The notes below the pieces were generated by a model. It was given only the letters and a program-made list of their open reading frames with translations. It ran no database searches and was not told the DNA's origin. The translations under genes were made by a program, and so were the position numbers. A stretch of DNA of 64,000 bases from Patescibacteria group bacterium (GTDB lineage Bacteria > Patescibacteriota > Minisyncoccia > Phycocordibacterales > SIBU01): positions 22,518-86,517 of the forward strand of contig JBBTUO010000017.1 of NCBI GenBank assembly GCA_038063715.1, read 5' to 3'. Below are positions 1 through 64,000 of this stretch, one piece after another. How positions within the stretch are numbered: the first letter of the stretch is position 1; every line of letters begins with the position of its first letter.

Positions 1-117
1 GAAAGCGGAATATGCTCTTCTGGCTTGATCATTTAAGTAGATACAATACTACCTCAAAAAATACAAAGGACAAAAAAGCCACCCCGGAGAACCGAGGCGG
101 CGTGACAAAACATGGGA

Positions 118-1284
118 CTAAAACCCGGCATGGCGCCGAATGACCGCAGCCACCCGCTCGGCAGCCTTGCCGTCAACACGGAGCCGGTCACGGATGATTG
201 CACGAGCTTGATCGCGAAACCCGTGTTCACTTAACTCAAGGACACGTTGCACATGCGGAAGCAGCTCCTCCGGAGAAGAAACCTGGTGCGCGGCACCGTA
301 GGTCACCGCCGGAAACACCTTGAGCCCACCCATGGCACCTTCCATGTTTGCAATGACCCGAGGCGACGACCAAGCGATTGCAAGCGGCCCGTGGTTAAGC
401 AACGGGCCTTCCAACAAACCGGTCGAGTAACCGGAAATGACGATGTTGGAAGCGGCCATGTATTGATGCGTCGTTGCGGCGTTGGTAGCCCAGAGAACCG
501 GAACCTTCGCCTTTTTGACCCGATCGAGCCACAGATTGCAGAGCTCCGGCACTTTCAGAAACTTTGGATGCAATCCAACGATCGCAAGGCAAGATCCGCC
601 CAAAGAATCCAAGAGGTCGAGGGTGCCACCCAGAAAGTCCGTGGTGCAATCATCCTGACCGAGAATGAAAACCACGCAACGAGATGACTGGATCAGATTC
701 CTCACTACCGGTGGCACTTCAATCGGCGCCCCATTGGCAAACTTGTCGAAGGCCGGCGAGCCGGTCACTAGGATAAAAGGGGCTTTTGGCCCATTAAAGT
801 GTTCGCGAACCAATCGAGCGTCTTCGGAATCCAGAGCGGTGACAAGCACCTTGTCCAAATTTGGTTCCTCAACAGAAAGATCGGCACGCAGAGCCGACCC
901 GTGGATGTCTGATACGATGACTGTGGAAACACCACGTCTCACCGCCTCACGAACCACACCGCCTTCAAGATTGTTGGGCGCACCCATACTAGCAACCACG
1001 GCGCGAAGCCGAGCCTTGCCGAGTAGAGCCTCGTCGAGCAACCAAACCGGATCGATGTCGTAACGAACCAACGTCTGACTGTTAATGTTGTCTCCCTGCG
1101 GCAGACCGCCGTAGATGGTCTTGCCGGCGTCGGTCAACAATTTCATAGCCAGTCCCTCGGCAACCCAGACGACTTTGACTTGTGGGTCTTGCGCCAAGAT
1201 CTCCATCGGCCTCGTGAGCACCGCCAGCCCGCCGGGATCTTTAGCGACGGCAAGCACAATTTCTGTTTCTTCATCTGCGGCCAT
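118..1284 (-). CDS. GT-B fold glycosyltransferase (MurG/MGDG-synthase-like; C-terminal nucleotide-sugar binding half recognisable)
   Basis: 388 aa ORF with two Rossmann-like halves and a Gly-rich loop (VTGSPAFDKF). It is much more GC-rich than the rest of the window. The family call comes from overall pattern only. Confidence 0.45.
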   Translation of the reverse strand: MAADEETEIVLAVAKDPGGLAVLTRPMEILAQDPQVKVVWVAEGLAMKLLTDAGKTIYGGLPQGDNINSQTLVRYDIDPVWLLDEALLGKARLRAVVASMGAPNNLEGGVVREAVRRGVSTVIVSDIHGSALRADLSVEEPNLDKVLVTALDSEDARLVREHFNGPKAPFILVTGSPAFDKFANGAPIEVPPVVRNLIQSSRCVVFILGQDDCTTDFLGGTLDLLDSLGGSCLAIVGLHPKFLKVPELCNLWLDRVKKAKVPVLWATNAATTHQYMAASNIVISGYSTGLLEGPLLNHGPLAIAWSSPRVIANMEGAMGGLKVFPAVTYGAAHQVSSPEELLPHVQRVLELSEHGFRDQARAIIRDRLRVDGKAAERVAAVIRRHAGF

Positions 1285-1393
1285 AATGGCCTCCTTTCTT
1301 TAGTTTGAGGTTAACTGCAACAAATCGAGTTCACCGTTGGCAAAGACCAGAGCGAACTCACCTGAACCTACCACAAAACAGAAAAATGTCAAG

Positions 1394-1437
1394 AACGGCT
1401 CAACGGCGTCCGCCGTTGAGCCGTTTTATGGTTTTTG
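1394..1437 (-). terminator. Intrinsic terminator-like hairpin downstream of the Wzy-like gene (13-15 bp perfect stem, T-rich on both strands)
   Basis: aacggctcaacggcg-tc-cgccgttgagccgtt is followed by ttttatggttttt on the + strand and by ttgacatttttctgtttt on the - strand. It lies 20-60 nt after the stop codon at 1459. Confidence 0.55.
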
Positions 1438-1458
1438 CTATCTGGGAATGACTTTGTC

Positions 1459-3747
1459 TTAAATCGTTTTCCCCGCTCGAACTTGCTGTATCATAGGCTC
1501 AATCTGCCCTTTCGCTTCTGGATTAATCTCAATCACCTTTCGCAGGTCGGCAATCGCCGCGCTTGTCCTACCCAAATTTGCCTCGATGCTAGCGCGGGTG
1601 AAATAGAATTGAGGATTGTTTGGTTCCTGTTTAATTAAGAAATTCATACTAATAAGAGCTCGCTCGTAAAATCCAGATGAGTAGTACGCCAAAATCAATC
1701 TCTGATCAGACAAGACCAAACCTGACTCAAGTGGCTTCAGAATTTCATCAGCAAGCGCGATCTGTTTATCGTAAATAAGAGCGAGCGCGTAAATTTTACG
1801 AGCCTCGTTAAAACCAGGCTCAAGATCAAACGCTGTCTTCATGGTCGACACAGCCATCTTGAAATCTTTTTTGCCGAGATACGCCGAGCCAAGCGAGAAA
1901 AGAATGGTTTGCTTTTTCGGCGAAAGTTCGTGGGCCTTAGTCAAAAGTTTGATAGAAGCATCACTATCGCCAAAACTTGCCAGAAATGATCCAGCGAAAA
2001 GGTAGTATCGGGTATCCTCTGGCGCACGATCAATCTGTATCTTCATCTCTGTATTAGCCAAATCAAAAAAACTGCTTTTTATTTTCTGATCAACATTAGG
2101 ATTGCCAGCAGCCTGGCTAGTAGCCTGAACAAGCTGTTCACGAATTTCTGAATCACCGAGTGATCCTCGAGAAAGAGCTTTTTTGAAATACTCCAGATTA
2201 ACAGATGGTCCGGCAGAGTGAGCCCGTAACGCTTCTATCAACTCTACCGACGCGAGCATGGCGGGCACATTCACTTTATATATGATAAAGACCGTGGCAA
2301 TCGCGACCAAAGGGATCAGGATACGATTTTTAATTCCCTCGTCAACACTTCTCACTGTCTTTTCTAAAGCAGGAGAAACAGAACCCTCTGTACCACCAAT
2401 ATAAGAAAGCACCATTACAAACAAAATGTAACTGGTGATGTTGTCGAAAACGGTAAAATTGTGCATGAAATAGCCCACAAGAAGCCCCGTCAAAATACTG
2501 CTCTCAGTGCGAGAAAAGTGGCTTCCCTTCTTCCAAAGAAGATAAAGAGCGAAACCAAAGAGCGACAAATACGATAGCAAACCCAGAATTCCGCCAGCAA
2601 TCAACCAGTCAAAAAATACGTTGTGAGTACGGTCAAACCACTGTTCCTGACTGTACATACGAGGGTCATAGTATTTGTTGAAAACATAATTAAAACTCTC
2701 CTGCCCCCAACCAAATATCGGCTTCTCTTTTACTCCCTCAAAAGACATCGGCCAAAGCAAACAACGAGATTTTAATTCCCCATTGCAAATTATATTTTTA
2801 TCGAAGGTCAAAACCTGATCGACAAACGATCCGAGGCGATCTAAGGATTCACTTTTGTGAACAAAATCAGATTTCCGGCCCACCACAAACAAGCCTCCAA
2901 GAAGAACAATTGTAATCAATAGACCAGCGCCGATGCGGCGCAGAATTTTATTTTCTTTTTCAAAAACAACGAGCCCAATAGCAAAACATACTAGACCAGC
3001 AACAAGACCGATTTCTGCTCCTCGTGTTGCCGTTTTAAACAAAACAAAAATGTCAGCAATAATTGCCACCCCGTAAAAAATTGGCCAAAAAAGCCCCCAT
3101 GAATGCGTAACGTAATTTTTCTTGAAATAACCGAGTAGCAAATAAAGCGCCAGAAATACGTGGAAAAGCATGTACCCCCCGAGATACGCCGAATTACCGA
3201 TGGTCGCATCAACACGAGTAGCGCCTTGGTGAATTGCAAGAGTGCCTGCAAGTTGAAAACAACTGTATGCAAATAATATAAGACTAACACCGATAGATAC
3301 CTGAAATAATCGCTCCCACAATTTTTTGGTCATGACCGAACTCAACACCACAAAAAGCACAAAAAGATGGGCAATGGTTACCCAACCCTCCATGCGCTCG
3401 TAGTTAGACCAGAAACTTTTATAAGCATTCGGACTGAGCAAGTCGGAAATAAACAAAACGCCTACGAAAACAGCGAAGGCTTGGAAAATTCGGGAAAATT
3501 TTGGAAGGACTGTGTGATCCCGCAGTGCCAAAATAATCCACAGACATCCAATTGTTTCAACGATAATTCGAAATGCAAAATTCTTACCAGTAATAAAAGG
3601 GAAAAAGAAATGATCAGCGACAATCAAACAGATAAAAGGCAAAAGAAAAATCCCACTGATAATTGTATTGCGGAGAATTTTGTTTGTATCCATAATGCAA
3701 AAACTATAGCACAAAACAAAAACCGAGGCGACAGACGAACTAATCAT
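1459..3747 (-). CDS. O-antigen ligase/polymerase (Wzy_C-like) multi-pass membrane protein fused to a C-terminal TPR-repeat domain
   Basis: 762 aa. The N-terminal ~430 aa are very hydrophobic with many predicted TM helices, typical of the WaaL/Wzy family. The C-terminal ~300 aa carry repeated A/Y/L-rich 34-residue-type helical (TPR-like) repeats. Confidence 0.65.
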   Translation of the reverse strand: MISSSVASVFVLCYSFCIMDTNKILRNTIISGIFLLPFICLIVADHFFFPFITGKNFAFRIIVETIGCLWIILALRDHTVLPKFSRIFQAFAVFVGVLFISDLLSPNAYKSFWSNYERMEGWVTIAHLFVLFVVLSSVMTKKLWERLFQVSIGVSLILFAYSCFQLAGTLAIHQGATRVDATIGNSAYLGGYMLFHVFLALYLLLGYFKKNYVTHSWGLFWPIFYGVAIIADIFVLFKTATRGAEIGLVAGLVCFAIGLVVFEKENKILRRIGAGLLITIVLLGGLFVVGRKSDFVHKSESLDRLGSFVDQVLTFDKNIICNGELKSRCLLWPMSFEGVKEKPIFGWGQESFNYVFNKYYDPRMYSQEQWFDRTHNVFFDWLIAGGILGLLSYLSLFGFALYLLWKKGSHFSRTESSILTGLLVGYFMHNFTVFDNITSYILFVMVLSYIGGTEGSVSPALEKTVRSVDEGIKNRILIPLVAIATVFIIYKVNVPAMLASVELIEALRAHSAGPSVNLEYFKKALSRGSLGDSEIREQLVQATSQAAGNPNVDQKIKSSFFDLANTEMKIQIDRAPEDTRYYLFAGSFLASFGDSDASIKLLTKAHELSPKKQTILFSLGSAYLGKKDFKMAVSTMKTAFDLEPGFNEARKIYALALIYDKQIALADEILKPLESGLVLSDQRLILAYYSSGFYERALISMNFLIKQEPNNPQFYFTRASIEANLGRTSAAIADLRKVIEINPEAKGQIEPMIQQVRAGKTI

Positions 3748-3915
3748 TACAATGATTTGAAATCCCTAACCCTCTTGAGGTGATTCCATACAATTGCACG
3801 GTTGCGGGGTGATTGACTAATTAGTAAAAAAATGCTATCAATTAAAATAGAGTGACCTAGCATTCTGACAATTTATAAACGTCTCAACTCACCACCAGAA
3901 ACTTGAAAGTAACCT

Positions 3916-4632
3916 ATGAATCAGACTGCCTTGATGGCCAGCCTAAGAACAGGCCTTGGAAAAGTTTATCGGCCCCCAACTGCAATTGGCGGCCATGACA
4001 TTCAACACATAGAACGGCTACTCCTCATGTATCGGGAAATCAGCGAACTCATACCGGGTGTAAGTGAGTTTGAATACGAGATTGCAGTATGGCTTCACAA
4101 CCTTGACCGTTACCCGGCACTTCTTGCAAGTAGCGGCGCTTTAAACCTGACCTGTCTCATACACCTCTATCTCGCTCCAGGAAAGCTTGAGCCAGAGACC
4201 ACAGAGCGGATAATCACCGCTGTGATGGAACACTCCAAAAAGGATGACGGGACAAACGACTCGCCACTTTTGCAAGCATTACGACTTGCCGATAAGTGGG
4301 ATAGAATAGGTATACTTGGAATCACGGACAGTTTTTCCTGGAAAGGGCCACAACTGCCTGCATACGAAAAAACCGGTTTTGGTTATGGTAGCACAGCCGA
4401 AGGTTCCATGACATGTCACTACCAAAACTTCTACCGGGTGCTTGAGTGGTACACAATGTATCCACTCATACGTGAACTGGTGCGACGCAAACCACACCGA
4501 TTTGAACATCTGCTAGCCTGCATCAGAATGTTCGCACGAGAAGTATCGGAAGCACAAGATGTGCCGAACACTGTTGAAGATGACATTGCACGTTGTCTCG
4601 GTAATTTTTACCCTCAGTGGCATCCCAAATGA
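3916..4632 (+). CDS. Hypothetical protein (possible HD-domain-like metal-dependent hydrolase)
   Basis: 238 aa ORF of moderate GC. It has His/Asp-containing motifs (GGHDIQH, LHNLDR) that only weakly resemble an HD domain. A clear hairpin terminator follows it. Confidence 0.35.
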   Translation: MNQTALMASLRTGLGKVYRPPTAIGGHDIQHIERLLLMYREISELIPGVSEFEYEIAVWLHNLDRYPALLASSGALNLTCLIHLYLAPGKLEPETTERIITAVMEHSKKDDGTNDSPLLQALRLADKWDRIGILGITDSFSWKGPQLPAYEKTGFGYGSTAEGSMTCHYQNFYRVLEWYTMYPLIRELVRRKPHRFEHLLACIRMFAREVSEAQDVPNTVEDDIARCLGNFYPQWHPK

Positions 4633-4645
4633 TAAAACTCACTCT

Positions 4646-4683
4646 ACCCTCTTGTTACCAAATAACGAGAGGGTTTTTCTTTT
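4646..4683 (+). terminator. Rho-independent terminator
   Basis: accctct-(15 nt loop)-agagggt is followed by tttttctttt immediately after the stop at 4632. Confidence 0.6.
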
Positions 4684-4716
4684 AAAAGCTTTCTAAATAT
4701 TGCCAAATGAACCTAT

Positions 4717-4745
4717 TTGACACCTTTTGACACTTTTAGTATTAT
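4717..4745 (+). promoter_or_regulatory. Sigma70-type promoter TTGACA-N17-TATTAT with the ATG only 6 nt after the -10, implying a leaderless mRNA
   Basis: TTGACA at 4717-4722, a 17-nt spacer, then TATTAT at 4740-4745. The ATG of the HTH gene is at 4752. Confidence 0.5.
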
Positions 4746-4751
4746 ATAAAC

Positions 4752-5000
4752 ATGATTAAGGAAATCAAACCAGGTGGTGTATATACGACCACGGAAACGC
4801 GCGAACTGCTTAGGATAAGCGATAGCACAATTAAACGCCTGCTAAAAGGTGGACTAATTCGAGCCAATAAAATCGGCGGTCAATACCGTATACTCGGACA
4901 CGAAATTCTACGCCTGCTCTCCCCCGACATCGATCGAAGGGCAACCAACTCATATCAAAAGTTAAAACGAAATGTGGCAAGAACAGTAAAATATTGGTAG
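4752..5000 (+). CDS. Small helix-turn-helix DNA-binding protein (excisionase/MerR-like HTH family)
   Basis: 82 aa with an ..TTETRELLRISDSTIKRLLKGGLIRANKIGGQYRI.. pattern typical of excisionase-family HTH_17 domains. Confidence 0.55.
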   Translation: MIKEIKPGGVYTTTETRELLRISDSTIKRLLKGGLIRANKIGGQYRILGHEILRLLSPDIDRRATNSYQKLKRNVARTVKYW

Positions 5001-5046
5001 AACATTGCGGAAACAGAAAGTGTTATACTGTTAGAACAATTAAAAT

Positions 5047-6162
5047 ATGAAAAAAGAAAAAAATACAACAGCCAAATCGGGAAATGGAATTAAAAAAGCG
5101 TTCATCACCGGCATCACGGGTCAGGACGGTTCTTACCTAACCGAACTGCTTTTGGAAAAGGGGTACGAGGTTCACGGCCTTATCCGACGCGTTTCAACTT
5201 TTAACACTGGCCGTATCGAACATCTATACCAGGATCCTCATATAAAAGGTACACGCTTATTCCTACATTACGGCGACCTATCGGACGCGAGCAACATCAA
5301 AAAACTGATCTTTACCCTCTCTCCCGATGAGGTCTACAACCTTGGAGCTCAATCCCATGTTAAGGTGTCTTTCGACATGGCTGAATACACCGGAGACATC
5401 ACTGGTCTCGGTGCATTACGCGTACTCGAAGCGGTGAAAGACTTTCAGTTACAGACCGGTAAAAAAGTAAAATTTTATCAGGCATCATCCTCCGAGATGT
5501 TCGGCTCTGCCCTACCCCCTCAAAATGAAAAAACCTCCTTCGCTCCTCGCAGTCCCTACGGTGTCGCCAAAACATTTGCCTACTATGGCACGGTGAACTG
5601 CAGAGAGTCGTACGGAATTTATGCCGTAAACGGTATTCTATTCAATCATGAAAGCCCTCGCCGAGGAGAAACATTCGTCACCCGAAAAATCACTCAAGCG
5701 GTGGCGCGCATCAAGCTCGGCCTTCAAGACACTCTCTATTTGGGAAACTTAGACGCACTACGTGACTGGGGCCATGCTCGTGACTATGTATCCGCAATGT
5801 ATCTTATGATGCAACAGTCAAAACCAGAAGATTATGTTATTGCGACAGGAACACAACATTCGGTACGAGAATTTTGTGAATTAGCCTTTAAGGAAATCAA
5901 CATCAACCTGGAGTGGCGAGGAAAAGGCGATGCGGAACAAGGTGTTGATCCGAAAACCGGCAAGGCGCTTGTACAAATAGACAAACGCTATTTCCGACCC
6001 GCTGAAGTCAACTCACTTATGGGCGATGCTAAAAAGGCATTAAAGGATTTGGGTTGGAAGCCGAAAATCAGTTTCCAGGAATTGGTCAAGGAAATGGTAG
6101 CATCGGACCTAACGGAAGAATCAAAAAAACATATCCTAGCGGCCAGCGGTAAGAAAAAGTAA
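5047..6162 (+). CDS. gmd: GDP-mannose 4,6-dehydratase
   Basis: [33 protein letters not shown]-terminus, a [10 protein letters not shown] catalytic motif, 371 aa. Confidence 0.93.
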
Positions 6163-6168
6163 AGACTG

Positions 6169-7101
6169 ATGGAAAAGAATTCCAAAATCTACATTGCCGG
6201 ACATCTTGGCCTAGTAGGAAGCGCTATTACTCGGGCGCTTGTTTCCCGCAATTTTACCAATCTTGTATTAAAAACAAGAGCTGAGCTTGATTTGCTTGAC
6301 CAGACGGCAGTTGAAAAATTTTTTCAAAAGGAAAAACCTGAATATGTATTTTTGGCTGCCGCAAAGGTTGGCGGTATCATGGCCAACAAAACTCATCCAG
6401 CTGAGTTTATTTATGAAAATCTTCTAGTCCAAGCACATGTTTTGGAGCAAGCTAGAATTAACGGCGTTAAAAAACTTTTATTCCTCGGGAGCTCCTGCAT
6501 TTATCCTCGTCTTTCCGAACAACCCATCAAAGAAGAATATTTTTTATCTGGAGATCTTGAACCAACTAATCGCGCCTATGCCATTGCCAAAATCGCTGGT
6601 ATTGTGACCTGTCAATCTTACAATGCAGAGTACGGCACAAATTTTATTTCTGCGATGCCGACAAATATGTACGGCCCAAATGATAATTTTGATCTTGAAA
6701 ATTCACACGTTCTTCCGGCACTGATTCGCAAATTTCATGAGGCGAAAATAAACGGTAAAAAAGAAGTGGTTTTGTGGGGAACTGGTGTAGCGCGGCGTGA
6801 GTTTCTTCATGTTGATGATTTTGCCGATGCCGCTCTTTTTTTGATGGATAAGTACGAAAGAACCGAAATTATCAATGTCGGAAGTGGAGAAGATGTTTCG
6901 ATAAAAGAATTGGCCGAGATAATAAGAAAAATTGTTGGGTTCTCCGGAACAATTTCATGGAATTCCGACAAGCCAGATGGGATCCTCCGAAAACTTCTGG
7001 ACGTCTCCAAAATTCATACTCTGGGCTGGAAACACACAATTCAACTGGAAGGAGGTATAGCGTCAACATACGCATGGTACGAGAAAAACAGTAACAAATA
7101 A
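6169..7101 (+). CDS. fcl: GDP-L-fucose synthase (GDP-4-keto-6-deoxy-D-mannose 3,5-epimerase/4-reductase)
   Basis: KIYIAGHLGLVGSAI N-terminus, GSSCIYP, YAIAK and MPTNMYGPNDNF motifs. It lies directly downstream of gmd. Confidence 0.9.
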   Translation: MEKNSKIYIAGHLGLVGSAITRALVSRNFTNLVLKTRAELDLLDQTAVEKFFQKEKPEYVFLAAAKVGGIMANKTHPAEFIYENLLVQAHVLEQARINGVKKLLFLGSSCIYPRLSEQPIKEEYFLSGDLEPTNRAYAIAKIAGIVTCQSYNAEYGTNFISAMPTNMYGPNDNFDLENSHVLPALIRKFHEAKINGKKEVVLWGTGVARREFLHVDDFADAALFLMDKYERTEIINVGSGEDVSIKELAEIIRKIVGFSGTISWNSDKPDGILRKLLDVSKIHTLGWKHTIQLEGGIASTYAWYEKNSNK

Positions 7102-7104
7102 AAA

Positions 7105-7923
7105 ATGACCGTCACAATTATAAAACCTAAAAAAACTTTCAGCCTCGAGGATATAAAAGAGGTCTGGCGCTACAAAGGGCTCCTGTATTTTTTTGTCTGG
7201 CGTGATCTAAAGGTACGTTACAAGCAAACGATTGTGGGTATTGGATGGGCGGTTTTCCAGCCTTTTATGACCATGGTGGTCTTCAGTGTGTTCTTCGGAA
7301 AGCTTATACAAGTTCCTTCGGATGGCATTCCCTACCCGATTTTTGTGTACACCGGACTGTTGTTCTGGCAGCTATTTTCAAGCGCACTAAACGACACCAG
7401 CAACTCTCTTATATCGAACTCATCAATCATAACAAAAGTTTATTTTCCAAGAATTATACTGCCCCTCGCCGATACCGCGAATAAGTTCGTAGACCTTTTT
7501 TTTGCAAGTCTGGCTCTCATCTATCTTATGTTTCATTATGGATATACTCCGCAACCAATTGGAATCATCTTAATACCTATTCTGCTCGTCATAACCTCAG
7601 CAACAGCAGTCGGGGTGGGGTTGATTCTAGCCTCAATCAACGTCAAATACCGCGACGTGCGCTATGTTATGCCATTTTTCATGCAGTTACTTCTTTTCTT
7701 GACCCCAGTCATCTACCCTTCGAGTATCGCGGGCAAATATGCATGGCTCTTATCATTTAACCCCATGACTGGGGTTATCAAGGCTGCGCGGGCGGGACTA
7801 CTTGGAACGGGACCGATCGGCTGGCATTCTCTTCTGATATCGGGAATAGCGGCATTAGTATTCCTTATTCTTGGAATTTTCTTCTTTAAAAAAACCGAAA
7901 GATACTTCGCAGATATCGTTTAA
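7105..7923 (+). CDS. wzm: ABC-2 type polysaccharide export permease
   Basis: 272 aa with 6 predicted TM segments and the ABC-2 family pattern. It is followed by the cognate ATPase. Confidence 0.85.
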   Translation: MTVTIIKPKKTFSLEDIKEVWRYKGLLYFFVWRDLKVRYKQTIVGIGWAVFQPFMTMVVFSVFFGKLIQVPSDGIPYPIFVYTGLLFWQLFSSALNDTSNSLISNSSIITKVYFPRIILPLADTANKFVDLFFASLALIYLMFHYGYTPQPIGIILIPILLVITSATAVGVGLILASINVKYRDVRYVMPFFMQLLLFLTPVIYPSSIAGKYAWLLSFNPMTGVIKAARAGLLGTGPIGWHSLLISGIAALVFLILGIFFFKKTERYFADIV

Positions 7924-7927
7924 TTAT

Positions 7928-9202
7928 ATGGCACCAATCATCGAAATAAAAAACCTAAGCAAACGCTACAATATCACCGGACGAAAACGGGGATACGTCG
8001 CATTGCGTGATGTTATTACGGAAAAATTACGGCATCCACTCACGGCGCTTTTAAATCTCGGTAGAAGTATGCTGGGTAAAAACGGAATGGAGATATTCTG
8101 GGCATTAAAAGATATAAACCTCAGTGTTGAAAGGGGTGAGGCAGTAGGTATCATTGGCGCGAACGGCGCTGGAAAATCAACTCTTCTCAAAATTCTCTCT
8201 CGCATCACGCCTCCCACGGAGGGTGAAATTCGGTTGAATGGCAAGCTTGCCTCACTCCTTGAAGTGGGAACAGGCTTTCATCCCGAACTTTCTGGACGAG
8301 AAAATATATATTTAAACGGGGCAATTCTTGGTATGACCCGAAAAGAAATTGCTGATAAATTCGATGACATTGTATCTTTTTCGGGCATCGGAGATTTTAT
8401 TGATACACCTGTCAAACGGTACTCATCTGGTATGTATGTCAGGTTAGCGTTTTCAATTGCGGCTCATATTGAACCGGATATTCTTCTCGTAGACGAAGTA
8501 CTTGCTGTAGGCGACGCTGAGTTCCAAAAAAAATGTCTTGGAAAAATGGAAGAGGTTACCGGTAAGGCTGGAAGAACAATTCTGTTTGTCAGCCACAATA
8601 TGGCTGCAGTGACGAAACTCTGCCCCACTTCAGTCTTGCTATCGCACGGCCGAATCGTGATGACCGGCAAAACAGAGGATGTCATAAATTATTATCTGGC
8701 CGAGGAGTATAAAAAAAGTTCTGACAGCGAGAAACTGCTTCCATTCAAAAATCAAGACCTTGTTATCGAAAAATTTGATGTAACCCAAAACGGCACGCGA
8801 ACCGAGACTCTCGATGGCGACCGTCCATTTGAAATCACAATTAAATTTGAAACTCTGGTCGACCTAACCCAATTCCGCCTTGGAATTTATGTTAAAAACA
8901 GCTTGGGAAGTGTCTTATTCCGATCAACCACCTCTGACTGGAAACCTGAACTAGAAAAAATAAAACGCGGACGGCACAGTGCCACCTTGGTATTCCCCGG
9001 AAAACTTCTAATGCCGGGCAGTTATTTTTTGAACATTCACGCAGGACGCTTTAGCATCATAAATTACATGGCCAAACAGAGTTTGGATCGTACGATAGTC
9101 GTCGGTGCTTCGGCCTACTTCAATCAAGCTCACCCCGCCGAGCGAACCGAAGGCGAGCTTCTGCTTCCGTCCGAATGGAAACTAGAGTCAGTACATAATT
9201 GA
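7928..9202 (+). CDS. wzt: Polysaccharide ABC transporter ATP-binding protein with an extended C-terminal (putative glycan-terminus-binding) domain
   Basis: Walker A GANGAGKST, signature YSSGMYVRLAF, Walker B ILLVDE. About 200 extra C-terminal residues sit beyond the NBD. I chose the ATG at 7928 to avoid overlapping wzm. Confidence 0.85.
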   Translation: MAPIIEIKNLSKRYNITGRKRGYVALRDVITEKLRHPLTALLNLGRSMLGKNGMEIFWALKDINLSVERGEAVGIIGANGAGKSTLLKILSRITPPTEGEIRLNGKLASLLEVGTGFHPELSGRENIYLNGAILGMTRKEIADKFDDIVSFSGIGDFIDTPVKRYSSGMYVRLAFSIAAHIEPDILLVDEVLAVGDAEFQKKCLGKMEEVTGKAGRTILFVSHNMAAVTKLCPTSVLLSHGRIVMTGKTEDVINYYLAEEYKKSSDSEKLLPFKNQDLVIEKFDVTQNGTRTETLDGDRPFEITIKFETLVDLTQFRLGIYVKNSLGSVLFRSTTSDWKPELEKIKRGRHSATLVFPGKLLMPGSYFLNIHAGRFSIINYMAKQSLDRTIVVGASAYFNQAHPAERTEGELLLPSEWKLESVHN

Positions 9203-9212
9203 GACCTTATCT

Positions 9213-9986
9213 ATGCCGAAAATACTTAACAAACTTAAATGCTCAATTCTGCAAACCTCCTTCAAAGCTGGCGAAGGCCACATAGCCAGCGCTTTTTCAA
9301 TTTTGGATATTTTATGGGTTCTCTATGATCAAATTCTAAAAATTGATCCTCTCAAACCGCGCGATGAAAAAAGGGACAGGTTCTTTCTATCAAAGGGCCA
9401 TGCATCACTAGGATTATACGCGGTCCTGGCGGAAAAAGGTTTTTTTGACAAAGAAGAATTTGAAAGATTCGGAACTTTTGACAGTATTTTAGGCGGACAT
9501 CCGGACAGAAATAAAGTTCCAGGAGTTGAAGCCTCCACCGGATCATTAGGACACGGCTTTCCTATGGCGGTAGGTACGGCGCTAGGGCTTAAAATTACAG
9601 GGTCACAAGCAAAAGTTTTTGTCCTAATCGGCGACGGCGAAGCCAATGAAGGTGCGGTTTGGGAATCGGCACTCCTCGCCTCTCATCACAACTTAACAAA
9701 TCTGATCTGTATAATTGATTACAATCATTCAACTGACAGAGCGCTCCACATTGGCGATTTGGCAAAAAAATTTGAAGCTTTCGGCTGGCGCACGATTTCT
9801 ATTGACGGTCATAACCATAAAGAAATACTCGAATCCCTAAAATTAAAGCTTTCGGAAAAACCGACTGCAATTATTGCCACGACCATTAAAGGTTATGGAT
9901 CAAAAATGATGGAGAATAATCCTGCGTGGCATCGAAAGGCACCGACAAAAAATGAACTTGAAATAATTTTGAAGGAATTAACATGA
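9213..9986 (+). CDS. Transketolase, N-terminal (ThDP pyrophosphate-binding) subunit
   Basis: GHIASAFSILDIL, GHASLGLYAVL and GSLGHGFPMAVGTA..GDGEANEG motifs. This is the split two-gene transketolase form. Confidence 0.88.
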   Translation: MPKILNKLKCSILQTSFKAGEGHIASAFSILDILWVLYDQILKIDPLKPRDEKRDRFFLSKGHASLGLYAVLAEKGFFDKEEFERFGTFDSILGGHPDRNKVPGVEASTGSLGHGFPMAVGTALGLKITGSQAKVFVLIGDGEANEGAVWESALLASHHNLTNLICIIDYNHSTDRALHIGDLAKKFEAFGWRTISIDGHNHKEILESLKLKLSEKPTAIIATTIKGYGSKMMENNPAWHRKAPTKNELEIILKELT

Positions 9987-10867
9987 ATATGCGACAGCAA
10001 TTAATTCAAAGCGGAGAGGCGCTTCTAGCTAAGGACCAGAAGCTGGTTATTCTGCTTGGCGATATGAGTGTGTTCGGCTTCCGAGAAGCTTTCAAAAATT
10101 TCCCGACGAGAATATACAATATAGGAATACTTGAACAATCTACGATAGGATTGGCAGCTGGCCTCGCAATGACAGGAATGGTTCCGATTGTCCATACAAT
10201 TGCTCCTTTTCTAGTTGAACGCTCTTTGGAACAACTGAAAGACGATTTCGGTTATCAAAAGTTGGGAGGAAATTTTGTCAGCATTGGAGCCTCATACGAC
10301 TACTCTGCTTTAGGCTGTACTCACCACTGCCCCGGGGATGTCGGCATCTTGAAAAATATTCCCGGAATGGAAATCGTGGTTCCAGGGACAGCCGCGGAAT
10401 TTGACTCTCTGCTTCGCCAAGCCTACGACAACGGACGGCCAACTTATTATCGACTAAGCGAACAAGAAAACACCGAAAGCTACCCAGTTAAATTTGGCAA
10501 AGCACAAGTAATTAAAAAAGGTAAAAAAGCGACGATCATCGCAGTCGGTCCAGCGCTTAGGCCGTCGCTTGAAGCGTGTGCAAATGATGATGTCACTATA
10601 CTTTATTACACAACCGTCGCTCCTTTTGATAGTGACACCTTGCGAAACAATTGCTCCTCAGGAAGAGTTTTACTATGTGAGCCATACTACACTGGAACCC
10701 TCACAAATGACATCATGTCTGCCCTAAATCCTCTGCCAATTGTAATTGAAAACGTCGGGGTACCACGAGAATTCTTAACCCATTACGGCAAAGCTTCCGA
10801 GCAAGACGCTTACATTGGGATGACCGGTTCAGCCATCCATTCAAAACTAAAAAAACTACTGTTATGA
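9983..10867 (+). CDS. Transketolase, C-terminal (pyrimidine-binding/C-terminal) subunit
   Basis: 294 aa with the pattern of the transketolase central and C-terminal domains. Its start overlaps the stop of the N-terminal subunit gene by 4 nt. Confidence 0.85.
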   Translation: MNMRQQLIQSGEALLAKDQKLVILLGDMSVFGFREAFKNFPTRIYNIGILEQSTIGLAAGLAMTGMVPIVHTIAPFLVERSLEQLKDDFGYQKLGGNFVSIGASYDYSALGCTHHCPGDVGILKNIPGMEIVVPGTAAEFDSLLRQAYDNGRPTYYRLSEQENTESYPVKFGKAQVIKKGKKATIIAVGPALRPSLEACANDDVTILYYTTVAPFDSDTLRNNCSSGRVLLCEPYYTGTLTNDIMSALNPLPIVIENVGVPREFLTHYGKASEQDAYIGMTGSAIHSKLKKLLL

Positions 10868-11823
10868 ACAAGCCCAATTCAAAAACATCTTCGATGGTAA
10901 AATTCCCCAAGTTGCTAATAACTGGTGGAAACGGACTGGTTGGCACAGCTATTAAAAAGCTTGGAATACCAGACGCGGTTTTTGTCGCAAGAGCAGACGC
11001 TGATTTGCGAGATTTTAAGCTAACGAAGGCCCTGTTTGAAAAAATTAAACCGACACACGTCATCCATTTAGCCGCACATGTCGGAGGTGTCGGCGGAAAC
11101 AGCCTTCATCCTGGTGAATACTTCCGTGACAATATTCTAATAAATACCAATGTCTTGGAGGCCGCACGGTTAACGGGCGTAAAAAAACTCGTATCAATGC
11201 TCTCAACCTGCATTTTTCCTGATCCAGCAATATTCCCACTGAAAGCTGAAGACTTGCATAAAGGTCAACCGCATCCATCAAATTTCGGCTATGCCTATGC
11301 TAAAAGAATGCTTGAGGTTCAAACTAACGCCTACAGAAAAGAGTGGGGTTGCGATTATATTACTCTAGTAGGCACTAACATTTATGGTCCGAATGATAAT
11401 TTCAGTTTGGAAAACGGACATGTCGTCTCCTCGCTCGTACATAAGTGTTTTTTAGCAAAGAAAAATAAAACCGATCTTGAGGTTTGGGGAAGTGGAAAAC
11501 CGCTCCGTGAATTTGTTTTGTCTGACGACATCGCGAAACTGACCGTTTGGGCTATTGAAAGCTACGACGAAGCGGAGCCTCTGATGCTATCCTCCGGCAT
11601 TGAGACTAGCATAAAGGAACTGGTGCTTCTAGTAGCGGAAAAAATGAAATTCACAGGACGGGTTATTTTTGACACTAAAAAAACCGACGGACAACTCCGA
11701 AAACCGTCTGACACTACAAAATTTTTAAAATACCTCCCAGAATTTAAATTTACCCCTGTTGAGGATGGTGTAGAAAAAACCGTTAATTGGTTCGTGGAGA
11801 ATTATCCCAATGTCAGAAAATAA
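10864..11823 (+). CDS. NAD(P)-dependent epimerase/reductase, second GDP-L-fucose-synthase-like paralog (GDP-4-keto-6-deoxyhexose epimerase/reductase family)
   Basis: LLITGGNGLVGTAI, LSTCIFPD, YAYAKRMLEV and GTNIYGPNDNF motifs parallel Fcl. Confidence 0.7.
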   Translation: MNKPNSKTSSMVKFPKLLITGGNGLVGTAIKKLGIPDAVFVARADADLRDFKLTKALFEKIKPTHVIHLAAHVGGVGGNSLHPGEYFRDNILINTNVLEAARLTGVKKLVSMLSTCIFPDPAIFPLKAEDLHKGQPHPSNFGYAYAKRMLEVQTNAYRKEWGCDYITLVGTNIYGPNDNFSLENGHVVSSLVHKCFLAKKNKTDLEVWGSGKPLREFVLSDDIAKLTVWAIESYDEAEPLMLSSGIETSIKELVLLVAEKMKFTGRVIFDTKKTDGQLRKPSDTTKFLKYLPEFKFTPVEDGVEKTVNWFVENYPNVRK

Positions 11824-12916
11824 AATGGGAAAAAAAATTCTAATCCAAGTGCCCAGTCCGTTTGCCGCAAATAACGCGATCTTTGAACAAGACGCAAATA
11901 ATATGACAGAGCCATGGCGTGTTTTAAAGGCGCGCCTAAATTCTCTCGGCTACGAAGTGCTAACAGCCGATAATAACTCGCTTGAAGACTGTGAATGGCT
12001 TTTGTTTATTGACTCGCTTTCGCTCTACGGCACCGCTCAGCGTGGAGGTTTTAAAAATTTTGCACGCAGAATTTCAAATAAAATTTTCAAAGTGAAAGAT
12101 AAAAATCCATGGCCAAATCGGCCTTTGTATGAAGAAGCTATGGCGCGAGGAATGGAAAACCGGATGGCGTTGTTTCTTTGGGAAGGCGCCGTAGTGAGTC
12201 CATACAACTATATGCCGAAAACCTGGAAAAAGTTTAACCGAATCTTTACTTGGAAAGATGATTTAGTTGATAACAAAAAATTCTTCAAATTTTATCTGCC
12301 GACACCGACTCAAAATGGAATAGTAAAACCTCTGCCATTCGCACAAAAAAAACTGCTAGTAAACATTTCAGCGAATAAGTGGTACCCAGGCGAAAATGAG
12401 CTTTTCAGTGCCAGGGTGAGAACCAGTCTGTATTTTGATCGACACTATCCCAATGATTTTGATCACTTTGGAGCGCGATGGCATACGGCGGTTACACGCT
12501 GGCAGAAATACTTTCCAGCTCTTATACCAAAATTTACTACTTACCGCGGTAAATCAGGAAACAAGATGGAAACACTTTCTAAATATAAATTCTCACTATG
12601 TTATGAAAACGTTTCTGACAATAAAGGTTATATTACCGAAAAAATCTTTGACATCCTTCAGGCAAAATCCGTGCCAGTTTATTGGGGGGCACCAAACATT
12701 GAGGAGTACGTCCCCTCTACTGCTTTCGTAGATCGAAGAAAATTCATAAATGATGAGGCGTTAGCAAAATACTTAAAAAATGTTTCCGAGGAAAACTATG
12801 AAAAAATGGTTGAGGCAGGACAAAAATATCTTGAAACCGAAAACTGTAAAAAATTCTTTTCGGAATATTTTGCTAAACGAGTAATTGAGGTTTTAAATAT
12901 CACGAGAAAAAACTAG
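11810..12916 (+). CDS. GT10 family alpha-1,3-fucosyltransferase-like glycosyltransferase
   Basis: The C-terminal motif KFSLCYENVSDNKGYITEKIFDILQAKSVPVYWGAPNIEEY matches the conserved GT10 alpha-1,3-FucT motif known from Helicobacter FutA. Confidence 0.8.
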   Translation: MSENKMGKKILIQVPSPFAANNAIFEQDANNMTEPWRVLKARLNSLGYEVLTADNNSLEDCEWLLFIDSLSLYGTAQRGGFKNFARRISNKIFKVKDKNPWPNRPLYEEAMARGMENRMALFLWEGAVVSPYNYMPKTWKKFNRIFTWKDDLVDNKKFFKFYLPTPTQNGIVKPLPFAQKKLLVNISANKWYPGENELFSARVRTSLYFDRHYPNDFDHFGARWHTAVTRWQKYFPALIPKFTTYRGKSGNKMETLSKYKFSLCYENVSDNKGYITEKIFDILQAKSVPVYWGAPNIEEYVPSTAFVDRRKFINDEALAKYLKNVSEENYEKMVEAGQKYLETENCKKFFSEYFAKRVIEVLNITRKN

Positions 12917-12917
12917 T

Positions 12918-13931
12918 ATGAAAGAGCCTTTGACTAAAAACCAAAAACTTGCTCGCAATTCTCTTCTTTCAAAAATTGAAACTGGTGAATACGCGCTTAG
13001 AGCTAACCCTTGCATTTGTGGAAAGATGATGGATATTCTGATTGCAAATCGAGACCGTTATAATATTTCCATACGCACCGTGCTTTGTCAGGCCTGTGGT
13101 CTGGTTCGCTCCGATCCTTATTATAACACCGTCACTCTCTCACACTTTTATAATGATGAATATCGAAAGCTCTACGCCATCAAAGCTGGGTCGGTCGAAG
13201 ATTTTTTTATTGAACAAACTGGTTTTGGAAAGCATATTTATGATTTCTTAGCCGAAAAGATTTTCAAGCGCGAAATCAAGGGAAAAAATGTCCTTGAAAT
13301 CGGTTGTGGTGCAGGAGGAATTCTAGAAACCTTTAAAAAAATGGGGAATGAAGTTGCCGGTTGTGATTATGGTGAAAGTTACATCCAGTTTGGGAAAAGT
13401 AAAGGATTAAATCTTTTTGCTGGTGGTTCGGATACTCTTTTAAACACGGGTTTAGCAGACATTATAATTCTCAACCACACATTTGAGCATATGACTCAAC
13501 CAACTAAAGAGTTGGAGCAAATTAAAAAATTACTAGCACCAAACGGCATACTATATATATCGTTGCCGGGAATTTATTCAATTCATGATACTTATGCGGG
13601 TAAACTTATTAATGGGTACTTGCAAAATGCCCACGTTTGGTATTTCACTCTGAAAACCTTAACTTCCCTGCTCTCTAAATGTGGCTTTCAGCTTATAGCT
13701 GGAAATGAAATAATTATGGCGGTTTATAAAATTGGCCTGACAAGCCAAAAAATGGAAGTCGAAAGCCCTGAAAAAATCCTATACTACCTTAAAAAAACCA
13801 AAAAATTACGCTGGTACTACGGCTTAAAAAAGTTCTCCCTCCGTCATTCAGCCTTTGAAACATTGAGACGATTTGGACCGTTATATAAGATGACCCGAAC
13901 TATTTATAGAAAAGCTAAAAAAATACAATGA
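12918..13931 (+). CDS. Class I SAM-dependent methyltransferase with an N-terminal Cys-rich (zinc-ribbon-like) region
   Basis: VLEIGCGAGGILE motif I. A CxC...CQACG cysteine cluster lies upstream. Confidence 0.7.
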   Translation: MKEPLTKNQKLARNSLLSKIETGEYALRANPCICGKMMDILIANRDRYNISIRTVLCQACGLVRSDPYYNTVTLSHFYNDEYRKLYAIKAGSVEDFFIEQTGFGKHIYDFLAEKIFKREIKGKNVLEIGCGAGGILETFKKMGNEVAGCDYGESYIQFGKSKGLNLFAGGSDTLLNTGLADIIILNHTFEHMTQPTKELEQIKKLLAPNGILYISLPGIYSIHDTYAGKLINGYLQNAHVWYFTLKTLTSLLSKCGFQLIAGNEIIMAVYKIGLTSQKMEVESPEKILYYLKKTKKLRWYYGLKKFSLRHSAFETLRRFGPLYKMTRTIYRKAKKIQ

Positions 13932-14608
13932 TAAAGGGACAAAAAATCGTGGCACTCGTGCCTCTTAGGGGCGGATCAAAATCTATCCCTTACAAAAATA
14001 TAAAAAAAATCTCTGGCAAGCCTTTAGCTTACTGGTGCCTTTTTGCTGCTACCAATTCAAAATATATTGATGAAGTGTGGGTTTCGACAGATGATTCGAA
14101 AATAAAAAAAGTGGTTTCAGGACTCGGACTTGACGTGAAAGTGCTAGACCGACCAGAAGCATTGGCCACGGACAAAGCATCGACTGAATCGGTGATGCTC
14201 CATTTTGCCGAGAAGGTCACCTTTGATATTCTGATTACCGTTCAAGCAACTTCCCCACTAACGACCAGTGACAATTTAGACAAAGCAATCGAAATTCTTT
14301 TAGAGGGTGGACATGATAGCTTGGTCACGGTGGTTAAAGAAAAAAGTTTCTTGTGGTCACCAGAAGGCAAAGCTCTAAATTACGACCCTAGAAATCGACC
14401 GATGAGGCAGGACTGGCCAGGGACATTTTCCGAAAATGGAGCTTTCTACATTACCAAAAAAAATATTCTAGAAACTGAAAAATGTCGACTCGGAGGGCGC
14501 GTCAAAGTCTTTGAGATGCCAGCCGAAACGACATTGCAAATTGACGAAGCGGAAGACTGGCGAAAAGTTGCAAAATTACTAAAAATGAGAAAGAATTATC
14601 TTTCCTAA
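13928..14608 (+). CDS. Acylneuraminate (CMP-ulosonic acid) cytidylyltransferase family protein
   Basis: IVALVPLRGGSKSIPYKNIKKISGKPL is the hallmark N-terminus of NeuA/PseF/LegF-type cytidylyltransferases. Confidence 0.8.
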   Translation: MIKGQKIVALVPLRGGSKSIPYKNIKKISGKPLAYWCLFAATNSKYIDEVWVSTDDSKIKKVVSGLGLDVKVLDRPEALATDKASTESVMLHFAEKVTFDILITVQATSPLTTSDNLDKAIEILLEGGHDSLVTVVKEKSFLWSPEGKALNYDPRNRPMRQDWPGTFSENGAFYITKKNILETEKCRLGGRVKVFEMPAETTLQIDEAEDWRKVAKLLKMRKNYLS

Positions 14609-14615
14609 AGAATCT

Positions 14616-15497
14616 ATGAAATACAAACAGCCAAAAATAGTCGCGGAAATCGGTTGCAATCATATGGGTGATTTTGAATTGGCGAAAGAATTGATTTTCT
14701 TAGCCAAAGAAACTGGAGCGCATGTGGCAAAATTTCAAAAAAGAAATCCGCGTCAACTGCTGACAAAAGAACAGTATAACTCTCCTCACCCAGTGCCCTA
14801 TCACTCCTTCGGAAAAACTTACGGGGAGCACCGCGAGTTTCTAGAGCTCACGAAGGAACAGCATCGCAAACTTAAAAATTACTGCGACCGTCTTCATATT
14901 GAGTACGCAACTTCTGTTTGGGATGTGCAGTCCGCGCGAGAAATTATTTCTTTAAAACCTAAATATATTAAAGTTCCCTCGGCTTGCAACAACAACTACG
15001 AACTTTTGAAGGTCCTGCGGGATAACTACAAAGGTGACGTCCATATATCTTTCGGTATGACAACGCACGATGAAGAAGAGTCGATTGTGAAATTTTTTGA
15101 GGAAAAGAATCAGGCCAAAAAACGCTTGGTTATCTACTCCTGCACCTCTGGCTACCCAGTTGATTTTAATGACGTCTGTCTTTTGGAAATTTCTAGAGTT
15201 GAAAAAACCTATGGTGATAGAGTAAAGGAAATTGGCTTTTCTGGGCACCACGCTGGCATCGCCATCGATATCGCAGCTTATGCACTGGGTGCCACTTGGA
15301 TTGAAAGACACTTCACAAAGGACAGAATGCTCAAGGGCACCGATCATGCAGCTTCGCTCGAGCCACAGGGCTTGAAAACTCTTGCCAGAAATCTTGGCGC
15401 TACCTTTACGTCCCTGACATATAAAAAATCAGAAATTTTGGAAGTGGAAAAGGTTCAGCGAGAAAAATTAAAGTATCGTTCAAAATCAGAAAAATAA
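14616..15497 (+). CDS. N-acetylneuraminate synthase (NeuB/PseI/LegI) family PEP-condensing enzyme, short form lacking a recognisable C-terminal SAF domain
   Basis: KIVAEIGCNHMGDFELAKELIFLAKETGAHVAKFQKR is the NeuB-family TIM-barrel N-terminus. At 293 aa it is shorter than canonical NeuB (about 345 aa). Confidence 0.78.
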   Translation: MKYKQPKIVAEIGCNHMGDFELAKELIFLAKETGAHVAKFQKRNPRQLLTKEQYNSPHPVPYHSFGKTYGEHREFLELTKEQHRKLKNYCDRLHIEYATSVWDVQSAREIISLKPKYIKVPSACNNNYELLKVLRDNYKGDVHISFGMTTHDEEESIVKFFEEKNQAKKRLVIYSCTSGYPVDFNDVCLLEISRVEKTYGDRVKEIGFSGHHAGIAIDIAAYALGATWIERHFTKDRMLKGTDHAASLEPQGLKTLARNLGATFTSLTYKKSEILEVEKVQREKLKYRSKSEK

Positions 15498-15498
15498 A

Positions 15499-16164
15499 AT
15501 GAAAATTTTAAACAAATTTAATAGTGAAAACAGTTTTGACTACGAGAACGGCTTTTACCTTACAGCTAAACCTGACAGACTCGGCAAGCTTTTGGCGCAT
15601 TATGAACTTTATAAAAAAGTTTGCGACCTACCGGGCGCGATTGTTGAATGTGGTGTTTTCAAGGGCGCATCTCTTATAAGATTCGCTACATTCCGAAATC
15701 TTTTTGAAGCGGAACATTCCCGAAAAGTTATCGGTTTTGACATGTATGGAAAATTCCCGCAAACTAAATTCGAAAATGATAAAAAATACCTGAAGAAATT
15801 CATTGAAGCCGCTGGTGAAGAAAGTATTTCAGAGACAGAACTGACGCAGATTTTTGAATTGAAGGATATTAAAAATTTTGAATTAGTTAAGGGTGATATC
15901 AACAAGACTGTTCCAGACTACGTAAAAAACAATCCTCATCTTAAAATTTCCCTACTACATATTGATACTGACGTATATGAACCGGCGGTCACAATCCTGC
16001 GTGAAATGTATGACCACGTTGTAAAAGGTGGAATCATCGCCTTTGATGACTACGGCACTTTCCCTGGCGAGACACAGGCGGTAGACGAATTCTTTAAAGA
16101 TAAAAAGGTAAAAATCCAGAAATTCCCCTTCTCACACATTCCTTCTTTTGTCGTAAAACCATAA
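15499..16164 (+). CDS. TylF/MycF (macrocin O-methyltransferase) family SAM-dependent O-methyltransferase
   Basis: IVECGVFKGASLIRFA and DTDVYEPAVTILREMYDHVVKGGIIAFDDY are characteristic of the TylF family. Confidence 0.78.
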   Translation: MKILNKFNSENSFDYENGFYLTAKPDRLGKLLAHYELYKKVCDLPGAIVECGVFKGASLIRFATFRNLFEAEHSRKVIGFDMYGKFPQTKFENDKKYLKKFIEAAGEESISETELTQIFELKDIKNFELVKGDINKTVPDYVKNNPHLKISLLHIDTDVYEPAVTILREMYDHVVKGGIIAFDDYGTFPGETQAVDEFFKDKKVKIQKFPFSHIPSFVVKP

Positions 16165-16170
16165 ACTCTC

Positions 16171-17031
16171 ATGAAGTCCACAATAAAAGAAATGCCGATT
16201 GCCGGTCAATTATTAAAAAACCTGGGAGCATTGAACCGAAATATCAAGCATGTTGTCCAATCCTCCCTGTTCTATCTAAAAAATAAAAAGCTTCTTTCGT
16301 TGAACAAAGTCTTAGCAGGAAGTGCTGCGGGTCGACGGGCTTTCATTCTTGCAACTGGCCCATCGATTAAAACTCAAGATCTTTCGCGCCTACAAGGAGA
16401 ATTATGCGTGAGCGTCAGCAATTTTTTCGTTCATCCTGACTTTAAAAAAATCAGTCCGGAATATCACATCTTTCCCGCCTCTCACAAACCTATAACAGTT
16501 GAACAAATGTTAGACTTGCTCCGCGACGCTGAAAAACATTTTCCTGATGGACAAAAAATCTTTATGTCTGCAACAGATAAATATCTCGTTGAAAAATTCG
16601 GCGTGTTTAAAAAACAAAAAGTCTACTATTATTTGATCTCCAGCAGTCCCTTGACTGCACAAGGTATGATTAATTTCTCAAAAAGGCTCCCGATAATACA
16701 GACCAGCCCGCACATAGCCGTATATCTCTCCCTGTATCTGGATGTAAAAGAAATTTATCTTTTGGGTGTGGACCATGACTGGATTTTACATATAGGCGAA
16801 ACGAGACATTTTTATGATGAGAAAAAAAGCGCACTTGCCCAAACCGGCTATAACGAGTGGTTAGAAAGCGATTTAGGTACCGAGTGTGAAGCGTATGGGC
16901 GCCTGTGGAAAATATATCGGCAAATAAGAACCTACGCGACCAAACATAAAGTTGTCATAATTAATGCAACAACCGGTAGTTTGCTTGACGTGTTCCCTAG
17001 AGCCAATCTGGAAGAAATTTTAAAAAAATAA
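16171..17031 (+). CDS. DUF115 (Maf/MptE-like) family protein, putative glycosyl/ulosonic-acid transferase
   Basis: AFILATGPSIKTQDLSRLQGELCVSVSN matches the GPSL....N Rossmann-like core of DUF115 (motility-accessory-factor family). I have no direct family confirmation. Confidence 0.4.
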   Translation: MKSTIKEMPIAGQLLKNLGALNRNIKHVVQSSLFYLKNKKLLSLNKVLAGSAAGRRAFILATGPSIKTQDLSRLQGELCVSVSNFFVHPDFKKISPEYHIFPASHKPITVEQMLDLLRDAEKHFPDGQKIFMSATDKYLVEKFGVFKKQKVYYYLISSSPLTAQGMINFSKRLPIIQTSPHIAVYLSLYLDVKEIYLLGVDHDWILHIGETRHFYDEKKSALAQTGYNEWLESDLGTECEAYGRLWKIYRQIRTYATKHKVVIINATTGSLLDVFPRANLEEILKK

Positions 17032-17868
17032 ATGAGTAAAGCAAGAAAAATTTTAAAATCAATCACGCCGCCATTCATCTGGAATGGGGCAAGAGCTTTG
17101 GTGTGGCCTAAAACCAAACAATACAGTGGAGATTTCAAAACTTGGGCCGAAGCCAAAGCACTTACTTCAGGCTACGACACTCCGTTAATTTTGGAAAAAG
17201 TACAAAGCGCAGCACTAAAAGTAAAACGCGGTGAAGCGGCTTATGAACGTGACTCGGTTAATTTCAGTACCATAGAGTACTCGTGGCCTCTCCTAGCGGG
17301 ACTTTTGTGGATTGCGAGCCAAAATGAAAACAAACTAAGCGTACTTGATTTTGGCGGTTCACTCGGTTCAAGCTACTACCAAAATAGGAAATTTTTGGCG
17401 CATCTCAAAAGCTTAAGTTGGTCTATTGTCGAACAAAAACACTTTGTAGAGTTTGGTCATAAAAATCTCACAGATGAGCATTTGAAATTCTACACCGACC
17501 TAAAAGAGTGTGCTGTGGCAGAAAAACCTGATGTTTTTCTGCTTTCGAGTGTTCTACCCTATATTGAAAAGCCCTACGAAATTTTGGAACTAGTTCGACA
17601 ATTAAACCTGAAATATATTATCATAGATCGCACCCCATTCTTCACACAGCCAAGCATCCTCCCCGATCGAATTACTGTCCAACAATCTTCAAAAAAAATC
17701 TATGACGCGAGTTATCCGGCATGGTTTTTAAATGAACATAAACTCCTAAGATTTTTAAGTACCGATTATGAATTGATAGCCGATTGGCAAGCGCTGGCGG
17801 GCAAAATTCCACTTGGGAATGTCATAGCGGAAGATAAAGGATATATATATGTTCGAAAAAATATTTAA
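17032..17868 (+). CDS. Putative SAM-dependent methyltransferase (TIGR04325-like family often found in glycan loci)
   Basis: The N-terminal ITPPFIWNG motif and VLDFGGSLGSSYY Gly-rich loop are followed by a Rossmann-like segment. Confidence 0.4.
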   Translation: MSKARKILKSITPPFIWNGARALVWPKTKQYSGDFKTWAEAKALTSGYDTPLILEKVQSAALKVKRGEAAYERDSVNFSTIEYSWPLLAGLLWIASQNENKLSVLDFGGSLGSSYYQNRKFLAHLKSLSWSIVEQKHFVEFGHKNLTDEHLKFYTDLKECAVAEKPDVFLLSSVLPYIEKPYEILELVRQLNLKYIIIDRTPFFTQPSILPDRITVQQSSKKIYDASYPAWFLNEHKLLRFLSTDYELIADWQALAGKIPLGNVIAEDKGYIYVRKNI

Positions 17869-18799
17869 TCGTCCTGAGCTTCAAAGTAACCCTCCGGTGC
17901 TGGTTGACATCGGAGCCTCCGGCGCGCTGTACCCTCATTGGGAGCAGATTGCCAAATATTGCATTTGCATTGCCTTTGACCCGGACTTACGGGAAATGAA
18001 GCACCTGGACAGCGGCACATCGCCCTATCGAGAACTTTTCGTTCATAACTCAATCGTATCAGCAGAGAAAAAATTGGAGAGTAATTTTTACTTGACCAAA
18101 TCCCCATACTGTTCGAGCACGCTCGTACCTGCTGTTGAACCATCCATTTCTGTAGCTCCTCTTTTTGAAATTGAGAAAAAAGTGGTCTTAAAAACTGAAA
18201 ATCTTGTTGACGTCCTAAGGGCAAAAAACATTTCTCACGTCGACTGGTTTAAAACCGATTCCCAAGGCACCGACCTTCGTATTTTCAAAAGTCTTGGGGA
18301 AGAAACTTTACGTCGTGTTCTGATAGCTGACCTTGAACCTGGAATTATAGACGCCTACAAAGGCGAGGACAAGGCATGGCACGTACTTCAATTCATGGAC
18401 GAAAAAAATTTTTGGATGAGCGACATGAGAGTAATGTCTGTGAAAAAGATCCCGAGAAATTGGAAAAAACTTTCGAACGAGCGAGATCGAACGTTTAGAA
18501 GCGGCTCAGCAGATTCGCCTGGCTGGACAGAAATGTCTTTTATAAGCGACGGCACACAAGAAGATTTCGACATTCGGGAATTTCTATTGCTCTGGGTCTT
18601 CGCTACCATCAAAAACCAGCACGGCTTCGCCTTTGATATCGCCACCCGTGGCACGGAAAAATTCTCCGATGTGATCTTCCTAGAGCTAGCGACCGAATCC
18701 GAAAAAAGCGCCACCCGCAAACAAAGATATAATAACCGAACCACTAAAATTATGCGCTTCACTAACCGTCTCAAAAAAATTGTGAAAAAAATTTTATGA
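17849..18799 (+). CDS. FkbM-family methyltransferase-like protein
   Basis: LVDIGASGALYPHW resembles the FkbM DIGAN.G motif. Confidence 0.45.
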   Translation: MFEKIFNRPELQSNPPVLVDIGASGALYPHWEQIAKYCICIAFDPDLREMKHLDSGTSPYRELFVHNSIVSAEKKLESNFYLTKSPYCSSTLVPAVEPSISVAPLFEIEKKVVLKTENLVDVLRAKNISHVDWFKTDSQGTDLRIFKSLGEETLRRVLIADLEPGIIDAYKGEDKAWHVLQFMDEKNFWMSDMRVMSVKKIPRNWKKLSNERDRTFRSGSADSPGWTEMSFISDGTQEDFDIREFLLLWVFATIKNQHGFAFDIATRGTEKFSDVIFLELATESEKSATRKQRYNNRTTKIMRFTNRLKKIVKKIL

Positions 18800-19815
18800 C
18801 ATCCGCAACAGTCTCGTTACAACGTCATTTCTGCACCCTTTTCGATAGAGGGTTTTTGTTTAAAGGGTTAGCCCTTTATAAATCCTTAATGAAACATGCT
18901 GTAAATTTTACCTTATGGATTTTGTGCATGGATACCGAAACCTATAATGTACTAAAACAGCTTAATCTTCCGAACGTACGCCTCCTGACACTCTCTGACG
19001 TGGAGGATGAACAACTCCAAACCGCCAAACAAAACCGTAGTTCACGAAAATACTGCTTTACGCTATCCCCATCGCTCCCCCTCTACATTCTTAAAAATCA
19101 CGATATAGAAAGTATTAGCTACCTAGATGCGGACTTGTACTTTTTTAGCTCTCCGGAGGTTATATATAAAGAGATGGAAAGTAAATCAATTATGATAATT
19201 CCTCACCACCTCGGGCCAACACGGAAAGAAAAAGAAAAGGAGGTCGGCAAGTACAACGTCGGGATGCTAATATTTAAAAAAGATGAGAACGGACTTGCTT
19301 GTCTACGATGGTGGCGTGAACAATGCATTCTGTACTGCGATGACCAGATCCGGCCGGGACACTACGACGACCAAAAGTTCCTTGATTATTTTGAAGAAAA
19401 ATTCAAAGGCGTACACGTGCTAAAAAATCGCGGAGCAAATCTCGCACCATGGAATATTGAGCGTGACAAAATACACATACAGAAAAATATTGTTTTTGTT
19501 GGCAACGACCCGCTAGTATTCTTCCACTTTTCAGGCTTCCAATTGTACGAAAAATCCTTTATGCTACCCTACGGGCCCTACACTTTCCACGAATATACGC
19601 GCTCTTCGCTCTTTAAAGATTTCATCTACAAACCGTACTCTAATTGCTTGTATCAAACATTAAACGATATCCGCCGGATAAGACCTCTATGGAATTACGG
19701 GCTGACGCCCCGACCGAAATTGTTAAAAAGTCTTGAGCAACTTTTTTACAACAGCCTATACTTCCCCACTTGGCGGCTCGCAAAAAAAATAACATCACTA
19801 CTCAAGAACAAATAA
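18796..19815 (+). CDS. Putative GT-A fold glycosyltransferase (nucleotide-diphospho-sugar transferase, DxD motif)
   Basis: An LDADLYFF DxD-containing segment follows a Rossmann-like N-terminal half. Placement in a glycan operon supports the call, but the assignment is tentative. Confidence 0.4.
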   Translation: MTSATVSLQRHFCTLFDRGFLFKGLALYKSLMKHAVNFTLWILCMDTETYNVLKQLNLPNVRLLTLSDVEDEQLQTAKQNRSSRKYCFTLSPSLPLYILKNHDIESISYLDADLYFFSSPEVIYKEMESKSIMIIPHHLGPTRKEKEKEVGKYNVGMLIFKKDENGLACLRWWREQCILYCDDQIRPGHYDDQKFLDYFEEKFKGVHVLKNRGANLAPWNIERDKIHIQKNIVFVGNDPLVFFHFSGFQLYEKSFMLPYGPYTFHEYTRSSLFKDFIYKPYSNCLYQTLNDIRRIRPLWNYGLTPRPKLLKSLEQLFYNSLYFPTWRLAKKITSLLKNK

Positions 19816-19821
19816 AATCAT

Positions 19822-20256
19822 ATGGAAAAAACAAACAACGAACTTCCCGAAGGCTCCGCCATAATCAAATTACCATCCTTTAGTGGTAAAGGTGGAATTT
19901 TGACAATGATACAGCGCGGAGAAAAATTAAATGAAGTGCCGTTTGAAATTGAAAGAGTGCTAGTTACCACTTGCGGGCAAAGTAGCGAGGAAAGAGGGGC
20001 TCACACTCATCACGAGTCTCGGCAAATCTTTTTTGTCCTATCAGGTGGGTGCACCATTTTACTTGATAATGGCAAGGACAAGTCATCGGTAACCCTGACA
20101 AACGCCTCGGAAGGCCTTCTCATGGAACCATACGTCTGGCACGTGATGAAAGATTTTAAGGAAAACACGGTCACGCTCGCCCTCTTTAATACAGTTTATG
20201 ACGAAAAAGATTACATTAGAAATTATGAAGAATTCCTAAAATGCCTAAAAAAATAA
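19822..20256 (+). CDS. WxcM/FdtA-like cupin sugar 3,4-ketoisomerase (NDP-4-keto-6-deoxyhexose 3,4-isomerase)
   Basis: 144 aa cupin with a ..PFEIERVLVTT....RGAHTHHESRQIFFVLSGGCTILLDNG.. pattern typical of FdtA/QdtA. It is immediately followed by a DegT aminotransferase, the classic FdtA-FdtB pairing. Confidence 0.62.
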   Translation: MEKTNNELPEGSAIIKLPSFSGKGGILTMIQRGEKLNEVPFEIERVLVTTCGQSSEERGAHTHHESRQIFFVLSGGCTILLDNGKDKSSVTLTNASEGLLMEPYVWHVMKDFKENTVTLALFNTVYDEKDYIRNYEEFLKCLKK

Positions 20257-21347
20257 CAGTGCCGTCATTCGACACCACTCGACAAGTAAAAGAAATCCGA
20301 CGGGAGATAAATGCGGCCTTAAAAAAAGTGTTGGACTCTGGAAAATTTGTCATGGGCAATGAAGTGAATATGTTCGAGACCGAATTCAGCACCTACATAG
20401 GTACACGCTACGGCATAGGGGTAAATTCAGGCACTGACGCCCTTAAAATCGCTCTAAAGGCCTTCGGAGTGGGCATTGGAGATGAGGTCATTACAGCCAC
20501 AAATACAGCCACTCCGACAGTAAGTGCTATCCGAGAAACCGGAGCTACCCCCGTCTTGGTAGACAGTGATGAATACCACCTAATTGATGTCAAAAAGATT
20601 GAATCGGCCATCACTTCCAAAACAAAAGCACTTATCCCCGTCCATCTATACGGCCAATCTGCCGACATGGTCACCATCATGAGGATAGCCAATAAACACA
20701 ATCTCAAAGTGATCGAAGACTGCGCCCAGTCAACAGGTGCGACAATAGGAAAGAAAAAGTCAGGAACCTTCGGACATGCATCCTGTTTCAGCTTCTTCCC
20801 CACCAAAAATCTAGGCGCTCTAGGCGATGGTGGCATTATCCTAACTAACGACAAAGACATTGCAGACATCTGCAAACGGCTTCGCCGATACGGCATGGAC
20901 GCCACATATTACGCCCACATCGAAGGTTACAACAGCCGACTTCAGGAATTTCAGGCGGCCATTCTCCGTATAAAGTTGTCCCGTCTTAATTCTTACAACA
21001 AACGAAGACAGGAGATCGCGGCGCGTTATATGTCAGAAGTAAAAAATCCTACCGTGAAAATACCGAGGTCAAAAAAGGGCTTCTCGCATATCTTCCATCA
21101 GTTCGTGATCGAAGCGGCAAACCGTGAGAAGTTTTTGGAACATCTTAAAGTTAATGATGTGGGCTATGGCATTCATTATCCGTTCCCTATTCATCTCCAA
21201 AAGGCCTATGAATTCTTGGGTTATAAAAGCGGTTCTTTTCCAATAGCCGAAGCGGCGGCCCAAAGAATTGTTTCTCTGCCGATCTTTCCTGAACTTACAG
21301 AAAAAGAAATAGGTCACGTCATAGCGACCATCAATAGCTTCAAATAG
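20241..21347 (+). CDS. DegT/DnrJ/EryC1/StrS family PLP-dependent sugar aminotransferase
   Basis: 368 aa with the family-typical organisation, a conserved lysine region (SFFPTKNLGALGDGG) and GNEVNMFETEF. Confidence 0.88.
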   Translation: MPKKITVPSFDTTRQVKEIRREINAALKKVLDSGKFVMGNEVNMFETEFSTYIGTRYGIGVNSGTDALKIALKAFGVGIGDEVITATNTATPTVSAIRETGATPVLVDSDEYHLIDVKKIESAITSKTKALIPVHLYGQSADMVTIMRIANKHNLKVIEDCAQSTGATIGKKKSGTFGHASCFSFFPTKNLGALGDGGIILTNDKDIADICKRLRRYGMDATYYAHIEGYNSRLQEFQAAILRIKLSRLNSYNKRRQEIAARYMSEVKNPTVKIPRSKKGFSHIFHQFVIEAANREKFLEHLKVNDVGYGIHYPFPIHLQKAYEFLGYKSGSFPIAEAAAQRIVSLPIFPELTEKEIGHVIATINSFK

Positions 21348-21359
21348 CTTTATACTGCT

Positions 21360-22325
21360 TTACTTCTTGCCGACAGTTTTCTTGAAAATCTGGATGTTGT
21401 AGTATTTTTCTTCGGAAAAATCAAAGCCCTTACCTATGTTTGCATCCAACTCGGCTAAAATCGATTCAATGGTCTCTTTCGGTTTGAACCCCAAAATCTT
21501 CTCGGCTTTGCCGGTCAAGATCTTATAGTTACGGTTATCAGTGATATTTTTCACATCAACAACAAGAGATGCGCCGTATTTTTTGTTAAAATGCTCCGCC
21601 ACTTTTTTGCCAACATCTCCAACGGTAAAATTACCAGATGAAATGTTGAAAATTCCACTCACTGTATGAGGCGCCGAGATTGCGAGCCGGTACGCATGTA
21701 TCACATCATTCATACCAAGAATCGGACGCCAAATTGAGGGATTATTGATCGTGATCTTTTTTTCCGTCATGGCTTTCATGTACATTGTATTGACGATCAG
21801 ATCAAACCTCATGCGCGGAGCCCATCCTGAAATGGTGCCTTTACGAAGACTGATAACCGAAAAATTCTCATCGGCAAGATACATGGATCCGCACTCTCCC
21901 TGAAACTTGGATATACCGTACGGAAACGAGCTCCGAGGCGTAGAATCCTCGCTCCGAGGCTTACTATCAGTAAACCCGTATACAGAAGCGGAAGAAGCGT
22001 AAATAAAACGTCTTACTCCTGCGCATTTACTGATATAGGCAAGATACGAGGGCGCGGCACTATTATAAATAAAATTTTGCGATGGAGAATGATCGGCCAT
22101 CGGGTCATTTGAAAGACCGGCAAGAAAGATTGTTTGATCAAAACCCGCGAGCGCGGACTCATCAATATCAAAAATGTCCTTTTTAAGGATTTTTACTTTT
22201 TTAGGAAGCGTGTTTCCAAACCATAATATATCTAGAACCGTGATATCGTGATTATCCTTTAGAAGCTCCGGGATAAGCCTTGATCCAACATACCCGGCAC
22301 CGCCAGCGATAAATATTTTTGCCAT
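21360..22325 (-). CDS. NAD-dependent epimerase/dehydratase family protein (extended SDR)
   Basis: IFIAGGAGYVGSRL Rossmann motif and YGISK catalytic Tyr/Lys. The likely true start is MAKIF at 22325, inside the longer ORF call that extends to 22370. Confidence 0.72.
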   Translation of the reverse strand: MAKIFIAGGAGYVGSRLIPELLKDNHDITVLDILWFGNTLPKKVKILKKDIFDIDESALAGFDQTIFLAGLSNDPMADHSPSQNFIYNSAAPSYLAYISKCAGVRRFIYASSASVYGFTDSKPRSEDSTPRSSFPYGISKFQGECGSMYLADENFSVISLRKGTISGWAPRMRFDLIVNTMYMKAMTEKKITINNPSIWRPILGMNDVIHAYRLAISAPHTVSGIFNISSGNFTVGDVGKKVAEHFNKKYGASLVVDVKNITDNRNYKILTGKAEKILGFKPKETIESILAELDANIGKGFDFSEEKYYNIQIFKKTVGKK

Positions 22326-22379
22326 AAGAACGTAATCATAGCAAAGGATTTGAAGATTTTCAATTAGCAAATACTGGGC

Positions 22380-22385
22380 TATAAT
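22380..22385 (+). promoter_or_regulatory. -10 hexamer TATAAT 7 nt upstream of the GTG start of the carbamoyltransferase (leaderless-type arrangement)
   Basis: ggcTATAATcagatgcGTG. No convincing -35 was found. Confidence 0.35.
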
Positions 22386-22392
22386 CAGATGC

Positions 22393-24258
22393 GTGAAAAC
22401 ATATATTCTTGGAATTTCAGCATACTACCACGATTCCTCGGCAGCACTGCTGTGCAATGGAGAAATTATCGCCGCTGCTCAAGAGGAAAGATTTTCTAGA
22501 AAAAAAGCGGACCCAAGATTCCCCAAATCATCTATTGAATACTGCCTCGCTGAAGCCAGAATTGGAATTGAAGACATTGACCATGTAGTATTTTATGAAA
22601 ATTCTTTAAGAAAATTCGAGAGGCTCTGTGAGTCGTATTTCGCGTTTGTACCCCGTGGTTTTGATTTCTTCAAACATTCATTTCGAACATGGTCAAGCTC
22701 AAAATTACAGACAAAAAACAACATTCTGAAAGAGCTGGGTGGTAAATTTTGTGGAGAATTCCACTTCACGGAACATCACGCTTCTCATGCGGCGAGCGCC
22801 TTCTTCCCATCTCCTTATGACGAAGCGGCGATTCTCACAATTGACGCTGTCGGAGAATGGTCAACAAGCTCTCTAGCTTACGGAAACGACCATAACATCA
22901 AAATGCTGAAAGAAATGCGTTTCCCGCATTCTCTGGGGATGCTCTACTCGGCATTTACCTATTACACTGGATTTAAGGTCAACTCGGGCGAGTATAAACT
23001 TATGGGACTTGCCCCTTACGGACGACCTTTATATGCTGACCTTATTAAAAAAAATCTCATTGAGATATATCCTGACGGATCGTTATGGATGGATATGAGC
23101 TATTTCAATTACTGTTATGGTTCTACCATGACCTCGCCTAAATTTCATCAATTGTTTGGCGGATCGCCTCGAGCGCCGGAAACCGATATCCAGCAAAAAG
23201 ACATGGACATAGCAGCCTCCATTCAAGCAGTAACCGAAGAAATAATCATAAAGATGGCCCAATATGCACAAAAAGAGACAGGATCAAAAAATCTTGTTTT
23301 AGCCGGAGGGGTGGCCTTAAATTGCGTCGCGAATGGGAAATTGTTACGAGAAGGACCTTTCGAAAACATCTGGGTACAGCCAGCCGCAGGGGACGCCGGA
23401 GGCTCTTTAGGCGCCGCCTTACTTTTCTGGCACCAAAAATTAAGCAACACGAGAATACCACAAAAAACTGACTCCCAGAAAGGTACCATTTTGGGACCCA
23501 CATTTTCAAATAGTGATATAAAAAGTATATTGGATAGTCGTACACTACACTATGAATATTTCGCGGATGAATCGAAGTTGTTGGAAGCGGTAACGGAAGC
23601 ACTGACTGAAGAAAAAATAATCGGCTGGTTTCAAGGCCGAATGGAATACGGGCCACGATCGCTAGGATGTCGAAGCATTATCGGCGATGCACGATCTCAA
23701 AAAATGCAACAGATCATGAATCTTAAAATAAAATTCCGAGAGTCCTTCCGGCCATTCGCTCCAAGCGTGCTGAAAGAATTTGCTCACGAAATTTTTGAAG
23801 TTACGCCCGAAGTCGACGATCCGTATATGCTCTTCGTAGCTCCGATAAAAGAAAATTGCAAACGACAGTTGACCGCGGAAGAGAAAACCAAAATGCAAGA
23901 TCCCGACTTAAGAATCAGGGTAACTGTTCCCCGCTCAAAATATCCCGCGATTACCCACGTTGACTATTCTGCAAGAATTCAAACGGTAGATGAAAAGAGG
24001 CATGGGCGCTATTACCGTTTGATAAAAAAATTCCATGAAAAAACCGGCTCTCCCCTTATAGTCAATACCAGCTTTAATATCCGTGGCGAGCCAATAGTGT
24101 GCGATCCCGAAGACGCTATACTCTGTTTTTTAGCAACAGATATGGACTGTTTAGTAATGGAAAATTTTATCATTAAGAAAGAAGAGCAAGACAAAAATTT
24201 GCTTGCATACGCGAATCTTTCCAGGGAGCGCCATAAAAAAATGTACGCTCTAGATTAA
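22393..24258 (+). CDS. NodU/CmcH-family O-carbamoyltransferase
   Basis: ILGISAYYHDSSAALLCNGEIIAAAQEERFSRKK is the hallmark N-terminus. The C-terminal YrdC-like half is present, 621 aa. The start codon is GTG. Confidence 0.9.
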   Translation: MKTYILGISAYYHDSSAALLCNGEIIAAAQEERFSRKKADPRFPKSSIEYCLAEARIGIEDIDHVVFYENSLRKFERLCESYFAFVPRGFDFFKHSFRTWSSSKLQTKNNILKELGGKFCGEFHFTEHHASHAASAFFPSPYDEAAILTIDAVGEWSTSSLAYGNDHNIKMLKEMRFPHSLGMLYSAFTYYTGFKVNSGEYKLMGLAPYGRPLYADLIKKNLIEIYPDGSLWMDMSYFNYCYGSTMTSPKFHQLFGGSPRAPETDIQQKDMDIAASIQAVTEEIIIKMAQYAQKETGSKNLVLAGGVALNCVANGKLLREGPFENIWVQPAAGDAGGSLGAALLFWHQKLSNTRIPQKTDSQKGTILGPTFSNSDIKSILDSRTLHYEYFADESKLLEAVTEALTEEKIIGWFQGRMEYGPRSLGCRSIIGDARSQKMQQIMNLKIKFRESFRPFAPSVLKEFAHEIFEVTPEVDDPYMLFVAPIKENCKRQLTAEEKTKMQDPDLRIRVTVPRSKYPAITHVDYSARIQTVDEKRHGRYYRLIKKFHEKTGSPLIVNTSFNIRGEPIVCDPEDAILCFLATDMDCLVMENFIIKKEEQDKNLLAYANLSRERHKKMYALD

Positions 24259-24265
24259 AATAGTT

Positions 24266-24628
24266 ATGAATTTTATCCAAAAAATCTGGTCAAAAATATC
24301 ACGCCGAATACTGAAACTCGGGCGTAATTACGTTTTGATAATTTTGTATTATGTTATGTTACCCATCATAGCTTTAGCGGGTTCCAAATTAGTTCTTAAA
24401 AAGTCTACGGAAAAAAGTCTTTGGCTAAAGTGGGGTGACAAAATAAATCCAGATATGGCCCCTGCGCAGATTAAAAAGGGTTGGATTGTGAACTTTTTCT
24501 CTTGGACTTTTAAATCTGGCAATCTCTGGGCCATATTTTTATTGCCCTTTATTCTGATCGTGAAAGCAACCGAAGACCCTTCCAGCACAACTTCACCGGA
24601 ACTAGCAATGATTTATACACTTTTCTGA
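24266..24628 (+). CDS. Small membrane protein of unknown function (possibly the SxtJ-like partner of carbamoyltransferases)
   Basis: 120 aa with 2-3 hydrophobic helices, translationally coupled to the carbamoyltransferase. Confidence 0.35.
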   Translation: MNFIQKIWSKISRRILKLGRNYVLIILYYVMLPIIALAGSKLVLKKSTEKSLWLKWGDKINPDMAPAQIKKGWIVNFFSWTFKSGNLWAIFLLPFILIVKATEDPSSTTSPELAMIYTLF

Positions 24629-24630
24629 TT

Positions 24631-25659
24631 ATGCTTTACATCCGTCTCATTTTGTCACTAATAGCCTCCATCATTGGAATTATACTAATAATTCCAGGTT
24701 TAATGCTCATGTTTCCGTTCTGGTTTGTTTCTCTTGTTGCCAAAATGGTCGCAAAATTCAAACCCACATTGTCAACATGGGAAGATATAATCGAATTCGA
24801 CCCAGAGCTTGGCTGGCGCTCTAAACCAAATATTGATGCGCACATGGATGTAGACGGAATATATCATATTACCGTAGGTCCCGATGGGTGGAGAGGCAAC
24901 CAAAGCCTGAAAAAAAGTGACACTATTGTCATCGGCGACTCATTTGTGTTTGGGCAAGGTACAGATGACAAAAATCATTTTGCTAACCTAACAAAACATA
25001 CTCAAGTCAAACCTATAGGAGCTCCAGGATATGGCGTTGTACATTATTTGCTTCTGTTAAAAAATCTGTCCTCGGAATTGAAAGGAAAATTGGTGCTGTG
25101 GTTTGTCTATACAGGCAACGACTACCGAGAAAGCGTCCGACCCAGTTCCTATGGCTATCATTTCCCTTTTGTTTTTCGCGATAATGCAACAGAAGCTTGG
25201 GAAATTCAAACATCTCACATACGAGATACGAAGTTACCTTTTCACTTCGAAAAGGGTTATAAAGTATCGATACCGGAACTTGCTGATCTTTTTTCCAAAA
25301 ATTACTTTTCCGATTATGCCTATGGGGCATTTGAGTATCTGGTCGTCGAAGCCAAAAAACACTGCGAAACTCATGGAGCAAAGTTTGCAGTTGTTACCCT
25401 GCCCATTAAGTGGTGTTTGGACGACAGTTACCTGCACAAATTGAAACGCCATTCAGGCAATCCAGAAAACTTTTCTCTGAAATACCCTGACGAGCAAGCA
25501 GGGATTATTTGCAAACGGCACGGAATAACTTTTAAAGCTGGCTCGAGCGAATTTACCACCGAAGACTTTCTGCCAAACGATCTGCACTGGTCTCAAGGTG
25601 GCAACAAAAAAGCCGCTAAAATTATTGATGTATTGCATAAAGATTTCACTTCGAAATAA
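24631..25659 (+). CDS. Membrane-anchored SGNH/GDSL-type hydrolase-like protein
   Basis: An N-terminal TM helix, then a VIGDSFVFGQG (GDS-x) block and a distal DxxH-like region. Confidence 0.45.
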   Translation: MLYIRLILSLIASIIGIILIIPGLMLMFPFWFVSLVAKMVAKFKPTLSTWEDIIEFDPELGWRSKPNIDAHMDVDGIYHITVGPDGWRGNQSLKKSDTIVIGDSFVFGQGTDDKNHFANLTKHTQVKPIGAPGYGVVHYLLLLKNLSSELKGKLVLWFVYTGNDYRESVRPSSYGYHFPFVFRDNATEAWEIQTSHIRDTKLPFHFEKGYKVSIPELADLFSKNYFSDYAYGAFEYLVVEAKKHCETHGAKFAVVTLPIKWCLDDSYLHKLKRHSGNPENFSLKYPDEQAGIICKRHGITFKAGSSEFTTEDFLPNDLHWSQGGNKKAAKIIDVLHKDFTSK

Positions 25660-25660
25660 A

Positions 25661-26530
25661 ATGATTATAGTCAAACTTCAAGGGGGCCTCGGTAATCAAA
25701 TGTTCCAGTACGCGCTGGGACGCAATCTTTCGCTTATCCATAATGTGCCTTTTAAAATTGACTATTCGTATTTAAAAACTTCCAACCAAAGTAACCGCTC
25801 ATTTAAACTTGACGGCTTTCAAATTCGTACCGAGGAGGCAACACAAAAAGAAGTGACCTCCTACACTGGGTTAAATCAAAAAATCTTGGACAGATTCCGC
25901 ACAAGCTCGAATAAAAAGCACATAAAGGAATCATTTCATGGATTTAACGAATATGTTTTGAGGCGCGGCGATGGTTATTTTGATGGCCATTGGAATATGC
26001 AAAGTGAAAAATATTTTCACCCCAATGAAACCGCAATTAGAAAGGATTTTCAACTTACAAAGCCTTTCGGGGCAGACGCGCAAAAAATTGCCGAGACAAT
26101 TGCGAAAGAACCGGCGTCAGTCAGTCTACACATCCGCCGTGGCGACTATGTGTCAATCTCTAAGGTTTCCGAAGTCCACGGTGTCCTACCACTCTCTTAC
26201 TATGAAACGGCCTGCGAGAAAATACTTGATAAATTTCCCAATGCGCATTTTTTTATATTTTCAGACGACATCGCGTGGGCTAAGGAGAATTTCCCTAATA
26301 AGTACAGAGTTAGCTTTGTATCGGATCCAGAAATTACCGACCACGAGGAACTGATACTGATGAGTATGTGCCTGCACAACATCATTGCTAATTCTACTTT
26401 CAGCTGGTGGGGCGCTTGGCTCAATCAAAATCCGGAAAAAATTGTTGTTGCACCAACTCCTTGGTTTCAGTCCTCAACCCACAATACTGACAACATTGTC
26501 CCCGATAATTGGTGGAAAATTAAAATATAA
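25661..26530 (+). CDS. GT11 family alpha-1,2-fucosyltransferase
   Basis: MIIVKLQGGLGNQMFQYA, HIRRGDYV and IIANSTFSWWGAWLNQNPEKIVVAP closely match the conserved blocks of Helicobacter FutC-type alpha-1,2-FucTs. I chose the start at MIIVK. Confidence 0.85.
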   Translation: MIIVKLQGGLGNQMFQYALGRNLSLIHNVPFKIDYSYLKTSNQSNRSFKLDGFQIRTEEATQKEVTSYTGLNQKILDRFRTSSNKKHIKESFHGFNEYVLRRGDGYFDGHWNMQSEKYFHPNETAIRKDFQLTKPFGADAQKIAETIAKEPASVSLHIRRGDYVSISKVSEVHGVLPLSYYETACEKILDKFPNAHFFIFSDDIAWAKENFPNKYRVSFVSDPEITDHEELILMSMCLHNIIANSTFSWWGAWLNQNPEKIVVAPTPWFQSSTHNTDNIVPDNWWKIKI

Positions 26531-26541
26531 TTTATACTGGC

Positions 26542-27456
26542 GTGATGAAAGAAAAATACAAACTTCCAGAAAATTTGACGCATGATATGGGAGGCGAAGG
26601 CGACAATTTGGATGGCCGAATGAGGAATGTCCTGGAACTTCTAGAGGAGGCCCCGCTTGCCTCGCTTACAACAGTTTTAGATATCGGCGCGGGCAAAGGC
26701 CAAGTTCTAAAATGGTTTTCTCAAAGGGGTAAAAAATGCACGGGTATCGGGCTCGAAATAGAATCCTACGGCGCCAATCTCAAAGAATTTAAAGAAAAAC
26801 ATGATATTGATGTCGTAGAAGGCGCAATTGAAAAAATGCCTTTCCCTAAAAAATCTTTTGACGGGGTAGTAATGAGCCACATTCTTGAGCACTGTCCGAA
26901 TATCGGTCTCGCGCTAGCTGAAACAAAAAGAGTTCTGGCCGATAACGGCTGGCTTTTTATTTTCGTACCGCCACACGAGGATCGAATCGCGGGAGGACAT
27001 ATTGCCACAGGTTGGAATATCGGACAACTTATGTATGTACTGCTCGTAAATGGTTTTGACGTAAAAAATGGTAGGTTTATCAAATACGGCTACAACATCT
27101 GTGGTTTCGTTCAAAAAAATAAGCGGCCATTGCCGCCCCTGCGTCATGACCAGGGCGATGTGTACATTTTGCAAAAGGAAGGGTTTTTCCCTGCACCGAT
27201 TAAAACCGCCGATGGCCAAAATGACGGATACTTCGGGGATATAAAATCAATTAACTGGAATCCTGAATCGAAAATCATTCAAAAAATTAAAGGGGTTCCG
27301 AAAAATAACAATAAAATTCTATATGCGATAAAAATCAGCCTATTCAATATATCCAAGCACATCCCCGAAAGAGTAAAAGATGTTTTGAGTCTTCTATTGA
27401 GCAACCGGAAAAATGACGGAAACAATACAATAAACCCTGAAATACTCAGAGGTTAA
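26542..27456 (+). CDS. Class I SAM-dependent methyltransferase
   Basis: VLDIGAGKGQVLKWF motif I. The Methyltransf_11-like core ends at HILEHCP. Confidence 0.7.
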   Translation: MMKEKYKLPENLTHDMGGEGDNLDGRMRNVLELLEEAPLASLTTVLDIGAGKGQVLKWFSQRGKKCTGIGLEIESYGANLKEFKEKHDIDVVEGAIEKMPFPKKSFDGVVMSHILEHCPNIGLALAETKRVLADNGWLFIFVPPHEDRIAGGHIATGWNIGQLMYVLLVNGFDVKNGRFIKYGYNICGFVQKNKRPLPPLRHDQGDVYILQKEGFFPAPIKTADGQNDGYFGDIKSINWNPESKIIQKIKGVPKNNNKILYAIKISLFNISKHIPERVKDVLSLLLSNRKNDGNNTINPEILRG

Positions 27457-27955
27457 GGGTGGAAAGTATTTTTTCAATCTGGAGCGTATCCGTTGTTATT
27501 TTTATGCTCCTACATCCGGCCGCGACAGCAGCTATTGTGTCGCTGTCGTTATCCCCGATAGCAAAACTATTTTCAAGATCTATTCCCAGTTCTTTTGCAG
27601 CATACAGAAACATTCCCGAAGCGGGTTTACGGCACATGCATTTATCCGCTAAATCGTGCGGACAATAATAAAAAGCGTCTATATGAGCAGAGGTCTTTGC
27701 TAAATCATAATTCATCCGGATGTGTAATTTTTCAACAAAGTCGGCTGTCATTTTGCCCCTCGCAACCCCACGCTGATTACTTACGACAATGACCTTAAAC
27801 CCGAGATCGTTAATTTTTTTTATCAGTTCCTGCGCGCCCTGGTTCCAAAAAAATTCATCAAAATTTTTAACATAGTCATGTTCCGAAGGTTTCTTATTCA
27901 AAACCCCGTCTCGATCAAAAAACACTGCTCGATTTAATTTAGGCAAGATTTTCAT
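27446..27955 (-). CDS. gmhB: HAD-IIIA D,D-heptose 1,7-bisphosphate phosphatase-like (GmhB family)
   Basis: VFFDRDGVLN motif I, and DxxD.CxCRKP typical of GmhB/histidinol-phosphatase-like HAD. I set the start at MKILPK, shortening the ORF call. Confidence 0.72.
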   Translation of the reverse strand: MKILPKLNRAVFFDRDGVLNKKPSEHDYVKNFDEFFWNQGAQELIKKINDLGFKVIVVSNQRGVARGKMTADFVEKLHIRMNYDLAKTSAHIDAFYYCPHDLADKCMCRKPASGMFLYAAKELGIDLENSFAIGDNDSDTIAAVAAGCRSIKITTDTLQIEKILSTLNL

Positions 27956-28658
27956 AAAGAGTGCAGTCCCTGCGAGCTTGCTCAAGCATTTCCAAAGTGC
28001 CAATGTCTTGATGATAACCCTTGAGCAGATAGCCGTAAAGAGCACGACTTTCGGCAAGCAACTTTGGAAAAATATCTTTTCCAAAATCGTAATCCCTATC
28101 TTTTGGAATGTACTTAAAAATCTCCGGCTCGACAATGTAAATACCCGCATTACCGACGTTTGTTGTCACATCTTCGGGTTTAGGTTTTTCCTTAAAACGC
28201 AAAATTCGTAAAGCATTATCCATTTCCACAATTCCCTTTGTGCTCGGATTGTCCCACTCTCGAAGGGCGATTGTGGCTACGCCTCCTTTTTTTTCATGAA
28301 ACGAAATCATGTCTTTAAGGTCAAGCTGAAAAATATTATCGCCGTATATAACAATACATCGATCGTCACCTATAAATTTTTCAAAGCGTTTAAAACCACT
28401 GGCGGTTTCCGATAGGGTTGGCTGATGTGAATCATATAGACGGACGCCGAACCGAGAGCCGTCACCAAAATATTCAGTAATTTTCAATGGAAAATAAAAT
28501 GGGTTGAACCCGATATCAATAATACCCTCTTTAGCGAGCCATTCAATGTGGTACTGAAGCAGGGGTTTGCCACCTATATCCACCATCACCTTGGGAATTG
28601 TTTTGGTCAACGGAAGTAGCCGAGTACCCAATCCAGCGCATAAAATAACGGCTTTCAT
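27939..28658 (-). CDS. hddC: Sugar-1-phosphate nucleotidyltransferase (D-glycero-D-manno-heptose 1-phosphate guanylyltransferase-like, HddC/mannose-1-P guanylyltransferase family)
   Basis: MKAVILCAGLGTRLLPLTKTIPKVMV N-terminal nucleotide-binding signature. I chose the start at MKAVIL. Confidence 0.72.
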   Translation of the reverse strand: MKAVILCAGLGTRLLPLTKTIPKVMVDIGGKPLLQYHIEWLAKEGIIDIGFNPFYFPLKITEYFGDGSRFGVRLYDSHQPTLSETASGFKRFEKFIGDDRCIVIYGDNIFQLDLKDMISFHEKKGGVATIALREWDNPSTKGIVEMDNALRILRFKEKPKPEDVTTNVGNAGIYIVEPEIFKYIPKDRDYDFGKDIFPKLLAESRALYGYLLKGYHQDIGTLEMLEQARRDCTLYENLA

Positions 28659-28726
28659 AAGGAATACACTAGCACAGATCTGTTCATAAATCATGTAATT
28701 TTCTAAGCTGGTTTTTGGTTATCAGG

Positions 28727-28735
28727 TGGTATACT
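28727..28735 (+). promoter_or_regulatory. Extended -10 promoter element TGGTATACT located 9 nt upstream of the ATG at 28745 (leaderless-type)
   Basis: tggTATACTattacgctcATG has the same geometry as TGGTATAAT-9nt-ATG upstream of the ATPase gene at 59076. Confidence 0.45.
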
Positions 28736-28744
28736 ATTACGCTC

Positions 28745-29725
28745 ATGATTATCACCAGAACACCCTTACGAATCAGCTTTGCCGGCGGCGGTTCGGACAT
28801 GGCAGACTTCTATCGAAAACATGAGGCGGCCGTTTTGAGCGTGACCATTAACAAATACGTCTATCTGGCAAGCCACCCCAACTTTACACCGGACAAAATC
28901 CTTCTCAAATACCGAAAAACCGAAGAGGTTTCGAATCCGCATGATTTGGAAAACGCCATCGCCGGCAGTGTTCTCTCTCAGCACAAAATAAACGGTCTGG
29001 AAATCCAAGTTCTAGCCGATGTACCCGCGAGCACTGGCATGGGGTCTTCTAGTGCTTTCGCTGTAGGACTCCACCACCTGATGCTCACCTATAAAAACAA
29101 AAAAACAACCTCAGAGGAGCTGGCAAAACTCGCGTGTCGCACCGAAATCGAAAAGCTCAAATCCCCCATAGGTAAACAAGACCAGTACGCCGCGGCGTAC
29201 GGCGGCATGAACCTCATTAAGTTCCTTAAATCGGGCAAGGTAGTGCTAGAGCCGATAAAAATAAAACTAAAAACTCTGAAAGAATTGGAAAGTAATCTGC
29301 TTCTTTTTTATACCGGCGCCACGCGACCAGCAAACACTGTTCTTGCAAAACAAAGGGAAAATATAAAAAAAAGTTCGGAAGCAACAGCAGCCCTCACACG
29401 TATGGTGGAAATTACACATCACATGAAAACGGAACTTGAACTGGGCAATCTGGAAACATTCGGCAAACTCCTTCACAACAGCTGGATGTTGAAGCAAACA
29501 CTCGCCGATACCATTTCGAATCCCGAACTGAATGCTCACTACGAAACGGCGCTAAAAAATGGCGCTACGGGTGGAAAACTCTTGGGCGCGGGTGGCGGAG
29601 GCTTTTTTCTTTTTTACAGCGAAAAAGAAAACCACGCCCGCCTTCGCCGCGCCATGCATATCCTGCGAGAAATTCCTTTCAAATTTTCAAGTGCAGGTTC
29701 TGCGATAGTCTTTGACGATCGTTAA
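28745..29725 (+). CDS. hddA: GHMP kinase, D-glycero-alpha-D-manno-heptose 7-phosphate kinase-like (HddA family)
   Basis: TPLRISFAGGGSD and PASTGMGSSSA GHMP motifs. The ORF call begins at 28715; I prefer 28745 because of the upstream extended -10 element. Confidence 0.75.
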   Translation: MIITRTPLRISFAGGGSDMADFYRKHEAAVLSVTINKYVYLASHPNFTPDKILLKYRKTEEVSNPHDLENAIAGSVLSQHKINGLEIQVLADVPASTGMGSSSAFAVGLHHLMLTYKNKKTTSEELAKLACRTEIEKLKSPIGKQDQYAAAYGGMNLIKFLKSGKVVLEPIKIKLKTLKELESNLLLFYTGATRPANTVLAKQRENIKKSSEATAALTRMVEITHHMKTELELGNLETFGKLLHNSWMLKQTLADTISNPELNAHYETALKNGATGGKLLGAGGGGFFLFYSEKENHARLRRAMHILREIPFKFSSAGSAIVFDDR

Positions 29726-30770
29726 TCCATTTTTTATTATGAAAACCAAACCTCTTGTCAGCGTCATAATGCCCGTCTACAATAATGAGGCGTTTTTGCA
29801 CGAATCAATCGAAAGTATCTTGCGTCAAACATACGATAATTTTGAGCTATTAATTTTAAGTTCGGAAAAAACCAGCCAAGAAAGTTTAGCAATTATAGAG
29901 AGTTTTACCGACCCGCGGATCTTACATGTTAGACGAGACACAACAAGCGCTATGATCTCCGACGCCAGAAACCTAGGACTTGATCGCTCCAAAGGGGTCT
30001 ACATCGCATACATGGACAGTGACGACATAAGTCTGCCCTATCGCCTGGAAACACAAGTGGCATTCATGGAAAATCATCCCGATATCGCGATAGCCGGAGG
30101 CTACGCTAAAACATTCGGCCTAAAAGCAGGCATCCTAATGAAAAACCCGATTCGACCCGAAGAAATGAAGGCCAATATGCTATTTTACGCCTCCGTGGTA
30201 AACCCAACCGCCATCGTGAGGAAGGACACCCTTAAACATGAAAAAATTCGTTACACTGCAAATTTAAAATATTGCGAGGATCTTGATTTTTGGATACACG
30301 CGTCACGAAAAGTAAAAATCGCCACAATACCTAAAATTTTGCTTTTGTACCGAACCCACGACAACAACGCCACACATCAGGAAAAAGATTTTCAGGAAAC
30401 ACTAAGGGAATCCATTTTTCAAAAGAATATGGATGAACTGGAAATACCTACGGACGACCAAAAAAGAATTCTCTATAAGACTATTAGAACTTTTTCTGCA
30501 GACTCCGCAAGCCCGAACTTTTTATCTTTAGCGGAAAATTGGTTTACAGACATTGCTCGAATTAATATTTCCAAAAATATTTATGAACAAAAATCCTTGG
30601 GTAACGTCCTTGCGAATAAGTGGTTAGAGATGTGCCGGCTCGGATCGAAAGAACTAGGACGAGATGCTTGGAAAATCTTCTGGCAATCGACAACCCGCAG
30701 TTGGCTTAAAAAAGATATCCGAACTGCAGGAAGAGTACTCAAATTTTTTATCGCTACTCATTTGAAATGA
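29712..30770 (+). CDS. GT2 family glycosyltransferase
   Basis: VSVIMPVYNNEAFLHESIESILRQTYDNFELLIL, DDxS and YMDSDD motifs. Confidence 0.8.
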   Translation: MTIVNPFFIMKTKPLVSVIMPVYNNEAFLHESIESILRQTYDNFELLILSSEKTSQESLAIIESFTDPRILHVRRDTTSAMISDARNLGLDRSKGVYIAYMDSDDISLPYRLETQVAFMENHPDIAIAGGYAKTFGLKAGILMKNPIRPEEMKANMLFYASVVNPTAIVRKDTLKHEKIRYTANLKYCEDLDFWIHASRKVKIATIPKILLLYRTHDNNATHQEKDFQETLRESIFQKNMDELEIPTDDQKRILYKTIRTFSADSASPNFLSLAENWFTDIARINISKNIYEQKSLGNVLANKWLEMCRLGSKELGRDAWKIFWQSTTRSWLKKDIRTAGRVLKFFIATHLK

Positions 30771-31920
30771 ATTCGATAATCCGACCCGCCCGCTTTTGCC
30801 AGGTAAATGTCGTAACACGCTCATAGGCTTTACTCGCAAGCCGCAGACAAAGATTCTCATCATTCAAGAGTCTAAGAATCACCTCCTCCAGACTGGCTTC
30901 GTCATCCGGCCGAACAAAAAGCGCCGTCGTGTCGTCCAAAATCTCCCGAATAGATGGCAGGTCGCTCGTCACAATCGGTTGACGTGCCGCCATATATTCA
31001 AACATTTTCATTGGCGACATAAAATTGGCGTAGTAATCTGTATTTGGATAGTTCATTACAAGAACATCTGACGCCCTCATAAATTGAGCTACATCTGACT
31101 GCGAAACGTGTCCAATAAGTGTATATGCTTCACTAGGAGCGCCAATACTTGACAACACTTGAACTAGTTCCAGTTTCTCCCCCTCTGCCAAACCAACGAT
31201 AAGTAAATGCGTGTTCTTATTATTTTTATGCAGCGAGGCAAACGCCGTAACAAGCCCGTCTACACCTTTATCCATCCCCATCGTCTTATATTTACCGACA
31301 TAGGAAATTATTTTCGCGGTTGTCGGTAATTTCAAATCGCCACGTAATTGTTCCCGTGACTCTGCACCAGAAAAAACCTTCAGATCAACCCCGTTGGGGG
31401 CAACTAAGATAGTTTCATCTCTAAAACCGGCTCTCACAAACTCCTCCTTAATAATAGAATTTACCGCGATCACACGTTCCGCCCTCATCAGAAGTGGCAA
31501 CAAATATTTTCTATATGAACCGATGCCGACATGAGTCTCAAACACAACCCTATATCCTAGGAATGTCAGTAAACACCCAAGATTGTCCATAGTATAGATA
31601 ATTCGTTTTCTAGAACGGAATAAAAAGTAAAGCATCACGTACAGATAAAAGAGTACGTATTGAGCCACAAACGCCAACCGACCAAGAACTGAACCGAAAA
31701 TCAAAAAATCAAAACTCCAAAGTTTTTTTATTTTAAAAGGTGACTTAACCGAATAGTACTTTAAAGGATTATCATGCACCTCCCTAAATCGTTTCGGCAC
31801 AACAAGTTCCACCTCAATTCCCTGTCCCGAAAAAGATTCGCACAATCGCGCAAGATAAGCACCGTGGGCGGCGGTACTTGGAAACCTTGTATTGCACAAA
31901 ACGGTAATACTTGTGCTCAT
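30754..31920 (-). CDS. GT4 (GT-B, group 1) glycosyltransferase
   Basis: The C-terminal E..(7)..E-type glycos_transf_1 block (FEYMAARQPIV) and an N-terminal GT4 donor-independent domain. Confidence 0.78.
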   Translation of the reverse strand: MSTSITVLCNTRFPSTAAHGAYLARLCESFSGQGIEVELVVPKRFREVHDNPLKYYSVKSPFKIKKLWSFDFLIFGSVLGRLAFVAQYVLFYLYVMLYFLFRSRKRIIYTMDNLGCLLTFLGYRVVFETHVGIGSYRKYLLPLLMRAERVIAVNSIIKEEFVRAGFRDETILVAPNGVDLKVFSGAESREQLRGDLKLPTTAKIISYVGKYKTMGMDKGVDGLVTAFASLHKNNKNTHLLIVGLAEGEKLELVQVLSSIGAPSEAYTLIGHVSQSDVAQFMRASDVLVMNYPNTDYYANFMSPMKMFEYMAARQPIVTSDLPSIREILDDTTALFVRPDDEASLEEVILRLLNDENLCLRLASKAYERVTTFTWQKRAGRIIEFISNE

Positions 31921-31921
31921 A

Positions 31922-33016
31922 TTATTTTGCCAAAACTTTTTTAAAAATATCTACCAAATTTTCAGCTAGACACTTAGTAGTAAAATGCGCCTCCGCCCTC
32001 TTACCAGCACGATCTCCCATCAAACGAGCACGTTCGGGATCATTAATTAATCCTACAATGGCCTCCCTTAGAGCAATTGAATTTTCTGGCTCGACGATAA
32101 CACCATCGACCCCATTAGAAAGATAGTCTGCAAGAGTTTCTCGTCTACTTGCCAAAACGGTCTTACCTAATGACATTGCATCTAGCAATACATACTGTCC
32201 GGAACAATCCGATGCATCCGTGTGCTTTTCACTCTTTGTCGGGATAACTACAAACTCCGCCTGGTTATATAACTTAATAAGATCGCCAAAAGGTACAAAA
32301 CCTAAGATATGCAGGTTACTGGGAATCTCTTTAACATCACTAAAATTTCTTGGCAATGCGGCAACTTTCACCTGTATAGATAGTCCCCGTACCGCCTCAG
32401 CAAGGGTAACGTAATCTCTACCCATGTCTTTACCTACGCTCAAAATGAAAGGTTCAACATTTCTTGGGATATCCTTTTGCTCCTCCTTTTTTCTCTGCAT
32501 AAATTCAACATCGATACCGTTCGGTATGAAAAAAATTTTATTCGCATCAAACCCCTGCTCAATTAAAAACTGTCTTTGGGCACTGGAAGGACAGAAAATG
32601 GCATCAAGTGAGGCTATAGTTTTTCTCACCGCCCACAAGCGAATTGGCTTATTCTGATTCCGTTTGATGATATTTGTGAAAAAAGTGTTATACCAGATAA
32701 ATTTAGGCTTTTTAAAACGCAGAATACATTTTGCTAGAAACGGCAACGACAAAGAAGCCCCTGAAAAAACAATGTCGTAGCGACCTAAAAATGGAATCAA
32801 AAATAAATTTGTAAGATTATAATTTTTCTTCCTAATATAATTCAGAAATTTATTTTCAATATATGTTGCGTCAATACCAAAATTCTTAAAATGATTAAAT
32901 CCAATAAGAAAACTATCTGGCATTAAACCTCTATTGAAATCCTCTTCCACTTTTTTTCTTTGCCCTGCAAAAAGATAGAGAACTCTGAGCGGATTTTTAG
33001 AATCATTCTTCTTCAT
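31922..33016 (-). CDS. GT-B group 1 glycosyltransferase
   Basis: The C-terminal half has the glycos_transf_1 pattern (VVIPTKSEKHTDASDCSGQYVLLDAMSLGKTV). Confidence 0.68.
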   Translation of the reverse strand: MKKNDSKNPLRVLYLFAGQRKKVEEDFNRGLMPDSFLIGFNHFKNFGIDATYIENKFLNYIRKKNYNLTNLFLIPFLGRYDIVFSGASLSLPFLAKCILRFKKPKFIWYNTFFTNIIKRNQNKPIRLWAVRKTIASLDAIFCPSSAQRQFLIEQGFDANKIFFIPNGIDVEFMQRKKEEQKDIPRNVEPFILSVGKDMGRDYVTLAEAVRGLSIQVKVAALPRNFSDVKEIPSNLHILGFVPFGDLIKLYNQAEFVVIPTKSEKHTDASDCSGQYVLLDAMSLGKTVLASRRETLADYLSNGVDGVIVEPENSIALREAIVGLINDPERARLMGDRAGKRAEAHFTTKCLAENLVDIFKKVLAK

Positions 33017-33024
33017 CCTATAAA

Positions 33025-34770
33025 TTATAACGCAGCGGACTTTTCAAGAATAAAGTCGCCCAAAACCAAAACATCCATTCCTGAATCAAAAAAACAGCGG
33101 ATAGCTTCGCGCGGGGAACACGCAATCGGTTCGCCCATAATGTTCATGGAGGTATTCAAAACAACAGGCGTACCGGTTATCTTGCCGAACTCTGATATAA
33201 GCCTCCAATAACGGGGGTTGTCTTCCTTAGCCACTGTTTGCGGACGGAGAGTGCCATCGACATGAACAACCGCAGGCAATTCCGCCTTCCTCTCCTTAGT
33301 ACAATCAAAAGAGGTTACCATAAATCTCTCGCTTCTCGGCTTCACAAGATATTTTTCTTTTGCTTCATCTATAAGTGACGGACAAAATGGCCGGAAAGCC
33401 TCCCTAAACTTAACTCGGGCATTTATAATGTCTTTATTCTCAGCCTTCTTTGGACTCATCAAAATAGAACGATTGCCCAGGGCGCGCGGACCAGACTCCA
33501 TTCGTCCTTGAAACCAGCCGACAATCTTATCCTCGGATAACAGACGCGCAGCTTTGAGGGGCGCGTCATCGGACTTTAGATAATGAAGACCTCTCCCCGC
33601 CAGAATTTTTTCAATTTCCTCATTTGTATATTCCGGCCCCCAATACAAATGATTCGCTACGGGACTCTTAAGAGTCCCTTTTTCTTTGGCGGCGTAGAGA
33701 GCGGCGCCGAGTGGCAGACCCGCATCTCCCGGATTTGGGTACGGATGATGCAACTCCACTTTCCCCGACTCCCAAATTCTTTGATTAAGTTTTACATTGA
33801 GGAAAATTCCTCCAGAAGTCGCCAAAACTTTTGTGTTTTCTTTCTCAAGCCACGGCAACACAAACTCCATCGTTTGCTCCTCAAGAATCCGTTGCGCTTC
33901 GGCGGCCACATTTTCCTTGCCATACTTTTTCACAATTTTCTCAATCCGTTGCGCATCATCAGAATGCCAATGAATTGAACCGAGCAATTTAAATTCTTTG
34001 GTTTCGGGAAAGTTATAGGCCTTAACCAGTTCTCCATTTTTAAATTCTGGATAAAACCCATCGAGAACACCCTGAACTTTCGTGAGGTCGCCATAGGGTG
34101 CGAGACCCATGGTTTTTCCCTCCCCATCTCCATGCCACCAACCGATCGCCTCTGTTACATTGCTGTAAAACCAGCCAAGAGAACTTTTGTAATCGTACTT
34201 CGCAAGAGGAGAAATTTTTCCATCCTCCCCTTTCCAGATACATGATGATTTACCGTCTCCAGAACCATCCATTGTGGCGATAATCATTTTTCTATCATCG
34301 TTTGAAGTGAAATACGCCGCGGCGGCATGGGCGAGATGGTGCTCGACAAAGGTCACCTTCGGCAGTTTGTCCAGGAAAAATTCCCGACAGTACAAAGGTG
34401 TTTTTATTCCTGTACTCGGACGATTACCAAAAAATAAACCTCGAACTATTTTTTTTCCCGCAGAATAAATCTTTTCCTTAAAATTCTCGGCTGGTTTTTC
34501 AGGAATAGCAATCTTTTGTCCGAAAATTGTCTCAATCTGATCCCCCACGGCTAGACCGGCGATGGCTATCTCATCAATTTCATGTACAGAAATACCTACT
34601 TGTTTTAAGCAAAATTTAATGGAGGCAAACGGCAAATCGCTTGAATGCTTGACGTGATTAAAACGCTCCTCAGAAACATCCGCTATTATTCGGCCATTAG
34701 AAATAATCGCGGCACCGGCGCCGTGTCCAAAATGAAGGCCTAAAATGATATATTTTTTCTGTGTTGTCAT
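33025..34770 (-). CDS. NodU/CmcH-family O-carbamoyltransferase (second copy)
   Basis: YIILGLHFGHGAGAAIISNGRIIADVSEERFNHVKH N-terminus, 581 aa. Confidence 0.88.
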   Translation of the reverse strand: MTTQKKYIILGLHFGHGAGAAIISNGRIIADVSEERFNHVKHSSDLPFASIKFCLKQVGISVHEIDEIAIAGLAVGDQIETIFGQKIAIPEKPAENFKEKIYSAGKKIVRGLFFGNRPSTGIKTPLYCREFFLDKLPKVTFVEHHLAHAAAAYFTSNDDRKMIIATMDGSGDGKSSCIWKGEDGKISPLAKYDYKSSLGWFYSNVTEAIGWWHGDGEGKTMGLAPYGDLTKVQGVLDGFYPEFKNGELVKAYNFPETKEFKLLGSIHWHSDDAQRIEKIVKKYGKENVAAEAQRILEEQTMEFVLPWLEKENTKVLATSGGIFLNVKLNQRIWESGKVELHHPYPNPGDAGLPLGAALYAAKEKGTLKSPVANHLYWGPEYTNEEIEKILAGRGLHYLKSDDAPLKAARLLSEDKIVGWFQGRMESGPRALGNRSILMSPKKAENKDIINARVKFREAFRPFCPSLIDEAKEKYLVKPRSERFMVTSFDCTKERKAELPAVVHVDGTLRPQTVAKEDNPRYWRLISEFGKITGTPVVLNTSMNIMGEPIACSPREAIRCFFDSGMDVLVLGDFILEKSAAL

Positions 34771-34893
34771 ATGCGACTAGAAGGTCTAAAACCATAATAC
34801 GGCTAAAACGAATTCAAAAGAATATTATCACAGTATGTGCAGGTGGTAAAATGACCCTAAGGTTTTAAGTGGCTTTTTCTATACCAGAACCTG

Positions 34894-34902
34894 TGCTACA
34901 TT
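34894..34902 (+). promoter_or_regulatory. Extended -10-like element TGCTACATT 7 nt upstream of the ATG at 34910
   Basis: tgcTACATTacatcgtATG lies in a 139-bp divergent intergenic region. Confidence 0.35.
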
Positions 34903-34909
34903 ACATCGT

Positions 34910-36184
34910 ATGAAAATCGGTTTCTATTTTGAGAGTTTCAAGGGAGAAGGCGGAGTATATCAGGTTGCCTTGAATTATCTTGAAGCACTCCGTGAAATAC
35001 CAAATCACGAATGTATCATATTCAACATATCACCGGACTTTCCCTATGAAAAATTTTCCAGTGTCAAAAATTGGAAAATTATTGATCTTGTAAAACACCC
35101 TCCGCAAAGCACTTTGCCCGAGGATGCAATCGTAAAAAGCATCCGACGTAAACAGTTGGTAAAGAGAAAATTAATTCTAATTTTTCTGGATGTACTCCGC
35201 TTTTTCCGTCTCTACAAACTAGAAAATTTCTTGGCACGATTTAAGGCAAAAAAAAGAGCTCGGGTGTTCAACAATTATGACCTAGACCTACTACTTTTTC
35301 ATGGCACCTCAGAACTCTCGTTGTATACCAAAATTCCAACCATAGTGATGATCCATGATATCAATCACAGATTGCACCCAGAATTCCCGGAGATGTCACA
35401 AAAGGGACAGTGGTCAAAAAGAGAATACGTCTTTAGTCGCATAGGTAAAAATACCTACAGAATATCTGTGCCTTCCGAAACCGGAAAAGCAGATACTCTT
35501 CGTCTGTACAACATTGCCCCCAACAAAATAGTTATTCTAAGGCCCTTGCCACCACCCTATTTAAGAACCGATCTTTCAACATCGGAACTGCAAAAAGTTA
35601 CTCGAAAATACAACCTACCGGAAAAATTTCTCTTCTACCCTGCACAATTTTGGCCACACAAAAACCACTACAACCTGGTGAGCGCGGTAAAAATATTAAA
35701 AGACAAGGGAACAATTGTCCCGCTAGTATTTGTTGGGTCAAGAAAAGAACTCTGGGGAGAATATGACAGAGTGGTTGATTTGGTAAAGAAAAGTGGCCTC
35801 GATAAACAGATTTTTTTCCTTGGGTATGTGCCAATTGAGGACATGTCTCCTCTCTATCGACTTGCAACAGGTCTCGTGATGCCCGCGCATGCGGGGTGGA
35901 CGTTTTTGCCAATCGTAGAAGCCTGGGCAATGGGATGTCCTATAATTTATTCCAGGACCCCCTGCTCTATAGAGCAGGGGGGAGACAGCGCTATTTATGT
36001 TGACCCGTACCGACCAGACGACATTGCTCTTAAAATCGAGCAACTCTGGGAAAATCCTGAATTAAGGAACCGACTAGTGCAGAATGGCAAAAAAAGACTT
36101 GCAGCATGGACTCAACTTGATTTTAACAAAACAGTTAAAAAGTTTGTTGATGATTTCGAAAAAGAAAAGTATCGTCGAAACTAA
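34910..36184 (+). CDS. GT-B group 1 glycosyltransferase
   Basis: The C-terminal block EKFLFYPAQFWPHKNHYNLVSAV...VFVGS....GYV matches glycos_transf_1. Confidence 0.68.
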   Translation: MKIGFYFESFKGEGGVYQVALNYLEALREIPNHECIIFNISPDFPYEKFSSVKNWKIIDLVKHPPQSTLPEDAIVKSIRRKQLVKRKLILIFLDVLRFFRLYKLENFLARFKAKKRARVFNNYDLDLLLFHGTSELSLYTKIPTIVMIHDINHRLHPEFPEMSQKGQWSKREYVFSRIGKNTYRISVPSETGKADTLRLYNIAPNKIVILRPLPPPYLRTDLSTSELQKVTRKYNLPEKFLFYPAQFWPHKNHYNLVSAVKILKDKGTIVPLVFVGSRKELWGEYDRVVDLVKKSGLDKQIFFLGYVPIEDMSPLYRLATGLVMPAHAGWTFLPIVEAWAMGCPIIYSRTPCSIEQGGDSAIYVDPYRPDDIALKIEQLWENPELRNRLVQNGKKRLAAWTQLDFNKTVKKFVDDFEKEKYRRN

Positions 36185-36238
36185 AATGTTTCTCAATTAG
36201 ACAAAAATTGTTATACTCCATATACACAATAAAGATAC

Positions 36239-36916
36239 ATGTCCACATCTCCCGATAATTATTATAGTGAACCGGACCACGCCTTGCGAGACAGGAGGTT
36301 TGACGAAAACAAGTCATTTTTTATCGACAAATTTTTTCCAACCAATAAGTCTATCCGAATATTAGACATCGGTTGCGGTTTTGGTCTGTTCCTGGAGGCG
36401 TGTGCCCGCTGTGGCTATAAAAATTACGAAGGGGTAGATGAGGGGAAAATGTATGTCGATTATGCCACAAAAAAACTCGGGCTACAGAACATCACCTGCT
36501 CAAATGCCATTTCATATCTTCAATCGTCCAAGGATAGACACTACGACATAATTACTATATTTAATGTGCTTGAGCACATCCCACGAAACGAGGTGTTGGC
36601 GTTACTTGAACTGATACACAAAAAACTTTCACCGAACGGAACAATCATGATCGAGGTACCAAATGCAGAGAGCCCGCTCGGATTGGCGACCCTATACTCG
36701 GACCTGACGCATGAATTCGCATACACCAATAAATTACTAAGCCATGTATTATCACTTTCCGGCTTTTCAGAAATAATGGTTATTCCTAAATACATCAATT
36801 CCAACAAAATACTTCGTTTGGCACAAAAAATACTAGCTCGAGTCATCGGTCTGAACAATAAACTATACTTCAGCGGAGACATTGTGGCTATCGCAAAAAA
36901 ACACGACTCAATCTAA
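36239..36916 (+). CDS. Class I SAM-dependent methyltransferase
   Basis: ILDIGCGFGLFLE motif I and the NVLEHIP motif. Confidence 0.75.
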   Translation: MSTSPDNYYSEPDHALRDRRFDENKSFFIDKFFPTNKSIRILDIGCGFGLFLEACARCGYKNYEGVDEGKMYVDYATKKLGLQNITCSNAISYLQSSKDRHYDIITIFNVLEHIPRNEVLALLELIHKKLSPNGTIMIEVPNAESPLGLATLYSDLTHEFAYTNKLLSHVLSLSGFSEIMVIPKYINSNKILRLAQKILARVIGLNNKLYFSGDIVAIAKKHDSI

Positions 36917-37099
36917 ATGTTGATTAAATAAAGGGTATTAACCTCAGGGCAAGCCTACACCCGTGACGAACTCGAAGACTCGATCTCTCCCGCCCCATAG
37001 GGGCGGGGTATTAAACCCTTTGTTCCGACTTCGACTCCGACGCTGTGTACGAGAGTACTCGTCCACGCGCTCCTTGCTTGTCGGAATAAACGTCGTTTT

Positions 37100-38170
37100 T
37101 TAAAGTAAAGAAAAAACTTTGTCGCCCAAAATAACCTGGGAACAGGAGAGAAGGTGGTGGTGCACAGCGCCGGTCGCAAGACAATCTCTCAACAGTGAAT
37201 CGTCCCTTAAAACTCTAATTGTCGAAGCAATCGTGGAGGGGCTTACAGACAGTACAAAAATGCAGTTCTTACCAGAAGTCAGTAACTCACGATTACTCGC
37301 CGAGTCACATGTGATAAATGGCATGCCTAGAGCAAGCGCCTCAATGTTTTTATTCTGAATAGTACGATTAAGTCGGTCGTGGTCCCCGAACTGACCAAGC
37401 ATTACATGCGCAGATAAAATAGTTGTTCGTAGCTCGTCCGGAGAAAGAAAAACCGTAGTTAAATTAACATTGGTAAGCCCATAATCAGAAATCATTTTTT
37501 TAAGCTTACTCTGAATTGGCTCGCCCCAACCAATAATCCTAAATTGAATATCTTCATCTTTCAATAAACGTGCAGCTTCGATAATATATTCCACCCCTGT
37601 TGCCGGCAAAAACATACCTCGAAAGACAACGGTAAATTTATCTGCTTTTTTAACTGATGGATCTGGGTGGAAAACGGTCTCATCAACTCCAGTAAAAATT
37701 ACCACTATTTTTTTCGGATTCACAAAAAACTTTTTAGCTATAAAAAGCTTTTGCTGCTCGCTTTCCAACAAAACAACATCCGACAAGTGAAAAGCCAAAA
37801 AATCGGATACCCAAATGGCCCCGGCTTTTGGAGAAAATTTCGAATACATTCCTCTATCAAGAATAGCCCGGTCGTACCAGCTGTCCAACGCATTAAAAAC
37901 AATTTTCTTTCTAGAAATAAGCCATGCCAACGGCACAACCATCGTACTCAAATAACCGACCCAAAGAATATCATACTTACCTTTGAGCGCTCGGTGCTTT
38001 TTTTCTAATCGGAAAAATTTTAGAATCCCAGCTGAGCTATCAACACACTCTGCAACGGTTACCCCCTTTTTTTTGAGACCATCCAAATACACCTTATCCC
38101 GTGGTGCCACAGGATGATAAATACCAAAGTAGCAAATTGTTTTCCGTGAATCCATTTTATTCGTAGCCAT
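37100..38170 (-). CDS. GT4 (group 1) glycosyltransferase
   Basis: A GT-B pattern with a C-terminal glycos_transf_1 block. I chose the start at MATNK (38170) because a strong hairpin lies inside the longer ORF call. Confidence 0.68.
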   Translation of the reverse strand: MATNKMDSRKTICYFGIYHPVAPRDKVYLDGLKKKGVTVAECVDSSAGILKFFRLEKKHRALKGKYDILWVGYLSTMVVPLAWLISRKKIVFNALDSWYDRAILDRGMYSKFSPKAGAIWVSDFLAFHLSDVVLLESEQQKLFIAKKFFVNPKKIVVIFTGVDETVFHPDPSVKKADKFTVVFRGMFLPATGVEYIIEAARLLKDEDIQFRIIGWGEPIQSKLKKMISDYGLTNVNLTTVFLSPDELRTTILSAHVMLGQFGDHDRLNRTIQNKNIEALALGMPFITCDSASNRELLTSGKNCIFVLSVSPSTIASTIRVLRDDSLLRDCLATGAVHHHLLSCSQVILGDKVFSLL

Positions 38171-38181
38171 TAATTTTATTC

Positions 38182-38215
38182 GCCCGCCCGAACGTAACGT
38201 TTCGGTACGGGCGGG
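38182..38215 (-). terminator. GC-rich hairpin (8-bp CCCGCCCG/CGGGCGGG stem plus inner stem), possible terminator or attenuator between the GT-C and GT4 genes
   Basis: gcccgcccgaacgtaacgtttcggtacgggcggg. The flanks are A/T-rich but carry no clean U-run on the - strand. Confidence 0.4.
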
Positions 38216-38223
38216 TATCATTA

Positions 38224-39672
38224 TTATATTGGTATGTTCAACTTATATATAGTATAACCGCCGGCAACCCCATAAATAACATACCTTGAATCAACCACCT
38301 CTTTCTCTTCTAAGAAAAAACGTTGGCTTGGATATCCCACTAAAATCTCTGGTAAATCCTTCTGTAAGAGTGGATTCTGCCCGATCTGAGGCAATCCGGT
38401 TAGGTCCATCGATAAATACCGTTCTGAAGTATTAAGCCACAAAGCAACCTCAACAGCATTTAACACACCTACCGACTTCCCAGGAAAATTTTCATTTATA
38501 CTTGTCGCCGCACGCATTGCTCCTTCTGAATAAAAAAGTTCACTCACTGTAAACATCTGTACACACTGAATTACCACCAGAATAGTAAGTAAAAAAGCTG
38601 GCACGGGTTTACCGTGTAAAACCTGGGGCAACCCTCCCTGAAAACGCCCAAATAGCAACGATAAGGCATGCGGCAACAAAAACAGAATAAGTAGCTCCGC
38701 AATCAGAATATACCGAAGCCACCCAGGACTACGCAGATAGTATGCGAAAGCAAAAACAGCATAAACAATTACAAAATTATACAAAGTCTTCCTCGAGGAG
38801 TCGGCCAAAAAGCGTCCGGCAATAATACAAAGAAAAAGAATTCCAAAATATATGATAGTTGTAGAGTGAGGGATGTCAGTAATATTTTTAAAGATATTTT
38901 CACTGATTGATGAGCTATACGGGTTTTGGTAAAAACTTAAAAGATTGGCCCAGGTTGAGGCCAAAAATGGTTGGCTCAAGTTTAAAAAAATCCAACCAAC
39001 GGCAGCGGGAATCATTCCAGTGGCAACAGGCACAAGTGTTCGTAAAAAACTACGCCATTCAAATAAATACGTCACAACAAGCGCAGGCACGATTAGACCG
39101 AACACCGACAACTTGCTCACAACCGCTAGTCCCAGAAAAATACCTGCCCAATAAAATTGCCGGCGAGAGAGTAAAAAATATAGTCCTGCAAGAAGAAAGA
39201 AAAAGCCGGGAATCTCCCCTACCACCGTACGTCCACTACCGTAGAACGAGGCAAACGTAATAAATAATAAAAATGCGCCTGTACCAGTCAAAGAGCCGAG
39301 CCATTTTCCCCCCAGCCAAAAAACGAGAGAAAGTGTTGCTAACATCCATAAAATCATGTACACGCGTGCCTGAACTAGGCCGTATCCAAATAATTTAAAA
39401 AAGAAGGACAACGGGACGGTCACTGGAAAACCTGTGGATTGAAGACGTTCACTAAACCCGGAAAAAATTCCCGGAGCTGTCTTGATATCTAGGACACCGT
39501 CGGTCTGAAAATTTCTCGCAATCTCAATCGAAACAGCTTCATCAGTCCAAAGCCTTGGTTTCGTTGTAAGGGTCGAGAAGGAAATGGCCAAAACAAAAAT
39601 TATTCCTAAGCAAAAAAACAAAACTGGTGCGTTTTTACTGAAAAAACCTAATAATAATTCTTTGCTATTCAT
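38224..39672 (-). CDS. GT-C fold membrane glycosyltransferase (ArnT/PMT_2-like, polyprenyl-phosphate-sugar dependent)
   Basis: 482 aa with 11 or more predicted TM helices, an N-terminal D/E-containing first periplasmic loop, and a glycosyltransferase neighbourhood. Confidence 0.58.
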   Translation of the reverse strand: MNSKELLLGFFSKNAPVLFFCLGIIFVLAISFSTLTTKPRLWTDEAVSIEIARNFQTDGVLDIKTAPGIFSGFSERLQSTGFPVTVPLSFFFKLFGYGLVQARVYMILWMLATLSLVFWLGGKWLGSLTGTGAFLLFITFASFYGSGRTVVGEIPGFFFLLAGLYFLLSRRQFYWAGIFLGLAVVSKLSVFGLIVPALVVTYLFEWRSFLRTLVPVATGMIPAAVGWIFLNLSQPFLASTWANLLSFYQNPYSSSISENIFKNITDIPHSTTIIYFGILFLCIIAGRFLADSSRKTLYNFVIVYAVFAFAYYLRSPGWLRYILIAELLILFLLPHALSLLFGRFQGGLPQVLHGKPVPAFLLTILVVIQCVQMFTVSELFYSEGAMRAATSINENFPGKSVGVLNAVEVALWLNTSERYLSMDLTGLPQIGQNPLLQKDLPEILVGYPSQRFFLEEKEVVDSRYVIYGVAGGYTIYKLNIPI

Positions 39673-39859
39673 GCGAAATCAAAAAGTGTATACTGGTTTG
39701 GTAAAATAAACTTTATTAGAACTTGTGTGTTTGGATGCAGTTCGAGGCGCAAGCAAGGCTTGCAACTAAAATGTATGCCTATACATTGCAGGAGCAAACG
39801 AGCGAAGCAACGAAGAAATGCGCCAAAGACGAAAGTTCTAATTATGGTAGTGGAAAAAT

Positions 39860-40618
39860 ATGGAAAAAGCAATCTCAAACAAACCCAAAATCACCGCTAT
39901 CTTTATTGCCTACAAAGCAGTAAAAACACTTGAAAGTTTTTATGCCTCGTTCCCGAAGGAATTGGTGGATGAAATTATTCTAGTAGATGACGCATCGGGA
40001 GACGGCACATACGAACTAGCACAAAAACTAGGCATCACATCTTTTGAAAATCCGGTCAACCTCGGATACGGTGGCAACATGAAGAGGGCAATTGAAATTG
40101 CTCTTGAGCGTGGCGCCGACATCATTATTGATATACACCCAGACGGAGAGTACAAACCTTCTGCAATTGCACCCGCCATTCAAAAAGTAAGGGGGGGTGC
40201 GGGACTTGTACTAGGAAACAGATTTACAACCCTAACGGCGCCGCTCAAATCTGGAATGTATTCTTGGAAAATAATTCCAATTGTTGTTCTAAATATTTTT
40301 GACCGATTAGCCTTAGGCATAAAAATTCACGATCTTCATCAGGGCTTTCGTGTCTACACCAAAACACTTCTTGAACAGGTCAACTACACCCAGAACACCA
40401 ACGGTTATCTATTTAGTTTTGAACTCATCGCTCAGGCCGCTTTCAAAAAAATTCCGATAGCAGAAGTACCAGTAGAAACAAATTACCAGGGAGAAAAGCG
40501 CGGAGCTAGTTTAAGGAGTAGCTTAAAATACTCTTTTGCCACATTCAAAGTGTTAGCTCTCTTTTATGGAGCAAAGTTGGGATTAGTATCAGAAATTTTT
40601 AAAAGTCCTAAAAAGTAA
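39860..40618 (+). CDS. GT2 polyprenyl-phosphate hexosyltransferase-like (DPM1/ArnC/GtrB family)
   Basis: ITAIFIAYKAVKTLESF...EIILVDDASGDGTYELA and a DxD/ED region. Its 252 aa size is typical of Dpm1-like enzymes. Confidence 0.78.
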   Translation: MEKAISNKPKITAIFIAYKAVKTLESFYASFPKELVDEIILVDDASGDGTYELAQKLGITSFENPVNLGYGGNMKRAIEIALERGADIIIDIHPDGEYKPSAIAPAIQKVRGGAGLVLGNRFTTLTAPLKSGMYSWKIIPIVVLNIFDRLALGIKIHDLHQGFRVYTKTLLEQVNYTQNTNGYLFSFELIAQAAFKKIPIAEVPVETNYQGEKRGASLRSSLKYSFATFKVLALFYGAKLGLVSEIFKSPKK

Positions 40619-40678
40619 AAGAAATACCCGTCAGCTTGTGGCCGACGGGCGTAGAACATTTAACTTGTGCAAACCGAG

Positions 40679-41341
40679 TCAGTGGACCTCGGGGAGATCT
40701 GCGAGCAATTGGGCGATTGCCGAGCGGGCCAAAGCGTCCGCAGTCTCGCGAACAGCCATCCGCCAAGTAAAGAACCGCAAGGCATCGGGGTTTTTGGCCC
40801 CTGGCAACATCCAGTGAGCCGTCGGCTTCAGTTTCCATGAAAAGTTCGCAACACTATCAAGAACCCCGTGGTCAATCTCGACAGCAAAAACATGAAGACC
40901 TTCATCAGCCTTCGCGTCCGCAACGCAATACGCCCGGTTAAAATTTGCGGGGAAACCTTGCAATTCCTTCGCAGATCCCGTATTCATTCCGCCCTCCTCA
41001 ACACCAAACCGGGTTTGAGCTTGCGCGTGGGTCTCGCCAAGTTTGACGAATCCGCCCATGAGACAGGGTGTTGGCTCATCGCCCATATTGGGCCGATTCT
41101 CCATAACCAGTCCGACCAGAAGTCGACCGTCAGGAGCATAGGAATACGGCAATGTCGCCGCCCCTCCACCAGCCGCTTCTCCAATCACAATGGAATCGTA
41201 GCCCTCAGGCCGGACACCATAGGTCCACACGCCGAACCTTGACTCAAGGGTGAGTTTCCTGGGCCTGATTATGACCCCGTCAGCCGTGATCGTCCAGCCA
41301 CGCTTTGCGTCTGCCGGGACAGGTTTCATTTCAAATTCCAT
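40679..41341 (-). CDS. NUDIX hydrolase family protein
   Basis: A GGFVKLGETHAQAQTRFGVEEGG segment fits the Nudix box Gx5Ex7R..EExG with one deviation. The gene is GC-rich. Confidence 0.5.
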   Translation of the reverse strand: MEFEMKPVPADAKRGWTITADGVIIRPRKLTLESRFGVWTYGVRPEGYDSIVIGEAAGGGAATLPYSYAPDGRLLVGLVMENRPNMGDEPTPCLMGGFVKLGETHAQAQTRFGVEEGGMNTGSAKELQGFPANFNRAYCVADAKADEGLHVFAVEIDHGVLDSVANFSWKLKPTAHWMLPGAKNPDALRFFTWRMAVRETADALARSAIAQLLADLPEVH

Positions 41342-41450
41342 AACCGATTACCTTTCTGTTTGATCAGAGCTTCATGCTTCTGATCCTTCCTTAATTATAC
41401 GCCAATCACAAGAAAAGTCAATAGGTTGATTTAAAGCAGAAAAATGAGAA

Positions 41451-41456
41451 GATACT
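41451..41456 (+). promoter_or_regulatory. -10-like hexamer GATACT 6 nt upstream of the GTG start of rfbB
   Basis: GATACTacaatcGTG. A possible -35 TTGATT lies 19 nt upstream. Confidence 0.3.
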
Positions 41457-41462
41457 ACAATC

Positions 41463-42542
41463 GTGCCTAATTTCAACGACAAAACCATTGTGGTATTTGG
41501 CGGTTCCGGCTTTATCGGATCTAATTTTATTCGTTTCATTTTTTCCAAGTACCCAAAAGTTCGCATATTAAATTTTGACAAGCTCACCTATTCTGGGAAC
41601 CTGGATAACAATAAGGACATCGCGAAAAATAAAAAACTGGATTATCACTTCATCAAAGGCGACATTGTCGATAAGAAAAAAATTGACACAGCATTTAAAA
41701 AATTTAAACCTGATTACGTTATAAATTTCGCAGCCGAAACGCACGTGGATCGAAGCATTCACGGAGCATCGCTTGAATTTATTAAAACAAACGTTGAGGG
41801 GGTATTTAACATCGCTGAAGCGGTCAAAGCAAATCCAAAAGTTATAAAATACGTTCAGGTCTCAACTGATGAAGTCCATGGAAGCTTACCTCTAGATTCG
41901 ACTGAGCGATTCCACGAACACACTCTGTTCGCTCCAAATGTCCCCTACGCCGCCACCAAGGCCGGCGGAGATCTACTTTGCCGTGCGTATCATTCAACAT
42001 GGAAAGTGCCTATCGTAGTCACCCACTGTTCAAATAATTATGGCCCGTATCAGTATCCAGAAAAGGTTATTCCCTTTTTCATTACTCGAATGCTAGAAAA
42101 TAAAAAACTTCCGCTATACGGCGATGGCAAACATGTGCGCGACTGGATTTATGTGTTAGATCACTGCCACGCTCTTGAACTCTGCCTCCTACACGGCACA
42201 CCAGGTGGCGTATACCACATCGGCGCAGACAACGAACTTGATAATACGGACATTGCAGGACGAATTTTAAAACATTTCAACCGTGATGAGAGTTGGATAG
42301 AGTATGTAAGCGACAGGCCTGGGCACGACAGACGTTACGCTATTGATTCAAGAAAAATATCAACAGAACTCGGTTGGAAACAAATGTATTCGTTTGAAAA
42401 TGCTTTCCGGGAAACGGTAGAATGGTATATTAATAACCCAGGGTGGATTGATAGGGTAAGGAAACGAACAGGTGTGTTTAATCCACACATAGACCTCTGG
42501 AAAAGTCACGATATTAAAAAATTAAAAACAAAGAAAAAATGA
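41463..42542 (+). CDS. rfbB: dTDP-glucose 4,6-dehydratase
   Basis: IVVFGGSGFIGSNFIRF, YAATKAGGDLL and VSTDEVHG motifs, 359 aa. The start codon is GTG. Confidence 0.9.
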   Translation: MPNFNDKTIVVFGGSGFIGSNFIRFIFSKYPKVRILNFDKLTYSGNLDNNKDIAKNKKLDYHFIKGDIVDKKKIDTAFKKFKPDYVINFAAETHVDRSIHGASLEFIKTNVEGVFNIAEAVKANPKVIKYVQVSTDEVHGSLPLDSTERFHEHTLFAPNVPYAATKAGGDLLCRAYHSTWKVPIVVTHCSNNYGPYQYPEKVIPFFITRMLENKKLPLYGDGKHVRDWIYVLDHCHALELCLLHGTPGGVYHIGADNELDNTDIAGRILKHFNRDESWIEYVSDRPGHDRRYAIDSRKISTELGWKQMYSFENAFRETVEWYINNPGWIDRVRKRTGVFNPHIDLWKSHDIKKLKTKKK

Positions 42543-43261
42543 AAGGAGTAATACTAGCAGGAGGTTTGGGCACTCGCCTTCACCCACTCACCAAAGTTAC
42601 CAACAAACATCTTTTACCGGTCTATGACAAACCTATGATTTTGTACGGTATTGAAACTTTAAAAAAATCAGGTATCACTGAGATCATGATTGTCTGTGGC
42701 CGTGAACATGCTGGGCACTTCATGAATTTCCTAGGCTCTGGTAAGGAATACGGTATCAAATTGTCATACGCACTGCAGGACAAGAATAATGGCGGGATTT
42801 CAGATGCACTTCTTTACGCTGAAGACTTTGCAGACCGAAATAGTATCGCGGTAATTCTAGGAGACAACATATTTGAAAATGATTTTTCAAAGGAGGTGTC
42901 CTCATTCGAAAGTGGCGCAATGATTTTTATAAAAAAAGTAAACGATCCAGAGCGTTTCGGCGTACCAGTATTCGATAAAACCGGTAAAAAACTTATAGAT
43001 ATAGAAGAAAAGCCGAAGAAACCAAAATCAGACTACGCTCAAACAGGTTTTTATATATACGACTTCAATGTTTTTTCTTATATAAAAAAACTAAAACCTT
43101 CTGCGCGCGGTGAGCTTGAAATCACTGATGCCAACAATATGTATCTCAAGCATGGCGAACTAAATTTCTCTTTTGTTTCTGGTTATTGGTTTGACGTTGG
43201 AACAATCGATTCGCTCCTTGAAACGGGGGTTATTCTTTCAAAACAAAAAACAGGGGTGTAA
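42539..43261 (+). CDS. rfbA: Glucose-1-phosphate thymidylyltransferase-like sugar nucleotidyltransferase (short form)
   Basis: MKGVILAGGLGTRLHPLTKVTNKHLLPVYDKPMI. It is coupled to rfbB and rfbD. Confidence 0.78.
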   Translation: MKGVILAGGLGTRLHPLTKVTNKHLLPVYDKPMILYGIETLKKSGITEIMIVCGREHAGHFMNFLGSGKEYGIKLSYALQDKNNGGISDALLYAEDFADRNSIAVILGDNIFENDFSKEVSSFESGAMIFIKKVNDPERFGVPVFDKTGKKLIDIEEKPKKPKSDYAQTGFYIYDFNVFSYIKKLKPSARGELEITDANNMYLKHGELNFSFVSGYWFDVGTIDSLLETGVILSKQKTGV

Positions 43262-43271
43262 CGAATTATAA

Positions 43272-44123
43272 ATGAAAAAAAAATTTCCAAAAACCCTCAT
43301 CACCGGAGCAAATGGAATGGTCGGATCCTACGTTGATTTTGGTATCAAAACTGATAGGCAAACTCTCGACGTGACAAATCTTGAGAGTGTCATGAGTGTC
43401 GTTAAAAAACACAATCCAAAAGTGATTCTTCACCTAGCCGCCATGACCGATTTGGATCTCCTAGAAAAGAATCCCTCGCTCGCCTATTTCGTAAATTCAG
43501 TTGGTACATACAATATCGCACTAGCAGCGCGAAGCATTGGCGCAAAAGTAGTGTTTCCCTCTTCAACCGGAGTTTTTGATGGAACTAAAAAAAGTCCCTA
43601 CACGGAAAATGACGTACCTAACCCTCAAAACCATTACGGCCATTCAAAATATATTGGCGAACAAATTATCAGAAGCATGCTCGATAACTATATTATCGCC
43701 CGATCATGCTGGATGTTTGGAGGTGGGCCTAAAAATGATAAAAAGTTTGTGGCAAAAATAATTGCCCAATTAACACGAAATGAGGTCACAGAAATAAAGG
43801 CTTTGGACGACGTAAAAGGTTCCCCCACTTTTGGTAAAGATTTGGTCGCCGCCTATAAGGCCCTAATAGAAAAAGATGCTCGAGGAATTTTCCATCTTAC
43901 AAACAAGGGTGTATGCACACGTTTTGATGTAGCTAAGGTTATTGTAGAAACACTAAAACCATCTCTAAAAATTCGGGCGGTTGACTCGACATATTTTAAT
44001 TTGCCAGCGGTACGCGTCAAGAACGAAGCATCATCTTCGCAGGTACAGCTATTACGTCCATGGAAGGATGCTCTTAAAGAATACCTTGAGGTAGAATGGA
44101 GTCACCTAAAACTGAAAAAATAA
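43272..44123 (+). CDS. rfbD: dTDP-4-dehydrorhamnose reductase-like (RmlD family)
   Basis: LITGANGMVGSYV N-terminus, YGHSKYIGE catalytic motif, 283 aa. Confidence 0.72.
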   Translation: MKKKFPKTLITGANGMVGSYVDFGIKTDRQTLDVTNLESVMSVVKKHNPKVILHLAAMTDLDLLEKNPSLAYFVNSVGTYNIALAARSIGAKVVFPSSTGVFDGTKKSPYTENDVPNPQNHYGHSKYIGEQIIRSMLDNYIIARSCWMFGGGPKNDKKFVAKIIAQLTRNEVTEIKALDDVKGSPTFGKDLVAAYKALIEKDARGIFHLTNKGVCTRFDVAKVIVETLKPSLKIRAVDSTYFNLPAVRVKNEASSSQVQLLRPWKDALKEYLEVEWSHLKLKK

Positions 44124-44148
44124 TAGATATAATCGATAAAATTCACGA

Positions 44149-45381
44149 ATGAGTCGCGATTATAAAATAAAAAAAAGTTGTCGAATCTGTGGAAATACTA
44201 AATTTCTGAAGGTCTTAGACTTGGGCAAAAGCCCCCTAGCCAACGCCTTTTTATCGGCCAATGAACTGGAAAAGTCAGAGGCATATTTCCCCTTAGCTGT
44301 TTACTTCTGTCAAAAATGCACCCTTGTCAGTCTTAGACATATCGTCGAGCCAAGTCTACTTTTCAAAAACTACCACTATCTCACTAGTGCAAGCACACCC
44401 CTTTCATTACATTTTAAAAAACTGGCGTGGGAAGTTGGTACAAGATACATAAAATCAAAAAATGACCTGGTCGTTGAAATCGGAAGCAACGATGGTAGCC
44501 TACTCTCAAACTTAAAAAACCGTTGTCGCGTGCTTGGTATTGACCCCGCTGACAATGTAACAGAGATAGCTAAAAAAAATGGAGTGGAAACAGTTACGGC
44601 CTTCTTTAGTGAAAAAACCGCTGAGGCAGTGGTGCAGAAATATGGCAGAGCGAAGGTCGTACTGGCAAACAATGTAATTGCCCATATTGATGATCTCCAT
44701 AGCGTATTTGGTGGAATAAAAAAACTTCTATCTCCTGACGGTGTTTTTATATTTGAAGCTCACTGGGTTGGAAACTTAATCACCGATGGTGGGTTTGATC
44801 AGGTTTATCATGAGCATTTATCCTACTTTTCACTCCATGCAATAGAATACATAGTACAAGAATTTGGTATGACAATATTTGACGCGACACTTGTACCGAT
44901 TCATGGAGAATCTCTTAGAATTTCGGTCGGAAACTCTGGTAAGGCTTCAAAAAATGTCCGGTCCTTACGCCAAAAGGAAAAAATAATGAAGCTTGATAAA
45001 TACAGCACATTCAAAGATTTTGCTAAAAAAGTTGAGCGAAACAAAAATAAACTTAATACACTTTTACGTAAATTAAAAAAACAAGGTAACAAAATCATAG
45101 GCTACGGCGCACCCGCAAAGGGAAATACCCTTTTAAACTATTATAAAATAACACCGAAAATTTTAAATTTTATTACAGACACCACCCCACTTAAACAGGG
45201 ACTTTTTACTCCTGGCACGCACATTCTAATACTATCGCCTGATGTTCTTAAAACGGAGAAGCCTGATTATATTTTGCTTCTGTCCTGGAATTACAGTATA
45301 GAGATACTAAAAAAAGAAAGTACTCTAAGAAAGGAAGGGGTAAAATTTATTATTCCCGTACCAGATGTAAAGATCGTCTAA
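44149..45381 (+). CDS. NDP-hexose C-methyltransferase family protein (N-terminal Zn-binding Methyltransf_13 plus C-methyltransferase C-terminal domain architecture)
   Basis: CRICGNTKF...CQKCTLVSL cysteine pairs, then a class I MTase core (VVEIGSNDGSLL) and a long C-terminal domain. This resembles TylCIII/NovU-type sugar C-methyltransferases. Confidence 0.65.
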   Translation: MSRDYKIKKSCRICGNTKFLKVLDLGKSPLANAFLSANELEKSEAYFPLAVYFCQKCTLVSLRHIVEPSLLFKNYHYLTSASTPLSLHFKKLAWEVGTRYIKSKNDLVVEIGSNDGSLLSNLKNRCRVLGIDPADNVTEIAKKNGVETVTAFFSEKTAEAVVQKYGRAKVVLANNVIAHIDDLHSVFGGIKKLLSPDGVFIFEAHWVGNLITDGGFDQVYHEHLSYFSLHAIEYIVQEFGMTIFDATLVPIHGESLRISVGNSGKASKNVRSLRQKEKIMKLDKYSTFKDFAKKVERNKNKLNTLLRKLKKQGNKIIGYGAPAKGNTLLNYYKITPKILNFITDTTPLKQGLFTPGTHILILSPDVLKTEKPDYILLLSWNYSIEILKKESTLRKEGVKFIIPVPDVKIV

Positions 45382-46181
45382 GACCTCCATACTAATTTCC
45401 AAAATTTTCGGCAAATGTTTAAGTGATATACATGTCGTTCCCATTCAAGTGCCCACGGCATTTTTTTGCCCCTGCAAAAAAATAAATTACGTACATATCG
45501 AAAAATATACAAAGCGGAAATTTTGAAGTTTTCTGCGCAGACCGCCAACCAACCGAAAAATGAAATCGTCCCGCGACGTTCTACCTCAAGCTCTATATAA
45601 TGCGCCCATTTTCTTCGATGGAATGAAGGGTCAGGGTTTGTAGGAACCAACATAAAATTTATGATATTGAAAATTGGATAACCCTGCTTTACGTCAATCC
45701 GCTCGTGAATGGTTTTAATAAAACCATTCACAGCATCACGATGAAAAAATCTCATTTGCTTTGTGGGATAGGTCGCAGCACAATCAACAACTTCTCCAGA
45801 TAGAACATACCTTCTTGGCACCCAAAAAACGGCCGCCGGATGACCAGTGGAAATAATAGATTTAATCTCTCGCTCCAAAACTGGTGTCACAAGCTCATCG
45901 GAATCTAAGGAAAAAAACCATTGGTAACTAGCGAGAGACAGCATTTGATTTCTCACGCCAGAAAAATCAATGATTCGATTGCCTTCCCCTTTAAACTCTG
46001 GCGCCTGGACAATCACCTTCGCGCCAAAAGCGCGCGCTAAAGATAGCGTGTCATCCGTCGATCCTCCATCGCACACGATGATTTCAGCAAAATTTTTTAC
46101 AGAATCAAGGGCGGATTTGAGAGTAGCACCGTTATTAAAAGTAAGTATCCCGACACTGCACTGAATTTTATGATCATTCAT
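45378..46181 (-). CDS. GT2 family glycosyltransferase
   Basis: CSVGILTFNNGATLKSALDSVKNFAEIIVCDGGSTDDT. I chose the start at MNDHK. Confidence 0.75.
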   Translation of the reverse strand: MNDHKIQCSVGILTFNNGATLKSALDSVKNFAEIIVCDGGSTDDTLSLARAFGAKVIVQAPEFKGEGNRIIDFSGVRNQMLSLASYQWFFSLDSDELVTPVLEREIKSIISTGHPAAVFWVPRRYVLSGEVVDCAATYPTKQMRFFHRDAVNGFIKTIHERIDVKQGYPIFNIINFMLVPTNPDPSFHRRKWAHYIELEVERRGTISFFGWLAVCAENFKISALYIFRYVRNLFFCRGKKMPWALEWERHVYHLNICRKFWKLVWRS

Positions 46182-47250
46182 GTTTTTCAAACGCTTCAAT
46201 TGTGACAATAATCTTACCAACAAAATTTTTTAAGCTATGATCATTCACGACAATATCCCTAAGTGACTGACCTAACTCGATACGCTTATTTTCCGGCATT
46301 TGGATCATATCCTTAATTTTAACTGAAAGTGCCTGAAAATCCCCCTTAGGGTACATTAAATCGGCCTTAAAAGGGCCTAAAACCTCTTTAAACGCCTCGT
46401 TACAGGTCAAAACCGGTAAACCCGAGGCCATAGCCTCTGGAACCGCCTTATCGAGGCTTCCAGTTTGACCCATATTCACAAAAAGATCGTAGTCCGAAAG
46501 AACATCAGGAAGCTCCGTATTAGGCACCGGACCCAGAAAATTGATGACGGAAACCAGGTCTTTTTTAGCAACACTGTCTTTCAAACTCTCTAGATATTTT
46601 CTATCCGAATCGACAGATGTTGGACCGATAATGTCTACTTTAATTTTTAATTTAGAATCTTTGCAAACAACATCCATCGCTTCGATTAATGTCTCATAAT
46701 CCTTAGACGGCGAAATCCTACCCACGGACACAATTCGAAATTCTTCTCCATTACTTCTGAATCTTGAATCTTGAATCTTGAATCTACTTGTATCGATCCC
46801 CTGCCCAACCACCTTAACCTTTGAGCTCGGAAGTCGAAACCCGCTAGTTGTAGAAGTAAAGACAATATCCGTTAAAAAATGTGCGGCACGAAGATGCCAC
46901 GGAGTGCTTTTGTGCGCGTACCACAAGGTCACTGTTTTTCCCCACAATTTCCAAAACAAACCCCCGAGGACGATATACTCCGGATTCATATGTACAAAGA
47001 CGGCATCGTATTCACGGCGTGTTCGCCAAATGATTTTATAGAAATTGAAAATCCGAGCAACTCTTGATGCCCCGTGTTCTTTACCTAATGAAAAAACGCC
47101 AACATTGTCCGGGAGATGTGCCTCCCCTTTACCGAGACACACTGCGACCACCGATTGTGCCTGTCGAGAGAACTCAACAATCCAGCCATGCATAAAACCG
47201 AGAACTGCATCATTATCGTCAATCTTCTGGGTTATAATTAAAAGTCGCAT
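46174..47250 (-). CDS. GT4 (group 1) glycosyltransferase containing an internal heptanucleotide tandem repeat
   Basis: GT-B pattern with an E-x7-E-like C-terminal block (DKAVPEAMASGLPVL). Confidence 0.75.
   Translation of the reverse strand: MRLLIITQKIDDNDAVLGFMHGWIVEFSRQAQSVVAVCLGKGEAHLPDNVGVFSLGKEHGASRVARIFNFYKIIWRTRREYDAVFVHMNPEYIVLGGLFWKLWGKTVTLWYAHKSTPWHLRAAHFLTDIVFTSTTSGFRLPSSKVKVVGQGIDTSRFKIQDSRFRSNGEEFRIVSVGRISPSKDYETLIEAMDVVCKDSKLKIKVDIIGPTSVDSDRKYLESLKDSVAKKDLVSVINFLGPVPNTELPDVLSDYDLFVNMGQTGSLDKAVPEAMASGLPVLTCNEAFKEVLGPFKADLMYPKGDFQALSVKIKDMIQMPENKRIELGQSLRDIVVNDHSLKNFVGKIIVTIEAFEKHE
46758..46785. repeat. Perfect tandem repeat (TGAATCT)x4, 28 bp, inside the GT4 coding sequence
   Basis: Read directly: ctgaatcttgaatcttgaatcttgaatctac. 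The 7-nt unit is not a multiple of 3. Confidence 0.9.
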
Positions 47251-47303
47251 ATCTATATAACTTTTTCTTTAGTAAAAACATTGCGCGCCACACGAGCGAC
47301 TAC

Positions 47304-48668
47304 CTAGGTGCCGTAAGCAGCAAACAGAAAGAGAAACGGCGCAGAAGGAAGCCTGAAACGCGAATACGCCAATGGGCCAGTCAAAACAGCGAAGTAGAAA
47401 ATTAGCACAACAAAGAGTATGGCGTAGACGTGATACTTTCTGCCAGAAAATACAGCACCAACAAATGCGAGCGAGGATATCAAAAGCCAAAATAACTGCT
47501 CAAGCGTGACCACAGGTTGAATCTGAAGTTCTGACCAAAACTCTTTAAAACGAGCGCCTGCCAGTAAATTGGTCATATTACCTCCGTTAATTTTATAGGC
47601 TTCATAGCCCAAGGCGTTATTATAAAAAATCAGAGAATTTTTAATCTGGCTCGACAGAAAAAACGGCACCATCTTAATCAAATGGAACTTTGCGTACCCC
47701 CAAAAATCCTCCCGGATGTAACGAAAAGCGATTTTTTCCTCAGCGGGCGCGTACTCCAAGGAACCTATATCAATAGTTTCAGATGATGAGACACCGACAT
47801 CTCGTCTTAATTCCTCCATCAAAATATTTCTTCCTTCGTCGGCAGAAATTCCTCGAGTATATGACAAAAACTCTGGTACATAATACTGGAAGACATTCAA
47901 AGATTTCTCGTTGGCAATTCCCCAAACACCTGACACAGCATTGTTCCGAGCAACCCAAGGTACAACAACCGCGCTATAAGCAATAGTTAGTATAAAGAGG
48001 TTTATAATTATTTTCTTGGTTGAAATACGATTATTTTTAATTAAAAAATACAAGGGAATAATTACAATAGGCAAAAACATGGAAATAACCCGGGTGAGCA
48101 TAGCTACTCCGAAAAATATGCCGGCGAAAAAAGTTCGAACCGGTGCGCCTTCCTCAGTACCTTCAGCATCAAAAAAAAGCAGATAGACAGATAAAACAAG
48201 CAGAAAAACATATGGTATATCCGTCATAATGATAAGAGAGTGAAAAATTGTTGTCGGATCAAGAATAAATAAAAGCGCCGCGATTACTCCCGCTGAATAA
48301 GAAAAAACTCGCTCCCCTATTTTAAAAATTAAAAAACTAGTAGCACCAGCGAGTACCAGCTGCACCAAAGGAAACAGAGTATATGAACCGAACGTACCAA
48401 TAAAAATTGCCAAAAAAAGAGGGTACGCAGGCATAATAAAAGTCGCCGGCACAAACGGCGCCTGGACACTACCGGAAAAAACTCCGTGATGGAGAATGTT
48501 CCCCGCCAAGGTTACATAATATAAGCCATCTCCGTAGACCGGAAAAACTGACGGGAAATTTAGTAGGTATAACATCATAGGCACATAAACCAAAAAAATA
48601 ATGGCCGCAACAAACCAGCCAATATTTGCTTTCCAAGTTGTTATTCTGCGAAAAAATGTTTGAATCAT
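47304..48668 (-). CDS. GT-C fold membrane glycosyltransferase (ArnT/PMT_2-like)
   Basis: 454 aa, highly hydrophobic with about 11 TM segments. It is adjacent to a polyprenyl-P-sugar synthase, a GtrA-like protein and UDP-sugar enzymes. Confidence 0.55.
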   Translation of the reverse strand: MIQTFFRRITTWKANIGWFVAAIIFLVYVPMMLYLLNFPSVFPVYGDGLYYVTLAGNILHHGVFSGSVQAPFVPATFIMPAYPLFLAIFIGTFGSYTLFPLVQLVLAGATSFLIFKIGERVFSYSAGVIAALLFILDPTTIFHSLIIMTDIPYVFLLVLSVYLLFFDAEGTEEGAPVRTFFAGIFFGVAMLTRVISMFLPIVIIPLYFLIKNNRISTKKIIINLFILTIAYSAVVVPWVARNNAVSGVWGIANEKSLNVFQYYVPEFLSYTRGISADEGRNILMEELRRDVGVSSSETIDIGSLEYAPAEEKIAFRYIREDFWGYAKFHLIKMVPFFLSSQIKNSLIFYNNALGYEAYKINGGNMTNLLAGARFKEFWSELQIQPVVTLEQLFWLLISSLAFVGAVFSGRKYHVYAILFVVLIFYFAVLTGPLAYSRFRLPSAPFLFLFAAYGT

Positions 48669-48740
48669 CTGCTTTGTTTTATGGAGTCGACTGTGTTATA
48701 TTTCCTGAATTGCCATTATACCATTCTACGTTCATTATTT

Positions 48741-49697
48741 ATGCATTCCAAAAGAATTCTAATAACAGGCGGCGCGGGTTTTATCGGTTCACATCTGATA
48801 CCAAAACTGCTTAAAAACAAAAATACAGTTTTTGTACTGGATGATCTTTCGACTGGCAGTCTCGCCAACCTAGAACCGTTTAGGAAAAACCCAAAATTCA
48901 TCTTCAAAAAGGGCTCTGTTCTCAATCGAAAAGATTTGCGACCTCTCGTAGCGAAGGTTGATTACATTTACCACCTCGCAGCCTCGGTCGGCGTCAAATA
49001 CGTCGTAGAAAAACCGCTCTATTCGATGGTTAACAATACTGAGGGCACGGCAATGGTCCTAAAACTGGCATGCGAGAAAAAAGTCCCCGTACTTATCACT
49101 TCCACTTCAGAAGTTTATGGCAAACTCGACGCTACCCCGTTCAAGGAAACCTCTGACAGAATGTACGGCTCGGCCTACAACGAACGCTGGGGCTACGCCC
49201 TCTCAAAAGCGGTGGATGAATTTGTTGCTCTGGCATATTGGAGAGAGAAAAAATTACCGGTTGTGATCGTGCGACTGTTCAACACCGTAGGCCCAGGGCA
49301 AAGCGAAAAATTTGGTATGGTCATACCCCGACTGATTAAACAGGCGATGAGTGGTGAGCCCATGACGGTCTATGGTGACGGCAAACAAGTACGTTGTTTT
49401 GGCCACGTCGACGATGTAACCGATGCACTGATCAAACTTCTATCATTAAAAAAAGTATACGGTGAAATAGTCAATCTTGGTTCCAACCGACCCACAACAA
49501 TTAACATGCTGGCAAAAACGATCAAAAAAATTACAGGATCCTCATCCAAAATTGTACACATACCATACGAAAAAGTGTATTCTAAAACCTTCGAGGATAT
49601 GCGTAAGCGAATACCGGATCTTACCAAGGCATGGAACCTTATCGGCTATAAGCCACGCTACACGCTCGAACAAATCATGAGATCAATTTTAGAATAG
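48741..49697 (+). CDS. UDP-glucuronate decarboxylase-like NAD-dependent epimerase/dehydratase (UXS/ArnA C-terminal-like)
   Basis: ILITGGAGFIGSHL, TSTSEVYG and YALSKAVDE motifs. I chose the start at MHSKR (48741). Confidence 0.72.
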   Translation: MHSKRILITGGAGFIGSHLIPKLLKNKNTVFVLDDLSTGSLANLEPFRKNPKFIFKKGSVLNRKDLRPLVAKVDYIYHLAASVGVKYVVEKPLYSMVNNTEGTAMVLKLACEKKVPVLITSTSEVYGKLDATPFKETSDRMYGSAYNERWGYALSKAVDEFVALAYWREKKLPVVIVRLFNTVGPGQSEKFGMVIPRLIKQAMSGEPMTVYGDGKQVRCFGHVDDVTDALIKLLSLKKVYGEIVNLGSNRPTTINMLAKTIKKITGSSSKIVHIPYEKVYSKTFEDMRKRIPDLTKAWNLIGYKPRYTLEQIMRSILE

Positions 49698-49698
49698 A

Positions 49699-50409
49699 AT
49701 GATTTTATCAATACTCATTCCGGTATATAACGAGGAAAAATTCTTGGAATTACTCCTCCATGAAGTTTTTGACACGCCATTTCAAAAAGAAGTTATTATT
49801 ATCAATGACGGCTCGCGAGATGGAACAAAAAACGTTTTAGAAAAAATCGAAAGAGATTTTCAAAAAAACCCCGTACCACATGTAGAACGGCTTCGTGTCA
49901 TACACAAAGAAAAAAATGCCGGCAAGGGCGCAGCCATCATTACGGGTGTTAAAGAAGCGACGGGTGATATAATTGTCATCCAAGATGCCGACCTGGAACT
50001 CTCACCAAAGGAGTACGCCAAATTGCTGGAACCGTTCGAAAAATATGAGGCGGATATCGTGTTTGGCTCCCGATTTCAAATGGCGGGCACTCGACGAGTT
50101 TTCACTACAACCAAATATCTGGCAAACCGCCTCTTGACTATTGCATCCAATATATTTAGTGGCATTTATTTGACCGACATGGAAACTTGCTACAAACTTT
50201 TCAAACGTGAGGTTATTCAATCGTTTGATCTCCGCTCCAATCGATTCGGTATAGAACCAGAACTTACTGCTAAGGCGGCAAAGGGTAAATATAAAATTTA
50301 TGAGGTGCCTATAACTTACAATCCACGCTCACACAGCGAGGGTAAAAAAATCGGATGGAAAGATGGCTTGGAGGCATTAGCTGCGATTGTAAAATATAAT
50401 TTATGGTAA
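49699..50409 (+). CDS. GT2 polyprenyl-phosphate glycosyltransferase (ArnC/DPM1/GtrB-like)
   Basis: LSILIPVYNEEKFLELLL...IIINDGSRDGT...IQDADLE, 236 aa. Confidence 0.8.
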   Translation: MILSILIPVYNEEKFLELLLHEVFDTPFQKEVIIINDGSRDGTKNVLEKIERDFQKNPVPHVERLRVIHKEKNAGKGAAIITGVKEATGDIIVIQDADLELSPKEYAKLLEPFEKYEADIVFGSRFQMAGTRRVFTTTKYLANRLLTIASNIFSGIYLTDMETCYKLFKREVIQSFDLRSNRFGIEPELTAKAAKGKYKIYEVPITYNPRSHSEGKKIGWKDGLEALAAIVKYNLW

Positions 50410-50802
50410 CTTTTTGAAAATAAGATACTTGTAAACAAAAAAACTTTCACACGCGATGATAACACCGGCGACGATTTGGGCCAAAAGATAGTGAAAACCA
50501 GCGTATGTTACAAACAGATATATAGACAGGGTGTTTAAACCCAAATTTACAATACCCGCTACAAGATATGCACTCGCCTGAATATGGATATTCTCCGTTG
50601 ATTTATCAGTGAACGTCCAAAATTTTTGAAATACGAAGCTGACAATAAATCCGGCTGCAAAAGCGACGATACCCGAGGTAATATACCAAACGCCGAATAT
50701 ATCCGTAAAAAGATACAATAACCCTAAATTAACGATTGCGGCAGTCCCGCCTGATATAAGATATTTTATAACCTTCCAAGATTTGCCGAAAAGTACTTCC
50801 AT
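50401..50802 (-). CDS. GtrA-family small membrane protein (putative lipid-linked sugar translocase component)
   Basis: 133 aa with 4 TM helices and the YLISGGTAAIVNLGLLYLF pattern typical of GtrA. Confidence 0.72.
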   Translation of the reverse strand: MEVLFGKSWKVIKYLISGGTAAIVNLGLLYLFTDIFGVWYITSGIVAFAAGFIVSFVFQKFWTFTDKSTENIHIQASAYLVAGIVNLGLNTLSIYLFVTYAGFHYLLAQIVAGVIIACESFFVYKYLIFKKLP

Positions 50803-51707
50803 TATTTTTTGCGACGTTTTAATAGAGATGCCCCGTAGACGCCCTTAAGCAAATCCGCATCTTTCCCCGTTTCAAGCAACAAATCAATATTTTTATCGCG
50901 AATGCTTTCAAGTACCGTAATACCCTGAACATCGCCGACAGTACTACGATACATCTCATCGAATGCTGCGAAATCTTTAATGAAGCAGTGTCCGCCAGCT
51001 CCTCGTCCGCTTTTATGCACCGGGTCAAGATGCGACCGGCCAATTCTAGGGTCAGCGGCCATAGCATCCCTAACGATATTCCAATCAATTGCTTTTGCCT
51101 TAGCCATGTCATACAACATGTTTATAAAAATCACCTTGAAATAGAACCAACAGTTTCCACCGTACTTGATAAGCTCTGCCTCCTCTGCTCCTGTTACAAG
51201 CTCAAAAGGAGCCTTGGGCAGTACTGCCAACACTTTTTTTGCCCTATCTGTATATTTTTTAGTAGACTCCGGTATTCCAAGAATATTTCTAGTGGGATTA
51301 GCGGCGTCCCAAAATGCGCTTACTTCAGTCAAAAACTCCGGCGAGTGAAAAACAAAAATATCCGGATTTTCTTTCTGAATTGAAGCGGTGGTTCCGGGCA
51401 AAATGGTTGACTTTATAACCGCGGTCTTACCATTGCCCACCAATTTGATTGCTCCACGAATGATACTGTCATCAAAACCTTTTTCGGTGGTTGGAGTCGG
51501 CACTGCAATAAACACAATGTCACACTCTTTGATTTTATCCTTATTCTGACGATATGGCTCTTCGAGAGAATACCGAACAGTATTGAAACCACGGCGCTCA
51601 AATTCATCTGCATAGGCCTTGCCCACGAACCCTTGACCGATAAACCCCACCAGGGGCTTGGCTTTCTTTGTTGTTGTAGCTTGGCGTGCAGGTTTTTTCA
51701 TTTTCAT
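50802..51707 (-). CDS. Nucleotide-sugar dehydrogenase (UDP-glucose 6-dehydrogenase-like), short form lacking the C-terminal UDP-binding domain
   Basis: VGFIGQGFVGKAYA NAD-binding Rossmann segment, IKSTILPGTT, SPEFLTEVSAF and GGHCFIKD (catalytic Cys) motifs. The protein ends after about 300 aa. Confidence 0.65.
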   Translation of the reverse strand: MKMKKPARQATTTKKAKPLVGFIGQGFVGKAYADEFERRGFNTVRYSLEEPYRQNKDKIKECDIVFIAVPTPTTEKGFDDSIIRGAIKLVGNGKTAVIKSTILPGTTASIQKENPDIFVFHSPEFLTEVSAFWDAANPTRNILGIPESTKKYTDRAKKVLAVLPKAPFELVTGAEEAELIKYGGNCWFYFKVIFINMLYDMAKAKAIDWNIVRDAMAADPRIGRSHLDPVHKSGRGAGGHCFIKDFAAFDEMYRSTVGDVQGITVLESIRDKNIDLLLETGKDADLLKGVYGASLLKRRKK

Positions 51708-51714
51708 AATTTGG

Positions 51715-52881
51715 CTATTCTACAGGAAAAATCTGCCCAAGGAAAGCTTGTTGAGCACCCTCGATAGAGGCCTTGTACAGAGCAAGATAAGTCAATTTTT
51801 CCTGAACAAAAGGCGCAACCGCCCCTGGAGCAATTTGAGTACTAAAAAAAAGACGCAGCTGATTGTTCTCAATCAGTCCTGAAATTGTTTTGGTAAAACA
51901 ATCCAGATCATTTACTGGACACACAAAAGAATGTCCTTTGTGATTCAACAGTTCTGGCGCAATACCAACATCTGAGGAAACCGCTGGCAAACCAGCAGCC
52001 ACTGCCTCGAGAAGCGCGATTCCAAAACCCTCATACAAAGATGTTTGCAAAAAAATATTAGCGGTTTTGTAATACGACACAACATCACCCTGCCAATTTT
52101 CAAACACAACATGTTTTGACAAGCCGGATAGCCAAACCCTCCACATGAGATTTCTCTTCAGTGGTCCATCCCCCACCACCACAAGACCAATTTTTGGATA
52201 CACCACAACAAGTTTTTTGAAAACACTGAGAGCGAAAACAATATTTTTTTCGTCAGACAGCCTTCCCACCATGAGTAGGATAAAATTCCACTGAGGGTAT
52301 TTTTGTTTCAAATCAAAAGACGGCGTCATAGCAGAAATATTCGAGATATCAGAAAAAATAGGCAAAACGGTGACGGCAGCTTTTAGCTTTAAGCTGCTAG
52401 CTGTTAGTGAGGACCTAACACGCTCAGATACCACACGGATACCATTGACCCTAGGCAATACAATTCGAGCAACAATGACCCGGATTCGATTAAGAATAGA
52501 ACTCGAAGCAAAATAAGAACTTAGAAAATCGGTGTGAATTTGAATATGCAGTGGAATTTTAAACCGATTCGAAATTTTTGACGCAACAAAACCGCATTCA
52601 AAAGGATCCTGAGCGTCAACGACCCAGTCCCCACCCCCGCGAAGAATTGACTTACCGATACGCAAAGCTCCCAAAACATACGACCAACGACTGATTGAGT
52701 TAGTCGCGTATGCAAAACAGTTAGGCGCCAACTGCAATTTGGCACCTACCGAGTGACTCCTTTTTGAAAACACAATGATGTGCAATTCCTCAAAAAGACC
52801 AGCATACTCAATCATTCTGAGTTGAACAGAACTCCCCTCTTTAAAAATATTTCTGTCTGTACTTATAGATATTACTTTCAT
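51715..52881 (-). CDS. GT4 (group 1) glycosyltransferase
   Basis: GT-B pattern with a C-terminal EGFGIALLEAVAAGLPAV E-x7-E block. Confidence 0.75.
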   Translation of the reverse strand: MKVISISTDRNIFKEGSSVQLRMIEYAGLFEELHIIVFSKRSHSVGAKLQLAPNCFAYATNSISRWSYVLGALRIGKSILRGGGDWVVDAQDPFECGFVASKISNRFKIPLHIQIHTDFLSSYFASSSILNRIRVIVARIVLPRVNGIRVVSERVRSSLTASSLKLKAAVTVLPIFSDISNISAMTPSFDLKQKYPQWNFILLMVGRLSDEKNIVFALSVFKKLVVVYPKIGLVVVGDGPLKRNLMWRVWLSGLSKHVVFENWQGDVVSYYKTANIFLQTSLYEGFGIALLEAVAAGLPAVSSDVGIAPELLNHKGHSFVCPVNDLDCFTKTISGLIENNQLRLFFSTQIAPGAVAPFVQEKLTYLALYKASIEGAQQAFLGQIFPVE

Positions 52882-53882
52882 ACTTTTTGTGCTATTGCCA
52901 AAAACTCCTCAGCAATATCTTCCCATGTATGCGTAAAATTGAAAATTTCAACATTTTTTTTCTGTTCAGCATAATTAAGTGGATCCGAAAGCCATTGTAT
53001 TTTCTCCGCAATCTCCTGCACATTTTCTGGATCGACAAAAATCGCACATGGCTTAATTCTTTCGTATAGACCGGTCTCTTTGGTCACAATAAACGGCTTG
53101 TTATGACGAATAGCGTCGAGGATCAGATTCGGACTAATATCACCTAATGAAACAAGTATAACGGCGTACGCAGATGCAACCCTTTCCATAAAAACATCAA
53201 ATGGTTTCGTAGCATTGTCATAGACCAAAGATTCGTCTTTCTCAGCCACCAATGAAAACGCCTCTCCGAGCCGAGCGTCATTTTTCCATTTCAGTGGACG
53301 AGTACCAGCAATAAAATTCTTCTTTTCAGGTGTCGACGACGCTTCTTTTAAACCGTAATAATTCTCAACGATGAAAAGCTTTGACAAATTCAGTCCGTAC
53401 GCTGGTACAAAAATATCTCTCTGCCATGACGTGCTAAAAATAACCGCTGAAGAATGCCTAAGCACAAAGCCTGTTAGACAAAAAATAATCCTTTCCTTCA
53501 AGGACAATTTTCCAGGTGCGGCAGTATAAAAATTTTTAAACAAAACCAAATCCCCTGTCCGCTCAACATACGACTCCCATAAAAAATCTCCTCCGGTTCT
53601 TACAATAAATTTCTTTCTAAAAATTTTTGCAGCCAATAGCGCCGGCAAAGCACAACTGAAGGTGTCGAAGGCGAACACAACCTCTGATCGCCACACCGCC
53701 TGAATAATCCGAAAAAAATACCATAAATGACGTAAACCGCTCGGCAATCTTCTCTCAAATCGGAAAAATTTTACTGAAACCTTGTGCTCCAGTTTTCTAA
53801 AAACTTCTTCTAAGTTTTTCGCATACTGAGCTGGACCACCAATATCTGGCGGGTATATTCCTGTGGCAATTAAAATTCGCAT
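52878..53882 (-). CDS. GT-B group 1-like glycosyltransferase
   Basis: MRILIATGIYPPDIGGPAQYA N-terminus typical of GT4. Its stop overlaps the start of the neighbouring gene. Confidence 0.65.
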   Translation of the reverse strand: MRILIATGIYPPDIGGPAQYAKNLEEVFRKLEHKVSVKFFRFERRLPSGLRHLWYFFRIIQAVWRSEVVFAFDTFSCALPALLAAKIFRKKFIVRTGGDFLWESYVERTGDLVLFKNFYTAAPGKLSLKERIIFCLTGFVLRHSSAVIFSTSWQRDIFVPAYGLNLSKLFIVENYYGLKEASSTPEKKNFIAGTRPLKWKNDARLGEAFSLVAEKDESLVYDNATKPFDVFMERVASAYAVILVSLGDISPNLILDAIRHNKPFIVTKETGLYERIKPCAIFVDPENVQEIAEKIQWLSDPLNYAEQKKNVEIFNFTHTWEDIAEEFLAIAQKV

Positions 53883-53913
53883 GGATGTGTAGTAATGCGA
53901 AATTATAAATAAA

Positions 53914-54522
53914 TTAACGCAGATTAAGTTTCGTCTGATCTATACCCTTAGCATCAAGAATGAAGTTACAGAGGTCACGAACAGCTCCATTTCCACCGGG
54001 ACGCGGAGCAACAAACAAAGCTAGTTTCTTAATCACTGTTTCAGCGTCGCTTGGCGCTGATGACAAACCAACCTTTTGCATAATTTCAGCATCACCAACA
54101 TCGTCCCCCATATAGGCACAATTATCCCATGAAATATTATGCTCCGTAAGCCACTTACCGATTGTTCCCACTTTATCCTTACCAATTGAACCGGTAAATA
54201 CATCTACAGGTGCCCAACCATTTTGATTGGTAGCTGATTTAACTGAGGGAAGTCTATTCAACTTACCTGCAAGTGCTCCTGCAAAACCATTAGTTTCAGC
54301 AGTAATAAAAGCAAATCTCACACCATCCACGGCGCGAAGAAGAGATATACCTTGGCCATCTTTGTGATCTCGCCTCTGATACACGGGTTTATATTCACCT
54401 TTTTCATCCAATGCGATAAAAACCTGGCTTGGAAAGATTACGCCGTCGCCGTCTAACACAACTGCTTTTATGGCTTTTGCCGCCCTTTTTGCATCTGATA
54501 TAGTTTTTTTCATTTGAGGCAA
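53914..54522 (-). CDS. HAD-IIIA hydrolase, KdsC/YrbI-like (ulosonate-phosphate phosphatase family)
   Basis: VVLDGDGVIF motif I and an AFITAETNGFAGALAGKLN body. At 202 aa the size is compatible with KdsC-type phosphatases. Confidence 0.55.
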   Translation of the reverse strand: MPQMKKTISDAKRAAKAIKAVVLDGDGVIFPSQVFIALDEKGEYKPVYQRRDHKDGQGISLLRAVDGVRFAFITAETNGFAGALAGKLNRLPSVKSATNQNGWAPVDVFTGSIGKDKVGTIGKWLTEHNISWDNCAYMGDDVGDAEIMQKVGLSSAPSDAETVIKKLALFVAPRPGGNGAVRDLCNFILDAKGIDQTKLNLR

Positions 54523-54576
54523 TAATACAACGCAAATGGCATTGACACAATGGAAACACGGCGCAGAGAAACTTTG

Positions 54577-55770
54577 TTACTTTGAATCGCCGACAACCGG
54601 CCCAAACACCTCCTCCTTCATTCGGTGTGCAATAAGACTCCAATCATACCGTTCAGCAACCATAATATAGGAAGTGCGAATAATATAATCCCGCGACTCT
54701 TCGTCCTTTATGAGCTTCTGCACTTTTTGGGCGATGCTCTTCGGATTACCCACTTCACAAAACAAACCCGTCTCCCCATCTTTCAAAAAATCAACAATGC
54801 CTCCCACGGGCGTCGCAATCACAGGAAGACCGGCCGCCATCGCTTCAATGAAAGAATTACCCATTCCCTCTGAAAGAGAGGGACGGATAAATATGTCAGA
54901 CGCCCACAAAAAAGGTGGCAGTTTTCCGTGAGAAACAAATCCCAAAAACAACACCCGTGCTTCCATCTGTAAATTTTTAGTTTTTTGCTTCAAAGCAGAT
55001 TCAAGAGAACCAACCCCAACAATCAACAATTTCACATTCTCCGGTAAATACTGAAGCGCTTCGATAATATCGCTGACGCCATTTTTCTCCACCAATCGGG
55101 ATGTCGTAACCAACAAAACATCTTCCGCACCAACACCCCATGTGTCGCGAATCCGATTCCTTTCAGCCGGGCTAAATTTTGCATTTTCAGCAGTAAATCT
55201 ATCAGTGTCGACACCGTTAGGAACAACAGTAATAGGCGCCTGCGTCGCCATATCTTTTGCCCAATCAGCCAAATAACGAGATATAGTCTGAATCCGGTCA
55301 GCCTTGGTAAAAATCATCTTAAAAATCGGATAAAAAATTCCAACCCGGCGCTTTATATAATCAATTGGGTCACCCTCTTGAAGGGTGAGTACAAAGGGTA
55401 CTTTGGGGTACAGTAACTTAAAAAAGAGCGCACCAAAGCCGGCATAATTAGCCATGATGGACCACACAAGATCATAATTATGTTTCCGATGAAGAGAAAT
55501 CCCTTTACATAGAGCGAAAAACGGGAAAAAATATTTGTATATTTTAAACCGGCTCAGGGATGAGTGAGCATCTGCACGCCAACCAAAACCAACGCGATAA
55601 ACATTCACATTCCCCATTCGCTCAAATTTCAAAGCGCTTTGTCGAAGCGTAACCATATCAAATTCAAAATTTCCGCTAAGCTTGTCGGTGATTTCTTTCA
55701 CAGCAATTTCTGCTCCGCCGATAAATCGCGGATAATAAACTAAGGAAAAAATCAAAATTCTTTTTTTCAT
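54577..55770 (-). CDS. GT4 (group 1) glycosyltransferase
   Basis: MKKRILIFSLVYYPRFIGGAEI N-terminus. C-terminal EGMGNSFIEAMAAGLPVIAT block. Confidence 0.8.
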   Translation of the reverse strand: MKKRILIFSLVYYPRFIGGAEIAVKEITDKLSGNFEFDMVTLRQSALKFERMGNVNVYRVGFGWRADAHSSLSRFKIYKYFFPFFALCKGISLHRKHNYDLVWSIMANYAGFGALFFKLLYPKVPFVLTLQEGDPIDYIKRRVGIFYPIFKMIFTKADRIQTISRYLADWAKDMATQAPITVVPNGVDTDRFTAENAKFSPAERNRIRDTWGVGAEDVLLVTTSRLVEKNGVSDIIEALQYLPENVKLLIVGVGSLESALKQKTKNLQMEARVLFLGFVSHGKLPPFLWASDIFIRPSLSEGMGNSFIEAMAAGLPVIATPVGGIVDFLKDGETGLFCEVGNPKSIAQKVQKLIKDEESRDYIIRTSYIMVAERYDWSLIAHRMKEEVFGPVVGDSK

Positions 55771-55817
55771 AATTTTCGTATATGTTCGTATTTTCGTACT
55801 GACTCCATTTTCGTATT

Positions 55818-57263
55818 CTAATCTTCAATAATCTTAAAATCGTCTGCTGAGTTTTTGGGTATAGCTGGAGCGGCTGGTTTAGGTAAAAAAGTAAAACCAA
55901 GTCCGAGAATAATAATACCCACAACACCGTACAACCATGGCGATAAAAAAGAAGATTGGTTTTCCTGATCAGCCAGCCCACCATCTTCACCGTTGACGGC
56001 GGCTTCTGCAACAGAAGCCGTCTGCAAAAAAGACCTAGAATCGCTTACACCTGGATAAATTACCGCAGGTGAAGCTTCCATCGGCTCTACCGAAACTTCA
56101 GAAATTTTAGGCGCCTCAACAACCTTAACATGATCCGCTACAGCATATGCCACTGATCCGTTAGGGTACAAAAGAGCGACATCCTGGTTATTGTTAATGC
56201 TTAAACCGGTTACTAATGCAGAAAGTGGCAATCGACTATTAGCCAAAATTTTCGTATTTTTGGGTAACGTAAAAAACTGATTACCGCTCCGAATCCTCCA
56301 CCAAGATAAATCTAGCTCTTGGTTCGAATTATTCACCAGATCCATCTTTCCCTCAGAACCATGCACAATAGCGTCAATTGAAAGATCGGCCGGAATAATC
56401 TTAATGCTTAAACGGCTTGTAGCACTGTACCTTCCCCCAGACGCGTCTAGTATAACCACGTACTCTCCTGGAAAATTATAACCGTGCAAAACTGACTCCC
56501 CTTCCTTGGTTGAGCCATCTCCAAAATTCCAAAGATAACGAGCATTTGCAAGTGGCTCTTTTTCAATGCCAATAGCTTCTCCACGCAATAAAATATCGGC
56601 GCCGCTGATAGCCGTCATTGGACCAATAATCCTCGAAAAAATTTGCGGCTCAACGGGCCAGCTTGAATTATTGCTCGTTGATGAGTCCTCATCCGCGTCA
56701 CCGCTACTGGTTGTCGTAGCCGATGATGAACTCGAACTTGAGGCTACCGCAGTATTTGCGTTGGCGGCTCCAGGTGTCGGCATAAGCGCTTTCCAAACAC
56801 CTGAAACAAGCTGAAGTGAATTACCATCACCTGTTGCTCCGACCGATGAGGCATACGTCACCGAATCTGCTGTTGTTGTAGTACTGGTTTTAATAGAAAT
56901 GACTTCTCCGGTATTGCTCAAGGAAAATGCGCTCTCGAAAATTGTCCCTGAAAATCCGGGCCAATCAACAATAAATTTGGTGGAATCATCTACAATCACC
57001 GCAAAACCACCAGCAGGAATAATTACATCTCCCTGAAAGAGTGTTAAAGAGTGATTTGTGTTAGCTTCAAAAAATTTCCAGGTAGATGTAGAAACCGTCA
57101 CCGCCGCCCCACTGGCATTAGTAATCTCAATCCATTCGCGTCCAGTATCAGTACCGGGCACATCGTACATAATCTCATTAATAACCACCTGCGCTGAAAC
57201 ACCATGGCAGAAGAAAAAACTGGCAAGAATAAGTAACCAAGTATTATTTTTGAGAATGCGCAT
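55818..57263 (-). CDS. Secreted lamin-tail-domain (LTD) protein with a Ser/Thr-rich linker and a C-terminal TM anchor
   Basis: A signal-peptide-like MRILKNNTWLLILASFFFCHGVSA is followed by the VVINEIMYDVPGTDTGREWIEITN LTD hallmark. The region ...SSSSSSSATTTSSGDADEDSS... is low complexity. A C-terminal hydrophobic helix is present. I chose the start at 57263. Confidence 0.62.
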   Translation of the reverse strand: MRILKNNTWLLILASFFFCHGVSAQVVINEIMYDVPGTDTGREWIEITNASGAAVTVSTSTWKFFEANTNHSLTLFQGDVIIPAGGFAVIVDDSTKFIVDWPGFSGTIFESAFSLSNTGEVISIKTSTTTTADSVTYASSVGATGDGNSLQLVSGVWKALMPTPGAANANTAVASSSSSSSATTTSSGDADEDSSTSNNSSWPVEPQIFSRIIGPMTAISGADILLRGEAIGIEKEPLANARYLWNFGDGSTKEGESVLHGYNFPGEYVVILDASGGRYSATSRLSIKIIPADLSIDAIVHGSEGKMDLVNNSNQELDLSWWRIRSGNQFFTLPKNTKILANSRLPLSALVTGLSINNNQDVALLYPNGSVAYAVADHVKVVEAPKISEVSVEPMEASPAVIYPGVSDSRSFLQTASVAEAAVNGEDGGLADQENQSSFLSPWLYGVVGIIILGLGFTFLPKPAAPAIPKNSADDFKIIED

Positions 57264-59076
57264 CGTGATCAACCTTAAGCAAGTTCCGTAATACATCTTC
57301 CGGTACCTCATTTCTTTTTGGGCCTGAATCAACAGGGTCGGCGCGTTTGACCTTTGGCTCTGCCGGCTTTGCAGATTGAGTTTGTTGCCTTGCCGCCTCC
57401 GAAATAGTCGACTTTTCTGACTCCTTGTCTTTCAAAAGATTCGAAAGTGCTTTGCGGAGCTCGGCCAAATTTTCTGGACCGATATTCTTGTTCTTCTTCA
57501 GAGGGTCTGGAGCTTTTAAATTGTTGAGTGAGATTGGCTGAGAAACAGGCGCTTGCGCTGTAACTTGTTTAGCTGACACAATAACCGGAGCTGGGCGAGG
57601 ACTTGCATGAACGGGTGATAACACCGGAGCAGAATGAGCTACTGGCTTCGATACATGTTTTACAGCATCCAACGGTCGTGGTGGCTGGGCAACCACGACA
57701 GGCTGACTTACAACCGGCTGCTCTTTTTTTACTGTCACCTTTTCAATAGGCTTCGCAAGCACCGGCGTAAGTGGCTGGTGCCATGCTCTTATATTTTCTT
57801 CAACGGTCGCGCGTGGTGCACCGAAATTTTTTCTAGAAGAATCGATAATCTGCTCTTTAAAAGACACTGTTTGAGCTTCAATCGGCGCCATAGTTGTAGC
57901 CGAGAAAGGCGTAGAGCCAACGCCGTCAATCATCAGTTTTAAGTAAATCTGGTGAATACCAAGATTAACGATATCTTCAAGTGTAAACTGTGGCGCAAAT
58001 TCTTTTTCCAACACTTCAGCATCATAAGCTCCCACACGAAAAGCCACCATCGTACCCACGTTGCCGAACACCGCGTCACGAACCTCCTCCTCCATTTGCT
58101 CTATATATTGATGCGCAATGGTGAGATTAAGCTTGTATTTACGAGCTTCAGAAAGAATATCGGCAAAACTTTTATTGGCGAACGACTGAAACTCGTCCAC
58201 ATACAAATAAAAATTTGGTAATTTATGAAGCTCCCCCGCCGAGGCATCTGCACGCGACATAGCAGCCAAATAAATTTTGGTAATAAGCATTGAACCCAGA
58301 AGATTTGCGTTCCCCTCACCCACTCGCCCTTTTGACAGGTTGATAATAAAAATCTTCTTCTCATCCATTATTTTACGAATATCAAAGCTCGATGCCGATT
58401 GACCGATGATATTCCTGATAAGCGGGTTCGATGTAAATTGCCCGACTTTATTTTGAATAGCAGGAGTTGCCTCTGCCGCATATTTGTCAGTATATTTTCC
58501 AAATTCGTCCACCCAAAAAGATTTCACCGACGGGTCTTTCACATTCTCGACGATTTTTTTACGATACTCCTTGTCTGAAAGCACTCGGTTGATGCCCAAA
58601 AGTGTCGAACCAGGATATTCGAGAAGCGCCAAAAGGGTGTTATTTAAAATATAAGCCATACGAGCCGACCACATGTCTTCCCAAATTTTTTCAAATGTCG
58701 ACATCAAGCCGTTGACCACCAAGTGGCGTCGGTCGATTCCCACATCTTCCATCACATTAAATGAAATCGGATGCTCCATGTCGAAAGGTGCGAAATACAA
58801 AACATCCTTTATTCTATTTTCTGGAACATACTCTAAAAGTTTCTCGGCAGTGCCACCGTGCGGATCAATAAACGCAACGCCTTCACCATTCTGAATATCC
58901 TGAATGGCCATATTTTCAAGCAAGGTAGACTTACCCATACCGGTTTTACCGATCACATACATGTGACGAGATCGATCCCTCCGTTTGATACCAAAGGGAG
59001 TTCTTCGGTTACGCGAATCGGTTTGAGCAAAATAGGTTACTTTATTGTCCTCGCTGTGGTCATTGTGATGAGACAT
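57244..59076 (-). CDS. TraD/TrwB/VirD4-like (HerA/FtsK superfamily) P-loop ATPase, putative type IV secretion/DNA-transfer coupling protein
   Basis: Walker A VIGKTGMGKSTLLENM, Walker B YLYVDEFQSF, and ARKYKLNLTIAHQ. The C-terminus is Pro/Val/Gln-rich and low complexity. Confidence 0.55.
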   Translation of the reverse strand: MSHHNDHSEDNKVTYFAQTDSRNRRTPFGIKRRDRSRHMYVIGKTGMGKSTLLENMAIQDIQNGEGVAFIDPHGGTAEKLLEYVPENRIKDVLYFAPFDMEHPISFNVMEDVGIDRRHLVVNGLMSTFEKIWEDMWSARMAYILNNTLLALLEYPGSTLLGINRVLSDKEYRKKIVENVKDPSVKSFWVDEFGKYTDKYAAEATPAIQNKVGQFTSNPLIRNIIGQSASSFDIRKIMDEKKIFIINLSKGRVGEGNANLLGSMLITKIYLAAMSRADASAGELHKLPNFYLYVDEFQSFANKSFADILSEARKYKLNLTIAHQYIEQMEEEVRDAVFGNVGTMVAFRVGAYDAEVLEKEFAPQFTLEDIVNLGIHQIYLKLMIDGVGSTPFSATTMAPIEAQTVSFKEQIIDSSRKNFGAPRATVEENIRAWHQPLTPVLAKPIEKVTVKKEQPVVSQPVVVAQPPRPLDAVKHVSKPVAHSAPVLSPVHASPRPAPVIVSAKQVTAQAPVSQPISLNNLKAPDPLKKNKNIGPENLAELRKALSNLLKDKESEKSTISEAARQQTQSAKPAEPKVKRADPVDSGPKRNEVPEDVLRNLLKVDHDAHSQK

Positions 59077-59085
59077 GTACCAAAA

Positions 59086-59094
59086 ATTATACCA
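59086..59094 (-). promoter_or_regulatory. Extended -10 promoter TGGTATAAT, 9 nt upstream of the ATPase ATG (leaderless-type)
   Basis: The minus strand reads ttctaaTGGTATAATttttggtacATG. Confidence 0.45.
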
Positions 59095-59096
59095 TT

Positions 59097-59148
59097 AGAA
59101 AGAAAAAATGAGAAAAAGGGAACCCCACCGAGCGAAAGCAGGGTGGGG
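59097..59148 (-). terminator. Intrinsic terminator for the GC-rich 66-aa gene
   Basis: The minus strand reads caccccacc-ctgctttcgctc-ggtggggtt followed by cccTTTTTCTCATTTTTTCT. Confidence 0.5.
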
Positions 59149-59174
59149 TGAACCAAGATCCCAAAACCGAATGA

Positions 59175-59375
59175 TCAACTTGTCTGGGTCGCCATGGCGG
59201 CGACAGCCGGCGAGGAAGAAGGAGAGCTGGGCCAGTGGCCATTCTCAATGTTCCGCAATTGCTCGCGATTGGCAACCGTGATGCGCCGCCGAACAATTTC
59301 CATTGCGACTTCTTCAGCGACTCCGACACGTTGATTGTTGTCGGCCATTCTGATAAACAAACGCCTTGCTGCCAT
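59175..59375 (-). CDS. Hypothetical small protein (66 aa), GC-rich, with a canonical Shine-Dalgarno site
   Basis: AGGAGtaaaattATG ribosome-binding site, its own terminator, and a GC content far above neighbouring genes. Confidence 0.4.
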   Translation of the reverse strand: MAARRLFIRMADNNQRVGVAEEVAMEIVRRRITVANREQLRNIENGHWPSSPSSSPAVAAMATQTS

Positions 59376-59507
59376 AATTTTACTCCTGGTTTCGGTTTAC
59401 CGCAGTTAGAGACCTACACTGAAACATGCGCACGAGCGCCGTCAGTGTCTCTGGATATTTATTCTATACGAAAAAATTTCTGTTGTCCACCACATTAATT
59501 AGAAACA

Positions 59508-59545
59508 AGGAGAAAAAAGAAAATCCCGACACCTGCGTGCCGGGA
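59508..59545 (-). terminator. Intrinsic terminator for the 159-aa GC-rich gene
   Basis: The minus strand reads tcccggcac-gcag-gtgtcggga followed by TTTTCTTTTTTCTCC, 20 nt after the stop at 59566. Confidence 0.5.
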
Positions 59546-59565
59546 CTAAAACGAGAACTGAAAGA

Positions 59566-60045
59566 CTAAGCGTGCACCCACTTCGGCTTCCAGTCAGGGA
59601 TAAACTTCGGGACCATTTCCACCTTGCTGGAAACAAGCGACCAGAGTTGCTGAACCTTCATCTGCAACTCATGCTGAGAAAAACGGAGAAGACGGGGCAA
59701 CCTCCGCCCGAAACGCTTGAGGGTTCTGCCGATACCCGCAGTCGCGCGAAACAGGCGAAAAATGAGATCGAATGTGACGCGACCGAGCGTAAGCCATGCC
59801 TTGGTGAGCTTGGTAATGGCGCTGCCAAATTCAGGCATTTGACCAGACCCATAAGCGCGCACGATCTTCCAAGCCGCCGCGACGGTCATGATTGGGCCAC
59901 CGAGAACTTTGATGAACTCCGCACGCTGTGCGTCGGAGAGCGACACTCGCCGTGCAAATGCTGATATCGCCTTTTGTGCGGGCGTCTCCCAAAGAGCGGC
60001 CCGTGCTACTTGTGCCTCTGCCGTGTCTACTGTGTCGGTGTCCAT
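59566..60045 (-). CDS. Hypothetical protein (159 aa), GC-rich, predicted alpha-helical
   Basis: Long ORF with coding-like composition. No family was recognised. Confidence 0.4.
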   Translation of the reverse strand: MDTDTVDTAEAQVARAALWETPAQKAISAFARRVSLSDAQRAEFIKVLGGPIMTVAAAWKIVRAYGSGQMPEFGSAITKLTKAWLTLGRVTFDLIFRLFRATAGIGRTLKRFGRRLPRLLRFSQHELQMKVQQLWSLVSSKVEMVPKFIPDWKPKWVHA

Positions 60046-60230
60046 GATGACTGTCAGTTTTGAGTTAGTTGTGAGAGTTCAATTCCAAGGCAGATAGTTT
60101 GACCTCCTACCCCAGACTCTCTGGAGTAATAGTATATATGAAAAAGCATTCCGTGTCAACGGCGGAAAATAATTGGAGCAACTTGTCAACCGCCCAACTC
60201 TTGTTGGCGAGCTGTCGTCGCATGACGGCA

Positions 60231-60267
60231 ACAGCCACCGAAAATTGTGGCAATTTTCGGTGGCTGT
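60231..60267. repeat. Perfect 17-bp inverted repeat with 3-nt spacer (ACAGCCACCGAAAATTG-tgg-CAATTTTCGGTGGCTGT)
   Basis: Read directly. It lies 23 nt beyond the stop of the DUF4015-like gene and is followed on the + strand by ttcaagaaatttt. Confidence 0.7.
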
Positions 60268-60289
60268 TTCAAGAAATTTTGGACCGTAC

Positions 60290-61585
60290 CTAATTGGGCA
60301 TCTTACTGTCTGCAATCACCTCTTTTGGTAAAAGCGCCCCCCGAGTGTAACGATTCCCCGCATTCCACAGCATCCAACTATCAAGTCCGGAGTCGTAAGT
60401 CGCCTGAATTTGTTTTTGCACCATATCAGCCGTGTAGGTCGCGCCTAAATTAAAATCCTGAAGCCACGGCCGAATTTTGTTTGCATCGTACGCTTTCTTT
60501 TTATACAAAAATGGTTTTGTTGATGTTGAAATAGGCTGTTGTCCAATCATAGCGACAGGGGTCGTGGTCGCGATCGTCCGCTTGACCGCCGCGTCCATTG
60601 AAAATTTAATTATTTCGTAAGGCTTGTCTGCGGGATTTTGAAAGCCCAAAAAATTACGCGGGTAGTGCGATGGGTACACCATCGGCGCGATGTAATCAAA
60701 ATATGGAAGTGCGTACTCAAGTACCTGACCGATATTTAAATCATCAGTATTGGTCGTCGTCATGCCAAACAAATCCGCGGAAAGCACTGCGCCAGTTGGT
60801 TCTAAATTCTTGTGCAGGTACGCAAAAAACTCTCTGAGAACCTCGGCTTTTGGCTTCTTACCGCTCCATGGGAACGCAATATCCTTCATGTTACCGTCGG
60901 AAGGAAATCTGACGTAATCAAAATTTAGTTCATCAAAACCCATTGCATAGGCTTCCTTACTGACTAAAATAGTATGGTCCCAAACATCCTTTGCACCAGG
61001 GTCAGTAAAATTAAGCCCTTTGTAATCTTTCCAAATGCCTCCATCGCTTGCACGCTTCACGGCAAGATCAGGTCGGAGCTTTACTAAATATGGATCTTGA
61101 AATACTGCGATGCGGGCAATAACGTAAATCCCCTTCTGATGAAGAGACTCGACAAATTTTTGCATATCCGGAGCATAACAACGGGGAGATAGTGCCGCCT
61201 TCAACTCTGGATTTTTTGAAACGTAGGAAAGTGTTCCGGTGGAATCCTTCACATCAATAACCACACTGTTGATTTCAGTCTTATCTATTAGATCAACAAG
61301 ATCAGCCCGAAACGATGGTGTGCCCGCCACACAACTAGTCATATAAATCGCCCTGACCGAAGATGGAATCGGTACATGAGTTGCCTCGAACTCCTTCTTC
61401 ATGGGTGTACTCGTCGCCAGAACCTTAACACCTTCATATCGAGTCATAAAAAATCCGGGAATAGCGAAATAGGTAAGTAAAAAAATGAAAAATCCGAGTG
61501 TCAAAAAAATAACTGCCCGCATCGCAAAGCGGTGCGGGTTTCGGGTGAGGTTCCTAAATAATTTAGACTGTTGGCGTATGGTCAT
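60290..61585 (-). CDS. Membrane-anchored TIM-barrel glycoside-hydrolase-like protein (DUF4015/GHL10-like)
   Basis: An N-terminal TM helix (AVIFLTLGFFIFLLTYFAI), then a VVIDVKD...YVIARIAVFQD...FDELNFDYVRFP pattern that I recall from the DUF4015 putative glycosidase family. The start position is uncertain (61585 or 61522). Confidence 0.45.
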   Translation of the reverse strand: MTIRQQSKLFRNLTRNPHRFAMRAVIFLTLGFFIFLLTYFAIPGFFMTRYEGVKVLATSTPMKKEFEATHVPIPSSVRAIYMTSCVAGTPSFRADLVDLIDKTEINSVVIDVKDSTGTLSYVSKNPELKAALSPRCYAPDMQKFVESLHQKGIYVIARIAVFQDPYLVKLRPDLAVKRASDGGIWKDYKGLNFTDPGAKDVWDHTILVSKEAYAMGFDELNFDYVRFPSDGNMKDIAFPWSGKKPKAEVLREFFAYLHKNLEPTGAVLSADLFGMTTTNTDDLNIGQVLEYALPYFDYIAPMVYPSHYPRNFLGFQNPADKPYEIIKFSMDAAVKRTIATTTPVAMIGQQPISTSTKPFLYKKKAYDANKIRPWLQDFNLGATYTADMVQKQIQATYDSGLDSWMLWNAGNRYTRGALLPKEVIADSKMPN

Positions 61586-61808
61586 CGGAATGAGAAGTGG
61601 GAGTGGCCACAGAATCGGATACTTTGGATTGTGATAGCTCGGTGCTGTGAGTAAGCAATCGTGATCCATATTTTACTGAAAGTACAATGCCACAAAGCCA
61701 TACACCTAAAATGGTAACAAAAAACTTGTTCCACACTGGTGGAAATCCAAGTACCGGAATAAGAATAAGCACAATACCAATTACTAAAATAATTTTTGCG
61801 TGCTTCAT
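61563..61808 (-). CDS. Hypothetical small membrane protein
   Basis: MKHAKIILVIGIVLILIPVLGFPPVW... has two hydrophobic helices. Evidence is weak. Confidence 0.3.
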   Translation of the reverse strand: MKHAKIILVIGIVLILIPVLGFPPVWNKFFVTILGVWLCGIVLSVKYGSRLLTHSTELSQSKVSDSVATPTSHSDDHTPTV

Positions 61809-61888
61809 GGGCAAATTATACCCCATTACCCTTAAAATGCTATACTGGTTAAAGACGCAAACTAACAATTAACCCGGAAAGGGTAACT

Positions 61889-62473
61889 ATGAGAATTTGG
61901 CAATTCAAGGCTTCAAAACATCCGGAGCGCCTTGCCGCTCGGTTAGCAAAGTTCAACGGTGGACAACTACTCCTCGAAACGGAGACTGGAACGTTTCGAG
62001 GGCAACTTGAGTCAATAGACCCCCTCACAAGCATCAAATGCTCTGGTGACGGAAAACTGGAATTTTCTCTGATCTGGCGGGCACAAAAAGTGACCCTTTC
62101 AAAATCAGTCTGGCATCCGAAATGGAAGTGGGAACTTGCCCAATGGAATTGGCACCATGCAAGTGGTCCTACTCCAATTAGAGGTTGCAGCATCCATGTC
62201 GAGATGACTGAAGGAAACGAAACTGGCCACCCCAACAAACAGGTGACCGAAGGGCTCACAGCCAAAGTTGCGCTTAAAAGGTTTTATCAGGACAAGAGCG
62301 CGTGGGGACACGGAATCCTGTTCCCAAAATGTCTGTTCTTTACGACTGACCGCGGAGAAAAAGGAACACTCTTCCAACCGCGGGACCCGAGAAACCTGGT
62401 TCTCAAGGAAGACGGCACAATCCTTGACCCCTCTCTCCCCGACGAGACTCCTCCCCCTCCTCCCACAAAATAG
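61889..62473 (+). CDS. Hypothetical protein (194 aa) with a C-terminal proline run
   Basis: ORF of 194 aa. No family recognised. Confidence 0.4.
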   Translation: MRIWQFKASKHPERLAARLAKFNGGQLLLETETGTFRGQLESIDPLTSIKCSGDGKLEFSLIWRAQKVTLSKSVWHPKWKWELAQWNWHHASGPTPIRGCSIHVEMTEGNETGHPNKQVTEGLTAKVALKRFYQDKSAWGHGILFPKCLFFTTDRGEKGTLFQPRDPRNLVLKEDGTILDPSLPDETPPPPPTK

Positions 62474-62511
62474 TGGGCGGGGGGATTTTTAACAAATGAT
62501 ATAATGACACT

Positions 62512-62838
62512 ATGGAAAACCTAGCAAACAAAAAATGTAAGGCATGCGAACTCGGCGAAGGCAAATTAAACGCCGATGATGTGAGCGCGCTCCTCGGACA
62601 CATACCCGGCTGGACTGTAATCAAAAATCACGAAATCATTCGCGAATTTAAATTTAAAAATTTTGCCGACGCCCTCGCGTTTGTAAACAAAGTTGGAGCG
62701 ATTGCCGAAACCGAAGGCCACCACCCCGACATCTCGTTCGGCTGGGGCTATGTAACAATCACCCTCTTCACCCACGCTGTCGACGGCCTTTCCGAAAATG
62801 ATTTTATCTTAGCGGCAAAAATAAACGAAATTAAATAA
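62512..62838 (+). CDS. Pterin-4a-carbinolamine dehydratase (PCD/DCoH)
   Basis: EGHHPDISFGWGYVTITLFTHAV is the conserved PCD core, 108 aa. Confidence 0.85.
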   Translation: MENLANKKCKACELGEGKLNADDVSALLGHIPGWTVIKNHEIIREFKFKNFADALAFVNKVGAIAETEGHHPDISFGWGYVTITLFTHAVDGLSENDFILAAKINEIK

Positions 62839-62963
62839 CTGACCTAAATATCAAAGTTCGTAATCTGGTAAACATAAAACACCGATTGTTTAACATTCTT
62901 ATAATTGATCGAAATAAAAAAACCGCCGAAGCACTTGCTCCGAACGGTGTGAAGAATTTGTGT

Positions 62964-63695
62964 TCACTCGAGAATTGAGAGTAGACCATGAACCTCCTCT
63001 ATTTTTCGGTCAATATGATCCTTGGGGAATTTCTCCTCTGCCCAGGCCGTTGAGAACGCCAACCGGCGCAGGAACCCGGTCTGGGTCTCGAGCATTGCTG
63101 TTGGTGTCATGTTCATCTCGTCGCCCAGACCGAAGAGGATCTGCTGCATCCAAACTCCGCCCAAGGCTTGGCTCAAGTCCGCATCTCGAAGAATCTGGCC
63201 GGACAAATCCAATTCACTCGATGAAACTGCGTAAGGGAATTGGGTGTCTCGGATCAATTTCTCGATGTCGACAAGATGATGCTTGTCTTCAGGCAGGACG
63301 TGCTTGCGCAGACCCCTTATCGCCCGTTCGATCTCGAGATCATCATGTCCGACGACACCGCTATGGTCGAAGTCGTGGAACATTGCTGCGATCAGAAGGT
63401 TTCTGACTCGCCGAGCCGACAGTTTCTCCGGCCTGCTCTGGTAATACTGGCAGGCCTCGAAACAACAACAGAACACATAAAAAATATGTCTGAAGTTGTG
63501 GTAGGGATTCCTCAGGTTTCGGGCCTTTTCAAACAGCACCTTGAAGTAGTGCCGCAAGTCCCCTTCGTAGAGGCCGTCTACATTGGTGATGATTTTCGGA
63601 ATGATTCCGCGATCCGTATGACCGAGATGTGGAGTGTTCATATTATCAAAAACCGCATGTATTTCCTGGGCCATTTGTTGTTTTGACTCTTGCAC
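62964..63695 (-). CDS. HD-domain metal-dependent phosphohydrolase-like protein
   Basis: YHNFRHIFYV ... LLIAAMFHDFDHSG gives an H..H ... HD pattern. The gene is GC-rich. Confidence 0.5.
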   Translation of the reverse strand: MQESKQQMAQEIHAVFDNMNTPHLGHTDRGIIPKIITNVDGLYEGDLRHYFKVLFEKARNLRNPYHNFRHIFYVFCCCFEACQYYQSRPEKLSARRVRNLLIAAMFHDFDHSGVVGHDDLEIERAIRGLRKHVLPEDKHHLVDIEKLIRDTQFPYAVSSSELDLSGQILRDADLSQALGGVWMQQILFGLGDEMNMTPTAMLETQTGFLRRLAFSTAWAEEKFPKDHIDRKIEEVHGLLSILE

Positions 63696-64000
63696 ATAGG
63701 TGCAAAAGCCAGCCCCTCTCTTAACTTCTTTCTTTATTCTAACATACTATAACTAAAAAAGCAAGGGCTCTAGTTTTTACGGCTTTACACCGATAATCCT
63801 GACCTCTTCTTAAATTCCTACGAATACCCTAGTAATTTTTTCGTTTTTTATTTTTGTTCAAGGTCCGACCTTGAATTTTATAGAAACAACAAGCCCCATG
63901 CCTTGTGCATGGGGCTGGGGTTTAACGATAACCTCCAAAACGGTTTAAGGAGTCGCTACTCCTGATCATCGCTATCATCGGGATCCGGCTGACAAGTGGC

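Follow-up and report, generated by a model that had tools for sequence, protein, structure and literature searches.

A predicted Gtr/Arn-type extracytoplasmic glycosylation module with a short UGDH-like dehydrogenase in a surface-glycan locus of a groundwater Patescibacterium

Several described systems resemble the locus analyzed here. Gtr-type three-component systems include GtrA/GtrB/GtrC, responsible for O-antigen glucosylation in Shigella and Salmonella, and the CsbB/GtcA/YfhO-type systems of teichoic-acid glycosylation in Gram-positive bacteria (PMC11127046, PMC8035078, PMC7389260). The present locus shares two features with them: (i) a polyprenyl-phosphate GT2, a four-helix GtrA-family protein and a GT-C enzyme are encoded in a cluster, and (ii) variable, "serotype-like" GT2/GT-C cassettes lie beside a conserved glycan locus. 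In contrast to these systems, its GT2 has no membrane helices, its host is a Patescibacterium, and the co-transcription of a dedicated sugar-nucleotide decarboxylase with the GT2 would make the donor a pentose rather than glucose or GlcNAc. The Arn pathway (PmrHFIJKLM/Ugd), which modifies lipid A with 4-amino-4-deoxy-L-arabinose, offers the same succession of enzymes: a UDP-Glc dehydrogenase, a UDP-GlcA decarboxylase of the SDR type, a GT2 acting on polyprenyl phosphate, a flipping step and a GT-C of the PMT_2/ArnT type. However, our module has GtrA and no ArnA formyltransferase domain, ArnB, ArnD or ArnE/F; its dehydrogenase lacks the UDP-binding domain, its SDR is closer to UXS, and lipid A is an unlikely acceptor in a Patescibacterium lineage.

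Other described systems share parts of this scheme. The Rhizobium proteins RgtE and RgtA-D,F use bactoprenyl-phosphate galacturonic acid as a donor for ArnT-like GT-C enzymes (PMC7663294). There, too, a uronic-acid-derived sugar on polyprenyl phosphate is moved extracytoplasmically by an ArnT-like GT-C, but the acceptor is the LPS core and lipid A, a canonical UGDH and an epimerase supply the sugar, and decarboxylation is absent. The PPPRS/MATE/GT136 pentofuranose systems likewise add an extracytoplasmic pentose side branch from a polyprenyl-phosphate donor via a GT-C, although they rely on PRPP, a phosphoribosyltransferase and a MATE flippase (PMC11127046) instead of a decarboxylase-derived UDP-pentose, a GT2 and GtrA. 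The Pyrococcus furiosus dolichyl-phosphate mannose synthase (DPMS; 5MLZ) combines a catalytic part related to our GT2 with a four-helix domain that Pfam places in one family with GtrA, whereas here each part has a gene of its own, the two genes lie on opposite strands, and a different donor sugar would be used. Members of the UGDH family (Ugd, TuaD, AglM and human UGDH; PF03721, PF00984 and PF03720) share with our dehydrogenase the Rossmann NAD-binding domain, the central dimerisation/catalytic domain, the catalytic cysteine in GGxCxxKD, the Lys-x3-Asn pair and PEFLxE. In contrast, the short form misses the whole C-terminal UDP-binding domain and approximately 30 residues of the N-terminal domain, has an invariant HKSGRGAGGHC loop and a KD.DLL.GVYG tail, and scores 131 bits against TIGR03026, under the cut-off of 189.8.

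The window, a 64-kb stretch of the genome of a Patescibacterium (Parcubacteria, Taylorbacteria-like) from groundwater, contains five genes (Table 1) that on balance we think form a Gtr/Arn-type three-component extracytoplasmic glycosylation system inside a large surface-glycan locus. In the best reading of the sequences, this system would decorate a surface glycan with a pentose, either xylose or a 4-keto-pentose derivative. Since the host probably lacks lipid A, the module is better placed in the general Gtr-type scheme than in the Arn lipid A scheme. The ORF listing of the window (with the SDR frame at 48660/48741-49697) and Pfam agree with the preliminary description on the position of all five ORFs and on their domains, namely PMT_2, Epimerase, Glycos_transf_2, GtrA_DPMS_TM and UDPG_MGDP_dh_N.

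Table 1. Features of the module and its immediate neighbors (positions in the window)
Feature	Coordinates	Strand	Basis
GT-C fold membrane glycosyltransferase, PMT_2, GT39/GT83-like, 454 aa	47304..48668	-	Pfam and AF2 model
Divergent intergenic region between GT-C and the SDR-GT2 pair, 72 bp; presumed promoter region	48669..48740	.	sequence reading
UXS/ArnA-type extended SDR, 318 aa; predicted UDP-uronic acid decarboxylase	48741..49697	+	motifs, Pfam
Soluble GT2 with DAD motif, 236 aa; predicted polyprenyl-phosphate glycosyltransferase	49699..50409	+	Pfam, NCBIfam
GtrA-family four-helix membrane protein, 133 aa	50401..50802	-	GtrA_DPMS_TM
Short UGDH-like dehydrogenase, 301 aa	50802..51707	-	PF03721 and PF00984
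GT4 glycosyltransferase encoded directly upstream of the dehydrogenase, 388 aa	51715..52881	-	Glycos_transf_1
GT4-like protein, 334 aa, same minus-strand operon as the dehydrogenase	52878..53882	-	weak GT4 Pfam matches

The domain content and the Arn logic of the earlier description thus stand, but the five genes are not one operon and are spread over three transcription units on both strands: (i) the GT-C gene is the first of a minus-strand unit that continues with a GT4 (46174-47250) and a GT2 (45378-46223), (ii) the SDR and GT2 genes are separated by 1 nt, and the 3' end of the latter overlaps the 3' end of gtrA by 9 bp, and (iii) the dehydrogenase and GtrA genes close a conserved minus-strand GT4 operon, whose 334-aa GT4-like protein has syntenic counterparts in many type-A loci and in L001, L009, L013 and L095. 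Promoter-like hexamers can be read on both strands of the divergent intergenic region, but a scan of this region gave no enrichment over shuffles. The module is surrounded by some eight GT4 and GT2 genes of the kind usually seen in polymer assembly, and an LTD-PKD surface protein (55818-57332) adjoins the cluster and is conserved beside it in L001, L009 and L095. As the preliminary description had it, no ArnA formyltransferase half or ArnD accompanies these genes: the Pfam scan of the 57 window ORFs detected neither a formyltransferase nor a PF01522 deacetylase. A canonical UGDH is not encoded within this one 64-kb window of the genome.

We infer the substrates, lipid carrier, topology, acceptor and sugar of this pathway as follows. 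The short dehydrogenase would oxidize a UDP-hexose, most likely UDP-glucose, to a UDP-uronic acid, part of which would be consumed by the adjacent GT4 and part converted by the SDR to a UDP-pentose. Because no aminotransferase is encoded nearby, this product is most likely UDP-xylose, otherwise a 4-keto-pentose. The GT2, which is soluble and DPMS-like, would act at the membrane together with four-helix GtrA and load the pentose onto polyprenyl phosphate; after translocation, GT-C would move it onto an acceptor at the cell surface, for which a side-branch site on the glycopolymer produced by the neighboring GT4 and GT2 enzymes is the most likely candidate. Against this scheme, the searchable literature yielded no description of a polyprenyl-phosphate-xylose donor.

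The SDR is predicted to be a UDP-uronic acid decarboxylase producing UDP-4-keto-pentose and/or UDP-xylose. It matches Epimerase (2e-51) and GDP_Man_Dehyd (1e-56), and its GGAGFIGS, TSTSEVYG, Y..SK and GKQVR motifs constitute the UXS/ArnA catalytic set, as expected from its earlier assignment as a UXS/ArnA-C-like decarboxylase. The subfamily is only 36% identical to a canonical UXS, and both the SDR and the GT2 fall under every NCBIfam equivalog cut-off. A different sugar chemistry is unlikely, though it has several observations in its favor: an ArnA-like SDR would release UDP-4-keto-pentose, and the lipid-linked sugar would be a 4-keto- or further modified pentose of the L-arabinose/4-amino type. 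The RWxYxxxK and GKQ.RCF motifs, which we take to be nearer to those of ArnA and apiose/xylose synthase than to canonical UXS, point in this direction, as does the match to the bifunctional UDP-4-keto-pentose/UDP-xylose synthase PRK11908 (130 bits, under the cut-off of 294). Distant members of the subfamily, 55-58% identical, immediately precede DegT aminotransferases (L092, L093, L094), so the subfamily may release 4-keto-pentose rather than xylose; a short dehydrogenase, a PF01522 deacetylase and an acyltransferase are found nearby, which makes the set genuinely Arn-like, and in L092 and L093 it is a fuller Arn-like complement than that of the window. However, the best solved relative of the SDR is human UXS1 with 170 bits, twice the score of ArnA (~85 bits). 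Near the module there is no aminotransferase, formyl-/acyltransferase or deacetylase, and the sole DegT of the window (20241-21347) forms a pair with an FdtA isomerase and is 27 kb from the module. The SDR is also directly followed by a GT2 in the window, L010, L013 and the distant locus L091. UDP-xylose is retained as the favored product.

The GT2 is a predicted polyprenyl-phosphate glycosyltransferase. Beside Glycos_transf_2 (2e-34), it has full-length matches to AglJ (107 bits), PpgS, ArnC and Dol-P-hexose transferase, the grouping with polyprenyl-phosphate enzymes that its ArnC-like annotation had anticipated; among solved structures, P. furiosus DPMS (5mlz) ranks first with 73 bits, followed by GtrB and ArnC. 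A hydrophobic segment scan found no membrane helices in it. GtrA (GtrA_DPMS_TM, 1e-22) has about four hydrophobic segments and is a candidate flippase, or may serve the soluble GT2 and GT-C as their partner in the membrane; GtrA::GT-C fusions are known (P0280, P0283), and the two are fused in L095/L096.

GT-C, predicted to be an extracytoplasmic transferase using a lipid-linked sugar, matches PMT_2 (2.7e-11) and PMT (4.6e-6). Its AF2 model (pLDDT 91.5) has ArnT (5f15), AglB and STT3 as the top Foldseek matches in PDB, and D47 in the first external loop, W238, R241, N242 and R439 are invariant in 21 homologs. The Pfam PMT matches and the conserved LTD-PKD neighbor could also fit a PMT-like protein O-glycosyltransferase that decorates a secreted or surface protein, such as the LTD-PKD protein, and not a glycopolymer. 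We regard this as improbable: the gene environment is of the polymer-assembly type, ArnT and oligosaccharyltransferases rank above PMTs structurally, and GT-C has no Pfam match to the MIR domain, a luminal domain of eukaryotic PMTs. In the window, GT-C ends at a TAG 17 codons ahead of the stop in the near-identical L007 copy.

For the short dehydrogenase we predict an NAD-dependent sugar 6-dehydrogenase activity that yields a nucleotide uronic acid, most likely UDP-GlcA. Pfam detects UDPG_MGDP_dh_N (9.5e-16) and the central domain (1.5e-15), and GxGxxG, PEFL.E, K181-x3-N185 and GGHC241FIKD245 are invariant across 27 homologs. The AF2 model (pLDDT 85) aligns with UGDH structures from human and bacteria over the N-terminal and central domains at TMq 0.7-0.75. 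The enzyme belongs to a large uncharacterized family naturally devoid of the UDP-binding domain: at E<1e-30 it is made up of 161 clusters, almost all of them 260-310 aa long, with relatives in at least 482 GTDB species, the best 80 of which are all Patescibacteria.

Gene neighborhoods of the family were counted over 80 species loci. In 51 loci the short dehydrogenase has a GT4 homolog no more than 300 bp away, and three GT4::dehydrogenase fusions occur (L056, L062, L080). The adjacent GT4 of the window (Glycos_transf_1, 4.7e-32), which shares 36% identity across 310 aa with the GT4 portion of the GT4::dehydrogenase fusion P0122, represents this most constant partner and is likely the user of the dehydrogenase product. 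Standalone GtrA adjoins the dehydrogenase in 15 loci, and a GtrA domain is found within 10 kb in 32; the corresponding numbers are 33 for any SDR within 2 kb, 23 for a WbpP-like epimerase within 1.5 kb and 15 for an SDR with UXS motifs within 10 kb. Examples are the operons dehydrogenase-NUDIX-epimerase-canonical UXS (L005) and dehydrogenase-epimerase-SDR-deacetylase-acyltransferase-DegT (L092). Since the dehydrogenase is beside or fused to GT4, WbpP-like 4-epimerases (four fusions) and UXS-type decarboxylases, its product is likely a nucleotide uronic acid. In L084 a canonical 463-aa UGDH is encoded directly upstream of the short form in the same operon, which suggests that the two are not redundant.

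The commonest SDR partner is of the UDP-HexNAc epimerase type (WbpP/WbgU-like; 1sb8, 188 bits), and therefore a UDP-HexNAc substrate is possible. The short enzyme would then be a UDP-HexNAc 6-dehydrogenase of the TviB, WbpO or Bacillus cereus UGlcNAcDH type, the SDR a UDP-GlcNAcA decarboxylase, and the product N-acetylxylosamine or a related 2-acetamido pentose. The canonical UGDH of L084 speaks for this, and there is a precedent, the conversion by UDP-GlcNAc 6-dehydrogenase and UXNAcS to UDP-XylNAc (PMC5078965). We nevertheless give it a small chance, as the short dehydrogenase scores 47-67 bits with UDP-Glc dehydrogenases and 23-32 bits with UDP-HexNAc dehydrogenases, in both PDB and NCBIfam its scores are much higher for the UDP-Glc type than for UDP-ManNAc, UDP-GalNAc or Cap5O dehydrogenases, and canonical UXS genes follow the short form in type-B operons.

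It is similarly doubtful that the dehydrogenase oxidizes C6 of a hexose already on a lipid or glycan, or held by GT4, making uronic acids at the membrane and not on the free nucleotide sugar. The C-terminal domain, which provides most UDP contacts in canonical UGDH, is missing family-wide while the catalytic residues are invariant, and this would agree with such a role, as would the tight GT4 linkage with fusions in both orders, the fusions to a GT2 (P0196) and to a polytopic membrane domain (P0137), the translational coupling to GtrA and the coexisting canonical UGDH of L084. Against it, the epimerase fusions, which arose independently, and the repeated operons with UXS-type decarboxylases tie the dehydrogenase to nucleotide-sugar enzymes. 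R221, presumably the counterpart of the partner-subunit diphosphate-binding arginine of UGDH, is invariant in the 27-homolog comparison, and we know of no precedent for such an oxidation in the UGDH family. Oxidation of a UDP-hexose remains the preferred reading.

The truncation itself, noticed in the preliminary description together with the possibility of a frameshift, is real and a trait of the whole family. PF03720 is absent from the Pfam scan of the protein, and the last base of its TAA stop is the first base of the gtrA ATG (TAATG), so that a C-terminal domain would not fit. All window ORFs of at least 60 aa were searched by regex and phmmer, and no UDP-binding-domain signature turned up in any frame. 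The identical 301-aa protein with the same neighbors is present on a GCA_964356825.1 contig and in a separate Hainich groundwater assembly (L007, L008), and the 120 best homologs are 271-336 aa long with PF03721 and PF00984 only. A pseudogene, assembly or frameshift artefact, for which the length alone speaks (301 aa vs ~390-490 aa in canonical members), can be dismissed given the gtrA overlap, the identical copies and hundreds of same-length homologs with 60-79% identity and intact catalytic residues.

Comparison of syntenic loci showed that UXS, GT2 and GT-C behave as a swappable cassette beside the conserved dehydrogenase-GtrA pair. The SDR, GT2 and GT-C arrangement is repeated in L010 and L013, and L091 has an SDR-GT2-PMT_2 operon. 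Orthologs of the GT2 with 75-78% identity occur solely in UXS-containing loci vs at most 47% in UXS-less ones, and GT-C identity is 56-64% vs at most 49%, whereas that of the dehydrogenase stays at 70-79% across loci where GT2 and GT-C vary. The L001, L009 and L095 loci retain dehydrogenase, GtrA, GT-C and GT2 without any UXS, and therefore the dehydrogenase is not tied specifically to UXS; the Rhizobium Rgt system is a possible analog of such cassettes (L095). In alternative cassettes, an AsnB-like amidotransferase or a GT2::methyltransferase replaces the UXS set, and all three types of enzymes could act on the carboxylate of a uronic acid.

An ORF listing placed the five open reading frames of the module exactly where the preliminary description had put them, and a Pfam HMM scan recovered all of the domains it had named. 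Since the Pfam E-values across the five proteins range from 1e-11 to 1e-57, these assignments are not due to chance. The original observation is confirmed, and its interpretation is supported with refinements. The five genes are split over three transcription units on two strands: (i) a long minus-strand operon (…GT4-HAD-GT4-GT4-dehydrogenase-GtrA) ending at 50401, (ii) a plus-strand SDR-GT2 pair, its genes 1 nt apart, which shares 9 bp with the GtrA gene at their 3' ends, and (iii) a minus-strand GT-C-GT4-GT2 unit that diverges from the SDR across a 72-bp spacer. A promoter and terminator scan of the 45-53 kb region gave counts equal to the shuffled expectation.

Predicted genes of the module and of the surrounding island (positions in the window)
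Feature	Position	Strand	Assignment
GT-C enzyme	47304-48668	-	Pfam PMT_2/PMT
Extended SDR	48741-49697	+	Pfam
GT2	49699-50409	+	Pfam Glycos_transf_2
GtrA	50401-50802	-	Pfam GtrA_DPMS_TM
Short dehydrogenase	50802-51707	-	UDPG_MGDP_dh_N and central domain; no C-terminal UDP-binding domain
Second GT-C	38224-39672	-	PMT_2, 482 aa
Divergent GT2 adjoining the second GT-C	39860-40618	+	252 aa
Wzy_C/TPR	1459-3747		
GDP-mannose dehydratase and fucose synthase	5047-7101		
Wzm/Wzt ABC exporter	7105-9202		
Split transketolase	9213-10867		
GT10 and GT11 fucosyltransferase-like genes	within 1-41000		
NeuB and cytidylyltransferase	13928-15497		
FdtA and DegT	19822-21347		
Two carbamoyltransferases	22393-24258 and 33025-34770		
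HAD, nucleotidyltransferase and GHMP kinase set	27446-29725		
RmlB-, RmlA- and RmlD-like genes, then sugar C-methyltransferase	41463-45381	+	TylC3-type (Methyltransf_13/14)
LTD-PKD surface protein and VirB4/TraG-like ATPase	55818-59076	-	DUF87, T4SS-DNA_transf

Among the elements of the locus, the short dehydrogenase family itself stands out. The absence of the C-terminal UDP-binding domain (PF03720), pointed out in the preliminary description, is borne out for the query and for the 120 best homologues listed, which are 271-336 aa long and contain PF03721 and PF00984 only. At E<1e-30, an exhaustive profile-free search with the dehydrogenase returned 161 clusters (50% identity level), almost all of 260-310 aa; at least 482 GTDB species encode relatives, Patescibacteria accounting for every one of the best 80. 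The window lies on a Patescibacteria contig, and the nearest named homologues belong to Candidatus Taylorbacteria and 'Patescibacteria group'. An identical protein with the same neighbours occurs in GCA_964356825.1 (L007 among the related loci of other genomes, L001-L096) and in a Hainich groundwater assembly (L008).

The N-terminal NAD-binding domain (PF03721, 9.5e-16) is shortened, query residue 56 being aligned to profile position 71, and the central domain (PF00984, 1.5e-15) has the GGxCxxKD catalytic Cys and the Lys/Asn pair. The protein shares the N-terminal and central-domain features of the UGDH family but not the third, PF03720; its TIGR03026 score is 131 bits, under the cut-off of 189.8. 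Across 27 aligned members with 60-78% identity to the query, several elements are invariant: (i) the GxGxxG NAD-binding motif (GQGFVG), (ii) PEFL.E, K181-x3-N185 and R221, (iii) the catalytic C241 and D245 inside HKSGRGAGGHCFIKD, and (iv) the C-terminal tail KD.DLL.GVYG. The fold of an AlphaFold model (pLDDT 85) matches the N-terminal and central domains in UGDHs of human, streptococcal and other origin (TMq 0.7-0.75). By its family-wide length, invariant motifs and fold match, the protein is therefore a conserved, presumably active enzyme and not a pseudogene.

The stop codon, at which the preliminary description had considered a frameshift or pseudogene, proved to be genuine. The TAA and the GtrA ATG have one base in common (TAATG), which leaves no coding space after the dehydrogenase, and the identical protein elsewhere, together with hundreds of same-length homologues, also speaks against an assembly error. 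Nor is the missing domain encoded separately: regular-expression and phmmer searches of ORFs of at least 60 aa found no UDP-binding-domain signature in the window, and the sole match in the window and 80 related loci was the complete canonical UGDH of L084, with no split C-domain gene. In approximately half of the family members, an insert of ~30 aa (columns 233-263 of the family alignment A1, between query residues 227 and 228) provides a second copy of the PVHKSG motif directly ahead of the catalytic Cys loop. Other members (P0137, P0125, P0195, P0196) are fused to a polytopic membrane domain (~370 aa, no Pfam match), a D-Ala-D-Ala ligase, an APS kinase, or a GT2. A literature search found nothing on a short UGDH, or on UGDH in Patescibacteria/CPR.

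For analysis of gene neighbors, ORFs were called in 80 species-level loci (the best 80 of at least 482) and classified by phmmer and motifs. A homologue of the GT4 encoded upstream in the window (51715-52881) lies within 300 bp of the short dehydrogenase in 51 of the 80 loci and is fused to it in three; the window GT4 and the GT4 half of such a fusion are 36% identical over 310 aa. A WbpP-like 4-epimerase (best PDB match 1sb8) is found within 1.5 kb in 23 loci and as a fusion in four. Any SDR is present within 2 kb in 33 loci, a UXS-motif SDR within 10 kb in 15, and a GtrA domain within 10 kb in 32. The operon order is GT4-GT4-GT4-dehydrogenase-GtrA in the window type, dehydrogenase-NUDIX-epimerase-canonical UXS-GT4-GtrA::GT4 in L005, and short dehydrogenase-epimerase-SDR (of the window's subfamily)-PF01522 deacetylase-acyltransferase-DegT aminotransferase in L092. 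A NUDIX hydrolase lies between or beside the dehydrogenase and the epimerase in some type-B operons, which combine the dehydrogenase with epimerase and UXS-type genes (L005, L016, L017, L061, L065).

The short dehydrogenase is found fused to, or in operons with, enzymes restricted to nucleotide sugars, which argues for a nucleotide uronic acid as its product. Sequence affinity favours UDP-glucose as its substrate (47-67 bits against UGDHs versus 23-32 bits against UDP-HexNAc dehydrogenases), although UDP-HexNAc-type enzymes are the favoured epimerase partners. An alternative chemistry with precedent is the formation of UDP-XylNAc from UDP-GlcNAcA (PMC5078965). The presence of a canonical UGDH in the rest of the window was rejected, as Pfam scans of 57 ORFs revealed none. 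Like the epimerase type, L084 (8611-10870) runs counter to the preferred reading: alone among the 80 loci, it has both forms in tandem within one operon, with the gene of a canonical 463-aa UGDH (TIGR03026, 250 bits) directly upstream and only 4 nt away from that of the short dehydrogenase. The genes that come next encode an epimerase, a UXS fusion, a GT4, a small GT2, and a GtrA::GT4.

It seems unlikely that the short dehydrogenases form a new class of the UGDH superfamily that does not bind free UDP-sugars in the classical manner and has dispensed with the nucleotide domain on that account. Such enzymes might either oxidise a hexose that is held or has just been transferred by the partner GT4, or is attached to the lipid carrier, or hold the nucleotide via a new dimer or partner interface, for which the invariant HKSGRGAGGHC loop, the KD.DLL.GVYG tail, or the UDP-binding Rossmann domain of the GT4 would be candidates. 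If so, uronic acids and derived pentoses would be made at the membrane within a glycosylation complex.

Given the preferred product, a nucleotide uronic acid, the next enzyme would be the SDR. This 318-aa protein without an N-terminal extension has the UXS/ArnA catalytic set of TSTSEVYG, YALSK and GKQVR ((S/T)-x-E, YxxxK, conserved Arg), which is kept in its subfamily. Its best solved relative is human UXS1 (165-170 bits), compared with ~85 bits for ArnA and at most 129 bits for the next functional classes in PDB; the large subfamily is only 36% identical to a canonical UXS. The NCBI annotation as 'GDP-mannose 4,6-dehydratase' was rejected: 49 PDB matches at E<=1e-20, led by UXS, include no GMD, and the NCBIfam gmd score is only 37 bits. 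A distant relative in L091 is encoded directly upstream of a GT2 and a PMT_2 GT-C (28% and 25% identical to their window counterparts), and those in L092-L094 directly upstream of DegT aminotransferases. Because its members adjoin either GT2/GT-C or DegT genes, the subfamily most likely decarboxylates UDP-GlcA to a 4-keto-pentose; for the window SDR, the lack of an aminotransferase near the module favours xylose.

Two variants of SDR context and architecture were also observed. L092 (4260-9714) and L093 (5072-9919) have a fuller Arn-like set of epimerase, window-type decarboxylase, PF01522 deacetylase, Acetyltransf_6 and DegT, which suggests 4-amino-pentose synthesis. The epimerase is preceded by the short dehydrogenase in L092 only, not in L093; the gene order of L092 is that of Patescibacteria type-B loci, and L093 comes from an Aminicenantia MAG. 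UXS-like SDRs of 497-536 aa with a C-terminal extension of ~200 aa (…KKI.VF.TTYYPD.GPAE…) occur in L030, L052, L057, L061, L063 and L084 (e.g. 11929-13515), and in several of them the catalytic TSE is replaced by SSD.

The remaining three genes very probably constitute a lipid-linked glycosylation system. The GT2, proposed in the preliminary description to be of polyprenyl-phosphate type, indeed aligns over its full length only with such transferases (AglJ, PpgS, ArnC, Dol-P-hexose transferase), all under equivalog cut-offs; the best solved relatives are P. furiosus DPMS 5mlz, GtrB 5ekp and ArnC 9hwj. It has a DAD motif and no hydrophobic segment, thus lacking the membrane helices of ArnC, against which it scores 55 bits (cut-off 529). 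GtrA (PF04138, 1e-22) has approximately four hydrophobic segments, and Pfam puts the GtrA family and the DPMS membrane domain together. On these grounds, the GT2 and GtrA may together form a DPMS-like enzyme in two parts, either in addition to the proposed flippase role of GtrA or in its place. A structure model of the GT-C enzyme, called for in the preliminary description, was needed because a sequence search of PDB gave no match at E<=1. The AF2 model (pLDDT 91.5) has ArnT, AglB and STT3 as its top structural matches, ArnT being the closest (E 5.7e-5, TMq 0.42), and D47, an Asp in the first external loop, is invariant among homologues. GtrA::GT-C fusions exist, and they occupy the syntenic position in L095/L096. 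At 47304-47306 the window GT-C gene ends with a TAG; the near-identical L007 copy has TCG there and continues for another 17 codons (471 aa in all). This variation between strains shortens nothing but the C-terminal tail.

Comparison with related loci revealed a conserved frame, GT4-GT4-GT4-dehydrogenase-GtrA and the downstream GT4-GT2, around a variable set of genes: (i) SDR, GT2 and GT-C in the window, L010 and L013, (ii) GT2, an AsnB-like amidotransferase and GT-C in L011 (the contig of homologue P0006), (iii) GT-C and GT2::methyltransferase in L001, L009 and L014, and (iv) GtrA::GT-C and GT2 in L095 and L096. The dehydrogenase is 70-79% identical across relatives, whereas the identities of the GT2 (75-78%) and the GT-C (56-64%) are this high only in loci with the SDR and reach at most 47% and 49% elsewhere, so that the GT2 of UXS-less relatives was rejected as the same orthologue. 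These identities fit the swap of a cassette. The GT2, GtrA and GT-C genes cluster and co-vary in the window, L010, L013, L091 and L095. The decarboxylase, the amidotransferase and the methyltransferase could each act on a uronic-acid carboxylate, which would fit a lipid-linked branch supplied with the uronic acid made by the dehydrogenase. A precedent for a lipid-linked uronic acid is RgtE (PMC7663294).

The module resembles the Gtr-type three-component systems (PMC11127046, PMC8035078) in its polyprenyl-phosphate-type GT2, four-helix GtrA, GT-C with an acidic first-loop residue, and clustered genes; it is predicted to make a polyprenyl-phosphate monosaccharide and use it outside the membrane. 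It differs from the PRPP-based pentofuranose systems (PMC11127046). The module follows the chemical logic of the Arn pathway but is not a member of it: (i) the ArnA formyltransferase domain and ArnD are missing, as the preliminary description had noted, with no formyltransferase or PF01522 match in 57 window ORFs, (ii) no ArnB-like DegT lies near the module, the sole window DegT (20241-21347) being paired with FdtA, (iii) GtrA is found instead of ArnE/ArnF, with no EamA/SMR-type match in window scans, and (iv) the host probably has no lipid A. No lpx genes are present within the 64-kb window, and Patescibacteria are generally regarded as lacking LPS.

The full chain, from the dehydrogenase via a UDP-uronic acid and a UDP-pentose to the lipid carrier and a surface glycan, is somewhat better supported than not. 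A literature search found nothing on polyprenyl-, undecaprenyl- or dolichyl-phosphate-xylose, or on UXS with undecaprenyl and GT-C. Much of bacterial diversity is accounted for by Patescibacteria, and their surface glycans probably mediate attachment to hosts; we know of almost nothing established experimentally about these glycans. The locus offers a pathway, concrete enough to be tested, by which this group could attach pentoses outside the cytoplasm, and exchange of the decoration module as a cassette suggests surface variation comparable to serotype conversion. A widespread and tightly conserved UGDH relative without the textbook UDP-holding domain challenges the current view of substrate binding in the family and provides a minimal scaffold on which sugar 6-oxidation could be studied or engineered. 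Database labels are 'hypothetical' and 'UDP-glucose 6-dehydrogenase', and for the SDR 'GDP-mannose 4,6-dehydratase'; characterisation of a single member would set thousands of annotations right.

All 64 kb belong to one glycan-biosynthesis island, in which tRNA and Rfam scans gave no matches. The second GT-C and its adjoining GT2 may represent a second lipid-linked glycosylation system that has the single GtrA in common with the module; L091 shows the same pattern, with three GT-Cs, three GT2s and one GtrA. The Rml-like genes and the C-methyltransferase, beside which no RmlC was seen at 41463-45381, suggest a branched-chain 6-deoxy sugar, and the set is syntenic in L001, L007 and L009. The LTD-PKD protein may be a surface structure or a target of glycosylation; in L001, L009 and L095, its gene and that of the ATPase likewise directly precede the GT4-dehydrogenase operon. 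Several TPA MAG records with a typical Parcubacteria locus (L021, L028, L030, L032 and others) are titled 'uncultured Gammaproteobacteria' or 'Candidatus Saccharibacteria', which are probably taxonomic mislabels.
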